Origin: Macrostomum lignano
Lineage: Eukaryota
DNA: 64,000 nt
Direction: 5' to 3'
NCBI GenBank assembly: GCA_002269645.1
Contig: NIVC01001233.1
Span: 1-64,000 of the forward strand
The position numbers and the translations under genes were made by a program. The stretch's first letter is position 1. Each line of letters opens with the position of its first letter. The notes beneath the pieces are model-generated. The model had not been told where the DNA came from and did no database searches. It saw only the letters and a list, made by a program, of their open reading frames with translations. This document shows positions 1 to 64,000 of this stretch, one piece after another.

Positions 1-237
1 AGTGTTTGCTTTGGCTAGTCAAGTTTAGCTTTGTGAATAAGCTATCAGAAACCGAGTCAGCTAAATATACCAGCCATTTCAATTCCGACTATTGGCGAAA
101 GTGACTTCAGTTTTGGCCAGCCCATAGACAGAACATTAAGCATCCGGCAATGTCTATGGCCAACTGTGGCGGAATCAGTGAAATTGCGTGCATTCGACTT
201 AGGAAAAAGTGACTTCAACTTTAACAATAAAAAACAT

Positions 238-450
238 TATGAAAATTTGGCCTAAAAGGTTGTCGTGCGATTCACAGCTGTCATGAGGGCCACCGCCAAG
301 ACACAGAGAGTGTACATGCCTGACGATTAGAAAGTCAGGGCCGCTGGGGCCTGTGTGCAGTATTGGTGCGCTTGCATGTGCTCAGGTGTCAACGGAACGG
401 GCAGAATTGCCTCAGTGCTGGTTGTGGGACGCCAGGTGCCCGAAGCCCTG
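238..450 (+). mobile_element. SINE family 2 copy (5'-truncated body)
   Basis: Core atgagggcca..ccaag.cacagagagtgtacatgcctgacgattagaaag.cagggcc aligns by eye with the reverse complement of 20712-21000, 13715-14040 and 40830-41075. Confidence 0.55.
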
Positions 451-614
451 AAAATATTACTATTAATATTTAACTCTCTTCACCATGTCTAGTTGCTAAA
501 CCTAAAGGTTAAAAAGTAGTTCTTTCATCTCAATTCATTCATACTTTGAAGTACTTTGATTTTATGAGTTATGCGGCATTAAATCATAAACTTTACTCCC
601 GCGCCGAGACCAGC

Positions 615-875
615 CTGACTAAATCCGCCGCGCCCCCTTAAAAAATTCCACTCCCTGAATAAATCCACCCCTTGACTAAATCCACCCTGATAAAACCCGC
701 CCCGCCCTCTTCACTAATTCCACTCCCTGACTAAATCCGCCCCTTGACTAAATCCGCCCCCTTACTAAATCCACTCCCTGACTAAATCCGCCCCTCACAA
801 ATTAAATAACTGACTAAACCCGCCCCCTGATTGAATCCGCCCTTGACTAAATCCGCCCCTGGCTAAATCCGCCCC
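615..875. repeat. Degenerate ~17-bp minisatellite (ctgactaaatccgcccc)
   Basis: Roughly 12 or more imperfect copies are visible. Confidence 0.8.
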
Positions 876-1414
876 AAGAAATTAATTGGAAAACAATTTC
901 AATATTTAAAGAACAGATGAAAATTTGGCCAAATCAAGAGACGAGGCAAAACATGTTTGATAATCTCATTAGAAATGTGCAGACAAAATATATTAGCAAA
1001 CAAGCACCGAGGATGTCTAGCAAGTCTATTAAGAAAGTATATTACTGAGAAATGTAATGTAAAATATTATTTAATCTTATTTGATGCGTCAATGTATTGG
1101 AAAACTTTAAAATAATTAAATAATAATCGGTAGGTTATAAATAAAAATATCTGCTGATAAAATAGTTAAACATTTTCTACTGATAATGAATATTCCGCAA
1201 GCCAGTGAATACAAGAAATGAGATTCACAAATCGAATTCAATGTCAATCGAATACTGACTTAAATTATTCAATTCATAGTGGCACAAGGGATCGCTAGTT
1301 AGAGCTTGGACAGAAATATGAATTTTAATATCGCATGGGTTCGATTTTCTCATCATATTTATAACTAGTGTAAGTATTGCTCTGGGTTTCGGGCGCTTTT
1401 ATTTCTGTGTCTGT

Positions 1415-1545
1415 CTATCTACCGAGATGTCTGTCTATCTACTGAAATGTCTGTATATCTACCGAAATGTCTGTCTATCTACCAACAGATATGTCTGCTA
1501 TCTAAATGTCTGTATCTACCGATATGTCTGTCTATCTACCGACCT
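1415..1545. repeat. Degenerate ~19-bp minisatellite (atgtctgtctatctaccga)
   Basis: About 6 imperfect copies, located just downstream of the PH-FYVE gene B stop codon. Confidence 0.7.
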
Positions 1546-1605
1546 GTTTGTCGATGGCCCATCAATACTGCCCAGTGAATTATTTTGAACTTGAGCTCTG
1601 CATGT

Positions 1606-3664
<2,059 letters not shown>

Positions 3665-4514
3665 CGCTATCCGAGCTTTCAAGCTGCCGATCGGTTGAAA
3701 TAAGGAAGTCAAATATTTTCTATAATACGAGTATCATAGTCAGCGTGGCCATAAACTGCAATGCAGGAAAATGGATGAAAACGATATTTAGATTTCACTA
3801 ATATTCTTGACACTGGGACTTTTAAGCGTCAACATTTTTCTAATATTTTATGATAGTAAAAATATCCGTAAAAACACAAGTAATATAATATTACCCAGAA
3901 CTCGTGCACCTTTATTTTATTACGTTCAGAACAGTAATCACTTTTGAATTAAAAACCAATTCATTAAAATAGTTAATAGCTAACTTTTCCTCAAATTAAA
4001 ACAAAAGTGTGAGCTGTCAGCAACCAGACCGAATTATATATTGCGGACAGCTCGCAAAGGCGAACGGGCAATCCAAGGAATTACTGTCAGGTAAACATCA
4101 GAAAACCGAGAGTCTTCATAGCGGGAAAAATTACAATCTTTATTGTCAGCCATTAGTTTTTGTATGCAATATAAAAATGCCAGGCAGCCGCCATAGTGCA
4201 ATAAAAATTACAATAAATATTATTGTCGCAGTAAATCATAGCGGGACAGTCGAACATGGCTGAAAACAACCCGGATCCGACTGGCTTGGTTTCGTGTGTG
4301 CAAGGAGGCGGCAAAATCCAGCAAAAAGCACCATTTTTTGAAGCGCAGGAAACAGAAAAGCAAAGCCGCGTAAAAAATTAGGAAATAAAATATTTTTATG
4401 ACGAAGTGCCGAAAATCTTGATGAATCATATGGTATAGGATTGAAGACAGCTGGGGAGACACTCAAATACAGGGAAGATGAAAAGATAAGTCCATAGACT
4501 GACACTGTGACAAA

Positions 4515-4555
4515 CAGACACTAAGACAGGCAGACAAACAGACAGACAGATGCTC

Positions 4556-4644
<89 letters not shown>

Positions 4645-4726
4645 GGCAGACAGACAGACAGATGCTCAGACAGACAGACAGACAGACAGACACTAAGACA
4701 GACAGACACTAAGACAGACAGACAGG

Positions 4727-4780
<54 letters not shown>

Positions 4781-4832
4781 CTAAGACAGACAGACACTAA
4801 GACAGTCAGACAGGTAAGACAGACAGACACTA

Positions 4833-4897
<65 letters not shown>

Positions 4898-4990
4898 GAC
4901 GGACAGATGCTAAGACAGGCAGGCAGACAGACAGACAGACAGGCAGGCAGACAGACAGACAGACAGGCAGGCAGACAGACACAGACCTGA
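4515..4990. repeat. Compound (GACA)n/(CA)n microsatellite
   Basis: Visible directly in the sequence. Confidence 0.95.
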
Positions 4991-5474
4991 CAACCAAATA
5001 GGAGCTTCCTTCACTTTTCCCATTCGTCTCGGGAGCAGTAACAAAGCAGGCAGTACATGCATACAACTATTAATCCGATCAAATGGAAGTACTTCGTATT
5101 CAATAGTGCTAGTGAGTTGTGCCTGCAGCAATCACTTCAAGCAGTACATGTATTTGGCATCCAGATAGAGATAGTTAAGCATGCAAATAAAAAGATTTTT
5201 TGACCGCAATATTAAAATCACAGAGACAGTTAAAAACATTTTGTAAAACACGTCCAATAGAGCTTTTTCATTGTTTAGCTTTTTACTGAGGAATCGTTTT
5301 AATACTAGTGGAGAATGTCCTTGCTTACTTACTGCATTTGGGCATTAACACAGGTTGAAAAATATCCATTACGAGCTAAATTTAATCAATATGTAGAGTT
5401 GCATATGGGGCACATAGGGCTTGGGTTTTAGGTAGCATTAAGTTCCATGGGTTTTAGCTAACTTGATTTTCATG

Positions 5475-5900
5475 TGGCTTGGGTTCCAGGTGGCTTGGGT
5501 TCCAGGTGGCTTGGGTTCCAGGTGGCTTGGGTTCCACGTGGCTTCCGTTCCAGGTGGCTTCCGTTCCAGGTGGCTTCGGTTCCAGGTGGCTTCGGTTCCA
5601 GGTGGCTTCGGTTCCAGGTGGCTTCGGTTCCAGATGGCTTGGGTTCCAGGTGGCTTGGGTTCCAGGTGGCTTGGGTTCCAGGTGGCTTGGGTTCCAGGTG
5701 GCTTGGGTTCCACGTGGCTTCCGATCCAGGTGGCTTCGGTTCCAGGTGGCTTCGGTTCCAGGTGGCTTGGGTTCCAGGTGGCTTGGGTTCCAGGTGGCTT
5801 CGGTTCCAGGTGGCTTCGGTTCCACGTGGTTTGGATTTCAGGTGGCTTGGATTCCACGTGGCTTGGGTTCCACGTGGCTTGGGTTCCAGATTGCTTGGGT
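5475..5900. repeat. 16-bp minisatellite (gggttccaggtggctt)
   Basis: About 26 copies with ttcgg/ttggg variants; it is the source of the EPKPPGT ORFs. Confidence 0.93.
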
Positions 5901-5986
5901 TCCACTGACATGGGTTATGATACAAATAGCTTGGGTTTCATGTGGCTTGGGTTTTGTGTGGCTTGAGTTCCAGTTTAGACAAAATC

Positions 5987-6376
5987 AGATACTAGAATAA
6001 CTAGATAGGCCACTCAGCACATTTGCGTGCAAACTACTTTCAGTTCAGTAGCAAGTTAAACAGAAGCATCTTAATGTCTTTTTAAAGCCAAGGCTCATTT
6101 ATTGGCTCTTACCCCCACTTAAACCTCCAAACGCGCCTTTCCACACTACGCCCTGCCATGTACATTTCAGTGGACTGGCTAATGTACATTATTGCTGAAC
6201 CAATTAGCAAGCTGTTTACGCCTGCAAGCTTGGGCTTCTAAACTTATTGAAGTCGTTTCAGCTGGCTTTATTTTTATAAAATAGCTTATGTATTCTTCTT
6301 TGCTACTGAACTGAAAGTAGAAAGCGGTTTTACCAAGTCTATGCCTGAGTGGCCCATTTAGGTTATTTTAGTATCT
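5987..6376. mobile_element. MITE-like element with long imperfect terminal inverted repeats
   Basis: The left end agatactagaataactagataggccactcag...ctactttcagttcagtagcaa mirrors the right end ttgctactgaactgaaagtag...ctgagtggcccatttaggttattttagtatct. A second partial copy lies at 35542-35733. Confidence 0.72.
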
Positions 6377-6429
6377 GTGATTCAGACAAAACCCATCAAG
6401 CACACAGAAAAGCCACAACAAGATATCAA

Positions 6430-7723
6430 TCACTCGCTTTGGTCAGCATTGGCCGAGCTGGAGGCACCGGCAGTCGAGTGGCTGCTCAACTTGTTGTAGC
6501 AGGTCAGGCACACCCGCTGCGGAGTGGCGCTGATGCTGGGAAACAGCCAGGTACGATTTGAGCAGGGCGCGCAGACAACGGCGCCGCAGCGCCGGCAATG
6601 ATGGCGCCGATTAACAACGCCAAACTGGGCAGTCTTGCAGTGCATGCACACCGAGGCGGCGCTGTCCGGCACCCAGATTGGCGAAGTCTCGGCGGCCGGC
6701 GAAATGCCGGCTGACAGGCCGAGCCGCCTGCGGCAGTCCTCGGAGCAGAGTCGGATGCGCTGGGCCCACTGCTCGGCCTCGGCGGCCGTGTTGCACACCA
6801 CCCGGAAGCTCTTCTGCGGCGAGTGCAGGTCGAGAGCGCGGGGCTGGCCGGGCACAGGCTGCACGCTGAGGCTGATCAGCTCCAGCACCCGCTGCTTGGT
6901 GTAGGAGCCGCGGAACTGCGGCATCCCGTAGATGAGGATGTCATTAAACAGAAAGAACTGTCGGAGCTGTTCGCTTTTTCTGCACACCTTGGACAGCGTG
7001 CCCTCGCCTAGCAGCAGCCGGCCGGGCTTCTGCAGCGGGGCGCCGGCCGAGCCGAAAGCGTCCTCGACTCGCTTGATCAGCGCCTGGTTCTGCGGCTCGG
7101 CGGCTGCAAAATTGGAGGTCGAAATTTGTTATTTACTTTTAGATTGATTGTACCTGCCTCAATGGCCAGATGTGCAACCGATAGCTCAGCCGCAGCTATT
7201 GCGCGGCGCATCTGAAGGCTGCGTACAGCTTTTCAGTCTAAGGACTGGGGGAGGGGGGGGGGCGCCACACGCACCCTCAATTACCCCAGCCAATGCTGGC
7301 ACCCATTTTACAGTTGGGTGAGCTGAAGCAATGCAGAGTTAAAGTGTCTTGCTCAAGGACACAAATTGTTCCGAGTGGGTCGAGAATCGAACCCCCGACC
7401 TTCAAGTTGTGAGTCCAATGCTCTAACCACTAGGCTACAACTTACTCTTAGATTGAGGATATATTAGAGAGAGAAACATAAGTATGGGTATAAAAAAACA
7501 ATTGAATAACTTCAAACATTATGAGAAGGGCTTATCTACCCAAGAAATAAATGCCAAAAGGCCTACTTTAGCTAAGGGTCATCTTACAAGATGGAATCTG
7601 GTTCTGCTAGTGCACTTTTGTAGGTACTATATAGAGTATATTGAAAATGAGCTGCAATGGCTAGCATAGTTTTCCAATTTTTTAGCAAATAAAAAACTTA
7701 CCAAGTGCTTCAAGCTTCTCCAT
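6430..7723 (-). CDS. PLEKHF2: PH + FYVE domain protein (Phafin/PLEKHF-like), paralogue A; exons 7723-7702 and 7103-6430; ~231 aa
   Basis: ATG GAG AAG CTT GAA GCA CTT G|gtaagt joins in phase 1 to ttttgcag|CC GCC GAG, giving MEKLEALAAEPQNQALIKRVEDAFG..GRLLLGEGTLSKVCRK..QFFLFNDILIYG..WVPD..CMHC..RRHHCRRC..RVCLTCY. Confidence 0.9.
7135..7445 (-). mobile_element. tRNA-headed CORE-like SINE (family 1) in the intron of PH-FYVE gene A
   Basis: A box tagcctagtggttagagc, B box ggttcgattc, then tgtgtccttgagcaagacactttaactc...ctgtaaaatggg, which resembles the MIR/CORE domain. It aligns along its full length with 56455-56745. Confidence 0.8.
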
Positions 7724-9220
7724 TGTTGCTCAACTATTAGATTAAGGAAACTGAAATGAATGAATATTATAATAAATATTAATAGTTTAAGACTATACTA
7801 AAATATGGTACTACAATCTTGCTACAACAATATTCATATTCGATTGTATAAATCACATTGAATATGAATAGTCAATTGCATAGTATTGTAATATAATATG
7901 TATATATAATTTATATTTTTATACTACTTTTATAGAAGGATCTATATTTTATAAATCTAAATATTATATTATATTATATTATAAATAGTCTATTTAAACT
8001 TTTTTACCATTTAACTAATATCATATACTATTGTTATGAATCATACTTTATAAAGTCTATTATATAGGGCCTAGTAATGGCACAGCAATTTATATTTTTT
8101 GTATACTTTCCTTAAAATTTAAATATATAATATCTTAATTAGGAACAACAATATAAATGAATACATTGAGTTGATATGACAAAAATCATAAATTTTCAAA
8201 TAACAAATTTGTAACATGCAAAAATTGATGTCTTATTATTTTATATTATTGTACAATTGATAATAATTAATAATATCTAAAAAAGTAAAAATGTTACAAT
8301 ATAAAAAAATTAATTCACACCTAAAATCTTGTTTTTTATATTCTAATAGCAATATTCTATAAGAACTATTTAGAAATATTATTAGTAATAAACTGCAGAG
8401 TAATACAAAATTAAATAAAATTAACTCATCATTGTAATTGCATCACCAATGAAACAGCAATCGAATACAATTGAATTGCTAATTGAATTGGAAATCTAAG
8501 GCATTGATAATAGAAGACTTAATGTCAAAAATGTTTTGTTGTGGCACAATAATAGCTAGTTAGGCATCATTTCATAGGAATCTTATTACCACAAATAAAG
8601 TAAAATACAAAACAATTTTTAAAAGATATTAGCATCCAAAATAAGACCAATATAGTCCTGTATTCCATCAAACTATTGATATTTTACTTAGACCTATATT
8701 GTTTTCACAATATTATATTTTAATATTTTTTAAATATTAAAACTAACATTGGTTTCAATCAATTTTTTGAGCTTCAGGCTGAGGTGACCAGGTTGACTGA
8801 AAGACATTCCCGTTTTAATGGGAATGTCTAATGGGAATGTCTGCAACAGCAGATATAAACTTCGTACTAAACTTCATACTTATAAACAACTGACGATACA
8901 GGAAAATGAACTTACGTTTCTTAGAAAAAGGATACACTTAAATTTGTTTTTTCAAGCATTAAAACTATGATTTACTGCAAAAGTATGGATGCGACAATCT
9001 AGGAAAAAAATTGGCAGGACAATGTACAACTAATAAATCGTGGTTATGAATGCTTTTAGCACGTATTGAATTGCATGGTGATATGAATACTATCATATAA
9101 GCTGCTAGTGCACTTTTGTAGGTACTAAATAGAGTAATAGCTATTGACGGTAGAATAGAATTACAGTAGAATAGGTTCTTGCAGAGCAACAACCGGAACG
9201 GCTGGTCCAATTGTCTATAT

Positions 9221-9364
9221 AGGGGTGAGGAAGGGGGGGGGCGATTTGGAAGAGACAGGAGAGAAGGTCGGAAAGCATGCTTCATCCTATATTAATAATA
9301 GAAAAGCATGCTTTCCGACCTTCTCTCCTGTCTCTTCCAAATCGCCCCCCCTTCCTCACCCCTT
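9221..9364. other. Near-perfect inverted repeat (arms ~60 bp, AT-rich loop ~20 nt)
   Basis: Arms 9221-9282 and 9304-9364 are reverse complements except for the G9/C7 run length. Confidence 0.9.
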
Positions 9365-10028
9365 TGAGAGGCCGACTATATTAGTACGTCAAGACCAAAT
9401 GAGCCATGCCTATAGCTAGAATCGCGAATAAAAAAAGTAGTTGCGCTGCACTGCATCGCTAAAAATTAACCGGTGATATTTAATATTTAATATTTAGCAT
9501 TTTAATTGTGAGCCATTCAGTCAAGACTTCTCATTTGATAGCAGCAGTATATAATTTGATCTTTCCCAAAGACATGGCCGAAAAAGGTAAGCCAGTTTAT
9601 CCACCGCCACCAACCACCGTGAGAACTGGCTCACTGCACTCACGTTTCACTTAGCGAATCAGTATCACACCTTAGTGAGACTACTGTATATATTTTTAGC
9701 ATGTGGATATAGGGTCGGAGAATGTATTCTACTATTACATTATCATGCAAAATCCTATATTGAAGCTTCGGCTACAGAAAAGTACATCTCTTCAATTAGC
9801 GCTGTGCACAGCAGTCATGGCGCTCTTAGCTGGTGAATTCTTACATTACATAATTAAAGTTGCTTTGAATTGATACCGGATCGTCAGCCCTGAAGTGCAT
9901 GACATGGTTTCAAATTTGATTCTTAAAAATGATTGATAAATTGATCGACTGAGTTTATTCAATCAACTGTAAGTCTCACCTACAGCTTAGCTGCTCAAAG
10001 GTTGACGTCGAGCAGGAAAACTCAGCGG

Positions 10029-10134
10029 TTTAAATAGGGGCCAACTGACCCTAAATTTGTTATAGTGGAACACGTCGATTCTGATTGGCTGAGCCAATTT
10101 GTTAAAACGCTCGTCAACTTTTCTGATTGGCTGA
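10029..10134 (-). promoter_or_regulatory. Candidate promoter of PH-FYVE gene A (CCAAT boxes + TATA-like element)
   Basis: TCAGCCAATCAG at 10081-10092 and 10123-10134, TATTTAAA at 10029-10036, then a donor tag|GTGAGA at 9979. This implies a short non-coding first exon; the assignment to gene A is inference. Confidence 0.5.
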
Positions 10135-10805
10135 GCTTGTTGCTATACCATAAATTCAAGTGCCACAGAACACAAACACAATTTAAATGGCAACTGTGGT
10201 TAAGCCGGAGTACAAAATCCCCATACACACTTAATTATATATAGATATCGCTACACTTCTAACGATTTTATTCATTATAAATTGGTTGCCATAGCAATTT
10301 GTGTTAGCATGACTTCAATATATAGATATAATGAGCGCAAGTGTGGTAAAGATGGTTACAGTCTGGGATAATATCTGTAATAATTTTACCCAAACAATAC
10401 GTAATAAATAATAATGTCAAATATGAATTGGCCAGCTAATCTGAGCTCTTCAAGTTTGTTAAATTTAACAGAATTTCATTCGCATTTTTGAGTGCACAAA
10501 AAATTCACCAACAAGCGCCATTTTTAGGTCACTAAAAGGTTTGAGGGGGGCTCTGGGATGTTTGACATTTAATAACTAATGATCCAGAAAGGCGTTACAG
10601 ATGAAAACAAAGAAACTGCGCCATTCTATTATAAACACAAAAATTAATTTATATATATAATACGATTTCTCATAGGATACGGGTTGAAGCAATGCGACAA
10701 AGATGATGCTGCTTGCTAATGTTGTGCATTATACTTCCACTTGACCGGTTCATTATTCATCCAAACAGTCCTGTAAGAAAGGAATTACAGACAACAGACA
10801 GTGAG

Positions 10806-12756
10806 TTAGGCGGTTGGATCAGCGTAATCGCCTTCGCTCTTATCTCTGCCCTCACTCGCAGCCTCCCCCTCCGCCTCCTCCTCGGACTCTCCCGCAGCCT
10901 CCGCGCCGGCCTCATCGCCTTCCAGAAGCTTTTTAGACGAAGCGTCGGGCACCCACATGCCGCTATCGACGCAGCGTTTCATATGATAGCGCGCCTCATC
11001 TATGGGCATCTCGGCTAGGGTCTTCTGCAGCAGAGCAATGTCTTTGGACTCGAAGCAGGCCTTAAGCGAGTCGGGCAGGCTGTCGAACACTTCAACCGGG
11101 TCCAGGCCGCCGGGGCCCAGCCGGGCCTGGCGCTGTTCCTCCTCATATTCGCGCATGGCGTCTTCTAGGCGAGCTTTGGCCCGATCCTGGACCCGCTGTC
11201 TGCAAGGGAATTGAGTAGATGGGAAGAGCAGTTAGTGCTAATTAGCTAGGAGTATTTGGATTGAAATTTAAATTTGTGAGCGCGCAACACAGGTACTGTA
11301 AGCAGGCACGCAATCACACATGTTGAACAACGGGCCTGACTATCTTATCGACAGACATCCCTCTGCGAGCAGCTGTAAAGAGCTGGAAGAATGATGACCT
11401 GAGCCTCTTAAGGATCAGCGAGGGTGGCCGCCATCAACCTGAGGATCTGGTAGGTGTGCAGCATGCTGCCATCAACCTGAGGATCTGGTAGGTGTGCAGC
11501 ATGCTGCCATCAACCTGAGGATCTGGTACGTGTGCAGCATGCTGCCATCAACCTGAGGATCTGGTAGGTGCGCTGCCATCAACCTGAGGATCTGGGAGGT
11601 GTGCTGCCATCAACCTGAGGATCTGGGAGGTGTGCAGCATGCTGCCATCAACCTGAGGATCTGTGAGGTGCGCTGCCATCAACCTGAGGATCTGGGAGGT
11701 GTGCTGCCATCAACCTGAGGATCTGGGAGGTGTGCTGCCATCAACCTGAGGATCTGGGAGGTGTGCTGCCATGAACCTGAGGATCTGGGAGGTGTGCTGC
11801 CATCAACCTGAGGATCTGGTAGGTGTGCTGCCATGAACCTGAGGATCTGGGAGGTGTGCTGCCATGAACCTGAGGATCTGTGAGGCTGGTCATCCTGAGA
11901 ATCTGGCATAATGAGGGCAATAAAATTAGGTTTAACCAGTTCCTGTCCTGCTAATAAATCTGCAACAATAGGAAAAATTGACAATGTCTCACCTGAACGC
12001 GGCCAGCTCCTCTTCAAACGCCCGCATGTACTCGGGCTGGGGATCGCGCAGGCGGGCGTAGAACTGGCGCAGACAGTTGCGCGGATCGGTGCCCAGCTCG
12101 GCGCCGAGTTTCAGCAGGAACTGAAGGCAGATGCACTGCTTGGTAACGTATTCAAGCAGGCTGGCTTTCTCTTCAACTGCCAGATCGACGCACCACAGCA
12201 CCAATCGGTCGCAGGCGGCTTCGCAAACCAGATGCGGATGCTCCTCAAGAAATTGCTGGGCGTCATCAAATTTAGAGAACATGCCAAACTTTTTAATCTC
12301 TTTGTCGTATTTTTGTTTAAATTCTTCGAGATTTTTCCAAGTCTCCTCATCGGTGCGAGGCTTCGGCGGCTGGGCGGCCGCCTTATTAATAATTGTCCTG
12401 GTCTTGCCCTCCTTGCAGATGGTGTCGATGTTCAGCGGCTGAGACTTCTCCTTCTTGGCCAGCTCCTGGCGATGGGCCTCCAGCTTGCTCAGCCGGTCCT
12501 TGAGCTGGGCCAGCCTACTGGCAGCCGCTGAGTCTCCAGCATCTGCCTGACGCTGGGCCTCATCAATCTGGTTGGTGACCTGCTTCCATTCGGCTTCGAA
12601 GTCCGACTTCTCCTTGGCCAGCTCCTCCATGCGCTTGACTCGGGCCTCGTGGCGCCAGCGGAACAGCGAGGGCGTGTCAATATTCGGGTGAGTGTCGTCC
12701 TCGTCATCGGAGACCTCGATGTGGTCCCACTTGCTGTAGTTGATACCCTTTGACAT
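10806..12756 (-). CDS. CDC37: Hsp90 co-chaperone Cdc37; exons 12756-11993 and 11199-10806; ~385 aa
   Basis: Diagnostic N-terminus INYSKWDHIEVSDDEDDTHPNIDTPSLFRWRH with the CK2-site Ser, and C-terminal RLGPGGLDPVEVFDSLP..RYHMKRCVDSGMWVP. The phase-2 GT-AG intron (AG|gtgaga..ttgcag|A) keeps the frame. Confidence 0.97.
11428..11885. repeat. 31-38-bp minisatellite (gctgccatcaacctgaggatctgggaggtgt) in the CDC37 intron
   Basis: About 14 copies in two length variants. Confidence 0.92.
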
Positions 12757-12887
12757 TTATGCAAGCTGCAAGACCAAGTGAGTTATTGGAAATGGCAAAA
12801 ATTAAGGCAATGACAGCAAGCAACGAGGCAAACAGTCATGCACAAGGTCAATATTGGACCACAACCTCGTCAACCCAGGAATCAAAT

Positions 12888-13228
12888 GGCCTGTCAACTT
12901 GAGCTCATAAAGTGGAGTCTGAGTAACCTATCTATACAAATGATTTGTGATTTTTGCTCACAATGACACTAATAGCTAGGTTTTGCAAAAAGTGACAAAA
13001 ATTGGACTTGGGATAAATGAGAACAAGCAAGGGGGATAATTGTAGAGACTCTACTATATGAGCTCAAGTTAACATAATAGTACCTAATTATCCCCTTGCT
13101 TGTTCTCCCAAGTCTAATTCTTGTTGCTTTTTTGCCAAACTATTTTCTGGTGTCATTTGAACAGAATAACAATCATTTGTGTATATAGGTTACTTGAGCT
13201 CCACTATAAGAGCTTGAGTTGACATGCC
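12888..13228. mobile_element. Foldback/MITE-like element ~130 bp upstream of the CDC37 ATG
   Basis: 12888-13041 is an imperfect reverse complement of 13086-13228 (e.g. gaacaagcaagggggataatt / aattatccccttgcttgttc; gagtaacctat..acaaatgatt / aatcatttgt..ataggttact). Confidence 0.75.
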
Positions 13229-13714
13229 TTTTAACTTAAGCACTTGGGCTCTAAGAACTAACTCTAAGACAAGTTTATTGCAATTGTTATGGCTAAATAT
13301 TGGCCACTCAATATTAGACTTAAATATTATTGAAATCCTTGATTTCAGGCAAAAGAGGAGAGAGATAAAACAATAGAAATGAATAAATGTTGCTAGTTTT
13401 TTATAATTTGTGAGCCTAGACGAAGTTTTAACTCTCTAAGGTTGGGACTCAAGCAATATATTTTTTATATTTTTTATATATCAAGCAATCACATTTTGTG
13501 ATTGGAATGGTAGCTAGGAGCTAAAGTTAAGAAAAATGCAGTCCCAGCCATTTTTGTATAATAAATAAATAATAAATAAATGAAATACCATTATTGAATG
13601 AAAAGTTAAACTGTTGCTTGCATTCTTTACTTCACTCATTTTAATATAGGCCTAATAATAAAACAATATAGAGTAAACAATAGTATAGTAAATAATAGTT
13701 TTTTTATTAGAGGC

Positions 13715-14040
13715 AGGGGGTTGTGTGCACCCTGGCGCACTTTAAGCGACATTGTTGCACAACTGGTGAGAGGCATTACTGCCCATTCCGCCAACTCCAC
13801 TGAGCAAGCATACAAGCGCGCGGATACATATGCAGGCACACAATCACACAGGAATCCACAGTGGCCCTAACTTTATTTTATCATTAGGCATGTATACTTT
13901 ACTGTGCCTTGGGGGGTTGTCTCTCAAGGCCGTTAATTGCACGAGCAGAGCCAAGCCGAGATTCTAATTCAGCCCCAAATTAATGTGACTGCACTTGGAA
14001 TCAAGCCTAGGTTGCTGGTACACCAGAGCAGCTGCACTAC
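13715..14040 (-). mobile_element. SINE family 2 copy
   Basis: Degenerate tRNA-like head at ~13990-14050 and the shared body (tgtgccttggggggttg, aggcatgta, cacaatcacacagg). Confidence 0.55.
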
Positions 14041-14337
14041 TGCTGGGCTATGGCCCCCTAAATAAATAAAATAATAGTTACTCTATAGTAAACAATAGAG
14101 AGTGATTGCCATTTGATTTTAAATTATTAAAAGTTATAGGAAGAGTAAAACAGGAAATTATTCATTAATTAGCCATGATATAGTTAGGCTATAAAGTTAG
14201 GCTATTAGGCTTTAGACAACCAGGGTCATAGATAGATATGGATATAGACCATAATCAGGATTATGTCCACTATGCTCCAGAACATTTTTAGACAAAAATG
14301 TGTACTATGCCAATGTTACACTTATGAGTAGCCTACC

Positions 14338-14800
14338 CTCCCAAGTAAAATGCAGAATCTGCAATGGAATTGGAATAGAATAGCACAATAAAATTCAGAA
14401 TCTATAGGGCCTAGCAAAATGGTAAAATATAAAATCAACTGCATAATCCACTGGGCCTAACTTGAAGTAAAATGCAAAACATATAGTTTTGCCTATAGCA
14501 TTTTAACTGTATAAAAAAGATATTATAGGTTCTCTTGTGAATAATATGGCTAATAGGTATTGAAAATTATTATCAATTTCCTTTCTAGAAGTCTGGTAAA
14601 ATTTTGAAAGCTTTATTGTTATAAGATTATATATAATAGATCATAATGCACTTTAGCTAGGGGCCTACTTTGCATGTGTATTTTAGTTAAAGTTAATAGA
14701 TTCCATTGCTCATTCTGCATTTTACCATTCCACTACAGGTTCCGCATTTTAGCAAGCTATTTCATTCTGATTCTGCTGCAGATTCCTCATTTTACCAGGT
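14338..14800. mobile_element. Possible degenerate MITE
   Basis: gtaaaatgcagaatctgca near 14348 is mirrored by tgcagattcctcattttacc near 14778-14797, with internal sub-repeats of gtaaaatg/cattttac. Confidence 0.35.
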
Positions 14801-16099
14801 GCCACACTCAAGTCCTTAGTCCTAAGGCTTTTAAAAATATGTAGACTGACATATAGTCATTAGTCAATATGGCTTTCAGGCTTCAGGCCCCCTTCAGCCT
14901 ACTTCGTTGTCATATACAAAGCACTAGGTCTACTAACATCTTGCTTTTCTATTCTTTATTAGGCCTAGGCTCACATATGCCGTACCTGTAGCTGTAGGCT
15001 GTAGTATAGGCCTAACTGGCCTGCCCTGCCGCCTAGGGCCTAACTGAATAGACTGATCTCGTTTTATTCATTTTATACAAAATAAATGAGCTATCTCAGT
15101 GAGTAATCGCATAATTGTTTGCTTGTTGACTAGGGCCTACACAAAAAACTTCAAGACGTTCTAGAATAAACGACGCTTTTTTCGACGAACGATAACTATT
15201 AATTAATAACGTCTAGATCTATATACACGTTTGTTTTCCAATTTGCAGTCGTCACTGGTGAATATTCTAGAAAATTCTGCCAAAGAAAAATTTAAGAAAT
15301 TGCTTCAAAATCAAATCGTATTGTAAATAAACTAGTTTCTGTACATCGCTAGTCAATTTTAGTCCTTTCTTATTTTTATTACAACGCAGAGTTATTTCTT
15401 TGTTTTAATACTTACTGGTTAGTCTTAATTTGGAAATAGGAACTTTGGTGCCTTTGATCGTCGGTGCATTTTTTAGCGATAAGTTAACAGAAAACCAGCG
15501 CAAAAAAATTGTTTTTGTTCAGACTCTAAACAGAAAAAGGCCTTCACTGAAATTCCTCCAGCAAAGGGTCCTCCCCAGAAGGAATTAATAAAGAACGCTT
15601 CAATTTGAAAGCCAATTAATTAAGTTACATGTATCTAAGAGGTGGATCGACACGTGCTGGTGCTGACGCCACTTGAGACGGCGAAACTCAATAGATTAGC
15701 CTCATCCGGGCCTGAGTCCTCCTCAATGGCTACAATTATGAAAAAAACGGCAACCAACCACCCTCAACTAGCCTAGCCTCGCCCCCCCCCATAGCAACAT
15801 ATTACATCTGATCACGATTCGCATGCACAATTAGAAGAACTGCGACCCAAGTTGTTCCTCTTGCTTGCTTGCTCCTCTGCCGTTGCTAATTAACCAGCCA
15901 CCATTCTTGAGCACCATGCTGTAGGTCCATTGGACTTGACTTGACTTGACTTGACTTGGCTTTCTCGACTCGTCTCGTCTCTTCTGTCCTTGTAATGGCT
16001 ATAGTAAGAAAGGCCAGAGTTTGCTGAGACGAAAGGTGGAGCCCTGCTAGGTGGGCTGATCGATATTTATTTATTTTCAGACTATGAAATAAAATCACG

Positions 16100-19000
16100 C
16101 CACCAGAGTGAGGGGGTGGAGAATCGCCGCACTTGAAGTGCATGAATTGTACGCAAAGCCGATGTACAAGCGTCGCTTTCACAGGTCGCGAGTGGTGAAG
16201 ACTGGGGATTGTCTCATTGACCTGGCGTCCGAAGAGCAGGTTAGCTGGGGCGACTCCTGTCGAGCTGTGCGGCGTGCGCCGGTACGCGGCCAGGTATTCG
16301 TCGACAGCTGCCGTCCAGTCTTTGCCTTCGGTGACATCTGCGCGTATGGCTTTGTTGAGGCCCCTTGTTGCAGCGCTCGGTGGCTCCGTTAGCCTGCGGG
16401 TAGAGCGGCGTGATCCGACGATGGTGGACTCCTTGGTCTTTCAGGAAGCTGGTGAAATCCGAGGATGAGAAAGGCGGCCCGTTGTCGGTTGACACCTTGA
16501 GCGGCTGGCCGAAGATGCTAAACCACCGTCTGAGCACGCGTATGGTGGCGGCGGCCGTTGTGTCTGCCATAACTTCAACCAGCGGAAATCGAGAAAAGTG
16601 ATCGGTGCAGACGAGTAACGACTTTCCTTTGACGGGCCCTAGGAAGTCAAGGCCGAGATCGAGCCACGGCCCATCCGGCAGATCCGTCGGCTTCAAGGGC
16701 GTTGCCTTCGTAGTCGCCTCGCTGTTGCAGGCCGTGCAGCTGATGCAGGTGGCCACATGAGTCTCCACTGCCGAGCGCATGCCGGGCCACCACACCTTTG
16801 ACTGCAGGCGGTCTAGTGTCTTCCGCATGCCTTGGTGTCCTTGACAGGGCAGTTGAAGGCACCGGAACCGCAGCACCCCAGGCACGAACAGCTGGCTGCC
16901 GCGCAATAGGAGGCCATCGTGTTCCGACAGCTCGTGCCTGACGCCTCGGATGTCTTTTAGATCCGCTGCCAGTGCGAATGGCGCGGCATGCAGCCTGCAC
17001 TGTCGGGTCCTGCTTCGAAGCCGCCTTGATCGCTGATATGCTGAGAGACACCGGAGTCGCCGCCTGGATGACCATGGTAACGAACGCTGCGTCGGCCCGC
17101 TCGCCTCCGTTGTTTGGCGGCTGCGGTAGCGGTTGCCGGCTGAGCACGTCGGACGGGTTTCCGGCTCCGGGCTGGTAAACGACGCTGAAGGCAAGGTCTT
17201 GCAGTCGGAGAGCCATGTGTTCAATTCTGCGGCCGAGACCCATGCGGCCGAGATCCTGGGCTGAACATCGAGACGAGCGGTCTGTGGTCAGTTATGACTT
17301 TAAAGTGCTCACAGCCGCTGAGATAATGATGAAATTTTAGGCAGCCATACTTTACTGCGAGTGCCTCGCGCTCGGTCTGCGAGTACCGCTGCTCGGTGGC
17401 GCTGAGGCTGCGGCTCGCGTAGGCCACCGGTCGAATCGAACCATCAGGCTGCACTTGGGCTAGGATGACGCCGGCTCCGGTTGGACTGGCATCGACAATC
17501 AGCTGGGACTGCAGGTCTTTGCTGAAGAATGCCAGCGCCTGGCTACTGGCTATCGTGCGCTTGATGTCGATGAAAGCTGCTTCTTGATGGTCGCCCCACG
17601 TCCACTCTGCCCCGTGCTTTGTCAGATCTCGGAGCGGCCGTGCCCTGTCGGACAGGTTGCTAATGAAGCGAGCGACAAAGGTGACGAGGCTGACCTCGGT
17701 AGCGTTGGTCGGTCTTTAGAAGCAGTTAATGGCCGCCACCTTCTCTGTGCTGGGATGGATTCCGGCTGCTGTGAGGCGCATGGCGAGGAAGTCGACTTCT
17801 TGCTGCGCGAACCTGCACTTCGCCCTGTTGAGAGTGATATTGTGGTCTCACAGCCGCTGCAGACAGTCGCGCAGTCGCTGGTTGTGCTCTTCGACACACT
17901 TGGCGTAGATGAGGATGTCGTCGTGTACCTAGCGCACGCCGGGAGTCCGCTCAGAACAGTCGTCATCACGCGCTGCAGGATTTCGGAGGCTGACGTATAG
18001 CCCATGCAGAGGCGCCTCAGTCGCATAAGGCCTAGTGGCGTTGAGAAGGTCAAGAGCTCCCTCGAATCTTCGGCCACCTCGATTTGATGAAAGGCCTTGG
18101 CGACATCTAACTCTGAGAAACATCTCGTCCGTAACCTCCTCAAATGTGGGAATCGGTTGCTTCTCGGGAATCACGAATTTGTTGACCTCGCGGAGATCCT
18201 GGGTGATGCGGATTCCCTTGTCCCTTGTCGTCCTTTGGAACAGCCACCATTCTTGAGCACCATGCTGCAGGTCCGTGGACACGCTCGATGATGCCCTGAG
18301 CAAGCTGCTCTTCCAGCTCTTTTCTGACGGCGTCTCTGAGGTGCACTGGCACGCGTGACGGTGCTTGGCATGTTGGCGTGGCTTCGGGACGCAGCTTGAT
18401 GGTAACGCGGACGCCTTTGACGCAGCCGATGCCGTGGAACCTATCCTCGAATTCGGTCAGGGCGCTTTGCAGCTGCGGGTTGTCGGTCGGGTGCTGGTCG
18501 TTGATGCTTCGTGACCCGGTGAGACCTGCCACTAATACGGGTTGCTTGTTGGCTCCTGGGCCGACCTGTAGCATGCCGAGCTCGGTGCTGGTCTGTCTTC
18601 CGATGATGGGGTGCAGCTGCTTTTTATGATGATGAAGTTCGGCTGCAGCTTGTGCCCGTTTGCCGACACCATCAGCCTGGCTTGTCCCTCAACGGCCAGC
18701 GGTTGGCTTGCGCCAAGTGGGAAAACCCTTGTGCTGCAGGGCTCGATCCTGGTGCCCGGGTTGCTGATCCGCCTGAAGGTGCACAGGTCGAGCACGTTGC
18801 AGCTCGCTCCGCTGTCGATGAGCGCCCTGACTGCGTGGCCGTTGATGCTGATGACGAACTTTGCGCTCCCGTTCTTGTCTTCCAGCGTGCAGAACACTTC
18901 CTCGTATGACTGGTCGGTCGGTTCGTCCGAGTTGTGGCCAAGTGCGTTGATGCGCGAACGGCTACTGAGACAAAGCCTTAGCGAGGTGGTTCATCTTGCC

Positions 19001-19135
19001 ACAGCTATCGCACTTCTTGCCCTGGGCCTTGTTGCAGCTTCGGTGTCCAGACTCTCCGCAGCGGATGCATTTGCTGTTAGTCTTTGGCGGCTCGCGGGCT
19101 GACCCACCTGGCTGCTTCCTGAGGGCAAGGCCGAT
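16100..19135 (-). mobile_element. Decayed Ty3/Gypsy retrotransposon internal region (gag C-terminus, protease, RT, RNase H, integrase) with frameshifts and stops
   Basis: Zinc knuckles CIRCGESGHRSC and CDSCGKMNH (~18975-19070); protease LIDSGASCN (~18800-18825); RT VHGPAAWCSRMVAVPK, ELDVAKAFHQI, TFSTPLG, *VHDDILIY; RNase H VDASPTG..VAYASRSL..YSQTEREALA..TDHRPL; integrase HQGM..WWPGM..CISC, LGLDFLGP, TDNGPPF, ERCN. Domain order PR-RT-RH-IN. Confidence 0.93.
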
Positions 19136-19555
19136 GTACATATAAATTGGGCTCGCGTGAGCACTACAGATGCTATCTCGTGTCAGACTGGGATCGAGAG
19201 AAGCAAGATCAGAGTGGTTGGAGAAACTGAGAGATCGATAGAACTCAAGAGATAAAGCCTCGCATCAAGTCAATGAGTTAGATCTACAGTACATAGACGA
19301 AAGCTGGGTCAAAAAGAGTACGAACCTATTTTTAATGAGAGCTGGCTGTCCCTTCATCCGCTGTCCTAGATTCTTTCTCTCACAATCTTTTGATATCCCC
19401 TATATCCCTCCCTGTGTACATTATCTCTCAATACCACAATGCTTTGTCATCTGGTCACGGCCTACTGTTCATTCTTCCTGTCATGTCACTTGACTCTTCA
19501 TTTGACTATATTTGACTGTCATTTGACTTCTGAAACTTTCAGAGTCACTACAACA
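19136..19555. mobile_element. Possible LTR (TGTACA...ACAACA) abutting the truncated gag
   Basis: About 420 bp bounded by TG..CA, beginning exactly where gag homology stops. No target-site duplication and no second copy were found in the window. Confidence 0.35.
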
Positions 19556-19639
19556 CTTTCGAACTAACTAATACTTGCACATAAGCATATAAAAGCCCTT
19601 AAGAAGTCCGTGACTTCGTTAACTGCCGTTTCATCAACT

Positions 19640-19860
19640 GGGTTGACGAAGTGACCAAAGATTTAGGGTTACCCTAGTGGTAGTTGACGAAGTGACCAAA
19701 GATTTAGGGTTACCCTAGTGGCAGTTGACGACGTGGCCAAAGATTTGGGGTTACCCTAGTGGCAGTTGACGACGTGGCCAAAGATTTGGGGTTACCCTAG
19801 TGGCAGTTGACGACGTGGCCAAAGATTTGGGGTTATTCTAGTGGCAGTTGACACAGTGAC
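19640..19860. repeat. 41-bp tandem repeat (gttgacgaagtgaccaaagatttagggttaccctagtgg(t/c)a)
   Basis: About 5 copies; a related unamplified sequence lies at 26870-26950. Confidence 0.88.
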
Positions 19861-20561
19861 CGACGGTGCTTATCTTATTATAGACTGTTTGACAAAGTGA
19901 CCAAGCGAGTGTCCCCTCCATTTGTGGATGAGTTGACGAAATGGCAGTTGACGCAATGACTAGGATCCGAAAAAATCTGTCTAGGATCCATTACGTCTAC
20001 ACTGAATGCAAGGACCTTGACTAAATTTTGTCCTTTAGGTTTCTGCGCTTTATACAACAGCGTGAGTTCGAATGTTCCTTTTCGAGCTACAGTCCAGAGT
20101 GCGACACATTACTCATAAATTCTCGCCGTTCTACTTTTTAATTTCATTGTGTTTACAACCTGAAGCAAAACACCTATTTTTTGGACGTTATTTCAAACAA
20201 CCAAAAAACGGAATTTCTCTAAGTAACAACCTTGTAAAATGAATTGCCGACAAGCGTATCATCTCTCATCATTGGCATACAGTTTCGAGGGCATTCGCAT
20301 TCTTGCTTGTTTTTGGGGGGTAGAGCGAAGAACGCGGACCATCTTTTACTTTGTGGCAGGCCTGTCTGTCTAGCCCTCGCCCACGCTTAATAGCATGTCA
20401 ACTATTACTTCAATTGGGGGAGGGGCAATGCCACACTTGCTTGGCTATAAATATACCGCTCTGCAATCAATCCTCCATCCCGCTAAAAACGAGAGTATTA
20501 CCCAAAATTCGTGCTGCTACCTGTCGATAGACTAAGAATTACAGCCATATCAAATACAGTC

Positions 20562-21412
20562 ATGAGTTCATTTCCGTTGCTGAAGAATTGCACCGAAAGC
20601 CAACTGCAAATCCTCCGGGACATGTACGGCAGCGTCTGTCTGGAGGGCGGTTTCTGTCAGGTGACAATTAAAGCTTGAATAATTAGTGATAATCTAACAA
20701 TTATTACTCGCAGGGGAGTTGTAAGAACCCTGGCCCTTTCTGCTGACTCCTGAACACGTCATACATGCACACACGCTCACACAGGATGCACCACGGCCCT
20801 GCCTTTCTAATCGTCATGCAGGCATGTACACTCTGTGCCTTGGAGGTTGGCCCTCATGCTTGTGAATCGCTCAAAACCCCTGGCCAATTTTTCGTACTCA
20901 AAGCCTCAAATTAAGATGAGTGTGCACCGCGGAATCGAACCAGGGGTCGTGGTACGAGAGGCAGCTAGCAAATACCTTTACCTCTGAGCTGCTCCGGCAC
21001 CAAAAATTAGTGTTTTTTATCTGCTAACGGTAACTATCATATAATTGTCCAATTTCACTTGCATCATCGCCTTTAGGCTCTGACAAAAGTGAGAGTCTTC
21101 TGCCAGTGCCCGTCGGGCTGGACCGGGGACGTCTGTGACGAGCCCGACTACGTGCCCATGGTGGGCGCCAGCCTGTCTCAACCGACCCCGAGCGGCTGGC
21201 CGGTTCTGCTCATCCTGGCCGCTGCTGCTGTGCTGCTGGCCCTGCTGGCAGTGGCTTCCTTCGTAGCTGTTTCTATGGCAACTAAGCGACGCCGGCGGCA
21301 CATCGAACTGCTGGTAGCCAGCTCAACCAGCAGCCTGGAGAATGCGGGCAGCCACAATCTGCAATTCGATCAGCTCATTATCGGCGCTGAAGGCGCTCAG
21401 TTGAAGTCCTGA
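20562..21412 (+). CDS. EGF-domain single-pass membrane protein, copy 1; exons 20562-20660 and 21077-21412; 144 aa
   Basis: MSSFPLLKNCTESQLQILRDMYGSVCLEGGFCQ|ALTKVRVFCQCPSGWTGDVCDEPDYVPM, followed by a hydrophobic TM (VLLILAAAAVLLALLAVASFVAVSMA) and the basic stop-transfer KRRRR. Phase-0 GT-AG intron; TATA-like tataaata at ~20446. Confidence 0.85.
20712..21000 (-). mobile_element. tRNA-headed SINE family 2, best-preserved copy, inside the intron of EGF-TM copy 1
   Basis: On the minus strand: A box agctcagaggtaaagg, B box ggttcgattcc, then the body shared with three other copies. Confidence 0.72.
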
Positions 21413-22624
21413 ACTTTTTCTTTGCTTTTTACTGATGCATTGATATACAATATATGTATATATTGATGTATGTTGATATTTTTGGATTCCCTTTAAGATA
21501 ATAACAGATCAATGTGTGTTTCAAATCAAACATCCCATTTCGACAAATTGAGCCATGATACCAGACGTTCATTTAACAATATTTTTTCGACTTAGCATAT
21601 CTCGAACTTGCAACGAATATAATTATGCACTCTTGAAAAATAAAACATTGCAAAGTGTGCGGATTCCTTTCTATGCAATTGGTTTCGGCAGCACGGAACT
21701 GCGAATCGAATGCAGCTACTTTTTGCGTGCGAAGGCAGGTTTTTCCAGACAAGAGGCCATGCAATCGGGATTCGGCCAATCGACATACACTACTGCCTGC
21801 TGACATTCGAAAAGGCGTGCATCAATTGTTCATATTATCGGTAGACTCCAAAATACCCCTCCAAAATCATACAATGGTAAATTGTGTCCATGGTGGTGTT
21901 AGAAGTAGATAATAAGATAGAAGCTCGGTTCACTGGTGGGTTGGGCGTTGCTGCACTTGCGACTGGCGATTAAAATACATTTCAAACAGTACGGTATTTC
22001 TTAGAAACACACGCGGTAAAACAAACTGACAACGTGGATAACAGGCTGAAATAATTATCAAATTAAAATTTCAAAGCTTCCAGCAGCATAAAAATATGAC
22101 CTTAACAACCTTGTCAACCCACCTCAGACTGTAACTGTTCATGTGGAAACTGACGTCTTAATTGGAAAAATAACTTTTCTGCTTTGTAGCAGAATATGTT
22201 CTATATGCCCTACTGCCAGTAGTTAAATATTTTTTGTTATTAGCTTATTGCAATGCGCGTTTAATGCATGCCGCATAGCCCTAATATGCTAGAATGCTTA
22301 AGACTACTTACTCGGTGTCTTAATTCTGCTCATACACGCCATGCGTAACCAAGGGACCACTTTCATAGCCTCAGCCAAAGGTGTAAACACGGTGGGGGTG
22401 CTTGCTCAATTTTGATGATCTGTAACTCAAATGCTATTTTTAGTCCCGGCAGATTCGAAAAGCCCTTGAGCTCTCCTAAAGAGCTGGTAGCAAGTAATGC
22501 TTTGCCCTTGTGCAGTTAAACAGGCGATGCTATTGTGATGCATAAAAGAGGAGCTTACATCGCACAGACGTCAATCAGCGCACGGCAGCTTTAGTCAAGA
22601 ATAACTTAATTTTGGGCGCCCCGA

Positions 22625-22905
22625 TGTGGTGTCAGGGAGTATCTGTTGTGTCAGGGAGTGTCTGTGGTGTCAGGGAGTGTCTGTGGTGTCAGGGAGTGTC
22701 TGTGGTGTCAGGAAGTATCTGTGGTGTCCGGGAGTGTCTGTGGTGTCAGGGAGTGTCCGTTTGTGGTGTCAGGGAGTGTCTGTGGTGTCAGGGAGTGTCT
22801 GTGGTGTCAGGGAGTGTCTGTGGTGTCAGGGAGTGTCTGTGGTGTCAGGGAGTGTCTGTGGTGTCAGGGAGTGTCTGTGGTGTCAGGGAGTGTCTGCATG
22901 GTGTC
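22625..22905. repeat. 19-bp minisatellite (gtggtgtcagggagtgtct)
   Basis: About 14 copies. Confidence 0.93.
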
Positions 22906-23758
22906 AGAGAAGAGCCACTAGAAGACCCAATTTTGTAAAACAACAGGTCTCGAGAAAAATCTCTAGGACTCTGTAGCAATACGAGCGTACCGTGGCCAAT
23001 AAAATCAATGCTAAAAATCAGGGGTCAGCGAATCAGGGGTCCGGCCCGCGGGCCACATGCAGCCAGCAAAGCCTCTTTATCCAGCCCTCGGATCCTCTGA
23101 AGCTTCACAATAGCAATCCAGTCTGCTCAAGCTCCTTTCTCTCATCTCTCCTCTCTTCTTGTCTCCTCTCTCCTCTCTTTCTCTATTCTCTTCCTCTCTA
23201 CTCTTCTCCTTTCTCTCCTCTCTCCTCTCCTCTTGTCTTCTCTCTTCTCATTTATTCCGTCGCCTCCTCTCCTTTCTCCTATCTCTCTTCTCCCTTCTGT
23301 ATTCCCACTTCCTCTCTCCTCTACCTGGTCCGCAGTCATACGAGCTACGCTGGATTCTCTATCTGGCCTTGAGGTGAAACATTTTGCCGACCCCTTGCTA
23401 CAAATGAAAAACTATCAAAACCGAAACTTATGATTGTGCGTCGGCTCACAGCCAGCAGTAAATACATAGCGTGTCCAGCTTGCAGTACTTCTCTCACTCA
23501 TTACCCACCTGCTCAGCCACCCCCGCATTAGCGCATACACGTATTAAAGCAGCGCTCCTGAGCCTGCCGTCCATTCTATGCCCTATTCTATTCTAAGATT
23601 TACAACTAAAACAACTGTCATTTTGCGCCTCTCCTCCGCGCGTCAAGTTACTTCCATCTATACCCTTGACACGACAATAAACTTGATGAACCACAATACC
23701 GGGTAATTAAGCCCTGCTCAATCAAGAAAGAATCAATAAACAAGAAACGGTGCCAACA

Positions 23759-24556
23759 ATGCGAATGACGGTGCCACCGATCACGAACTGCACAGACCGG
23801 GAGCTGACGATACTCGTCGAGCTGTATGGCGGCTTGTGTCAGGAAGGCGGACATTGTCGGGTAAGGACTGCGCAGCTGCCTTAGAGTCCCTGTAAACTGG
23901 GAGTTGAAGGCAATCTACGAGTACAAGTACGACCCTTGAGGCAGAGTAGCTCAGTGGTAAATGCATCTGACTTTTTTTCTCGGCCACCCTTAATTTGGGT
24001 TTATCACACAAATATTGGCGTGGAGATTGCCGGGCAGTTCAACCCCTCGAGGAGTTACAAAGACATGTGCAGTACTTGAAGATGTAAAAGTCTGGATCAA
24101 AGTGTACTACTATGCTACACACCCTAATGAATCCGTGAACAAGTCAGTGGAATTGACATTCTGCTCATCTCCTCGCTAGCTGAGGGGCTAGCTACAGTCA
24201 TTTGTAAGCCAACTAGATAACCAAAGCAACCATGATAACCGATTCCAACCCTATCTTTATTCAAGTCGATTCCTCCGGGACGACTTTTCTGCCAGTGCCC
24301 CACCGGATGGACGGGTGACCTCTGCGACGAGCCGGACTACGTACCCATGGCCAGCTCCGGAGCCGGCCTGAGCGGCCTGCTCTCAATAGTCCTTGTTGCG
24401 GCCTTCCTGCTAGCTATCGTGCTGTTCATAGTTGCCGGGGTGGTCCTTTACCGGCGCAGTCTCAATCGTCACCGCCGTCGCCGACGCCACGAGCCTCAGA
24501 GGGCCGATAAAGCCGAGAGTGTCGCCGTCCTGCCCGTAGAGGAGAATGACACCTGA
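23759..24556 (+). CDS. EGF-domain single-pass membrane protein, copy 2; exons 23759-23860 and 24266-24556; 130 aa
   Basis: MRMTVPPITNCTDRELTILVELYGGLCQEGGHCR|SIPPGRLFCQCPTGWTGDLCDEPDYVPM..LLSIVLVAAFLLAIVLFIVAGVVLY-RRSLNRHRRRRR. Cys spacing and intron position (gtaagg..ttcaag) match copy 1. Confidence 0.83.
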
Positions 24557-25559
24557 CCTAATTGTTATTAATGTACAATCGATTTATCCTATGGCAGTCT
24601 ACAATATTTATCTCATCGCTTTTAGATGTTATTTTTGCAAGATTCTGTACTGATTTGACAGTTTGTATTTATATTATTTTCTGGCTCTTTTTGACTTTGG
24701 AACTCATATTTTACTGAAGTTTCTTTTTACCGTGACTTTTCTACGAGTACGTAAGCCCCGAGTTGCTTGATTTCACTTAGGCGGCCTCCATGTTTGAGTT
24801 CACTGCGGTACACAGCTATGCAAGTGCTGCTATCTTTCCCGTTTATCTTTTACTACGGGCAAACTTTTTTCTGTATATTGCAGTTTAGGGTGCTGCAAAA
24901 AAGTTTTCCAGTTAGAATTTCTCCTTCAGAAGGCCTGTTAATATCCCATGTGTTTGCTCTTTGAGAGCAATTCATCGACTTTAAAAGTAACACGAATTTG
25001 TTTTTCTAGTGAGGTCCCTGGCTTACTGTAACTTCTTCACGAAATATTCGCACTTACTCGAGTATCTCTGAATTTTGATTCTCTTTCTGCATACTGCCTT
25101 TACTTTACTAAACTCGACTGCATTGAGTAATATGGAGCTTGGTGATAGCATTCAAGTAAAATCGAAATTGGCTTTGACTTACGGTCTCATACCTTGTGCC
25201 CTACAAACTGTAAATTTATGAACCTCAGACGTGGGCACAGGCTCCAAGCTCGTCTGTTACAGACGTCGTCGAATGGCTCTGTCCATTGCCTGCATTCATG
25301 GCTTACTCAAGCAGTGCTTCAGACTGCGGGACCGATACTAACAATAAAGCCTAAGGTTTAACACCCTGAGAATTAAAGACAGGTTGGCGTAAGTCGTAAA
25401 GCTTCCTCTGGAAGGCGATAGCAGTGAAGCTTGCCACAAGCTCTACCGTGGCTCGAAAGGCTGTCAGCAGTCTAAGTGTTCAAAATTTTGAAGGACAGCA
25501 TCAGCGGAATAGTCTCAGAGAGCCTCGATGCGATTTTAGCAGTCTTCGGTCTCGATGCG

Positions 25560-26490
25560 CTACTTGGGCAGGGGACGTGACCAGGCTGCGGGTGAGCTGG
25601 CCAGCTCTTCCGAGGCGGACATTGAAATTTGGTGGCTCGCTTTGGAGTCCCACAGTCGGTGCACACTGATCAGGGTCGGAACTCTCGGAGTCGCAGCTGT
25701 GCAAGAGACGATGAGAGTACTGAAGATCGACAAGACTCGGACGACAGGCTACCACCCTGAAGGAGAAGGCGGTTGCGAACGGATGAACCGGACGCTGGTG
25801 CAGCTGCTGCGAGCATGGGTGAACGAGAATCAGCGAGACTGGGATCTTTATCTGCAGATTGCACTGATGGGCTACCGCACTTCAGTCTACATGTCGACTG
25901 GTCAGACATCTTCGGCCGGGAACTGCGGCTGCCACTGGACTTGGCATACGGAGGTTTGGCGCTGGATGCGCACCGTCCTTGTGAATGAGTGGCCGAGCTG
26001 CGGAGCCGGCGCGACAAAACTTGGAGGCAGCGCAACTGTGCCAGAAGGCAGCGTAAGACTGGAGGTGCCACGGCGAGGCATTCAGGGAGGACGATCTGGT
26101 CTGGCAGCACAATCAGGCGCTGAAGCGAGGCGAGAGTCGCAAATTTCATCGATGTTGGACTGGGCCTTGGCGCGTTAAAAAGCAGATCTCGGATGTCACC
26201 TACCGCATTCAGCCCGAGGCCAATGCACGAAAGCAAAGGGTCGTGCATTTTAATCGCCTGCAGCCCCTCAATTGCAGCCAGCGGCGCAACCGCACAACTC
26301 TGACGAGGACGACCTGAGATTTGACGGCGCCCCAGTCGGCGCCCCAGTCGGCGCCCCAGTCGGCGCCCCTGCTAATGTTCAAGCGCATTCAGAACAGCCT
26401 GTATTGTGTCGAAGTGAGAGGGCCCGTGCCCCACCAGAATTTTATGGTGAAGTGTATACTGACACTGACACTATTGACATTGCTTGAGTT
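25560..26490 (+). mobile_element. Decayed Ty3/Gypsy integrase remnant (different family from 16-19 kb)
   Basis: Frameshifted motifs FGVPQSVHTDQGRN, KTRTTGYHPEGEGGCERMNRTL, DWDLYL..ALMGYRTSV, FGRELRLPLDL, WTGPWRVKKQISDVTYRI, VVHFNRL. Confidence 0.85.
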
Positions 26491-27357
26491 TACTTTAATT
26501 TCTACTTTATTTTTATTTCACCCAAATATTCATTCGTTCAAGTAATCGATCAGAACTCGTCAAATTCATTTTCGCAATCTTTTTAAACATTAAAAAATTG
26601 CTGTTGAAGGTGAATGGAACACTTTTTTTCGAAAGTAGGAGAGCATTGTAAGATGGTTGATTGGTTGATTGCATGTCAACATGTCAACGAATACCTCATA
26701 ATCCAATGCCCGACACAAGCAGACATCCGGGCGGAGGTCCTCGGACCAAACCCGTCACTGTCCGTCATCGCAGACGGCTGCCGCGTGCTCGAGTACCTCC
26801 AGAGGATAGGGGCGCGTCTCCCGGACTAGCTCTGGCCGGGAACCACCACCACCACCACCACCACTGCCGTTTCGTTAACTGGGTTGATGAAGTGACCAAA
26901 CGAGTGGTTCCTTTCCATTTGTGGACGAGTTAGTTGACGAGATGGCAGTTGAAAAAAATAAACTAGGAGCAAAAAATCTGCAGACCCATTACGTCCACAC
27001 TGAATCTCGTCCCTTAGTTTCCGCGCTCACAACAGGGAGAGTTCCAATTTCGAGCTACCAGTCAAAAGTGCGACACTTACTCGCACATAAATCCTCATCT
27101 GATGTTAGTTCTTTTTCGATTACTTAACCTGAATCACCATTGTGATGCGAATGTGACTTGTACTTTTGCGTTTCAGAGTTGAGACCCTGAACTAAAAAAG
27201 CCAAACGCTGAAGTACTGACGCGGTTGAGAGAAAGAAAACAAAAATTAGCACCAAACCCTTTTTGATGTGCAGATGTTCGTCCCGAATCGGGGAAAACCG
27301 GCTGAGTCCGGTTTCCTCTTGCCCCTTGTGCCCCTCTCCGCCCCCTTGGCCTGGCCT

Positions 27358-27575
27358 CCAATATAGAGCTGGTTAGGTGACACCCTTGTGGCTTGCAGCC
27401 CTATAGGTATCATGGTCACTGCCTGATAGGAGACTCGCCCTCGGAGCCTTCCAGACTCATTCCAATATAGAGCTGGTTAGGTGACACCCTTGTGGCTTGC
27501 AGCCCTATAGGTATCATGGTCACTGCCTGATAGGAGACTCGCCCTCGGATACAAGCCTTCCAGACTCACTCCAAT
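27358..27575. repeat. ~105-bp direct tandem duplication
   Basis: ccaatatagagctggttaggtgacacc...gagactcgccctcgga starts at 27358 and 27462, with a partial third start at 27571. It lies inside a block (~27130-27935) absent from the homologous region upstream of EGF-TM copy 1. Confidence 0.85.
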
Positions 27576-28303
27576 ATTAAGCCATTTCCGAGACTTCAGA
27601 GTCTCCCCGCTCTCGGACCGCTTATCAGTAGTAACCCAAGCATTTTTCATTCCAATTCTTTTTTCGCGCACTTCCGGGACTTATCTGCTGGGTGGTGGCC
27701 TGAGTGGACTCTGTCCTAGCACCGTCCCTGATTCCACTTTTGGGTTGGCGGTGTCTTAGCCCATAGGCTTGGGTTAGTAGCTCCAATGCTCCATGCTCTC
27801 CCCAGAGTCCTGAGCTCTGGTTCCAATAGTGGCCTCTCGGGCTTAAAGCCCCCTGGTAGTATGGCCCACAGCTAGATCCATGCGGCAGAGCCCCCTAGGG
27901 CTGATCCGTGGGCAGCGCTTCTCCTCCCACCCCCGTTTAACAACAAGCAACCTTATTCGAGTTTTTTTGGGCTACTTTGTACAACACAGCTTGTAAAGTA
28001 AATTACTGACAAGCATATCTCTAATCATTCGCATATAGTTGCGTGGGCATTCGCACCGAGGGTAGGGCGAAGAACGCGGACTGGCGGCTTTTACTTTGTG
28101 GAAAATCTGTCTGTCTAGCCCTCGCCCACGCTTAATTAGCACAGTGTGAACTCTGTTACTTCAATTGGGGGCGGGAAAGTTTCACTGGCAAATATGTCAC
28201 TCTGCCATGCAATCCTCCATCCTGCTAAAAGCGAGAGCATTACTTAAACTTCGTGTCGCCACCTGTTGATGGACTAACAAGTGAAAGCCAACAAGCGCAA
28301 GTC

Positions 28304-28729
28304 ATGAGTACATTTACGCTGCTGAAGAATTGCACCGAAAGCCAACTGCAAATCCTCCGGGACATGTACGGCAGCGTCTGTCTGGAGGGCGGTTTCTGTC
28401 AGGTGAAAGTTTGCATAATCGGCCAGGCGCTGACAAAAGTGAGAGTCTTCTGCCAGTGCCCCTCGGGCTGGACCGGAGACGTCTGCGACGAGCCGGACTA
28501 CGTGCCCATGGTGGGCGCGAGCTCGGCGCGGACTATGAATAGCGAAACCGGACTTGGCTTCGGCTGGCTCATCTGTCTGGTGGTGACGGCAATGCTGCTT
28601 GCCCAGCTCTTTGCCGTCATCGTAATGCTGATTTTTAGCAGCCGTCGACGCGGTCTTGGATCGTTGAAAGGCGCCGAAGCCAACCAAAAACAGCCAACGG
28701 AAGCTTCGGCCCTGAGACTATGCAGATAG
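28304..28729 (+). CDS. EGF-domain single-pass membrane protein, copy 3; 141 aa unspliced or 133 aa if 28403-28426 is spliced
   Basis: The EGF module is identical in amino acids to copy 1, followed by a different TM (GWLICLVVTAMLLAQLFAVIVMLIF) and SSRRR. A 24-nt GT..AG segment sits at the homologous intron position. Confidence 0.85.
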   Translation: MSTFTLLKNCTESQLQILRDMYGSVCLEGGFCQVKVCIIGQALTKVRVFCQCPSGWTGDVCDEPDYVPMVGASSARTMNSETGLGFGWLICLVVTAMLLAQLFAVIVMLIFSSRRRGLGSLKGAEANQKQPTEASALRLCR

Positions 28730-30087
28730 AAACGAAAAGAGACCTATTGATTAGTGCGCAGCAGCTAGATACGTGATTCGCACTAAATATGGAATAACAG
28801 TTTGCAAAGTCCGCAGTCACTTGCTTATCGGATCTTCGTCAAGAACTGAGGGTAAAACTCTGGGTGTAGGTACTCGTATTGGCAGGGTTCTTTTATTTTT
28901 ATGTGTGCCTACTCAAAATATAATCGATAGCCATCGGTAAATATTGTCGTAACCTCGGCCTTGGGTGACGAGTTCTCAGGTGTCTAAATCGTAAATACCT
29001 GAGATTTTTTAACTTATTTTACAATGACTGGGTCGTCAGCACTGTTTAGTCAGTACATGCAATTCTGGTAACTATAATCAGGCAAATTATTCCTGATGAC
29101 AATTTTGGGTTTCTGGCATTTGACTGTCATCAATTTGACCACCTGAACTGGACTGAAGACCCTAACCAAATCCCTGACCAAAACTTAAATCTGACAGTCA
29201 GATGTCACTGGCACTCCAATGTCGCTGGCACTCAAATATTACTGCTGCGGCATGAGCAGCGACGAAAACGTTGAATTATTTGTGAAAATGAACATTTTTG
29301 TAATTTAAAGTATTATAAACAGGCAAGAACTATGCGATAATTATCTTCTTATTTCGATGATATATCTTTTCACCATTTTCTACCCGTATTGTTGCACAAA
29401 ATTGTCCTTAAAATGTTTTTAATTTGTAGCAGTATTAAAGTAATGAGGCGTAAAGGCGATGGTTCTTTATTTTGCTTCGTTATTGATAATCGAGATTTCG
29501 GAAAAACTTGATTATTAGCTAGATTTGCTTGGTTTATAGAAAATTAACGGTGTTCTGGAACTTTCTTTAAATTATAACAAAGATACGGTTATTATAATAT
29601 GTACTGTAATTAATAAGGGTAAATGCGTTAAATAATAATATGGCTAATAATTAAAGTATAAGTTATGTAAAGTTTAAACGTAGAAATATTTTGCTATAGA
29701 AATTCGCGGAAAAATGGGGAAATCTTATATACTAAAGTTGAGTTTGTTTGTTTGTTTGTTTGCTTGTAACAGAAAATCTTGCGAACGGAATGACCGATTT
29801 TCTCCGTTTTTGCACCATTAGATGGCAAATTGTCCGGAATCGGTACACGTATTTTTAATAAGCTATCCAAATTAAAGAGGCCTCTTAATTGTCAGAAAAC
29901 AGGTTTTTGCCCATCTCGCTAATGTATTTTTTCGGCAGTGAGAGCTTGCAAACGGTTTTGGCCATAGATTATAATGCTAATAGCTGTAGGCTGCTTGGTT
30001 TTTATGTAGCCCACTGCTTCCTTTCCTTCTTTCTTTTCTTTGGTTTTTGAACCCTCTAATAGTGCTTTATCTATTTAGCCCCACTGT

Positions 30088-30579
30088 ATGATGGTGCGCC
30101 GTGGCGCAAGCCATTTGAAGAGAAGCCGTGACGCAAAGAAAAGACGACTGGCCGAGTCTGCTGGAGAGCGCGATGCCCGTCTGGAAGAGCAGCGGCGGCG
30201 AGACGCCGAGCGCCGCGCTGTTGAAGACGAGGCTGAGCGGTTTGTCCGTCTGGAGGAACAGCGGCAGAGACAGGCTGAGTGTCGCGTTGCTGAAGACGAG
30301 GCTGAGCGGATTGCCCGTCTGGAGGAACAGCGGCAGAGACAGGCTGAGTGTCGCGTTGCTGAAGACGAGGCTGAGCGGATTGCCCGTCTGGAGGAACAGC
30401 GGCAGAGACAGGCTTTGTTTCGCGCTGCTGAAGACGAGGCTGAGCGGATTGCCCGTCTGGAGGAACAGCGGCAGAGACAGGCTGAGTTTCGCGCTGCTGA
30501 GGACGAGGCTGAGCGGATTACCCGTCTGGAAGAGCAGCGGCAGAGACAGGCTGATTGTCGGCGCGGTGAATCTGTATAA
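30088..30579 (+). pseudogene. Truncated Helitron ORF consisting only of 23-aa STPR-like repeats (163 aa)
   Basis: Repeats of EDEAERIARLEEQRQRQAECRVA. It has one unit fewer than the copy in Helitron 2 and stops at the deletion junction GESV*. Confidence 0.7.
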
Positions 30580-30614
30580 CTGCGAGAGTATCGCTCAGTG
30601 GACAGCGTGGACAG

Positions 30615-30930
30615 TGTCAAGGCCTACTGGGGGAATTGTGAGAAGTCAAGACTTACTGGAGGAATTACTGAGATTTCAAGGCTTACTGGGTGGAATTGCT
30701 GAGTTTTCAAGGCTTAATGGGGAATTACTGAGATGTCAAGGCTTACTTGGGGGAATTGCTGAGTTTTCAAGGCCTACTGGGGGAATTCTGAGAAGTCAAG
30801 ACTTACTGGAGGAATTACTGAGATTTCAAGGCTTACTGGGGGAATTGCTGAATTGTCAAGGTTTACTGGGGGAATTACTGAGATGTCAAGGCTTACTGGG
30901 GAAATTATTGAGATTTCATCAAGGCTTATG
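30615..30930. repeat. ~30-bp minisatellite (caaggcttactgggggaattactgagattt) inside Helitron 1
   Basis: About 10 degenerate copies; a single related agatttcaaggct occurs near the 3' end of Helitron 2. Confidence 0.8.
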
Positions 30931-31590
30931 GCATATTGAGCTCCTGCTGCGGACCAGAATATGCCCAGGCCAATGACGATATGCCCTAAGAGTTTGTGCT
31001 TGAAAGGATAAGTACTATTTGCTGAATGAGAAAGGGTTTTGGGCTGATGAAGGAAACTTTGGCTGGTGAAGGTTTTGATTCATGGCAATTTTTTTGCCAA
31101 AAATGAGAAAAAGTAAGTTTTGATTAATGGATTTTGAATAATAAGTAAGGTTTTTACTCATTGGCCAAAATAAAAACCACTTGGCGTCATTCTTGCGCCC
31201 CCCAACGGGGGGCTTAAATTGCTAGTCTTATATACTAAAGTTGAGTTTGTTTGTTTGTTTGTTTGCTTGTAACAGAAAATCTTGCGAACGGAATGACCGA
31301 TTTTCTCCGTTTTTGCACCATTAGATGGCAAATTGTCCGGAATCGGTACACGTATTTTTAATAAGCTATCCAAATTAAAGAGGCCTCTTAATTGTCAGAA
31401 AACAGGTTTTTGCCCATCTCGCTAATGTATTTTTTCGGCAGTGAGAGCTTGCAAACGGTTTTGGCCATAGATTATAATGCTAATAGCTGTAGGCTGCTTG
31501 GTTTTTATGTAGCCCACTGCTTCCTTTCCTTCTTTCTTTTCTTTGGTTTTTGAACCCTCCAATAGTGCTTTATCTATTTAGCCCCACTGT

Positions 31591-33806
31591 ATGATGGTGC
31601 GCCGTGGCGCAAGCCATTTGAAGAGAAGCCGTGACGCAAAGAAAAGACGACTGGCCGAGTCTGCTGGAGAGCGCGATGCCCGTCTGGAAGAGCAGCGGCG
31701 GCGAGACGCCGAGCGCCGCGCTGTTGAAGACGAGGCTGAGCGGTTTGTCCGTCTGGAGGAACAGCGGCAGAGACAGGCTGAATGTCGCGTTGCTGAAGAC
31801 GAGGCTGAGCGGATTGCCCGTCTGGAGGAACAGCGGCAGAGACAGGCTGAGTGTCGCGTTGCTGAAGACGAGGCTGAGCGGATTGCCCGTCTGGAGGAAC
31901 AGCGGCAGAGACAGGCTTTGTTTCGCGCTGCTGAAGACGAGGCTGAGCGGATTGCCCGTCTGGAGGAACAGCGGCAGAGACAGGCTTTGTTTCGCGCTGC
32001 TGAAGACGAGGCTGAGCGGATTGCCCGTCTGGAGGAACAGCGGCAGAGACAGGCTGAGTTTCGCGCTGCTGAGGACGAGGCTGAGCGGATTACCCGTCTG
32101 GAAGAGCAGCGGCAGAGACAGGCTGATTGTCGGCGGGGTGAATCTGTCACCAGGTTACCTTGTGTCGAATCTATTGTGCCCTTTAGTCAGTTGCAGGTCA
32201 ATACCACCATTGGCGATGGCAACTGCTTTTTTCATGCCGTGTGCGACCAGCTACGTGGCACACCGCATGAAACCGATGCCGCTACCCTTCGGCACGAGTT
32301 GGCCTGTCGTGCAGTTGAACTTTTGCCACAGTTGGTCGCGAATGGCATCATCGCGCCTGATTGCGCCGATGAGATTGCGAATTCCTCCTTTCAGGAAGGG
32401 GTTTATATTTCAGACGAAGTGGCAGCTCTGTTTAGTAGCTGCTTTGACATGGACCTGGTGATTTACCAGTCCAATGGTAATGTGCTGCAATATTTCAAGT
32501 GTGACAAGCAGCCTCCCAATGCCACTGTGTGTGTGCTCTTGAGTCACGAGCACTACGAGTCGCTCAGACTTCGACCGTCTCTGCAAGCTTCTTCAGGTGC
32601 AGAGTGTCCCAGGCCAATGGCAAGCGGCTCAAAGGCAGTGCCAGTTGACATCCACAGCTCATGTGCCGACATTGGAGCATCGGGTGATCATCGGTGAGTC
32701 TTCTTCATTTGTCTTTTTGATTTGAACTGCTGTCCTCACAACATGTCTTATTCCACTGTACTCACAGGCGTGCCGAGCCATTGCTGCCAGAGGCCCCGGC
32801 TCACCAGTGTGGACCAATGAACAACGCCTGCAATGACTGTGGCGCATTGTTTTGGGCCAAAGAGACGCGCAACTTCTGCTGCGCCAAGGGCAAGGTGAAG
32901 CTGCCCACCCGTACGATGCCGCAGGTCTTGGCAGATCTTTACACGGGGCAGCACCGACTCAGTGCAGAGTTCCTGGCCCACATCAGGAGCTACAATGCGG
33001 TGCTGCACCTCACATCTCTGGGTGTGAAGCTCAGAATGGTGCCTGGCTATAGTCCCAGCTTCATCATCAGCGGCCAGCTGCATCACAATATGGGGCCGCT
33101 GCTTGCCGACCCCTCAGCCGAGCCGCATGGCTGGCAGGTGTATTTTACTGACCGCGAATTGGAGAGCCGCCTGAGCCTCAGTCAGAGAGTGAAGCCGGAG
33201 CTGCTAAAGCTGCTGCAAACTCTGCTGCATCAATCCAACGGCTACGTGCAAAGCCTTCGAGCTGCTGTTCAGCGAATCAGTGGCGACCCTGAGCTGGGAG
33301 ATGCGCGAATTGTGATTCACCCGGACCGAAGACCAGCAGGGGAACACATTCGGTGAGTTTGTGGTGTCAAAATAAACTATGATGTATATATTGTATATAT
33401 ACATGATACAATATATAAAAATATAAAAATATGATTTTTCCTCAGGCGCTACAATCTTCCTTTGGCCAATGAGGTTGGCATTCTTATCGTTGGTGGCACA
33501 GAGGACGCAACGACAAATCGTGACGTTGTGATCCGACTGCGTGGTGGCCAAGTCCAGCGCATAGCCGAGACGCACCGGTCCTATGACCCTCTGGAGTACG
33601 TGCTGCTGTTCCCCAATGGCGAGGACGGCTGGCACCCGGAGCTGAAGATGGCGAATGGGCGGACGCTGACGCCCATGAAGTACTACGCCAGCGAAATCAT
33701 GGTGCGAGCTGGCCAGTTCAATGTGCTGCACCACGGCAGGCGTCTGTTCCAGCAGTACCTGGTGGACATGGCTGCCAAGATCGAGTCCGAGAGGCTGCTG
33801 TACGGT
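31591..33806 (+). pseudogene. Helitron RepHel N-terminal part: STPR-like repeats + OTU cysteine protease + Zn-binding CxxC..CC motif + pre-Rep region; exons 31591-32693, 32768-33352, 33446-~33806; truncated before the Rep motifs and helicase
   Basis: OTU motifs GDGNCFFHAV and HEHYESL; CNDCGALFWAKE..FCCAKGKVKLP; HIRSYNAVL; R|RYNLP..NEV; SYDPLEYVLLFPNGEDGW; LFQQYLVDMAAKIESERL. Two in-phase GT-AG introns of 74 and 93 nt. Confidence 0.9.
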
Positions 33807-33811
33807 TGGTA

Positions 33812-33881
33812 TTAGGGTTTAGGTTTAGGGTTAGGTTCAGGGTTATTGCGTTAAGGTTCGGGTTAGGGTTAGGGTTAGGGT
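33812..33881 (+). repeat. Interstitial degenerate (TTAGGG)n tract
   Basis: ttagggtttaggtttagggttagg...gggttagggttagggttagggt; a second short tract lies at ~34036-34058. Confidence 0.75.
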
Positions 33882-35541
33882 AGCTTATAACTTGGCTCAT
33901 TTAGCTTATTAAAAATGTTTATCATGGAAGCATCATGCAAAAATAATGGAAGCGTCATGCAAAAACAATGGAAGCGTCATGCCAAAAATCATAGAAGCAT
34001 CGATCATGCAAAAACTCATGGACAAAATATTGAATTTAGGGTTTTGGTTAGGGTTAGAATTTTGACAGGAGATTTTTTAAGATTTCAAGGCTACATGTAG
34101 CTTATTAAAAATACGTGTATTGCATTTCTTTGGCTCCCCAACGGGGGGCGTAGATTGCTAGTATCTTATACTTAATTTGGAAATTTTACTCGTACGAGCT
34201 ATAGAATGCGCGAAGGGGAAAAGGAAACTTCTAGAAGCCAGGTACGTTGGAATAACATTGCAACAAATTTAAGTTTTTTTTTTAAAAAGTCGTAGAATAA
34301 AAGGAAAATATTATTTTCAGAATAGCGAAAGCATACTTTTCATGAAAACATTTTGACTCGTCTCATAAATGAACTCAATTAATGTTTCGGAGCTGGCCTC
34401 GGAATAAAATAATTTGTTTAGCTAAATAATATACATACTAGCGTAATAATGATGCTCTTACTAAAAAAGTTACTACAAATTCTCCAATTTTTCTTGCTTG
34501 TGATCGACTTTAAATTTGAAAACTGGATTGCCCTGTCGCATTTTGATGAAATCTTCAAGTTGTATGTGTTATGACATTGATCTGATCTAGGATTTGTATT
34601 GTTACCCGTTGAATACATTTTGCGAATGCGACGTGCAAACAATTTATCTTTACGTCGCATGTTCGGGCGGTGGCATCACCAAATTTTCTGGCGCAATGCC
34701 AATGGATTAGGTAGGAGAGCCAAATAAAGAGGCAGAATCCTCACCTTGCATTTGCTATTGGCATCGCGCCAGGGGGGGGGGTACCGCTTGCGGATGCCGC
34801 TGCCCTGTCTGGGTGTAAGTTGCATATCCGGGAAAGCCTCCCAGCAAAGCAGAATTAACTGGCAGAAAGATATTTGCTAGACAGAAAAATCTTCAATTTA
34901 GCCAAGAAACTTTAACTAACAAGAATTATAATAAACTTCCAACTACAATGCTTTCTGCTTCGAACCTTAAGCCCGTGCAGATGCTTAAATACTCGTAAAA
35001 CAACATGTGTTTAATTTCCCATTCTAAATCTTATTCAGCGGCTTCTCTCTGATTTTCCCAGATCCCAAAAGAAGCGCATCTGGGCCAAAGGATGTCCAGT
35101 CGGAGTTTCAAGTCAAATCCAATCGGGTTTGAATTTGAAATCTAGTCTATTCTAGTTCTAATCTAGTCTAGTTTTTTTATCTAGTCTATACTTAATGTCT
35201 AGACTCGAAATTCCGAATGGAAAAACCCTGCGTGAAAACCTCGGCGAGACATTTCATTCTAATAGGAGCATCAAATTCAGGTGGCAAAATCAGATGCGTA
35301 TTGATTATTTGAGAGAAGACAATTATACTCGTAGTATACCATGACTGCATTGTGAATGTCTTTTTTGTTACTTTGCTTAGCCTTTGCAGTCTATGGCCCA
35401 TAGACTAGCCAAGACAACAGCCAAGGCCCTTCAGTCACAGTGTGCACTGTTGGCTAGAATTTTATAAATTCCTTATAAAGCGCGTATTAAATGCTAATTT
35501 ACCATTTTCTTCCTATATGGTTTTTACTGCGTCCAATTGAT

Positions 35542-35733
35542 AGATACTAGAATAACTAGATGGGCCACTCAGGCATACACTTAGTAAATCAGCTTTCTAC
35601 TTTCAGTTCAGTAGCAAAGAAGAATACATAAGCAATTTTATAAAAATAAAGCCAGCTGAAATGACTTTGATAAGTTTATAATCTCAAGCTTGTTGGCATA
35701 AACAGCTTGCTTATTGGTTCAGCAATAATGTAC
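35542..35733. mobile_element. Partial second copy of the 5987-6376 MITE
   Basis: Aligns with the reverse complement of ~6180-6376. Confidence 0.75.
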
Positions 35734-35999
35734 GCTCGTACTAAAAATGGTTTGTCTATCTCAGAATAAATGTGTGTGATCTATCTCAGAAAAAAACGGC
35801 TAAACCGATCTCATCTCCGAAGATCTAAATAATCTGTTGTGCATACATTAAAAGAAACGCAGTAAATTCTTTACTCGCTACTTGGTACGAGTAGTACTTG
35901 CAACTGGCAAGGATGTTGCGTCGTTTATGCCAAATATAGGAAATTAGTTCCTTAAATTCCAAGCAACCAATAGGCCGGCCTTGACTTACTAGACTTTGC

Positions 36000-36950
36000 T
36001 ACAGGGAGCATTGACCAGCGGATGCAGCGAGGAGGCGGAGGAGACCGCCCATTTCGCTAGCCCATGGCGACCAATGACTTCCGTCAAAGTGATGTCACTC
36101 AGGGGGATCCGTCAGTCTCTCCTGCAGTGCGGTCCTCCTCACCGGCGGTTGGGAAGAAATCAGCTCGTCCCGTCTCTCTGAGGTAACGTCGAAAAGAACC
36201 GGGTTTTGGCCCGAAGTGAGTGAGTCTGGCCCTGATGAAGATAAGGAAGATAAAGTGCTCAGCGTTTTTACTGGCTGAGCGACAGAAGGGGCACCGCTTC
36301 TCAGGTACCTCGCCCTGAAGGAAGCGATGGCAAGAGCAGCAGCCATGCCCAGAGAGGGCAATGCTGACTGCTCTAAGGTCGCTGCGGTTGAGTCTAGGAG
36401 GGCTCTACGTATTTGGGGAGAAACATGGGAACAGGAAGGGAGGGCAGGAAGGGGACATTATCACGGGATTGCCTGCAATTCTGAGTGTCGTGCCACCTGC
36501 GGAGATGCTCGGAATCAGCCCAGTTAAACCAGTTGATCACCGAGGCGGGGATAGGGGCCCCTGGCCCGGGCTCTAACAGTGCGCCTGCGGAACCAGCCTT
36601 GGCCAGCAGGTCAGCACACTCGTCCGAGGAAACCAACCTGGCCCGGGATCCACTTGAACTTTACCTGATTGCCCATCGCGAGCCCATTGAGCTGGGCGTT
36701 GCAGTCCAGGTGGAGTTATTGGTGCTGCACCAGAGGGCCTGAAAGGCTGCTTGGCTGTCCGAGCAAAAAATTTCCGACCGCTGAGCTGTCTGTGATGTAG
36801 CTGATGGTCGTCACATTTGAAAAAACACGTCTGGAATTGCGTCCAGTGTGCTGGGAGTGTGCTGGGGGAGTTACACTGGGACCTTAGAAAGTGAGTTTAT
36901 GGTTACATCAGGACCTCGGCGCCAACGAATCAGCTCGGCACCTTAACACC
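36000..36950 (-). mobile_element. Decayed 3' end of a non-LTR retrotransposon with an RNase H domain
   Basis: Frameshifted motifs IFCSDSQAAFQAL (~36740-36775), VKFKWIPGQVG (~36631-36665), ECADLLAKAG (~36592-36621) and W..TQNCRQSR, typical of the region after RT in RNase H-bearing LINE clades. Confidence 0.68.
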
Positions 36951-38219
36951 CACGGGACGAGTACCCTTCGAAGTGCGCATTGCAAGGTGAAAAACAGGAG
37001 ACAGAGTCTCTTGAGCTATCATCCCTCCAGAGGAGGCAAGTGTGACAAATAGTTCATTCCGCTATTGTGTGCCGGACCCGGGTCCTGGGGGCAACCATTA
37101 ATGGGCCGTTCGTGCGTATTAATTCTGTAACTTTAATTTGAATTTGATGTGAAAGTGCATTTATTTCTGAATAAAACTTTATCTAAATCGAGGTTAAACC
37201 GGCTAGAACTCAGCTGCACATGTGCATGTGAAGCCCCTAAAAGGAAATGCTTTCGAGTTTACAAGCGTACTAGCGTATAATTCCTTTGTGTGCTGGGAAA
37301 GGCTTTATTGTTTTCTCTGATTTCGTACAGTCACTTCCACTGCACCTGCTGCTTTTCATGGGAACGAACCAAAAACTCCGCCCAGGACACTAGTGAACAG
37401 ATCGGCTAAGCTAAAATTGGCAGTGTTCCACTGCGCAACCCGTGCCTATAACGCACAGCTTAAACTTGTTCGTCAGCCGTTCTTGGAAAAATAAACGTTT
37501 CCTGTGCAACACAGCTACCCAACTGTACATACGCTTTATGCTTGAGTCACGCGATACGAGCTACTCTGGATAAGAGAGAGCTGGAGGCCGAGCGAGTGAC
37601 GTTGAAATTACGCATCGATTCAGCTCGGAGCGCAATGCTGTGGGGTTGCGCCATTTCAACTGAGTTCGAAATACTAGTATGCTCTAGAGCAGAGCTACAA
37701 CCAGAGTTGTTCTGCTTCAAAATCATCTTCATCAATTCTTTAGTGCATGTAAAATCGACGTCAGCAGTGACAAACCATCCATGGTTCCCCAATACCATAA
37801 AATTACGGGCAATGCGTTTTTATTGAGCGTATCACAGATATCGCAGGAAGGCAGCGGTCGAGTCCGTCGCAGATTTATTTGTGGGAATGCTGGTTTGATT
37901 TGCAAACAATTCAAGCCTGTATTAGCATAATTAACATACGACTAGTAAATACATGCAAATTGAACATTTCTTACAAACTATTGCCACATAGTAGGAGCAG
38001 TGGAGCATGCAATGCTGAATGCCATCTGGTATAGCAAAGACACGGGAAGATTATCGCAGAGAGGATGTTAAGTTCTTCATGTACTACTTTATGTACAGAA
38101 ATTATTACACAGAAGTCATAGGCAAATAGTATGCAAATATTGTAGATCCTTAATACAAGTGCAGCGGTGAGTTTTAGAAGAGCTTTATAAAAATAGGTCA
38201 TATAGGGGGTTCAGCCGTG

Positions 38220-38948
38220 TCACGCGCAGGTCAGCACACAGCCTCCGTGAACCGGCTCGCTCAGTGCTGTCCACGAGATAAGCGGCTGCTGCTGCTGCTG
38301 CTGGCCGCCGAGGCTCAGGCTCAGCGACACCACCGGCTGACTGCGGCTCAGCCGGGCAGCCTCTGCCGGGGACAGGGGAATGATGGAGATGCCGATGCTC
38401 GATGCTTGGTCCGTCACCTGTTGCTGCTGCTGCTGCTGTTGAGTTCCGTGTTCCAGGTAAGGCCGCTTGCCGGGTTCCGATCCTGCAGCTTCGTTGTCGA
38501 TCGCAATTGAAGCAGACCGCTTCAGTTTTTGCCTTCGTAGTTGCTGCTGTTGCCGCTGCCGCTGCTGCCGCTGCTGATGCTGCTCCAGATTTTGCTGCTC
38601 CAGCTTCTGCTGCTCCAGCTTCTGTTGCTCCATCTGCTGCTGCTCCAGCTTCTGTTGCTCCATCTGCTGCTGCTCCAGCTTTTGCTGCTCCAGCTGCTGC
38701 ATCTGCTGCTGCTCAAGCTGTCTAGCCTGCTGTTGCTGCATCTTAGCAGCCAGCAGACTGTCTCGCGCTTTACACAGCGTGTTGGCTAGAAGAAGATTCT
38801 GTCTAAGATCAACTCCACCTTTCCGTCTGCGAGAATCACCGATTTTTGCGACTGACCATTGCAAGATCTTGTAGGCAAACTCAGGCTCTACCTCCGAGTT
38901 GTTTTGGCCAGCTGAAAGGGCCGTCTGCTGCTCCGACTGCTGCTGCAT
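38220..38948 (-). CDS. Immediate early response (IER2/IER5-like) family protein, single exon, 242 aa, Gln-rich
   Basis: EFAYKILQWSVAKIGDSRRRKGGVDLRQNLLLANTLCKARDSLL aligns by eye with the IER N-terminal motif (EAQRIMxLSVWKMYxSRxQRGGxxLHRSLxLSLVMRSARELY). It is followed by (LEQQK/MEQQK) repeats, polyQ and basic clusters (KLKR, KRPY). Confidence 0.7.
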   Translation of the reverse strand: MQQQSEQQTALSAGQNNSEVEPEFAYKILQWSVAKIGDSRRRKGGVDLRQNLLLANTLCKARDSLLAAKMQQQQARQLEQQQMQQLEQQKLEQQQMEQQKLEQQQMEQQKLEQQKLEQQNLEQHQQRQQRQRQQQQLRRQKLKRSASIAIDNEAAGSEPGKRPYLEHGTQQQQQQQQVTDQASSIGISIIPLSPAEAARLSRSQPVVSLSLSLGGQQQQQQPLISWTALSEPVHGGCVLTCA

Positions 38949-39029
38949 TGCTGCTAATCTTTTAGGTCCTGTCGCAAGCGTAGCGCAAACTTTGAAAGGC
39001 CTTGTGGCCAGTTCCCTTAATCGGCTAGC

Positions 39030-39108
39030 TTTATATCTCTGACGCGGAGCTTTGGCTTGATGTGCGGCACAGATGCTAAATTTAGCTCAAGCCAACTGCA
39101 CTGAGTCA
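39030..39108 (-). promoter_or_regulatory. Proximal promoter of the IER-like gene
   Basis: TATAAA at 39030-39035 (82 nt above the ATG), CRE-like TGACGC at 39040-39045 and a perfect AP-1 site TGAGTCA at 39102-39108. Confidence 0.55.
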
Positions 39109-39904
39109 TCGACCTCGCCTTGCTCGTGGACTGCACGTTGGAAATGAGGCCAACCCCTTCCCCTGGTGAGGCTTGCTGGCTCAGCCACCCCTCCTGACCC
39201 TATAAGGGAATCCGGGCCTCGGTTCTGGTTGGCTGCAGAGGCTGATACTAAAAATAGACAGCTAGCCAACCCCTCAAATGAAAGCGCTCTGCCCTGCACT
39301 GAATCAGCAGGGGTGAAACCGGTTCTTGCTAGTTTCAGTCCTGCAATGTTTGGCGTGTCCGAGGAAAGACTGCCTGTGTACTGAGGGGGAGTCAGCTGCC
39401 AAGGCGCCCACCTCCGTCACCATTGCCAACCTGTTCAACCCCCTCCGCTGCTACCCTCTGCACTCTATCTATACTGGAACTGAGGCGATGGGAAATATGA
39501 ATTTGTGTACTGTGCATGCCTCTCTCTGTGTGGGCGGTGCTACGCTCGTAGATTCAGAAGCGTGGCAGGGGGCAGAGGACACCCAACGATTTCCTGCCAA
39601 AGCCCCCGCGTCGCTATTTGCCTGTTTTTGCCTGCGTTGCCCCCCTTCTGACTCAGTTCTCATTCCTGCCCCTTGCGCACTTGAAGAGCTGTGTGTACAG
39701 CCTCGCCCTCACCCCGCTGTACAGTCAACCCGTTCCACACATGGGTTTGCTAGAACTTTTCGTGATTTCGTCACAAATTGCTAAGAATAGCGATTGCAGC
39801 TTGGCTTACCTCGACAGATGCAAGAGCTGCTATTGCGAGCCTGACTGAAATAGCAGCAGCACAGCCTTCATCCTAGTCAAGGGGCGCTTCTTTGCCCTGC
39901 GCAA

Positions 39905-40320
39905 GTGCCGGATCCAAGATTTTGCCGGGGGGGGGGGGTCAGTCCCCTCGAGCTCCGAGTTTGAGATACTTTTAAGCAATTTAACTACGAAAAGACTAAC
40001 GAAAAATAATTTTTTGTCCCGGGGGTCACAACAGCCCCCTTTAATTTTCTCAGGGTGGGGGGGGGTCAGTTGACCCCTTGACCCCCATGGTTCCGGCAGT
40101 GAGTTCAAACTCTAAGCTTGAGATACTTTCAAGCAATGTAACTACGAAAGGGCAAGCGAACGAAATAATTCTGTTTCTCGTAGGATCATGACCCCCCCTA
40201 ATTATCTGGGTGGGTCAGCCGACCCCCTTGACCCCCCCCCAGCTCAGAGTTTGAGATACTTTTAAGCAACTACAAAATGACTAACTAAAAAAATTCGGTG
40301 TCCCTGGGGGAGTCAGTGAA
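39905..40320. repeat. Three degenerate ~150-bp units with G/C runs
   Basis: ttgagatacttt(t/c)aagcaa..actac.aaa..gac.aac.aa.aa.aatt recurs at ~39960, ~40118 and ~40250, flanked by ggggtca/tgacccc; possibly a transposon-derived satellite. Confidence 0.65.
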
Positions 40321-40829
40321 TGCAAACGGAATCAGACCATTTCAAACTGGATAAGGTTTGGAAGAAAGAACCCGACTCCAGAATAAATTAGATTTTATTG
40401 ATTATTAATGACACTTAAACAATTGAGCTAAAGCAGCAACAATTGCAAAGGAGTTTATAACAATTTCAAAATATCAGAATATTTCATATTTTGTTCGTCC
40501 GTATACTTCTCGAAGATATCTCTTGCACTTATAAGTGCCTCTGTGCTAATAGATAGGCCTCGGCCAAATTCAGCCAGGACATATGCGATTTGTATTTGCA
40601 CCCACCATCGATTGCTCCTGACAGAGCTACTTATACTACTTATATAATCAGAGGGGAGTAGAAACGCTTGAATTTTTGTTCTGCAACGCAGGAATTCAAT
40701 CTCCAGGCTCAAGACTTGATTCGAGATCTCTGTGTATTCGTTCGCAAGCTTCACAGGCAGCAAGGGGATCGAATAACACGTTTAAAGCTAAAAATTTTAA
40801 TTTTTGCTGGAAGGCTGGCGCTGAGGCAA

Positions 40830-41075
40830 ACAGCCCGTTCCGCTGACCCCTGAGCACATACATGTACAGGCACAAGCGCGCCAATACTGTACTCAGGCAC
40901 GCACTCACACACACGCTCACACAGGGTGTACAGCGGCCCTTTGAATTTCTAATCGCCAGGCATGAGCACTCTCTGTGCCTTGGGGGTTGGCCCTCATGGC
41001 TTTGAATCGCATCACAACCTCCTTATGCGGTCATTTTTCGTGCCTGTAGCCGTGCGCACGGAATCGTCACAGGCA
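40830..41075 (-). mobile_element. SINE family 2 copy (head truncated)
   Basis: cacacacgctcacacagg..cggccc..ttctaatcgccaggcatg..ctctgtgccttgggggttggccctcatg..tgaatcgc matches 20770-20870. Confidence 0.65.
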
Positions 41076-42120
41076 AAAAAGCTCACACGGGCCATCTGTC
41101 AAAGAGCACAAGAGACTAGCGACCCAATGTAGCTTTTGTTGGTTTATTGAATATAAATTCAGTAAAGCACTGAATTTGGCTGGCAAATATGAACCAAATA
41201 GAGGCAAAAAACTATAAGGGAGCACTGCTCAGCGGTTACGACTACACTGCAGAACCCCTAGAGAAATATTTGAGGCAAGCAGCGAGTGGCTCAGAGGTTT
41301 TCTCAACAGCCTGCAAAACATCGGGGATGGAATGGCGCAGTCGCAGCCCTTCCCCATTTTCCGCAGCCCTGAACGCTTTGTTCGCTCGAGTGGCGGCCCA
41401 AATCCTGGCATTGAGCTGAGGGCAAAAGATGATGAAAAAGGGAGTCTTTGCAAAAATAGCGAGGCCGGACGCGCCCGGGAGGAAGCGCGAAAACAGATTG
41501 AAGGCCTGAATAGGTGGGGGAGCCAGCGTGCCCGCATCCATAAGCCGTCACTTTCTCCTCCGTTAAGTGCGGACAGTTTAGGTTGAACCGGGCAACAGCA
41601 CTGCTATATATAATGCGCTCGACAAAAGAAATTGATGGTGGCGCTTCTGCAGGTCGGAAAAGTTGTCCATCGCCTGTCCCGGCCATTTCCAGCTTCTTTA
41701 GGTTGCCCCGCGCACACTTGGGAAAAGCGATGCAGGAGAGACCAGCGATCAGCAGCCGGGGCACCGACTCCGCCGCCGGCATTCCAGCCTTGCTGACCAC
41801 AGCTTCCAATGGTGAGCGATATTCCACTTTTCTACTCAGTGAGCTCTAGGAATTGTTTCACGGTGAAGTCTTATTTGCTGCAAGAGGCAAAGATTACAGG
41901 CTGTAGCTAAACGTACATAGCTTTAGTATCGCTTTGACGATCTGAATGGGAATTTGGACAATAGCATTCAAGCCAGGCCACAGATCCCAACCCTAGTCAT
42001 GGACTTGATCAGTTTAGCAAAGTCCACTGAGGGAGGCTTGGCCATAGACTATAACTTTGGACATTCAATATGGGAAAAATATGAGACTGAGATTTTATAG
42101 CCTGAAAGCGACCCCATTCA

Positions 42121-42385
42121 ATGGTGCCACCAATTCCTGTAGCAGATCGCCAGCGGCTAATTGATGCGATTGAACAAGGGTCATCCATCGCAGGAGCTGC
42201 AAGAATCTTGCAAATCAAGAAAACAACCGCATTCCAAATCGCTGCCAACTTTCGACTCGATGGCAGAGTGGAATCCCTTCCTCGCGGTGGTCGGAAAGGA
42301 TTTTTGCAAGGCCGATCAGGAAATGAGAGAATTCTTGGTTGAGAAACTCGATGAAAATCCTTTCCTGACGCTCAAGGAGTTCTGA
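42121..42385 (+). pseudogene. Tc1/IS630-like transposase N-terminal HTH remnant
   Basis: DRQRLIDAIEQGSSIAGAARILQIKKTTAFQI..GRVESLPRGGR, then after a frameshift EMREFLVEKLDENPFLTLKEF*. No catalytic domain follows. Confidence 0.68.
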
Positions 42386-42753
42386 GTTACTTTTGTTTTG
42401 TTTCCGCCATCGGACACTTTGTTTGCTTTTAAATATTCCAGTGGCCCTGAGATATAAAAACACATTGAATTGGGCGAATTCTCATTTAGATCGTCAAAAG
42501 CAATAGCAATTCAGCTCTTGCTCAGAACGCGCCGGGTGAGTGAGAGAGCGAGCTTCCCATGGAAGTCTAGTTCTCAAGAATGAAATGCAATGCAACATGG
42601 AAATGCGCGCTTGTTCCTATGTCCGGTCAGGATTCTGAGAGCCTGTTATGGACAGTGAAGTACAGTGTGCACTTATTCCAAAGTCGGGAAGAGCTGAATG
42701 CAAGCTAGAATATTCAGAAAAGAACATCGACAGCTATTAGTTCCACCTTCCAG

Positions 42754-43984
42754 ACCAGCTCCCCAGTGATTGGATTGAGAACGGCAGTGAGAGCATCGGG
42801 TATCGCGACGGCGTCAGTGATGACAGCAACAGCCTGGGTGTCCGGCTATGCCAGCTGGCACTAGTAGCCGGCAGCACTGTACTCATTGTACTCACATTTC
42901 CTCTGTCCGTATGGCTCTGCGTTCGAGTTGTGCAGCAGTATGAGCGGGCCGTAATTTACCGGTTTGGACGCGTTCGCGGAGCCAGAGGTGAGCTCATTGG
43001 TGAGTAATTGATAAATCTGGATAACAACAGCTATAAAACGCCACCTTGCAAGGCCCGGGCTTGTATTTCGTCCACGCGCTGATCGACAGCGTTCACGTGA
43101 TGGACCTGCGCACAGTGACGTTCAACATTCCACCGCAGGAGATTCTCACTCGCGACTCCGTCACCATCTCGGTAGACGCAGTTGTCTACTACCGAATATT
43201 CGACCCGGTGAAATCCAGCGTTGTAGTGTGCGACGTCCATCGGGCGACAAGGCTGATGGCGCAGACAACGCTGCGCAACACGCTGGGCACCAAGTCACTG
43301 CACGAGATTCTCAGCGAGAAGAGTGCCATCGCGCTGGCCATGCAGGATAGCCTGGATGCTGCCACCGACCCGTGGGGAGTCAAGGCGAGTTGGGGAGCAC
43401 AATGCCTTTCCCAGAGTCTGATGAGTAGTCAAAGCAGCAGAAAGTTTCAATAAAATCTTGTGTTGGCTTTGAAATCTCTTGCCAAACTATGTAATATACT
43501 GTACGAGTTAGACATTAACTATAACAATTTTATGGGAAAAATAACTCTGATCCCTCATTAATAGACTTCTTTGAGTTTAGGAGCTTACAAGTGTATTTAT
43601 CACTCTGTACTACTGTTAGCAATCTAGCATGCATTTTCATCCTCTTCAATGCCTCTTGCATGTCAGGTAGAGCGAGTCGAAGTCCGGGACGCTCGCCTGC
43701 CCGTGCTGATGCAGCGCGCCATGGCTGTAGAGGCGGAGGCGCAGCGCGAAGCGAACGCCAGCGTGATCGCAGCGGAGGGCGAGCTGACGGCCGCCCTGAC
43801 GTTACGCGAAGCCGCTGCGGTCATCGGGCGCACGCCGATGGGCGCGCGGCTTCGCTACCTGCAGACTCTGGGCGCCATCGCGGTGGAGAAGCAGTCTACC
43901 GTCCTGTTTCTTATGCCCCTCCAGTTGATGTTGGATAAAAAGGCGTGCCAGGCTGTCGAGGCCATGCAGATGGAGGCTGACTGA
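42754..43984 (+). CDS. Stomatin/band-7 (SPFH) family protein; exons 42754-42987, 43053-43384, 43667-43984; start exon not resolved
   Basis: LCQLALV..VLTFPLSVWLCVRVVQQYERAVIYRFGR..G|PGLYFV..DLRTVTFNIPPQEILTRDSVTISVDAVVYYRI..AQTTLRNTLG..WGVK|VERVEVRD..QRAMAVEAEA..A.VI.AEGE..LRYLQTL. The first acceptor needs a phase-1 upstream exon (candidates near 42620-42655). Confidence 0.9.
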
Positions 43985-45550
43985 AGCATTCTTGAAGCAA
44001 CCACAGCGAAATTAGTGGCAGTTAATTTATGGCAATAACTCTGGACATTTAGTAAGTCTGGAATGATGCTCAAGTCGGCTTGGTTTAAGGTTTAAGGTTT
44101 AAGGAGTCCTTGTTTGATAATTAAATAAATGCGTGTGTTTGTTGGATTGTGCGCTAGACAACTCAAGGTCTCTGGAGCGATATTAACAAAAATGAACTCT
44201 TAAAATATCTGCAGATCGAGTAGGTGGTTTATTTAATTATAGAAGGGACTTTAGTTGATAAATAAAATACAGAAGTTAAACTAAGAACTACTTCGTTTGC
44301 GAAAAATGACGGACGAAAATTTACAAGTGAAAATAGAGAGAATTACGATATATTGAATGTTTAGTCACTATGTCTTAATTATGAATTATCGTAACAGCTG
44401 GGTTGCATCAACATTCGAGAAGTACAGTTGGGATAATTCAGAGGCGGGAAAGGGCAGTCTGTTGCATGCGAATGACAAAAAATAGCCATGAGATGAAAAT
44501 ATGCATATTTATATGACGCAAAATTGGACAGGAAATGACGAGACGCTGACGTGGGAATGCCGGGGCCGACATCAGGCCGAGCACGATAGCCATTATGTCC
44601 CCAAGGATCGCAATCCGGACTCAAGCCTGGTCTGAGGAGAGCAGGCCGTGTGTCATCAGTCGCCCCTTCCAAACAGACGTCTTACTTAGAGTTACGCAGA
44701 TACAGAATTTAGACACTGGATTACAAAATGAGAACTGCTCACGGCATCGAGTATTGCAATAACAGTTCTGCCGCTATTATTCTTGAAAAATGGCTATTTT
44801 TGAAATCAAACAACATTTACCTCAGTGTCACCCAGAGTCTGGGAGATCAGCATGACTTCACAAACAGAAAAACAGAAACATACAACATAAAACGTTCAGT
44901 TTTCTACATTATGCATATTGAAATTGAGTAATATTATTGTCAAATTCACTTCATACAGCTTCTAATTGAAAACAAAATTATATTGCATGCAGCATGAGAC
45001 ATCTGCTGAGCAGAAATCGCTGATACACAATTGATCACCTCTGCGGATGAGGCGCGGGCAATGCAAAAAAGATTCGCCTCGCAGAGCATATCTGCTCAGT
45101 TTAAGTGAATTTGCATTTCATTGGCAAGCAGCGAGCTTGCTTCAGAAATCTGTACAGAGTTGAGCTCCGAGGCTTGGCTCTAAAGAAAAATTAGGATTTC
45201 AGCTCAGGCCCTAACGAGTCTGCTAGCGCAGGGCCAGAGATAGGCTTCGGTAATTAGGTTCCTTCCTGGAGATGCAGGGCCGAAGGAAATAGATCCGCAT
45301 GCTGCTGCCTGAGCCAATGAGATGCTTATTCTGATTTAGCCTATAGAATATCAGTTTCTTGCGAATGGTTACTTAAAAATACGTATATCACAGCATAATG
45401 GGTGCACATGCTTCTATAGTATAAGAACACCTAGCTATAATAACAAAAAACTGTACAGGTAAAAATGGTAGCGAATTTGGTCGGTTCCATCGTCAATTCC
45501 TCCGGGTCATTTTATCCACCTAGCTGTGCTTGTTAGTCATTCTCCTCCCA

Positions 45551-46984
45551 TTAGTCCTCATCGCTCTCGTGACGCAGAAGCGTGTGCTGGGCCTGAAGTT
45601 CGGCTTCTTTCTCAATCGGTTCCTCGTAGACAGTGGCTGCCACCAGCGCTTCGGTGGCGATGGCGGAGACGGAGGCGGCTTCGGGTTTGGCTGCCGTTGG
45701 CGAGCCCGGCTCCCGATAGCGCAGCGAGGCTGGGTGGGTGCGCGAATGCAGCGAATACATCTGGGCCCGCTCGGCCCTGGCGCGGGTTGACTGATCATCG
45801 GCGGAGCAGCGGAGCGTCACTATCAGGCGAAAGTACGTCTTGAACTTTGAGCTTACCAGCACTAGGCAGATGGGATTGATGGCACTGTTAGCAAAGCCGA
45901 GCAGCGTTGCCAGAGGCAGCAGGGCCGTCACAAGGAAGCCGTCGCCATCGTTGGGACTGTTAATAGCACTGGCCGCGGCCGCCGCCGCCGATGTGCCATT
46001 TGCGATGCCAGTCCCATCGATGAGATCGGGTTGCTTTCCAGGGTAGCGCAGGTCAATGAGCAGATTGACGATATGGTAGGGCAGCCAGCAGATGGCGAAT
46101 GACACCAGCAGAGCCACCATCATGCGGCTGGCGCGGATGCGGCTCTGTCGGGCCGTTCTGGCGCTTCGCTGATTGGTGGCGGCAGCCGCGCTGCCCTCGG
46201 CCAGGCGGGCGGTGGACACGACCAGAGAACGGCCGAGTTTGCAGTAGAACACAGTCATGGCGCTCAACGGGATCACGTAGAGGGCGAATAAAAGAAAGAG
46301 CGTGTATCCCGTTCTGCGACTTTGCGACGACTGCCAGTCCTCGACGCAAGAGTGTACAGTAAGCAGCCAGAAGACTTTCTGCTCCTTTTGCACGTAGGCC
46401 ATTGGTGTCGGACTGCACAGCAGCATGGAGAGCAGCCAGATGCCGGCCAGCCACAGGCACATGGCGCGGTTCGTAAGCGCCCCCTTGGCAGTCATGGGGA
46501 AACGGATGAGTACGTAGCGTTTAATCGACATGGAGGCCAGAGAGCAGATGGAAACAGACACAGAGACGCCCTGCACAAACGGAGCCAGTTTGCACAGCGC
46601 AGCCCCGAATATCCAGCGCGAGTTGACGATGCTGTAGGCAGTGAGCGGTAGGCAGACTACGAAGACGAGCACATCGCTGATGGCCAGGTTCAGCAGGAAC
46701 ATGTTTGTTCTGGATCGCATTGCCGGGAACAGAGCCACGCTGAGAATGACCAGGCAATTGCCGACAAACCCGACACTGAATAGGAGACAGAACAGCAGCA
46801 CCAGTGGCACTTTGACATGCAAACTGCGGCCAAGCATCTGGTTGGTGAGAAAGTCCTGACAGAAGGCCAGGTTTTTGCGGGCGAGGTCCTCAGTGAGTGT
46901 GCACTGGTAGATCTGCAAGAGGTCTTCTCCGAGCGGATTGGTAAGGTTGAGGCCAGCAATGCTGGCATTTCCGCTGGCGGCCAT
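45551..46984 (-). CDS. Rhodopsin-class neuropeptide GPCR (RFamide/SIFamide/orexin-allatotropin-like), intronless, ~477 aa
   Basis: Seven hydrophobic segments; GN in TM1, MRSRTNMFLLNLAISD, WIFG..CK, QGVSVSVS, CVEDW, FAICWLP, NSAINP and SSKF. N-terminal sequons NAS and NLT follow Met 46984. The ligand class is inference. Confidence 0.92.
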   Translation of the reverse strand: MAASGNASIAGLNLTNPLGEDLLQIYQCTLTEDLARKNLAFCQDFLTNQMLGRSLHVKVPLVLLFCLLFSVGFVGNCLVILSVALFPAMRSRTNMFLLNLAISDVLVFVVCLPLTAYSIVNSRWIFGAALCKLAPFVQGVSVSVSICSLASMSIKRYVLIRFPMTAKGALTNRAMCLWLAGIWLLSMLLCSPTPMAYVQKEQKVFWLLTVHSCVEDWQSSQSRRTGYTLFLLFALYVIPLSAMTVFYCKLGRSLVVSTARLAEGSAAAATNQRSARTARQSRIRASRMMVALLVSFAICWLPYHIVNLLIDLRYPGKQPDLIDGTGIANGTSAAAAAASAINSPNDGDGFLVTALLPLATLLGFANSAINPICLVLVSSKFKTYFRLIVTLRCSADDQSTRARAERAQMYSLHSRTHPASLRYREPGSPTAAKPEAASVSAIATEALVAATVYEEPIEKEAELQAQHTLLRHESDED

Positions 46985-47269
46985 GGTGCCTGTGATGCTC
47001 TGGAATGCGCTGTCGTTCTGTTTGAGGCGGTAGTACCAGCTGAATAGGGTGACGCAACACTGCAGCTGGAGAGGGTGGTTATAATTTGAGCCGGTCATGA
47101 GTTTTGAGGATATTTTTATTCCCCACATTTGCAAAATCATTTGTTTTATTTGAGAGCAGACTCCAAAATCAAAAGTCATGGTAAAAATTGAAGCGAATAT
47201 GCATGTAGATGCCGCACATAGGGTTCTACCTCACTTGTACAAGTGACGTACTAGAATCCTTTAGAACTA

Positions 47270-47757
47270 GTATCTCTTGGTGCTAGTATCTCTTGGTGCT
47301 AGTATCTCTTGGTGCTAGTATCTCTTGGTGCTAGTATCTCTTGGTGCTAGTATATCTTGGTGCTAGTATCTCTTGGTGCTAGTATCTCTTGGTGCTAGTA
47401 TCTCTTAGTGCTAGTATCTCATGGTGCTAGTATCTCTTGGTGCTAGTATCTCTTGGTGCTAGTATCTCTTGGTGCTAGTATCTCATGGTGCTAGTATCTC
47501 TTGGTGCTAGTATCTCTTGGTGCTAGTATCTCTTGGTGCTAGTATCTCATGGTGCTAGTATCTCTTGGTGCTAGTATCTCATGGTGCTAGTATCTCTTAG
47601 TGCTAGTATCTCTTGGTGCTAGTATCTCTTGGTGCTAGTATCTCTTGGTGCTAGTATCTCTTGGTGCTAGTATCTCTTGGTGCTAGTATCTCTTGGTGCT
47701 AGTATCTCTTGGTGCTAGTATCTCTTATTGCTAGTATCTCTTAGTACTGGTATCTCT
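47270..47757. repeat. 16-bp minisatellite (tgctagtatctcttgg)
   Basis: About 30 highly similar copies, ~290 bp upstream of the GPCR ATG. Confidence 0.96.
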
Positions 47758-49465
47758 ACAGTCCGTTCCCTACTTAAAAAGACTGAACTGCAGGACCCAT
47801 ACAGCTTGTAACAGAGCTGAACAGTACGAATTACAGTAACTTAGTTCGATTTAATCAAACAAAATTGTTAGCGCAATAAAATGTAAAGGGCAGCGAAAGC
47901 AGCACTCTCAAGAAAAATTGTTTTTGAGTCAGTGTCGGATAATTTGCGTGCGAAAAATTTAGAGATTTTTTTACTAGCAACTGCTTCAGTACTGGTGTGC
48001 TTCAACCTTGAGTTCTTCGTGCTCAAGTGCTTCCTCATCCGTCTCATCGTTTCTCTATACCTTACGCCTCTTCCGTAGTCTATCGCTCCCAGAATCCAGC
48101 AGACTTGAAGCGGCTTGCCTGCAGCAATTTTCGCATGCAGAAGATCAGGCCAGAACTTATTCCCGCCGTGTGTGATAGCGACCGCCAGAAAAGAAACATC
48201 CGGTGGAAGCCTCGCGCTTCTTTACCTCTTTATCAAATCGTGCGAGTCAACTCATCCGCAATAGTGTCGTATCCAGGATGCATCGCGTTCTAGACAGCTG
48301 CGACTCAAGACACGACTGGATTGAATGGAGTCGCAAACACGTTGGAAGAAGTTGGTAGATAGATCTGAGGCAGAATCGCGCATAATTATATGCTTCTGGT
48401 TTCCGAGATGGATGACCTGATAGTCAAAACATGAGCTAAGGACGGCAGAGGAATCAGGGCCCAAGCTTCATTTTATCATGGTTGCTGGTTCATCTCAATC
48501 TCATCTCATGCTTCATTACAACGAAAGAGTTTCTTCATCCACTTAATTAGCAGCAGCACTGTCTGTTCTGTTCGCCCTTCTGCCATTTCAACTCTCCGCC
48601 ATTCTTCGGAGGGACCACGCCACAACAAGTAGACAGAAAGTTTTCCATGTCTGTCCCCCCGGGGGCAGCATCTTCATCTATAGTCCCCGTCCAAAACTAC
48701 ACCAAGGAGCCACCCCTCCAGACTCACCTCTTGGCCGGGAGTTCCGCCAGAATTCAATCGATGAGTGGCGGGGGGGAGCGCAGAGCAAGCCTGTCTGTCG
48801 TGGTTACCTCCAAGCTTACAAAGCTCAAAACCATTCATTTTCTGCATGCGCCATTTCTATGTTTGGAACTCACGGCTTAAATTTTCTGTAAGAAGCAGCT
48901 CCAGGTCCGCCACGCAGCCAAGGCCCCATGAGTAAGACCCCATGCAGATGGAGTCAAGGGGCCAGAAAAAGCGAAAGTGTCTCCACAACACAGTAGTAAC
49001 AAAAGAGCGGCACAGGCGGGCTGAGCCACTGCTTCAAAAAGGAAACCAAAAAGCAAATATCTCCTAGCATTGCAAACTTCTGTCACGCAAATTCCCTGTT
49101 CAAAGTTTAAACTTCTGCATTGCTAAGCTGCCTGTTTAGCCGGCTCTAACAGCCGCTTGTTTGCTCACGAGAGCGGCGGGGTTAACTTTTCTAGAATTGG
49201 CCAAGAAGATTTGCATGCATATGGTTGATTTTTTGTCAAGAAATTTTCTTACAAGTTGCGAAGGACGGCAAAAATCAGACTGGCCAACGTCTTCCAACTT
49301 AATATGCGCTGATATTAGTGCAAAGGGATTTGTCTAGCCTTGTCTGAGCAAAGCCACTCCCAGACTGACGCACCAAAAGGCCAAAATGTCACTACGAGAT
49401 GAGAATTCGCTGCACTAACTGACAGCTGAGCTCGAAATTTGCTTGCCACTAAAACTTGTTGGGCG

Positions 49466-49755
49466 AGTGCTCAATCACTGAACTGAGTACAGAGGGAGTG
49501 CTCAATCACTGAACTGAGCACAGAGGGAGTGCTCAATCACTGAACTGAGTACAGAGGGAGTGCTCAATCACTGAACTGAGCACAGAGGGAGTGCTCAATC
49601 ACTGAACTGAGCACAGAGGGAGTGCTCAATCACTGCACTGAGCACAGAACGAGTGCTCAATCTCTGAACTGAGCACAGAGCGAGTTCTCAATGACTGAAC
49701 TGAGCACAGAGCGAGTGCTCAATCACTGCACTGGGCACAGAGCGAGTGCTCAACC
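49466..49755. repeat. 31-bp minisatellite with an internal inverted repeat (gtgctca-atcactgaac-tgagcac)
   Basis: About 9 contiguous copies with no unique spacers. Confidence 0.9.
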
Positions 49756-51236
49756 TCTGAACCCACGCGAGCCAAAAAGAAAGCAGCTAGACATTGCGGA
49801 AAAAATGATATACGCAATGAAAATGACTTCAGCTACAAAGTGACTAATGTGTTTAACAATGAGATTTGGTTCGAATTTAAATTGTGTCAAGAACCGACTG
49901 TCTAGAATAAATCTGTAAAGTTCATATACTAAAAAACAGGACAGTAGGATCAAGCCAGCAAAAATATTTGAGCCTCCCTCAAGCTGCTCAAAACTCTATT
50001 GATCTGTCCGATCAACTGTAAAAAGCAAGAATCGATTAGTATCCCACAAACTCACCGAGAGAGATTTAGAGACAAGAGCTCAGACCTGTCCTGGTCTTTA
50101 ATTCTATACACAGAGACGGGCTCTGCTGCAGCTGACTTCGGGGACACAGGAAATCAGATGCGATCTGCCGCTGTAGCGACTGTCAATGGGGGTTATTTGA
50201 GAGGAAAAGACAAGCGGGAGGGCGGGAGACACAGAGTGAGAGGGAGAGAGGCGGTGACTATAGGCAGGCGGGATCTGTAGCCAATTGTGAGTCGCTAGCA
50301 ACCGCCGCTGCATCTCTGACTCCTGGAGAAAACACCCGCGATCCTCATGGGATCTGGCCGCAAAGAGGGCTCAACAGAGGATGGAATGGCGGCGTGGCCA
50401 AGTAAGATGGACAGGATATTGCTAGACAAATCTGGCCCAAGTAGCCATAGTCAAAGCAGAGAGAAGCTTCTGCAAAGTAAAGATTTAACCTTGACTAAAA
50501 ATTCAACCGAGTAAAAGTAGCGATAAAGAAGCTGACCGAAGATAGAAGAATCAAGAAAGATAAGTTGGCAAATAGGTCAGAGAAATGAGCAGATGGATGG
50601 CAGGGTACATGGAGACAGTATGTATACTTAGATGGGCTGCTGGATGCAAGTGGGAAGCTGTTAGCGCTAACTAGCGTCATCCGCATTGGAGTCAGGAACC
50701 GCACACACAACTGCAGTTTTCCCAAGAAGCGAGCGAGTCCCCCCCCCCTATTTGCTTTGACGCGGAGCAATGTGCAAGGCCTATAGAGAAGCGATGGCCT
50801 CAGAACGGACCAGCGCATCAACAAGATTTTGTCATTTCCCATCGTGTTGCAGAGCGGAATTCATTCCACCCCGCTGATGGCCCTGCTTGAGTTGTGTGCG
50901 GAAGAAAATTGGGAAATCTAGAAGGGAAAATTCCTGTTTTTCTCACCTTGAATCACCTCCTTTTAGGAGAAGCAATTTTAGCCTGAACTAGTTACTATGG
51001 GTGGTGTGTTGTTCCTGGCTGTGCAAACAAAAGTGAGAACGCTACTGAGTTGCTGCCGGTGTCAAATTAGCTACTTTACACAGCAGGGAAGAAGAGAGAA
51101 GAAGCACACGAAACATCAGGCAGTTGGTTCGGCAAGTTTCGAATTCTTCCTTAGGTTTTTGCAATTCGTACACGTGTGAGTTTTCACGACTACAGATTCC
51201 AGGAACTGTTTAAAGCGATTCTTTGCGACAGCGGAG

Positions 51237-51420
51237 GGCGATTCCCACAGACTGTTTAATAGGGAGATTCCCACAGACTGTTTAATAGGGCGATTCCCAC
51301 AGACTGTTTAATAGGGCGATTCCCACAGACTGTTTAATAGGGCGATTCCCACAGACTGTTTAATAGGGAGATTCCCACAGACTGTTTAATAGGGAGATTC
51401 CCACAAACTGTTTAGGGCGA
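51237..51420. repeat. 26-bp minisatellite (gggcgattcccacagactgtttaata)
   Basis: About 7 copies. Confidence 0.92.
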
Positions 51421-51724
51421 TTATTGGTCGAAAAAACGAAGTACTCTAAGAAATAGAGACTAAATTTGTGTCTCATTTCATTTGACACTTTCCACTGACA
51501 AGGGCAGACCGCCTTTATTTCACACAGACTAGAGCTAGAGGCTTGGATTCACGCAACACAGCACTTGCACTCTCGATTGCCTTGGTGCCTTGACCTACAA
51601 GAAGCAAGATTATGTTTCATGCGACTCCCGATTCTCAAGGGACTGAAGTGGCTCCAACTCCAAGCCTGGATTCCTGGAAAACTGAACCGACACAGAGAAG
51701 TAATAATGAAATACTCCTAACGAA

Positions 51725-51965
<241 letters not shown>

Positions 51966-52542
51966 ACACGGACAGATATTCCAGCTAGCCAATAAACATT
52001 GCTTTCCCATTGCACTCTCTCATCTCTGCGATATTTTTCTGAACTATTTTCGTCAGTTATCAAACCTTTTTAAAGTTAAACGAAAAAATATTTACGCGAG
52101 ATTTGAGACTGAGTCGAGCAGTTCGAATGCTACAGTGGGTCAGTGCAAAGGCGAGCTACATGGCATGTTGCATGGCAAATGGGCTTTATTACAGTTTACT
52201 CGAGTAGTTCCGTGCCGGAATCGGCGGGAATATAAGGTAATAAATTGACCGCTTGTGGAATATTTGTAGGGATCTCTTGCGTGTCACCGGCGAGGGTCTC
52301 GACAGGTGGCTCAGCCGAGCAGCTCAATCGCACCTAATCACGCCAGCTCACTGCATGCCAGGCTTGCAAAGGAAGCAGCAGCGGGGTTGGAAACAAGTTT
52401 GAATTACTTTGGTAGTTCTGCAACTGCTTTCTTGCTGGCTGCAGAGAGGCAATATTAGTGCTTTATTTTCTGACGCATTGATTCAGCAACAAAAATTGTG
52501 GAAATATTTTTTTAGGTACAATTATTATCGTCTCAAAAGTCT

Positions 52543-53275
52543 AGTGTGCAGCACTGCTGTGCCAGTGTGTGCAGCACTGCTGTGCCAGTGTGTGCAGCAC
52601 TGCTGTGCCAGTGTGTGCAGCACTGCTGTGCCAGTGTGTGCAGCGCTGCTGTGCCAGTGTGTGCAGCACTGCTGTGCCAGTGTGTGCAGCACTGCTGTGC
52701 CAGTGTGTGCAGCACTGCTGTGCCAGTGTGTGCAGCACTGCTGTGCCAGTGTGTGCAGCACTGCTGTGCCAGTGTGTGCAGCACTGCTGTGCCAGTGTGT
52801 GCAGCACTGCTGTGCCAGTGTGTGCAGCACTGCTGTGCCAGTGTGTGCAGCACTGCTGTGCCAGTGTGTGCAGCACTGCTGTGCCAGTGTGTGCAGCACT
52901 GCTGTGCCAGTGTGTGCAGCACTGCTGTGCCAGTGTGTGCAGCACTGCTGTGCCAGTGTGTGCAGCACTGCTGTGCCAGTGTGTGCAGCACTGCTGTGCC
53001 AGTGTGTGCAGCACTGCTGTGCCAGTGTGTGCAGCACTGCTGTGCCAGTGTGTGCAGCACTGCTGTGCCAGTGTGTGCAGCACTGCTGTGCCAGTGTGTG
53101 CAGCACTGCTGTGCCAGTGTGTGCAGCACTGCTGTGCCAGTGTGTGCAGCACTGCTGTGCCAGTGTGTGCAGCACTGCTGTGCCAGTGTGTGCAGCACTG
53201 CTGTGCCAGTGTGTGCAGCGCTGCTGTGCCAGTGTGTGCAGCACTGCTGTGCCAGTGTGTGCAGCACTGCTGTGC
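52543..53275. repeat. 23-bp minisatellite (gtgtgcagcactgctgtgccagt)
   Basis: About 32 copies with only two visible variant units (a>g at ~52644 and ~53220). Confidence 0.97.
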
Positions 53276-54747
53276 TTGCAGTCAAAATCATCAACTTTTA
53301 CATTTTGCGTTGCATACTACTCGTAGTACCACATTGAAGACAATTTGAAAAGCAACAAAAATGGTGTAAAAACTTTCACTTCTGGTATACAATGAGAGTG
53401 AAACAGAAGTAGTTGAACATTCCATATGATCGATATTATAGAATTGAAAATATGTGAAGATTTTACTCACCAACCCTGGCTTCGGGGTGTCCGGTCGCAT
53501 TCGGTTCATTGTGCCGCACCCAATGCTCCTAAAGTGAAAGTGGGTTGCTTCACTACACTGCATATTTGATAACTTCGCAGTAGCTATGTGTCTTGTGTCT
53601 CTAATAACGTCTTCTCTTTTCCCTTCTCCTTTCTCTCCCCTCCTCTTCCATTTTGTTTCTCCGCCTCTCCTCTCTTCTATCGCTCTTCCCTTTTCTCTAT
53701 TCCCTTTGACTATCTTCTCTCCCCTGTTTTGGCCTGCAGTCATACAATGAATTCTTTATCTGGCACTGGAGGTAAAAAGGAGCTCAAAATTTGGAAACAA
53801 ATGTAAAACATAGATGTATTGATTTCTCACCAGAGCTTGCCTTAACTCGAAATCGAATTAACAAAATGCAGACGTTTGTTTTTTGTAAAATTTCTGCAAC
53901 ACAAAAAGCACCGGCTAAAATAGAGAGACAGAGAGAGACAGAGAGAGTGAACGCAGAATGCGAGCTGCAGAACAGTAGTTGAGCACTGGAATTTATCGAG
54001 TAGAGAGGTCGTTTCCATGTTGCTACCCCGTGCAGACAGAGGCACTCGATCGCTGGCAAGCAGTTCAAGCGCTCCAGTTTGATTTTGGCCCGATCGATGG
54101 CCAACAGACCCCCACGGCTGACCCACCCCCGCCTCAATTTGAGTCCTTCGATCTGCGTGAATAGCTGCTATAGACATTTTCCATACTGTTTTCCCAAACG
54201 CTACTAAATTGAAGACTTCCACTGACTGAGCGAGCCTCCACTCTCGCATGTCTAACGGGCCTGGCATCGCCTGTCAAATTCCCTTAAAGCCTCCCAGTAA
54301 ATCTCTCCTCCCTATTCTGATTCGTGTCGTAGGATAAATCATTGTTTTTTATTAACTTTTTTGAATCAACGGTGCATTTTTTTTTTCATTGGCGACTGTC
54401 TACTAGTAGTAGTTTGACGATGCTTTTAAATAGATATTTTAGATGCCTCTACTATACTTCTTGTGAAATGACTGACTCATGACTAATAAATAATAGAGTT
54501 AATGAAGGAGCTGAAACTGAAGCTGAAGCTGAGCCAGTAAAAGCAAAGAATCAAGTGAGTTAAGGGGCACAGACCGCATCATGAACTAGGCAGGAAAGTA
54601 ACCCAGAGTTCATAGGCATAGTCGATGGCCAGACTACCTGGATATCTATCAAGTGATTATTGACATGGAGATATGTTCAAGGGCACCAGTTTCTTTAGCT
54701 ACCCGCTCACTATCTTTGAATCAGGAAATTTTACCCATCTTTGAGTT

Positions 54748-55412
54748 AGGGTGAGAGTCTGGGTGAGAGTCTGGAGTGGGAGTTTGGGGTGAGAGTCTGA
54801 GGTGAGAGTCTGGGGTGAGAGTCTGAGGTGAGAGTCTGGGGTGAGAGTCTGAGGTGAGAGTCTTGGGCGAGAGTCTGGGGTGAGAGTCTGGGGTGAGAGT
54901 CTGAGGTACGTGAGAGTCTGGGGTGAGAGTCTGAGGTACGTGAGAGTCTGGGGTGAGAGTCTGGGGTGAGAGTCTGGGGTGAGAGTCTGAGGTGAGAGTC
55001 TTGGGTGAGAGTCTGGGGTACGTGAGAGTCTGGGGTACGTGAGAGTCTGGGGTACGTGAGAGTCTGGGGTGAGAGTCTGGGGTGAGAGTCTGGGGTGAGA
55101 GTCTGGGGTGAGAGTCTGGGGTGAGAGTCTGGGGTGAGAGTCTGGGGAGAGAGAGTCTGGGGTGAGAGTCTGGGGTGAGAGTCTGGGGTGAGAGTCTTGG
55201 GTGAGAGTCTGGGGTACGTGAGAGTCTGGGGTGAGAGTCTGGGGTACGTGAGAGTCTGGGGTGAGAGTCTGGGGTGAGAGTCTGGGGTGAGAGTCTGGGG
55301 TGAGAGTCTGGGGTGAGAGTCTGGGATGAGAGTCTGAGGTGAGAATCTTGGGTGAGAGTCTGGGGTACGTGAGAGTCTGGGGTGAGAGTCTGAGTGAGAG
55401 TCTGGGGAGAGA
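54748..55412. repeat. G-rich 14-bp minisatellite (gtgagagtctgggg)
   Basis: More than 40 copies, with a tac-insertion variant and a gagg variant. Confidence 0.94.
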
Positions 55413-56454
55413 GAGTCCAGCCGAACCAAGCGAGCCTCGCCCTTAACAGTCCTCCGTCCAAAGCGTGGGAGCGGTCGCGCATGGCAGTTTGGTCCGGACA
55501 GCGGTTAAGGATGAAGGCGGTTTCGCTTACTACAATTCTCTCCTTAGCGACTGAGCATTGAGCAACAGAAGCAAAGGAAACTTACCCTCAAGCTGCCCTG
55601 CATGAATAGAAATTGCAAAGTTGAAAGCTATAATATGAAGCCTGGCAGTGCAGGCGTGTCAACTTTTATCTTCACTCGAGACCATGAGCTCTGGCCGTGC
55701 GACCCACCGCCCAGCCAATGGTGAGACGGAGCAGGCAGTAGGACGTACCAACAAAAACGCAGGTTATGTGGGGGGGGTGGGGAGAAACAGTAAGCATTAG
55801 CTCGAATCAGGGAGTGAATCCTTTGTCGCCAGAAGGTTTCGGAGGAGTAGCCGCGATGAATTGATGTAGACTGACGCAAGGACGGTCAAGGGATCGGTAG
55901 ATGCGGCGTGCTGGCTGTGGCTATCGACTTCCAGCTGAATTGGCCAATTTTTGAGCAGCCAGCCGGACAGAGATGCGCTGTGTGCGCCTTTTTCCCCGGC
56001 AACATCCGGGCCCCGCCTGATCCCACCCCTTGGCGGCCCATCCCGGCCGCACCCCGGCTTAAACCCACCCCGATTCCCTCTGCCCCCGATTCCTTATCCC
56101 TTGCACTGGCCTCCTTTCTCCTGCTGCCTCTGTCAGGGGGAGACCAAGCATTCGCCCCCCCCCCAGCAGCGATACTCCTCCAAAACTATGCATGCACAGC
56201 TCATGAGCACGCGTTCTGGTCGTTAGCGGTTTGAAAGAAGTTCCTCCGTTCAATCCGGGCCATGAGATCCATCATGGCTATCTCAATCTAAGGATCTTCG
56301 ATGCCCCCCACTGCTCGACCTTCCGGCTTCTTCAGAGTAGGGCCAGCTTCCGGCCTGGGGGGCATGGAAGTCAGAATTTGCATTTCTCTATCAATTATTA
56401 TTTCCTGCACGCTATTCATGGGGCAGTGGAGCCTTGGGACTTCAATCCTAGATA

Positions 56455-56745
56455 ATAGTAGATTCGATAGTGGTTAGAGGACTCACGACTCAAAAGGTCG
56501 GGGGTTCGATTCTCGATCCACTCGAAACAATTTGTGCCCTTGAGCAAGACACTTAACTCTGCCATGCTTCAGTTCACCCAGCTGTAAAATAGGTGCCAGC
56601 ATTAGCTGGGGTAATTGAGGGTGTGTGGTGACCCCCAGTCCTTGGACTGAACAGCCGTAAGCAGCCTTCAGATGCGCTGCGCAATAGCTGCGGCTGAGCT
56701 GTCGGTTGCACATCTGGCCATTAGGACAGGTGTAATAAGAAAAAT
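56455..56745 (+). mobile_element. tRNA-headed CORE-like SINE (family 1), second copy
   Basis: tagtggttagag..ggttcgattc..gtgcccttgagcaagacacttaactc..ctgtaaaat..cagccttcagatgcg..ggttgcacatctggccatt aligns with the reverse complement of 7135-7445. Confidence 0.8.
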
Positions 56746-57979
56746 TAGTCAGGACTCAAAAGCCAACATCTACTCCTAGAATTGAAACACTAAAAGGGAT
56801 CTCACACATCTAAAAGCGTTTCAATATGTACAAACTTCCTACTGAGTAAATGCAGAAGAAAAGTAGATAGCTTTAGAATAGAACAGATTGCTCGCAAGTT
56901 GAATTGAATATCATTTTAAAAGATTGGAAGCATGACCGCTTGGGCTCCGGCTGCACACTCTTCATGGCAATCGGCCGCCATGGTGGCCTGTGTTGGAACT
57001 GCTTGTGGAGACGCGGGCAGCTCTCACTTGACGCGGAGCTGCAGGCATTTAACGAAGGCGCAAATAAAGCTGCAAACCTGCTCTGGTCCTGCGCAGGGCC
57101 CGCCCGGGCGAATGTGCTGTAATGCGATACTCGGCACCAGCTTTGGGCGGGGTGGGGGGGACGTCGGGGCTCGGGTTTCCCCGGCTCCCAGTCGCCCTCG
57201 ACACGCCTCGCGTGCCTGCGCCTTCCAAATGCGCCCATGCACCTCCCCCCTAATTACCGTGGCTTATTTAGCATGAATTCATTCCCACCGATTAATTCCT
57301 CGCTGACATCGCGCCCCGGGCAGGACTGGCTGACGCATTAACAACTTGCTCGGCTCAATATAATATCGCATGATTGGATATTGGTAACTTGACGTGTCTT
57401 CGTCGCCATTCTCAATTACACACAACACGATCTCCTCGCTGCGAAGATGCAACTTCTTTGTCTGTTTGTTCCGCAGTGTATTTATTGCATTGCTCATGAC
57501 TTGAATTCTGACACACGTGAGAAAGTGAGATTTTAGTCAAGGAAATTAACAAACAAGATCCAAAATATGCGACCGGAAGTCATTGGATAACATCAGGAAC
57601 ACGGAGCCTGTACTCAACTAGCAAAATCCAACTCAACTTTGCGCAATGAAAATTTCCATCAGAGCTGATTAATTATTACCCATTAACTGTCAGCTCGTCT
57701 TGTTGTGAACGAACGTGCTTCTGCATACTCGTAAAAATCCTAATGTACAAGCCTATTTTCATATTGCTCTCGTCATCAAACACGCATGCCAGCATCTGCT
57801 GACTCGAGGAAGCCTTGCTCTAAATCGAATGCAGACAACAGGATCGGTTCGGCTGCTATTTAAAAAATACGTTTGTAAACAAATCTTATCAGAGTTCATA
57901 AGCACCTGATAAAAAAAACTGTGGCGGGCACACCAGATCGCTAAAATTCCGATATTAACGAAAGTCAAGAAAAAATTTT

Positions 57980-58495
57980 GCTATGGACAAGATTCTAATG
58001 CTATGGACAAGATTTTAATGCTATGGACAAGATTTTAATGCTATGGACAAGATTCTAATGCTATGGACAAGATTCTAATGCTACAGACAAGATTTGAGTG
58101 CCACAGACAAGATTTGAGTGCCACAGACAAGATTTCAGTGCTACAGACAAGATTTCAGTGCCACAGACAAGATTTCAGTGCCACAGACAAGATTTCAGTG
58201 CTACAGACAAGATTTCAGTGCCACAGACAAGATTTCAGTGCTACAGACAAGATTTGAGTGCCACAGACAAGATTTGAGTGCCACAGACAAGATTTCAGTG
58301 CCACAGACAAGATTTGAGTGCCACAGACAAGATTTGAGTGCCACAGACAAGATTTCAATGCCACAGACAAGATTTCAGTGCCACAGACAAGATTTGAGTG
58401 CCACAGACAAGATTTGAGTGCCACAGACAAGATTTCAGTGCCACAGACAAGATTTCAGTGCCACAGACAAGATTTGAGTGCCACAGACAAGATTC
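57980..58495. repeat. 20-bp minisatellite (gccacagacaagattt(c/g)agt) with a divergent left end
   Basis: About 26 copies; the first five read gctatggacaagatt(c/t)taat. Confidence 0.95.
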
Positions 58496-59129
58496 TTTTC
58501 CTGGGTTTTTAATTGGCCACCTTGACCTATAGTATTGTATATCGGGTCTTCGATTGCAGTTGAGTATAATTTGAGGGGGGCGGCGCCCCATCTGACTTTT
58601 TACGACAGTCACGCCCTCAATTTACAGACAGCGGTCCCCGGAGCACAATATTTACACTTGAGAGTATAGCCTCGATACAGTAGCAGCCAAGGAAATTAGA
58701 TCTGGGCCCCAGCTAGTATTCAGGCTGCCTGCCCGTTTAAGTCTACAAGCTACATGTAAATTTGATATTCTTCGACGGTTGTAGCACTCTGAAAATGTGC
58801 AGCCTTACTAAAGATTCTCTATAGTAAGCTATTGCTAATTACACATTACACTGCCTTTGTGCCTGCTTTTCTGTTCACTATCTACGATATTGCTTCGATG
58901 CGACATTCACAGCTGTCTTGCGAAAAGCGTCCCCATTTAGACAAGTGCCGCACACGCGCGGTCCTTGTTTTAGGACACGCAAAATCATTGATCGATCAGT
59001 GAGAATAAGCCTGGAGTGAGTGGAGATTGTACTGCGGCTAGGACTGCTATAGGAGCCAGCAGAGCCAACAATCCATCTTAGTTGGTACAAATTATGCACA
59101 GTTGGGCAAAGCTGCCGCTTTGTCGGTGC

Positions 59130-59560
59130 TCCCAGTTTCTTCTGCATGCTGCCTCATCAGCGAATTTCTCTTCAGCTTCCCCTGTACGCAATGCCTGCCT
59201 CATCAGCCAGCTGCTCACAGAGCTTCCCCTGTACGCAATGCCTGCCTCATCAGCCAGCTGCTCACAGAGCTTCCTCTGTACATAATGCCTGCCTCATCAA
59301 CCAGCTGCTCACGCAGCTTCCTCTGTACGCAATGCGTCTCATCAGCCAGCTGCTGATCAGTTTCTTCTGTAAGCTTGCCTCATCAGTGAGCTGCTCACCA
59401 GCTTCCTCTGTAAGCTTGCCTCATCAGTGAGCTGCTCACCAGCTTCCGCTGTAAGCTTGCCTCATCAGTGAGCTGCTCACCAGCTTCCTCTGTAAGCTTG
59501 CCTCATCAGTGAGCTGCTCACCAGCTTCCTCTGTAAGCTTGCCTCATCAGTGAGCTCAGT
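59130..59560. repeat. Compound 47-bp/41-bp minisatellite sharing gcctcatcag..agctgctcac..agcttcc
   Basis: About 4 units of 47 bp, then about 4-5 units of 41 bp. Confidence 0.85.
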
Positions 59561-59944
59561 CAGCGTTATGACATTAAGAACGAAAAACGAAAAACCAATC
59601 AGCAAATTCTTTGGATTGTGTAAAGCATATTCAATAAAACCATAACAAGAGCGTTAAGTATCAGATAAAAACGTGTAATTGGTTATACAGGTAAAAACTG
59701 ATCGGGAAGAGAAGCTATTGCACACAAAAATCATAAATAAAATATAGTTAGAAAGCGTTAATCAGAGTCAGTCGGGATATTCCCAGACATGACTGGACAA
59801 AACTTGTCCATTAAAATTGGAATGCTTTAAAATAAAAATCAATAAATATAAATTACACGATTTGAAAATGATATTGACTGATTAAAGCTAAGCACATAGA
59901 TGCTGGTCGAATGGAAACATATTATAAAATAAGGAATTATTTGC

Positions 59945-60450
59945 TGGTCACTCCGCTACCCCACTCCAGGACTCTATGGTCACTCCGCTACCCCACTCCA
60001 GGACTCTATGGTCACTCTGCTACCCCACTTCAGGACTCTATGGTCACTCCGCTACCCCACTTCAGGACTCTATGGTCACTCCGCTATCCTCAATCCAGGA
60101 CTCTATGGTCACTCCGCTACCGAACTCCAGGACTCTATGGTCACTCCGCTATCCCCAATCCAGGACTCTATGGTCACTCCGCTATCCCCACCCCAGGAAT
60201 CTATGGTCACTCCGCTATCTCCACCCCAGGAATCTATGGTCACTCCGCTATCCCCACCCCAGGACTCTATGTTCACTCCGCTATCCCCACTCCAGGACTC
60301 TATGGTCACTCCGCTATCCCCACTCCAGGACTCTATGTTCACTCTGCTATCCCCACTCCAGGACTCTATGGTCACTCCGCTATCCCCACTCCAGGACTCT
60401 ATGTTCACTCTGCTATCCCCACTCCAGGACTCTATGGTCACTCCGCTACC
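59945..60450. repeat. 32-33-bp minisatellite (caggactctatggtcactccgctatccccactc)
   Basis: About 15 copies. Confidence 0.93.
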
Positions 60451-60570
60451 ATAGGTCTCTCTGTGGTCATTCGACTGCCCCACCCAATGTGAATCTCAGT
60501 CTGTGTACCCGCTATTCTCCCTTAATGCTCTTGACCGACAAAGCTTTCATTCCACCCTTTAACTTAAAAG

Positions 60571-60921
60571 TTAGAACCCGTTGCCGCCGTCGAAGTCCGT
60601 GCCAATCAGCGCCGTAGTTGGCGACTTATTTGACGAAGCCAGCGAGTCGCCCCAGCGACCGCCTGCGACGCCTCGACGATGACCGCTACGGCGGAACACG
60701 AAAACGGAACAGCCCTGCACGATCAGCCAGATAGAGACGAGGGCCACCAGGCAGACGACCAGGGCCAGCGCGGCGTGAACGGCAGAGTTGAAGCGGGCGG
60801 TATCGTACTGGATGTAGTAATCCGGCCTGCGCAGCGCCTCCTCCAGGGTGACGCCGTTGACTGGCCGGAGGACAGCGATAACTGGCAGCACGGCCAGGAG
60901 CAGCGGTGCCAGTGGGCTCAT
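60571..60921 (-). CDS. Orphan small type-I membrane protein (116 aa)
   Basis: Signal-peptide-like MSPLAPLLLAVLPVIAVLRPVNG, a ~25-aa ectodomain, TM AVHAALALVVCLVALVSIWLIVQGCSVFVF and basic RRSGHRR. Codon usage is GC3-rich like neighbouring genes, and an acceptor ttacgcag lies 11 nt above the ATG. No family recognised. Confidence 0.7.
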   Translation of the reverse strand: MSPLAPLLLAVLPVIAVLRPVNGVTLEEALRRPDYYIQYDTARFNSAVHAALALVVCLVALVSIWLIVQGCSVFVFRRSGHRRGVAGGRWGDSLASSNKSPTTALIGTDFDGGNGF

Positions 60922-60999
60922 TGCTTGCACAGCTGCGTAACAATAGGGAGTAGATTAGCCAAAATCTAGGGGACAGACTAGCGAGAATCTAGAGAATAG

Positions 61000-61320
61000 A
61001 TTAGGGGAATCTAGGGAATAGATTAGAGGGAATCTAGAGAATAGATTATAGCGGGAATCTAGAGAATAGATTAGAGGGAATCTAGGGAATAGATTAGAGG
61101 GAATCTAAGGAATAGATTAGAGGGAATCTAGAGAATAGATTAGAGGGAATCTAGGGAATAGATTAGAGGGAATCTAGGGAATAGATTAGAGGGAATCTAG
61201 AGAATAGATTAGAGGGAATCTAGGGAATAGATTAGCGGGAATCTAGGGAATAGATTAGCGGGAATCTAGGGAATAGATTAGCGGGAATCTAGGAAATAGA
61301 TTAGAGGGAATCAATAGAAT
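61000..61320. repeat. ~23-bp minisatellite (gaatagattagagggaatctagg)
   Basis: About 14 copies between EMG1 and the orphan membrane gene. Confidence 0.9.
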
Positions 61321-61549
61321 AGATCAAAGGAAAGCCAATCATCCTATAAACTAGATTAGATAAAAATCGAACGCAAGCTAATGAAAACAGGTACAAAAAC
61401 GAACAGAATAAGCCAAACAAGACAGTGCTACATATCGCTTGTACCATCGATTTATTACACGTTAATAAGCACTCCAGGACACAATCGAGCGAATAAAAGC
61501 AGTAGAAGCACTTGAAGAAAATGCGACAAGGCCAACCAAGCAGAACTAG

Positions 61550-63274
61550 CTACTTATCAGTCCGGCTAGCAGTAGTATGTTCAGCGCGCAGCTCTTCAAT
61601 ACGCCAATACGTCTCGAATTCGCCAGTTAGCTTGGCGCAGGCCAGAGCGGCAGAGAGCGGATAGCCGCTGAGAGACACGCTGCCCTCCGCGTAGTCGGCC
61701 GATATTGAGCCGTGAGCCACGGCGCCGATCACGAATACGACTGGCTGGTCTGTTACTGGGGTTCGGCTCAGCTGCTCTGTCAGGCTGGCGTCCGCCTGCA
61801 CCGAGGTGATGAACTTGTGCGCCTGCGCCGGCAGGTGGTCCGTGATGGGGTTTTTTATCACCTACGGATGGGATAGATGAGTAAAGGGGAAGCTTTTTAG
61901 CGCCTGCGATGCTATATTGAAGGCATTAATAATTGAAGGTAGACATTAGGGGATCTGTTTAGATCATCAAGTCTCTAGATAGGTAGATTGATCTGTCAAT
62001 AGAGACTCGAGGATCTGGGTAGGTGGAGCTCTGAGGATCTGAGTAGGTGGAGACTTGAGGATCTGAGTAGGTGGAGCCTTGAGGAGCTGGGTAGGTGGAG
62101 AATTGAGAATCTGGCTAGGTGGAGCCTTGAGGATCTGGGTAGGTGGAGACTTGAGGATCTGAGTAGGTGGAGCCTTGAGGAGCTGGGTAGGTGGAGCCTT
62201 GAGGAGCTGGGTAGGTGGAGACTTGAGGATCTGGGTAGATGGAGACTTGAGGATCTGGGTAGATGGAGACTTGAGGATCTGGGTAGGTGGAGAATTGAGA
62301 ATCTGGCTAGGTGGAGCCTTGAGGAGCTGGGTAGGTGGAGAATTGAGAATCTGGGTAGATGGAGACTTGAGGATCTGGGTAGGTGGAGACTTGAGGATCT
62401 GGGTAGGTGGAGCCTTGAGGAGCTGGGTAGGTGGAGCCTTGAGGAGCTGGGTAGGTGGAGACTTGAGGATCTGAGTAGGTGGAGACTTGAGGATCTGGGT
62501 AGGTGGAGCCTTGAGGATCTGGGTAGGTGGAGCCTTCAGGATCTGGGTAGATGGAGACTTGAGGATCTGGGTAGGTGGAGACTTGAGGATCTGGGTAGGT
62601 GGAGCCTTCAGGATCTGGGTAGATGGAGACTTGAGGATCTGGGTAGGTGGAGACTTGAGGATCTGAGTAGGTGGAGCCTTGAGGAGCTGGGTAGGTGGAG
62701 CCTTGAGGAGCTGGGTAGGTGGAGACTTGAGGATCTGGGTAGGTGGAGCCTTGAGGAGCTGGGTAGATGGAGACTTGAGGATCTGGGTAGGTGGAGACTT
62801 GAGGAGCTGGGTAGGTGGAGCTTTGGAGAGCTGGGTAGATAGAGCCTGGATCTAGACTTAGTATGATAAAACTCAATGCGAGTGACTGGGCCATGCTCAA
62901 ACCTTAAGCAGTTTCTTCCTGCTACCCTCGGCGGCATGGATAGCGAGCTTGTGCAGCAGCTGCACCATCAGGCCAGCGAATCGATCATAGGTCCTAGGAA
63001 TTCGAGTCTGCGGATCCACCTGGATGAGCACGTTGCGGCTGGTGCGGACAAACACCTGCAATAGGCCGGCCCTGTTAAGAGGCGAGTCCTGCAGCATAAG
63101 CAAGCACTGGTGGGCGATGTCGGGCCGGTAGTCTGCGGGGTCCCGGCCCAGCTTCTTAATGCGGTCCCTGTGCCGGTCGGCCTGCAGCAGGACGTACTCG
63201 CCGCCGACCTTGGCCGTCTCGAGGCTGGCCGACTCCAGCACCACAATGAGGCGCTTCTCAGACTGGTGCGTCAT
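61550..63274 (-). CDS. EMG1: 18S rRNA pseudouridine methyltransferase EMG1/NEP1 (SPOUT fold); exons 63274-62903 and 61861-61550; ~227 aa
   Basis: [69 protein letters not shown]|[32 protein letters not shown]. Phase-0 GT-AG intron. Confidence 0.96.
62030..62835. repeat. 24-bp minisatellite (gaggatctgggtaggtggagactt) in the EMG1 intron
   Basis: About 33 copies. Confidence 0.95.
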
Positions 63275-64000
63275 GCATGAAACAAAATGATAAGAATTCG
63301 ATTTATTTAATATGATGCAGCTTTCCCTTGGGTTAGCTTTGAAAATTTGCCAAGGGGTTGCCGTGTGATTCAAACCCATAAGGGCCAACCCTTCTGTAGT
63401 AGAATATAACGAAATAGTAAAATATTAATTAGGACTATCATTAAACTTTGGTTGATAAAATTAGCTAATATATCAACCTGTAATAGTGACTTTAGACTGT
63501 GACTTAAACCAAGATGCGAAGAATGGGCGCGCCGACTCTACAGAGCCGACCTGCTTGGCAAAGCCAACGAGCACAAGTGGGCATGTGCCGTTGTGTGCAG
63601 CCTCCACTTCACTGACGAAATGTACAGTTGCCCAAGACTTCGCCAAGAGCCGGGCACGCAACTACTGACTACGGCATTTCCTGCTAGAAATCTGTACAAA
63701 GCGATTCCATCAGTCCTACAATGAAAATCTCTGACTGTCCGAGGTGAACCTTTAGACATGTCTTCGAGAAAGGACGCTCCGCCAATTACTGTGCCCTTAC
63801 CCAAGCCTACCGATCGAAGAGTTGCGACCATGCAGTAGCTAAGGCAGAAACTCAAGGCCAAGAGAAACACTTCAGCATAACTGAGATTCTCACAGTACAA
63901 GTACAGCTTCAGCAGAACAACGAAAGCTGCAACACCTGTTATCCGCTAAAGTATAGGTTGCCTGTTGTTTTAGGCTTAAACTGCTGCTCATACTGCTGTT

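Follow-up and report, generated by a model that had tools for sequence, protein, structure and literature searches.

Three leaderless single-EGF membrane protein genes clustered in Macrostomum lignano and their possible relation to EGFR ligands

What kind of protein is encoded by three small neighboring genes of the flatworm Macrostomum lignano that each combine one EGF module with one transmembrane (TM) helix and do so without a signal peptide? The genes lie in a 64-kb stretch of contig NIVC01001233.1 (positions 1 to 64,000, hereafter the window), and a sequence-only reading had proposed them as a candidate undescribed, lineage-specific signaling family of neuregulin-type architecture with a non-canonical EGF module, an interpretation that is partly supported.

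Gene models and protein architecture

After splicing of the GT..AG introns, region 20562–28729 holds three complete CDSs on the + strand (g1, g2 and g3); splicing and alignment confirm that they are co-oriented and share a Cys motif, a TM segment and a basic tail. The features are as follows:

20231–20561, + strand: 5′ flank of g1, 79% identical to 27990–28303
20562–20660 and 21077–21412, + strand: g1 CDS, 144 aa
20562–20660, + strand: g1 exon 1, aa 1–33 (Met, NCT sequon at Cys1, 15-residue first loop, Cys2, Cys3)
20661–21076, + strand: g1 intron, 416 nt, phase 0, one codon past Cys3
21077–21412, + strand: g1 exon 2, aa 34–144 plus stop (Cys4–Cys6, DEPDYVPM, stalk, TM, KRRRRH, tail)
23759–23860 and 24266–24556, + strand: g2 CDS, 130 aa
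23759–23860, + strand: g2 exon 1, aa 1–34
23861–24265, + strand: g2 intron, 405 nt, phase 0
24266–24556, + strand: g2 exon 2, aa 35–130 plus stop (Cys4–Cys6, DEPDYVPM, ASSGAG stalk, TM, RRSLNRHRRRRRH)
27990–28303, + strand: 5′ flank of g3, homologous to the g1 flank
28304–28402 and 28427–28729, + strand: g3 CDS, 133 aa
28304–28402, + strand: g3 exon 1, DNA 96% identical to g1 exon 1
28403–28426, + strand: g3 intron remnant, 24 nt, in frame, GT..AG kept
28427–28729, + strand: g3 exon 2, its initial 96 nt 94% identical to g1

Spliced at its donor CAG/GTGACA, g1 runs colinear and without gaps alongside the intronless M. lignano paralogue P0012, which validates the junction. For g2, the donor CGG/GTAAGG fits the M. 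lignano consensus GT[G/A]AG (PMC8629364), the acceptor AAG at 24263–24265 is the sole in-frame acceptor past a TAA, and the spliced product CR/SIPPGRLFCQC is colinear with CRKIPPGKLYCQC of P0012. The window is 93–99.6% identical to another M. lignano contig, NIVC01000352.1. A dispersed repeat sits inside the g1 intron (20733–20896), and retrotransposon integrase fragments and tandem repeats are located between the three genes.

All three proteins start with M-x(7-9)-N-C-T and follow the pattern C-x15-C-x5-C-x9-C-x-C-x8-C-DEPDYVPM, each with one EGF module, a stalk of 8–20 residues, one TM helix and a tail of 30–45 aa. The hydrophobic segment spans at least 19 residues (TM cores at 21203–21259, 24377–24433 and 28568–28624 in g1, g2 and g3; hydropathy 2.8–3.7) and precedes an R/K cluster, with 4–5 Lys/Arg in the 15 aa past the TM versus 0–2 ahead of it; apart from this cluster, the cytoplasmic tails are unconserved. 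The gathering threshold of PF00008 (EGF) is passed by all three proteins and that of PF07974 (EGF_2) by g2 and g3, g1 (21.9) falling just short, on scores of 22–24 bits against curated cut-offs of 21.5 and 22.1 and on a match that covers Cys2–Cys6 only.

No signal peptide was found in g1–g3: the most hydrophobic 10-residue stretch of the first 21 aa has a Kyte-Doolittle value of at most 0.6. In-frame stops lie 51–78 nt upstream of the three ATGs, and 12–78 nt upstream when the two paralogues described below are included; both observations uphold the earlier description of the proteins as leaderless. The g1 flank carries a TATA-like box, read from the sequence as TATAAATA (20446–20453, 109 nt ahead of the ATG), which makes this flank a putative promoter; in g3, the box is degraded to GCAAATATG.

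Paralogues and selection

Pairwise tblastn (E 1e-14 to 1e-43) excludes chance likeness, and g1–g3 are real paralogues. Their ectodomain is under purifying selection: between g1 and g3, synonymous changes outnumber non-synonymous ones by 7 to 2 (dN/dS about 0.07), with ectodomain coding DNA 94–96% identical versus 69–79% for the flanks; between g1 and g2, dN is 0.28 and dS is saturated. The stalk, TM and tail of g3 are, in DNA, nearly unrelated to their g1 counterparts. Its 24-nt remnant corresponds to the g1 intron minus about 394 nt and, being in frame and free of stops, is probably translated rather than spliced, adding VKVCIIGQ and a seventh Cys; average M. lignano introns measure 1.1–1.4 kb (PMC5730564). 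The g3 gene may be impaired.

Among 1.84 billion representative proteins searched with a profile, the only family-specific relatives were M. lignano PAA62311.1 and PAA55319.1 (BOX15_Mlig002914g1 and Mlig030020g1; UniProt A0A267ELE9 and A0A267E3A7), which are labeled just “hypothetical” or “EGF-like domain-containing protein”. One protein, P0012 (PAA62311.1, 151 aa, E 2.8e-12), aligned from the N-terminus through Cys6. A second co-oriented paralogue, the 116–118 aa gene L001b, lies 9 kb from it on NIVC01001952.1, and its annotated model extends upstream by Met-Asn alone. The annotation of the M. lignano genome drew on transcript assemblies (PMC5730564), and g1–g3 were not found among the deposited M. 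lignano proteins.

Like g1–g3, these two paralogues are arranged in co-oriented tandem and have a Met followed by N-C-T at Cys1, one TM, a basic anchor and no Arg before Cys6. Their spacing is C-x15/16-C-x5-C, then x9 (P0012) or x13 (L001b, which has the x16 first loop), then C-x-C-x8-C, followed past Cys6 by [DT]-[ET]-P/x-D/C-[YF]; the ectodomain is about 41–46% identical to that of g1–g3 and the full length about 24–29%, and the tails differ. All five Macrostomum proteins thus have NCT plus a first loop of x15–16. In all five, the Gly of the G-x-R-C motif is kept and the Arg replaced, the residue before Cys6 being V in g1 and g3, L in g2 and I in P0012 and L001b (GDVC, GDLC, NDIC, GDIC), which extends to the paralogues the substitution first seen in the cluster. 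The intron between Cys3 and Cys4, first noted for the whole cluster, is present in g1 and g2, whereas g3 has the 24-nt remnant, the P0012 CDS has no intron (456 nt for 151 aa) and the body of L001b is a single intronless ORF, its sole annotated intron lying farther 5′, behind a first exon made up of the 3-nt ATG.

Comparison with known EGF proteins

The claim that the family is undescribed does not hold: besides the two deposited proteins, planarian Smed-egf-3, -4 and -5 have the same design. Barberán et al. (2016, PMC4914847) put Smed-egf-1 to -5 forward as putative EGFR ligands of the EGF type; knock-down by RNAi produced no phenotype, and for none of the five has a receptor been demonstrated. 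Like g1–g3, Smed-egf-3/4/5 have no leader, a Met 2–3 residues ahead of the Cys1 motif, a single EGF, an aromatic/Asp/Pro motif past Cys6, a TM and a short tail; the sequon at Cys1 is N-C-T or N-C-S in Smed-egf-3 and -4 (D-C-N in egf-5), and the first loop is extended, acidic and Leu-rich (NCTADELL.. vs NCTAEE.. and NCTDREL.. in Macrostomum). A leaderless start and N-C-[TS] with a first loop of at least 13 residues, the marks of the planarian group, are both found in g1–g3. The planarian proteins differ in spacing (first loop 13 versus 15–16 in Macrostomum, C2–C3 4, C3–C4 13–14) and keep the Arg (GKRC, HGRC) that the Macrostomum family lacks. Scored by our family HMM, Smed-egf-3 reached 18.4 bits when the TM region was counted and 5.6 bits on the ectodomain alone, aligned from N-C-T onward, and egf-4 and egf-5 reached less, so that the planarian ectodomain similarity is not significant and homology rests on architecture. 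By this analogy, g1–g3 are best read as a divergent Macrostomum offshoot of a kind already known from flatworms, counterparts of Smed-egf-1 to -5; the leaderless EGF-TM design is already described, and g1–g3 themselves are unannotated members. The family has been found only in flatworms so far, in line with the proposed lineage restriction.

How close is this module to that of EGFR/ErbB ligands? Against the spacing C-x7-C-x4-5-C-x10-13-C-x-C-x8-C, which we used as a test, g1–g3 fit solely at C2–C3, C4–C5 and C5–C6, and their first loop is, as first described, longer than in canonical ErbB ligands (x15 vs about x7). The overall layout, a single EGF immediately outside a single TM with a short tail, is that of EGFR ligands. 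The Arg before Cys6 (EGF Arg41), which the human, Drosophila and C. elegans ligands compared all retain, is lacking from g1–g3, P0012 and L001b; it is a main contact with the receptor, forming with Gly39 a motif that meets receptor domain III. Against the family profile, NRG1, NRG4 and invertebrate candidate ligands score 20–24 bits and unrelated multi-EGF proteins up to 36 bits per domain, so that the C2–C6 core is generic EGF rather than ligand-specific.

Neuregulins (NRG1, NRG4) share with g1–g3 an EGF adjoining the TM and the CxNGGxC and CxCxxxFTGD motifs, and the Y-V-(P)-M-A-S past Cys6 resembles Y-V-M-A-S of NRG1β; they differ by C1-x7-C2, C3-x10-13-C4 and the Arg of GDRC, and their similarity to the profile (about 23 bits) is under that of unrelated generic EGF domains. 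An AlphaFold2 model of the ectodomain, built from an alignment of mostly generic EGF domains, has pLDDT 75 overall and 81–86 over residues 11–60, with a helix at 13–23 and an EGF hairpin. Its best Foldseek matches are NRG1β on HER4 (3u7u: TM 0.70, 52 aligned columns, 31% identity) and heregulin-α, at E of at least 2e-3; Spitz, epiregulin, TGFα and betacellulin align over 51–55 columns and Notch EGFs over 31–42, all at E above 1e-3. NRG1 was also the top single-domain score of a PDB profile search. The ectodomain model is thus weakly closest to neuregulin-1β, and the neuregulin-type architecture proposed at first agrees with NRG-type ligands being the closest structural match. The amphipathic helix proposed for the first loop is not borne out: the loop is predicted helical (pLDDT about 85), but its amphipathicity is not above that of shuffled sequences and is absent in P0012.

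Spitz/Keren-type ligands (Drosophila Spitz and candidates from Priapulus, Owenia, Lineus, Membranipora and Terebratalia) also have a single EGF adjoining the TM, and several of these candidates have N-C-T at Cys1 and first loops of 8–11 residues; the Priapulus one shares the CPTGWTG.. motif with g1–g3, and the small-residue run opening the TM is ASSGAG in g2 and ASIASGA in Spitz. They have a signal peptide, an N-terminal Cys-Ser-Arg segment and a long linker, none of which is seen in g1–g3, and, unlike g1–g3, mostly keep the Arg; the published Membranipora candidate (GPQC) is also without it. Candidate ligands of bryozoans, brachiopods and gastrotrichs combine N-C-T at Cys1 with a signal peptide; the sequon and long loop are therefore one end of a continuum, not the new module once supposed. 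A Notch/Delta-type hEGF protein, for which tandem EGFs and O-fucose (C2-x4-5-[ST]-C3) or O-glucose (C1-x-S-x-[PA]-C2) sites were sought, was rejected: each gene has a single module, with F/H/Y before Cys3 and a first loop without the O-glucose motif.

Candidate function and alternative explanations

The reading we favor, to which we give slightly less than an even chance as a whole, is that g1, g2 and possibly g3 encode small type III EGF membrane proteins of Macrostomum that are candidate EGFR ligands. The single TM helix, with the 4–5 Arg/Lys behind it, would act as a reverse signal anchor (N-out, C-in) and carry the N-terminus of about 62–75 residues into the ER lumen, no leader being cleaved off, in the fashion of neuregulins, which insert into the membrane without a cleaved signal peptide. 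There, the six Cys are predicted to form an EGF fold with an extra first-loop helix, and the Asn of N-C-T would be glycosylated. The module would then be displayed near the membrane as a juxtacrine ligand or, alternatively, be shed by cleavage in the short stalk or at the top of the TM helix. Its likeliest receptor would be one of the eight EGFR-type receptors of M. lignano, a species for which eight EGFRs are reported versus only two candidate ligands.

One has to weigh this against leaderless EGF-TM surface proteins that are real but bind another partner, for example for adhesion or recognition, in co-receptor function or for reproductive or epithelial tasks peculiar to the lineage. We hold this somewhat unlikely, if by no means negligible: the Arg contact is lost in 5/5 Macrostomum members, the core is likest generic hEGF-type domains, the tails are unconserved beyond the basic cluster, and none of the leaderless flatworm members is functionally linked to EGFR; yet ErbB ligands make up most small proteins with a single EGF adjoining a TM helix, the whole module aligns best to NRG1β, Spitz and epiregulin, above Notch-type EGFs, Notch-type O-fucose/O-glucose sites are absent from the sequences as read, and at least one other published candidate ligand, that of Membranipora, also does without the Arg.

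It seems quite unlikely that the cluster now lacks a function, its copies (g3 foremost, perhaps all three) being duplicates that are silent or in decay amid abundant transposons. Such decay would fit the seventh Cys of the g3 remnant, the degraded TATA-like box and unrelated 3′ half of that gene, the integrase fragments and tandem repeats, and the missing protein records, but all three frames are intact with every Cys, sequon, TM helix and basic anchor kept, the 7:2 ratio would be improbable under neutrality (about 6e-4, our own binomial estimate from site counts), and g1 and g2, whose splice sites are canonical, diverged under constraint. Highly improbable, finally, is that larger genes extend upstream, with exons that supply a signal peptide or more EGF repeats, and that the ORFs are no more than their 3′ ends. 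AG dinucleotides, which would allow an upstream splice, do lie 2 nt ahead of the g1 and g3 ATGs, in g1 within an acceptor-like ATACAG (the M. lignano trans-splice acceptor motif is [T/C]TNCAG; PMC8629364). Against this stand the upstream in-frame stops, the lack of a further copy or EGF-like exon in any frame of the window, an ATG proper to each gene at a constant position relative to N-C-T, the same start in both deposited M. lignano paralogue models and in the planarian sequences, for which the 2016 survey required full length, and the TATA-like box upstream of g1.

We also considered, as a doubtful possibility, that the Macrostomum proteins are membrane-anchored EGF ligands of a functionally distinct class without the Arg. 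A hydrophobic contact would there replace the ancestral Arg-Asp salt bridge to the receptor, and the partners would be a subset of the eight M. lignano EGFRs that lost the matching Asp, or a non-EGFR receptor. In a crude ungapped comparison of domain III, on OCR-derived sequences, the position of human Asp355 is Ile in EGFR-4, Lys in EGFR-7 and Glu in EGFR-8, which is compatible with such a class and far from proof of it. If it exists, it would account for the reported excess of receptors (8) over ligands (2) in M. lignano.

Three co-oriented genes and their relatives in Macrostomum

Gene models and alignment confirmed the core of the sequence-only reading, i.e., three co-oriented, leaderless genes with a shared EGF motif and a transmembrane (TM) segment, which we call g1, g2, and g3:

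20562-20660 and 21077-21412, + strand: g1 coding sequence, 144 aa
23759-23860 and 24266-24556, + strand: g2 coding sequence, 130 aa
28304-28402 and 28427-28729, + strand: g3 coding sequence, 133 aa

All three products start with Met and 7–9 residues ahead of N-C-T, the sequon noted at Cys1 being present in g1, g2, and g3, and continue with the common pattern C-x15-C-x5-C-x9-C-x-C-x8-C, DEPDYVPM, a stalk of 8–20 residues, a hydrophobic segment (Kyte-Doolittle 2.8–3.3 over 19 residues), and 4–5 clustered Arg/Lys on its C-terminal side. Their similarity (tblastn E-values of 1e-14 to 1e-43 among them) marks them clearly as paralogues. Pfam EGF/EGF_2 matches reach 22–24 bits, which is at the curated cut-offs, and span Cys2–Cys6 only; as g1–g3 are also absent from the deposited proteins, domain-based screens would easily overlook them. 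A word-indexed homology search returned no transcript-derived copies. No other sequence resembling them, in any frame, was found within the 64-kb window; they are, thus, not the terminal exons of a longer gene with EGF repeats there, a possibility that the sequence-only reading had itself raised.

An HMM search with the EGF module had been proposed earlier; here, 1.84 billion representative proteins were searched in HMMER with a profile built from the ectodomains of g1–g3. Next to numerous generic EGF matches, a single protein aligned from the N-terminus through Cys6 and is the only family-type match: PAA62311.1 from M. lignano (151 aa, E = 2.8e-12), of which PAA55319.1 is a near-identical twin. 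Its layout is MSDYGVTNCT, x15, LEGGYC, RKIPPGKLYCQC, a TM segment, and RRHRQHR. Its gene, too, is followed 9 kb downstream, on the same strand, by another member (L001b, MTENCTAEEMAIHIEGRFDFPCQEGGFC..., 116 aa), so that tandem pairs or triplets recur in this EGF-TM family:

L001 (contig NIVC01001952.1) 10001-10456: PAA62311.1 gene
L001 18844-19352: L001b, second family member, co-oriented with the first

Word-indexed searches, whether by g1 or by a family profile of six sequences, recovered only the two proteins already included in the query, and a literature search on the paralogue locus tags found no papers. The deposited L001b model adds Met-Asn only, via a 3-nt first coding exon (ATG/GTGAGT, slashes marking junctions here and below). 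In this region (L001 18830-18850 and 18990-19004), GCGAGACTCAATG stands ahead of the exon and is similar to the 3' part of the spliced leader of M. lignano (..GCGAAGACTCAATTTATTGCATG); the exon may be a mapping artefact of a transcript carrying the spliced leader, the mRNA then being trans-spliced at cag/AACATG.

The PAA62311.1 gene has no intron (456 nt encoding 151 aa), and its product aligns colinearly and without gaps to those of spliced g1 and g2 over the junction (CRKIPPGKLYCQC versus CR/SIPPGRLFCQC in g2), which validates the g1 and g2 exon junctions. In-frame stops lie 12–78 nt upstream of the ATG in all five family genes (g1–g3, PAA62311.1, and L001b), and a hydrophobic h-region, sought by hydropathy, is absent from all the N-termini; since the paralogues and the full-length planarian relatives described below start in the same way, the leaderless start of g1–g3 is well supported, and the absence of a signal peptide claimed for them is borne out. 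A TATA-like box is located 109 nt upstream of g1, whose 5' flank is conserved in g3.

Constraint and mosaic structure of g3

The similarity between g1 and g3 is uneven along the genes. They have in common a block that starts at about −330 nt, takes in exon 1, and ends 96 nt into exon 2, with a weaker match reaching about −670 nt:

19889-21172 (g1) versus 26884-28522 (g3): homologous 5' block, 69–96% identity

Identity within this block is 69–79% in the flanks and 94–96% in the coding parts. Over 65 ectodomain codons, g1 and g3 differ by seven synonymous and two non-synonymous changes (dN/dS of about 0.07), a skew of this size having a probability under neutrality, estimated from site counts, of about 6e-4; between g1 and g2, dN is 0.28 and dS is saturated. 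Beyond the block, the DNA coding for the stalk, TM segment, and tail is barely alignable (55% identity, z = 3.7), and the 3' flanks are essentially unrelated. g3 is thus a mosaic, its 5' part having been duplicated or converted later than its 3' part, a pattern suggestive of gene conversion or of a chimeric duplication whose breakpoint lies within exon 2.

Compared with that of g1 (20661-21076), the g3 intron has lost about 394 nt internally and is down to 24 nt (28403-28426); the remainder is in frame, is free of stops, and retains GT..AG. As it is also far below the mean intron length of M. lignano, 1.1–1.4 kb (PMC5730564), it is most likely read through, which would add VKVCIIGQ, including one more Cys, between Cys3 and Cys4. 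Whether g3 is functional is uncertain. In contrast to the intronless PAA62311.1 coding sequence, g3 looks like an intron loss by genomic deletion caught part-way.

Planarian counterparts and the EGFR-ligand question

The description of an “undescribed” family did not stand, as planarian counterparts have already been proposed as EGFR ligands and the M. lignano paralogues are deposited as hypothetical proteins. Barberán, Martín-Durán, and Cebrià (2016; PMC4914847) classed Smed-egf-1 through -5 as putative EGF-type EGFR ligands, expressed in gut, pharynx, and CNS and giving no phenotype upon RNAi; full length was an inclusion requirement for planarian sequences in that survey. In its supplement, Smed-egf-3 (MERNCTADELLYEKDKTFCFHGNC...), Smed-egf-4 (MYKNCSITESLDEFGEKLC...), and Smed-egf-5 (MEVDCNPQESLYIDGGKYC...) are leaderless like g1–g3. 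Their Met stands 2–3 residues ahead of Cys1, two of the three have an N-C-T/S sequon at Cys1, and all have one EGF with an aromatic/Asp/Pro motif behind Cys6 and a TM helix beyond it; the first loop counts 13 residues versus 15–16 in the Macrostomum proteins. Against the family profile, Smed-egf-3 scores 5.6 bits on the ectodomain alone, in an alignment beginning at N-C-T. The same supplement lists bryozoan, gastrotrich, and two brachiopod candidate ligands with N-C-T at Cys1 and first loops of 8–11 residues; unlike the Macrostomum proteins, they have signal peptides. N-C-T and a lengthened first loop thus recur among spiralian candidates for EGF-type ligands, and the Macrostomum loops are at the long end of this range.

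The best-scoring comparison protein against the Macrostomum ectodomain profile (32 bits) is A0A5K3FNY3 from Mesocestoides corti (197 aa), which is leaderless and combines an EGF core with CEEPDY directly ahead of the TM helix and a basic anchor. Cys1 and the first loop are missing from it; it could be distantly related, or its gene model may be truncated at the N-terminus.

Structure prediction, also proposed earlier, was run twice with AF2. Full-length g1 with a four-sequence alignment gave a pLDDT of 56, too poor for use; the g2 ectodomain, with a 48-row alignment of family members and generic EGF segments, reached 75 overall and 81–86 over residues 11–60, with a predicted helix at residues 13–23, between Cys1 and Cys2, and a predicted EGF hairpin at 32–36 and 40–44. 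The idea that the first-loop helix is amphipathic was abandoned, shuffles reaching the observed hydrophobic moment in 19–29% of cases (g1, g2) and the moment of PAA62311.1 being about 0. Foldseek placed the NRG1β/HER4 complex 3u7u at the top of the PDB matches (E = 2e-3, target TM 0.70, 52 columns, 31% identity), followed by heregulin-α; Spitz, epiregulin, TGFα, and betacellulin aligned over 51–55 columns versus only 31–42 for Notch-type EGFs. These values are weak, as expected with a domain of about 50 residues.

Replacement of the Arg before Cys6, the canonical receptor contact, was borne out: all five Macrostomum proteins have V, L, or I at this position, whereas the planarian proteins (GKRC, HGRC) and the canonical ligands listed in the supplement (PMC4914847) retain Arg. 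NRG1, NRG4, and invertebrate ligand candidates score only 20–24 bits against the family profile. Unrelated multi-EGF proteins reach up to 36 per domain, and NRG1 similarity was, therefore, rejected as evidence of EGFR-ligand membership. Given the Arg loss and these weak scores, the link to EGFR ligands is architectural and structural and is not established by sequence statistics.

In the mechanism that we propose, the TM helix, flanked C-terminally by positive charges, would act as a reverse signal anchor; the short Cys-rich N-terminus would be translocated to the ER lumen, as in neuregulins, where it would form disulfides and be N-glycosylated at the conserved Asn, and the EGF module would be presented near the membrane, serving as a ligand in juxtacrine or shed form. 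The leading receptor candidate is an EGFR, because the 2016 survey credited M. lignano with eight EGFRs and only two candidate ligands (PMC4914847); with the Arg missing, a non-canonical mode of receptor interaction or a partner other than EGFR stays a serious alternative. Judging from their sequences, g1–g3 are real, constrained genes whose products fall into a group of leaderless EGF-TM proteins in flatworms. The sequence-only interpretation is partly supported, the claim of an undescribed family being the part that fails; the Arg loss is a notable variant feature within a known, still unproven kind.

Human EGFR Asp355 is the partner of the ligand Arg. At this position, M. lignano receptors would carry Ile (EGFR-4), Lys (EGFR-7), and Glu (EGFR-8) in a rough and unreliable ungapped comparison of domain III, anchored on a conserved Cys-Thr in OCR text of the supplement (PMC4914847). 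These differences could be related to Arg-less ligands and serve as a lead only.

The cluster and the PAA62311-type paralogues add at least five candidate membrane-anchored ligands in M. lignano, a model for regeneration and stem cells in which transgenesis is established. Should they signal through EGFRs, they offer testable ligand-receptor pairs for neoblast and tissue-turnover studies and a natural experiment on the dispensability of an “essential” Arg contact; otherwise, they form an orphan family of small surface proteins. In either case, the finding extends existing knowledge and overturns none.

Surroundings of the cluster

The cluster is surrounded by retrotransposon fragments, one of which lies between g2 and g3, and tandem repeats:

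16241-17224 (−) and 25555-26178 (+): integrase-like ORFs, retrotransposon remnants
18962-19141 (−): zinc-knuckle gag-like ORF, retrotransposon remnant
19601-19902: 41-nt tandem repeat upstream of g1, intergenic
20733-20896: dispersed repeat of about 110–175 nt in the g1 intron, with copies at 238-402 (−) and 40908-41019 (74–81% identity)
22568-22951: 19-nt tandem repeat, GGTGTCAGGGAGTGTCTGT, at least 14 copies, intergenic
23132-23321: CT-rich low-complexity tract, intergenic
27357-27549: 104-nt direct duplication upstream of g3, intergenic

Scans of the window for tRNAs (ARAGORN) and Rfam families returned nothing, including for tRNA-like stretches in the g1 and g2 introns. A neighbouring Cdc37 ORF is 98% identical to an M. 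lignano protein, and positions 1260-16349 align at 93–99.6% with NIVC01000352.1 (GCA_002269645.1), the contig stretch compared ending at 16349, ahead of g1. The window is thus M. lignano DNA, from another haplotype or homeologue or from another assembly. About 6.3 kb of the deposited stretch from that contig (L002, 897-7232) are absent from the window, between the points matching 15453 and 15454; this structural difference between haplotypes, homeologues, or assemblies lies next to the integrase ORF at 16241-17224 (−).

Further downstream, the following features were found:

30088-30579 and 31591-32697 (+): duplicated ORF with an RLEEQRQRQAE coiled-coil-like repeat
45551-47179 (−): intronless ORF, 542 aa, seven hydrophobic segments
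52409-53348, 54721-55482, and 59976-60617: long tandem repeats, open in several frames on both strands

The duplicated ORF is probably a repeated gene or element; its longer copy also carries an OTU-type cysteine-protease motif (DGNCFFHAV). The 542-aa ORF looks like a rhodopsin-type GPCR, the gene-position index holding no record of its exact product. The long open repeats, exemplified by 23-aa Cys-rich units (CSTAVPVCAALLCQCVQHCCASV), are almost certainly satellite DNA rather than genes.

Follow-up and report, generated by a model that had tools for sequence, protein, structure and literature searches.

In a 64,000-nt stretch of Macrostomum lignano DNA (contig NIVC01001233.1, positions 1 to 64,000; hereafter the window), the third of three tandem genes for small EGF-like membrane proteins carries, at the intron position of its paralogues, a segment of 24 nt that begins with GT and ends with AG. 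This segment is the remnant of a 347-nt intron whose interior was removed by a genomic deletion, and the intact intron is present in a second, diverged contig of the same assembly. Taken as a whole, we think it probable that one haplotype or homeologue has lost this intron imprecisely, through a deletion in the genome, and that, if the gene is transcribed, the remaining 24 nt are most likely read through as exon.

The EGF-like gene trio and its 24-nt segment

The three genes form a tandem trio on the same strand, each encoding a small protein with a single EGF-like domain and a single transmembrane (TM) segment. Copy 1 (20562..21412, + strand; 144 aa; stop codon TGA at 21410-21412) consists of exon 1 at 20562-20660, a 416-nt intron at 20661-21076 (GTGACA..TTTAG) and exon 2 at 21077-21412. 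Copy 2, an older paralogue (23759..24556, + strand; 130 aa; stop codon at 24554-24556), has the same layout, with exon 1 at 23759-23860, a 405-nt intron at 23861-24265 (GTAAGG..TCAAG) and exon 2 at 24266-24556. Copy 3 was delineated from its open reading frame (ORF) and translation. Its coding exon 1 (28304..28402, + strand) comprises 33 codons (MSTFTLLKNCTESQLQILRDMYGSVCLEGGFCQ) and supplies Cys1 to Cys3 of the EGF-like domain, while coding exon 2 (28427..28729, + strand) supplies Cys4 to Cys6, a juxtamembrane region, one strong TM stretch (LICLVVTAMLLAQLFAVIV), an Arg-rich stop-transfer sequence and a short tail that ends with TAG at 28727-28729. The best hydrophobic 19-mer of copy 3 has a mean Kyte-Doolittle value of 2.8 and is followed by the Arg cluster; no N-terminal hydrophobic signal was found in the predicted protein, whose N-terminus is predicted to lie outside. 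Scans of the window against Rfam and for tRNAs gave no matches. Elsewhere in the window, a Cdc37 exon at 11989-12756 (- strand) shares 98% identity with a protein of Macrostomum lignano.

Between the two coding exons of copy 3 lies the 24-nt segment (28403..28426, + strand), which reads GTGAAAGTTTGCATAATCGGCCAG and has the termini GTGAAA...GGCCAG, i.e. the GT..AG ends of an intron. It is enclosed by an uninterrupted ORF of 141 codons (ATG at 28304, stop TAG at 28727-28729), the translation of which runs ...GGFCQ-VKVCIIGQ-ALTKVRVFCQC..., such that retention adds the eight residues VKVCIIGQ. The intron position is common to copies 1, 2 and 3, following a homologous codon in phase 0 (FCQ/A, HCR/S). 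Sequence and translation thus bear out the original prediction, which had described a stop-free GT..AG segment, a multiple of three in length and yielding VKVCIIGQ, at a conserved phase-0 position, and had placed introns of 416 and 405 nt after FCQ and HCR in copies 1 and 2.

Copies 1 and 3 are closely related over their ectodomains (codons 1-65: dS 0.185, dN 0.013). Here they differ by seven synonymous and two non-synonymous changes, in keeping with the earlier description of the flanking exons as departing from copy 1 almost exclusively by synonymous changes. Exon 1 accounts for four of the differences, namely two non-synonymous changes (codons 3 and 5), one synonymous change (codon 6) and the first base of a two-base change at codon 5. 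Copy 2 is separated from both of the others by dS >1. Homology to copy 1 within exon 2 of copy 3 stops at 28522, after the residues 'GAS', and copies 1 and 3 are unalignable past codon 65; all three copies keep the EGF domain, the TM helix and the Arg cluster. Upstream of copy 3, the region 27990..28303 (+ strand) is homologous to the region upstream of copy 1 and is a putative promoter and 5′ UTR; 27990-28406 and 20231-20664 share 79% identity by blastn, and a three-way alignment was also made. A scan for TATA boxes and poly(A) signals together with this alignment showed that the TATA box (TATAAAT, 20446) and the AATAAA of copy 1 are absent from copy 3, in which the former reads GGCAAATATG.

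A word-indexed search of 5.8 billion proteins returned no relatives of the encoded proteins, and HMMER, run exhaustively over 1.84 billion representatives, returned generic multi-EGF proteins only. From these searches the trio appears to constitute a small, lineage-specific family without detectable relatives beyond the generic EGF motif. EGF ligands are characterized by a motif that begins CX7C..., with an Arg before Cys6 and a Leu after it. M. lignano has eight EGFRs, and the architecture of the trio fits the permissive definition of an EGF-type ligand that has been applied to flatworms: as in Spitz, Keren, TGF-alpha and planarian egf-1 to egf-5, a short precursor contains one EGF-like domain followed by a single TM segment (PMC4914847). 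However, the trio differs from EGFR ligands in the spacing between Cys1 and Cys2, which is 15 (about 7 in the ligands), and in its C-loop, PSGWTGDV, where Cys6 is not preceded by Arg (GDVC). The searches yielded no homologue outside this locus. The best sequence matches in the PDB were EGF repeats of Notch1 (E 5e-5), followed by an EGF/TGF-alpha chimera (1e-3) and NRG1 (0.02). Because of the spacing, the missing Arg and the Notch repeats as the best PDB match, the proteins are not filed here as ErbB ligands, a specific assignment that their sequences do not support.

A 323-nt deletion in one of two contigs

The window contig was compared with the sister contig NIVC01003547.1, both belonging to Mlig_3_7 (GCA_002269645.1). 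The sister contig runs colinear with the window for more than 3 kb to either side of copy 3 and contains the same gene with a full 347-nt GT..AG intron, located by pairwise alignment at NIVC01003547.1:30158-30504 on the - strand (16221-16567 of the retrieved segment). Apart from codon 3, which is ACA in the window and TCA in the sister contig, the two contigs agree completely in exon 1 and in the EGF-encoding portion of exon 2. No EGF copy was found on a third contig, NIVC01000352.1, which ends at the equivalent of window position 16349. The protein encoded at 38220-39062 is recorded on both NIVC01001233.1 and NIVC01003547.1; the range 28220-49062 of the former matches the window at 100% identity in the same coordinates.

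The 24 nt correspond to the first 9 nt (GTGAAAGTT) and the last 17 nt (TTTGCATAATCGGCCAG) of the 347-nt intron, overlapping by 2 nt. Relative to the sister intron exactly 323 nt are absent from the window, and both exons are untouched. A partial resemblance to the intron of copy 1 had already been visible within the window (TTGCATCATCGCC in copy 1 versus TTGCATAATCGGCC in copy 3); with 24 of 24 nt identical to the sister intron, the resemblance to intron ends is non-random, and the sister contig shows directly that an intron remnant occupies the conserved site and that its ends are the ends of the intron. The deletion junction lies within the TT at 28410-28411, where there is a 2-nt microhomology, such that the first 7-9 nt and the last 15-17 nt of the intron were spared. 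In its three equivalent registers the missing piece begins with TT, TA or AC and ends with AT, TT or TT, respectively. Because no register has the form GT..AG, neither splicing nor recombination with a cDNA accounts for the missing piece. The end points are thus unrelated to the splice sites, and what remains is an inexact loss, with 24 residual nucleotides, intact exons and an open frame.

The direction of the change follows from the relationship between the paralogues. The 347-nt sister intron aligns with the intron of copy 1 over nearly its whole length, at 74-79% identity in blastn blocks that include flanking exon sequence and at 63% identity over the aligned columns of a global alignment, and an intron occupies the same site in phase 0 in copy 1, copy 2 and the copy 3 of the sister contig. 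Since the long intron is homologous to that of copy 1, it is ancestral. The split between copies 1 and 3 (dS 0.185) is far older than the split between the two contigs, which differ by 1.75% substitutions; therefore the long intron predates the contig split and the 24-nt state is derived. The opposite course, a recent insertion of the long intron into an ancestral 24-nt segment, was rejected on the same grounds, the intron being homologous to that of copy 1 and the paralogues having separated much earlier. Loss through a retrocopy or a cDNA was also rejected, because 24 nt of the intron remain, the deleted piece lacks GT..AG ends, homology extends beyond the transcript and colinearity with the sister contig reaches more than 3 kb into the flanks on both sides.

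According to the model that we favour, an ordinary 347-nt spliceosomal intron would have been hit by a single interior deletion of 323 nt. The M. lignano line DV1 has two versions of the locus that are ~98% identical and may be alleles or recent homeologues, and one of them carries the deletion. The comparison of the contigs demonstrates that the stump arose by deletion, in which direction the change ran and where its junction lies; how the break was repaired, the absence of splicing and the effect on the protein are inferred. The species has been described as a hidden polyploid (PMC10468722), and DV1, the line from which Mlig_3_7 derives, carries extra copies of a large chromosome (PMC5730564). 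The deletion would have fused two TT dinucleotides, as expected of end-joining repair or replication slippage; a microhomology of 2 nt is weak evidence for any specific repair pathway. As 24 is a multiple of three and the remnant contains no stop codon, the frame would have stayed open, an outcome expected of about one in three such deletions. In simulations, ~32% of small-stump deletions of the 347-nt intron were in frame and stop-free, and because so many comparable deletions share this property it is no sign of selection; we rejected it as such a mark. The state that the original prediction had treated as a fixed feature of copy 3 is instead a very recent deletion carried by one version of the locus; the other, 98% identical to it, keeps a normal 347-nt intron, and both states coexist in Mlig_3_7.

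The deletion may be of no consequence at all if copy 3 is unexpressed in both contigs, in which case it would represent the neutral decay of a dying paralogue, without effect on RNA or protein. We regard this as a real possibility, although one that the evidence does not favour. No gene model exists at copy 3 on either contig, none of six protein forms (isoforms and paralogues) occurs by exact look-up among ~15 billion catalogued proteins and no homologue was found, the copy has neither the TATA box nor the AATAAA signal of copy 1, and the coding differences between the contigs, six non-synonymous and one synonymous, accumulate at a rate (1.64%) close to that of the flanks (1.75%). However, the missing gene model is weak evidence because the GenBank annotation of the same stretch also misses an intact 542-aa GPCR gene and a stomatin-like gene. 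Moreover, the ORFs are intact on both contigs, dN/dS between the ectodomains of copies 1 and 3 is ~0.07, with two non-synonymous changes seen where ~14 would be expected under drift, and codons 4-98 are identical between the contigs where five differences would be expected (P ~0.007; P ~0.02 for non-synonymous sites alone). The C-terminal tail holds five non-synonymous differences and one synonymous difference between the contigs. The original prediction had gone further and concluded that the gene appears functional, a claim that does not hold in that form: it rests on divergence from copy 1, which records the long-term history of the lineage and not that of the deletion allele, and the protein forms are uncatalogued.

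Alternatively, DV1 might contain the long-intron form only, the 323-nt gap having been introduced during PacBio assembly or consensus calling. The 24-nt form comes from a single assembly, Mlig_3_7, whose contig sequences were compared. This assembly is known as a difficult one with much redundancy, duplicated blocks of at least 95% identity making up 180 Mb of it (PMC5730564), and it also contains the long-intron version of the gene. The original prediction had named a longer intron in genomic data as an observation that would overturn it; one does exist within Mlig_3_7, on a separate contig that has diverged from the window, so that the objection carries half its weight. The two contigs were assembled separately and are 1.75% diverged in substitutions. 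A 3.6-kb region that includes the gene shows 63 substitutions and, at a size of 5 nt or more, nine indels (6, 6, 7, 20, 23, 24, 27, 105 and 323 nt), eight besides the intron deletion. Kilobase-scale differences in transposable elements and insertions such as that at window positions 29740-34162 also set the contigs apart. The ends of the gap are clean, they show microhomology and there are no errors nearby. Long-read consensus errors are typically indels of one to a few nucleotides, and a clean loss of 323 nt is unlike them. We therefore consider an artefact unlikely.

Predicted fate of the stump in RNA and protein

The genomic deletion kept the GT and the AG of the intron and removed sequence that splicing would be expected to need. 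The intact intron contains two branch-site-like YTRAY motifs (A at -38 and -57), both of which lie inside the deleted part, and no YTRAY motif occurs in the 24-nt stump, which thereby lacks the branch site of a U2-type intron. At +5 its donor, GTGAA, does not follow the consensus reported for M. lignano, GT[G/A]AG (acceptor CAG; PMC8629364). In length, too, the stump falls outside what is known from flatworms. Flatworms, M. lignano included, have a class of microintrons of <75 nt, whose lengths peak at 37 nt in Opisthorchis and which often have no polypyrimidine tract (PMC6530080), and the mean intron of M. lignano is ~1.1 kb (PMC5730564). Among 51 metazoan genomes compared, introns of <30 nt were found only in myxobolids and Dicyema japonicum (PMC13644364). 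The shortest intron inferred in the window, in the stomatin-like gene at 42988-43052, has 65 nt. Against these references the stump is shorter than the flatworm mode and than this intron and, among animals, matches in size only the introns of the <30-nt lineages; a species-specific minimum is not given in the M. lignano genome papers, which report means only. The earlier statement that 24 nt is below the usual animal minimum agrees with these figures. Because the branch-site-like motifs are lost and the stump is shorter than any known flatworm intron class, it would most likely be read through as exon if the gene is transcribed.

Two ways in which the spliceosome might still act on the stump were weighed against read-through. 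The donor at 28403 could be joined to a cryptic acceptor in exon 2: a scan for downstream AG dinucleotides identified the exonic CAG at 28454-28456 (...GTCTTCTGCCAG, followed by TG), which lies in frame 0 after a pyrimidine-rich run and would define an excision of 54 nt, a length within the flatworm microintron range of <75 nt. The in-frame excision would remove VKVCIIGQ together with ALTKVRVFCQ, including Cys4. This is a possibility read from the sequence, the 54-nt stretch contains no branch-site consensus and the product would lose a structural cysteine, and we consider such splicing improbable. That the 24 nt function as an ultra-short intron, removed by means of the kept GT and AG so that the protein is unchanged, appears more improbable still, since, for all that the GT and CAG termini are intact and the exon sequence next to either junction is unchanged, that flatworm spliceosomes tolerate microintrons (PMC6530080) and that the median intron of some animals is 22-27 nt, those animals have shrunk their whole intron population and reduced their splice motifs (PMC13644364), and the stump combines a deviant donor and the loss of both branch-site-like motifs with a length below the flatworm mode and the shortest intron inferred in the window. 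Of the two readings offered by the original prediction, an ultra-short intron or an exonised intron remnant, the sister contig thus sustains the remnant, and the deleted YTRAY motifs and the off-consensus donor speak against the intron.

If the stump is read through, as we favour, the product would contain eight extra residues and an unpaired seventh cysteine, an odd one placed between Cys3 and Cys4, in the hairpin that these residues delimit within the single EGF-like domain. Profile scores suggest a poorer fit. With Pfam EGF (PF00008, cut-off 21.5 bits) copy 3 scores 22.3 bits without the insertion and 17.1 bits with it, and with EGF_2 (PF07974, cut-off 22.1 bits) 22.3 and 14.8 bits, respectively; it is the form without the eight residues that passes the thresholds with six cysteines as an EGF-like domain. 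Copy 1 (22.0 bits, Pfam EGF) and copy 2 (24.0 bits, EGF_2) both resemble the insertion-free copy 3. An AlphaFold2 model of the retained isoform, built from a three-sequence alignment, had a mean pLDDT of 51.5, with the TM helix alone confident, and is too poor to judge the structural effect. The proposal that the insertion rewires the EGF disulfides within the range of ErbB ligands is speculation, given the drop in the EGF score and a likeness to Notch-type repeats that is at least as strong. The insertion would most likely be neutral to mildly damaging, with the intact sister copy and paralogues 1 and 2 acting as a buffer.

Relation to known intron losses and ultra-short introns

The event is of a kind already documented, and it amounts to structural variation of an ordinary sort, affecting a gene family that is small and lineage-specific. 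Introns lost imprecisely through genomic deletion have been reported from fission yeasts, from Drosophila and nematodes and from plants (PMC3629103, PMC3296678, PMC9169325). As in those cases, the deletion ignored the splice junctions, left a few intron nucleotides, kept the frame and the exons intact and has microhomology at its junction. The published cases are fixed differences between species, whereas here both states are found in one assembly, before fixation or loss, and the stump retains both GT and AG. If the stump is retained in the mRNA, the event also matches de-intronization (PMC3629103, PMC9169325), in which an intron turns into coding sequence. The likeness to that process would lie in the in-frame insertion and in the destruction of what splicing requires, a branch site and a minimum length; it differs in that the classic cases keep the whole intron after a point mutation (PMC3629103), whereas here 24 of 347 nt are kept and their inclusion in mRNA is predicted.

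Two further systems resemble the stump in form. Ultra-short introns of ~25 nt in Paramecium, of 22-27 nt in myxobolid myxozoans and in Dicyema (PMC5014332, PMC13644364) share its GT..AG termini, and 24 nt lies inside the range of those lineages, but theirs are a genome-wide condition with adapted signals and not the lone remainder of a long intron from which the branch-site-like motifs are gone. Loss mediated by mRNA, or a processed retrocopy, likewise produces one paralogue that lacks an intron present in the others; that route is precise, whereas here 24 intron nucleotides stay and the flanks are colinear for kilobases. The predicted protein has its own parallel. Mutations that leave an EGF repeat with an odd number of cysteines, such as those of NOTCH3 in CADASIL, promote mispairing or aggregation. 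The retained product would similarly have seven instead of six cysteines in one EGF-like domain; it differs in that the extra cysteine lies within an eight-residue insertion, in a small membrane protein that has a single EGF-like domain.

What is unusual about the locus is the presence of both states in one genome with identical EGF exons, and a stump that keeps its GT and AG. Most reported intron losses were inferred from fixed differences between species, with the mechanism guessed. With both states in one genome, the end points of the deletion and its microhomology can be read directly, and exonic SNPs tag the alleles, at codon 3 and at codons 99, 102, 115, 121, 124 and 131, of which 99 reads GTA and 102 reads ATT in the window. 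For the annotation of M. lignano, it means that near-identical contigs may differ in gene structure; at this locus a model based on the ORF encodes an EGF domain with seven cysteines. The GT/AG stump beside its intact allele is also a ready-made test of minimum intron length. If the spliceosome does remove the stump, it would be a functional intron of <30 nt in a free-living bilaterian with otherwise long introns, one that arose in a single step, for which the same animal supplies a 347-nt allele as control and from which the normal protein would be made.

Gene content and the shortest intron

The GenBank record lists a single gene in this stretch, encoding a 280-aa protein at 38220-39062. Two further genes were found here that are absent from its gene calls. 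The first, on the reverse strand (45551-47179), is an intact single-exon ORF of 542 aa encoding a rhodopsin-type GPCR (Pfam 7tm_1, E 1e-51); the second is stomatin-like and lies on the forward strand (42741-43981). Because both went uncalled, the Mlig_3_7 annotation is sparse here. Using homology reasoning only, we infer that the stomatin-like gene contains a 65-nt microintron (GTGAGC...TTGCAAG; 42988-43052, forward strand), which would separate ...RVRGAR-G from PGLYFV and would be the shortest intron inferable in the window.

Repeats and mobile-element sequences in the window

Minisatellites are dense in the window, with periods of 8, 16, 20, 23, 24, 31/38, 33, 44 and 69 nt. One array lies in the Cdc37 intron (11411-11916), and its length varies by contig, the intron spanning ~790 nt in the window versus ~620 nt in contig NIVC01000352.1. 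Others were located at 2398-2826, 4408-5975, 47136-47853, 52383-53349, 57879-58574, 60058-61393 and 61882-62900.

Two sites carry broken integrase and reverse-transcriptase ORFs of LTR-retrotransposon type: 16241-19102 (reverse strand), in the interval separating Cdc37 from the EGF cluster, and 25555-26248, in the one separating copies 2 and 3 of the tandem EGF genes. A presence/absence insertion lies approximately 1 kb beyond the 3' end of copy 3: the sister contig NIVC01003547.1 lacks a 4.4-kb block (29740-34162) that holds OTU-like and Helitron-like ORFs. The block also contains an internal duplication of 838 nt with 98.8% identity (29723-30560 and 31226-32063).

The introns of copies 1 and 2 match one another solely at tRNA-like stretches (20915-20975 and 23940-23975, respectively; for example, GGCAGAGTAGCTCAGTGGTAAATGCATCTGAC), and there in opposite orientation. 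This pattern suggests that they are fragments of tRNA-derived SINEs; ARAGORN and Rfam made no calls at either.

Divergence of copy 3

Between the window (28304-28729) and the sister-contig segment L003 (15921-16666 in the numbering of that segment), copy 3 differs overall at the same rate as its flanks, with the differences unevenly distributed along the coding sequence. Codon 3 carries one non-synonymous change, codons 4-98 are identical, and the final 35 codons contain five non-synonymous changes and one synonymous change.

In copy 1, a TATAAAT box (20446-20452) precedes the ATG by ~115 nt, and an AATAAA follows 227 nt past the stop codon. Neither signal was found at copy 3 in the window (TATA-equivalent region, 28190-28200) or the sister contig; apart from the missing TATA box, the ~330 nt upstream of copy 3 are conserved in blocks.

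Copies 1 and 3 share 90% identity through codon 65 ('GAS'), where homology ends (21172 in copy 1, 28522 in copy 3). Beyond this codon the two could not be aligned at either the DNA or the protein level, yet both go on to encode a TM helix as well as an Arg cluster. This suggests either that the origin was chimeric or that an old gene-conversion tract extended no further than the upstream region, exon 1 and the intron plus half of exon 2.
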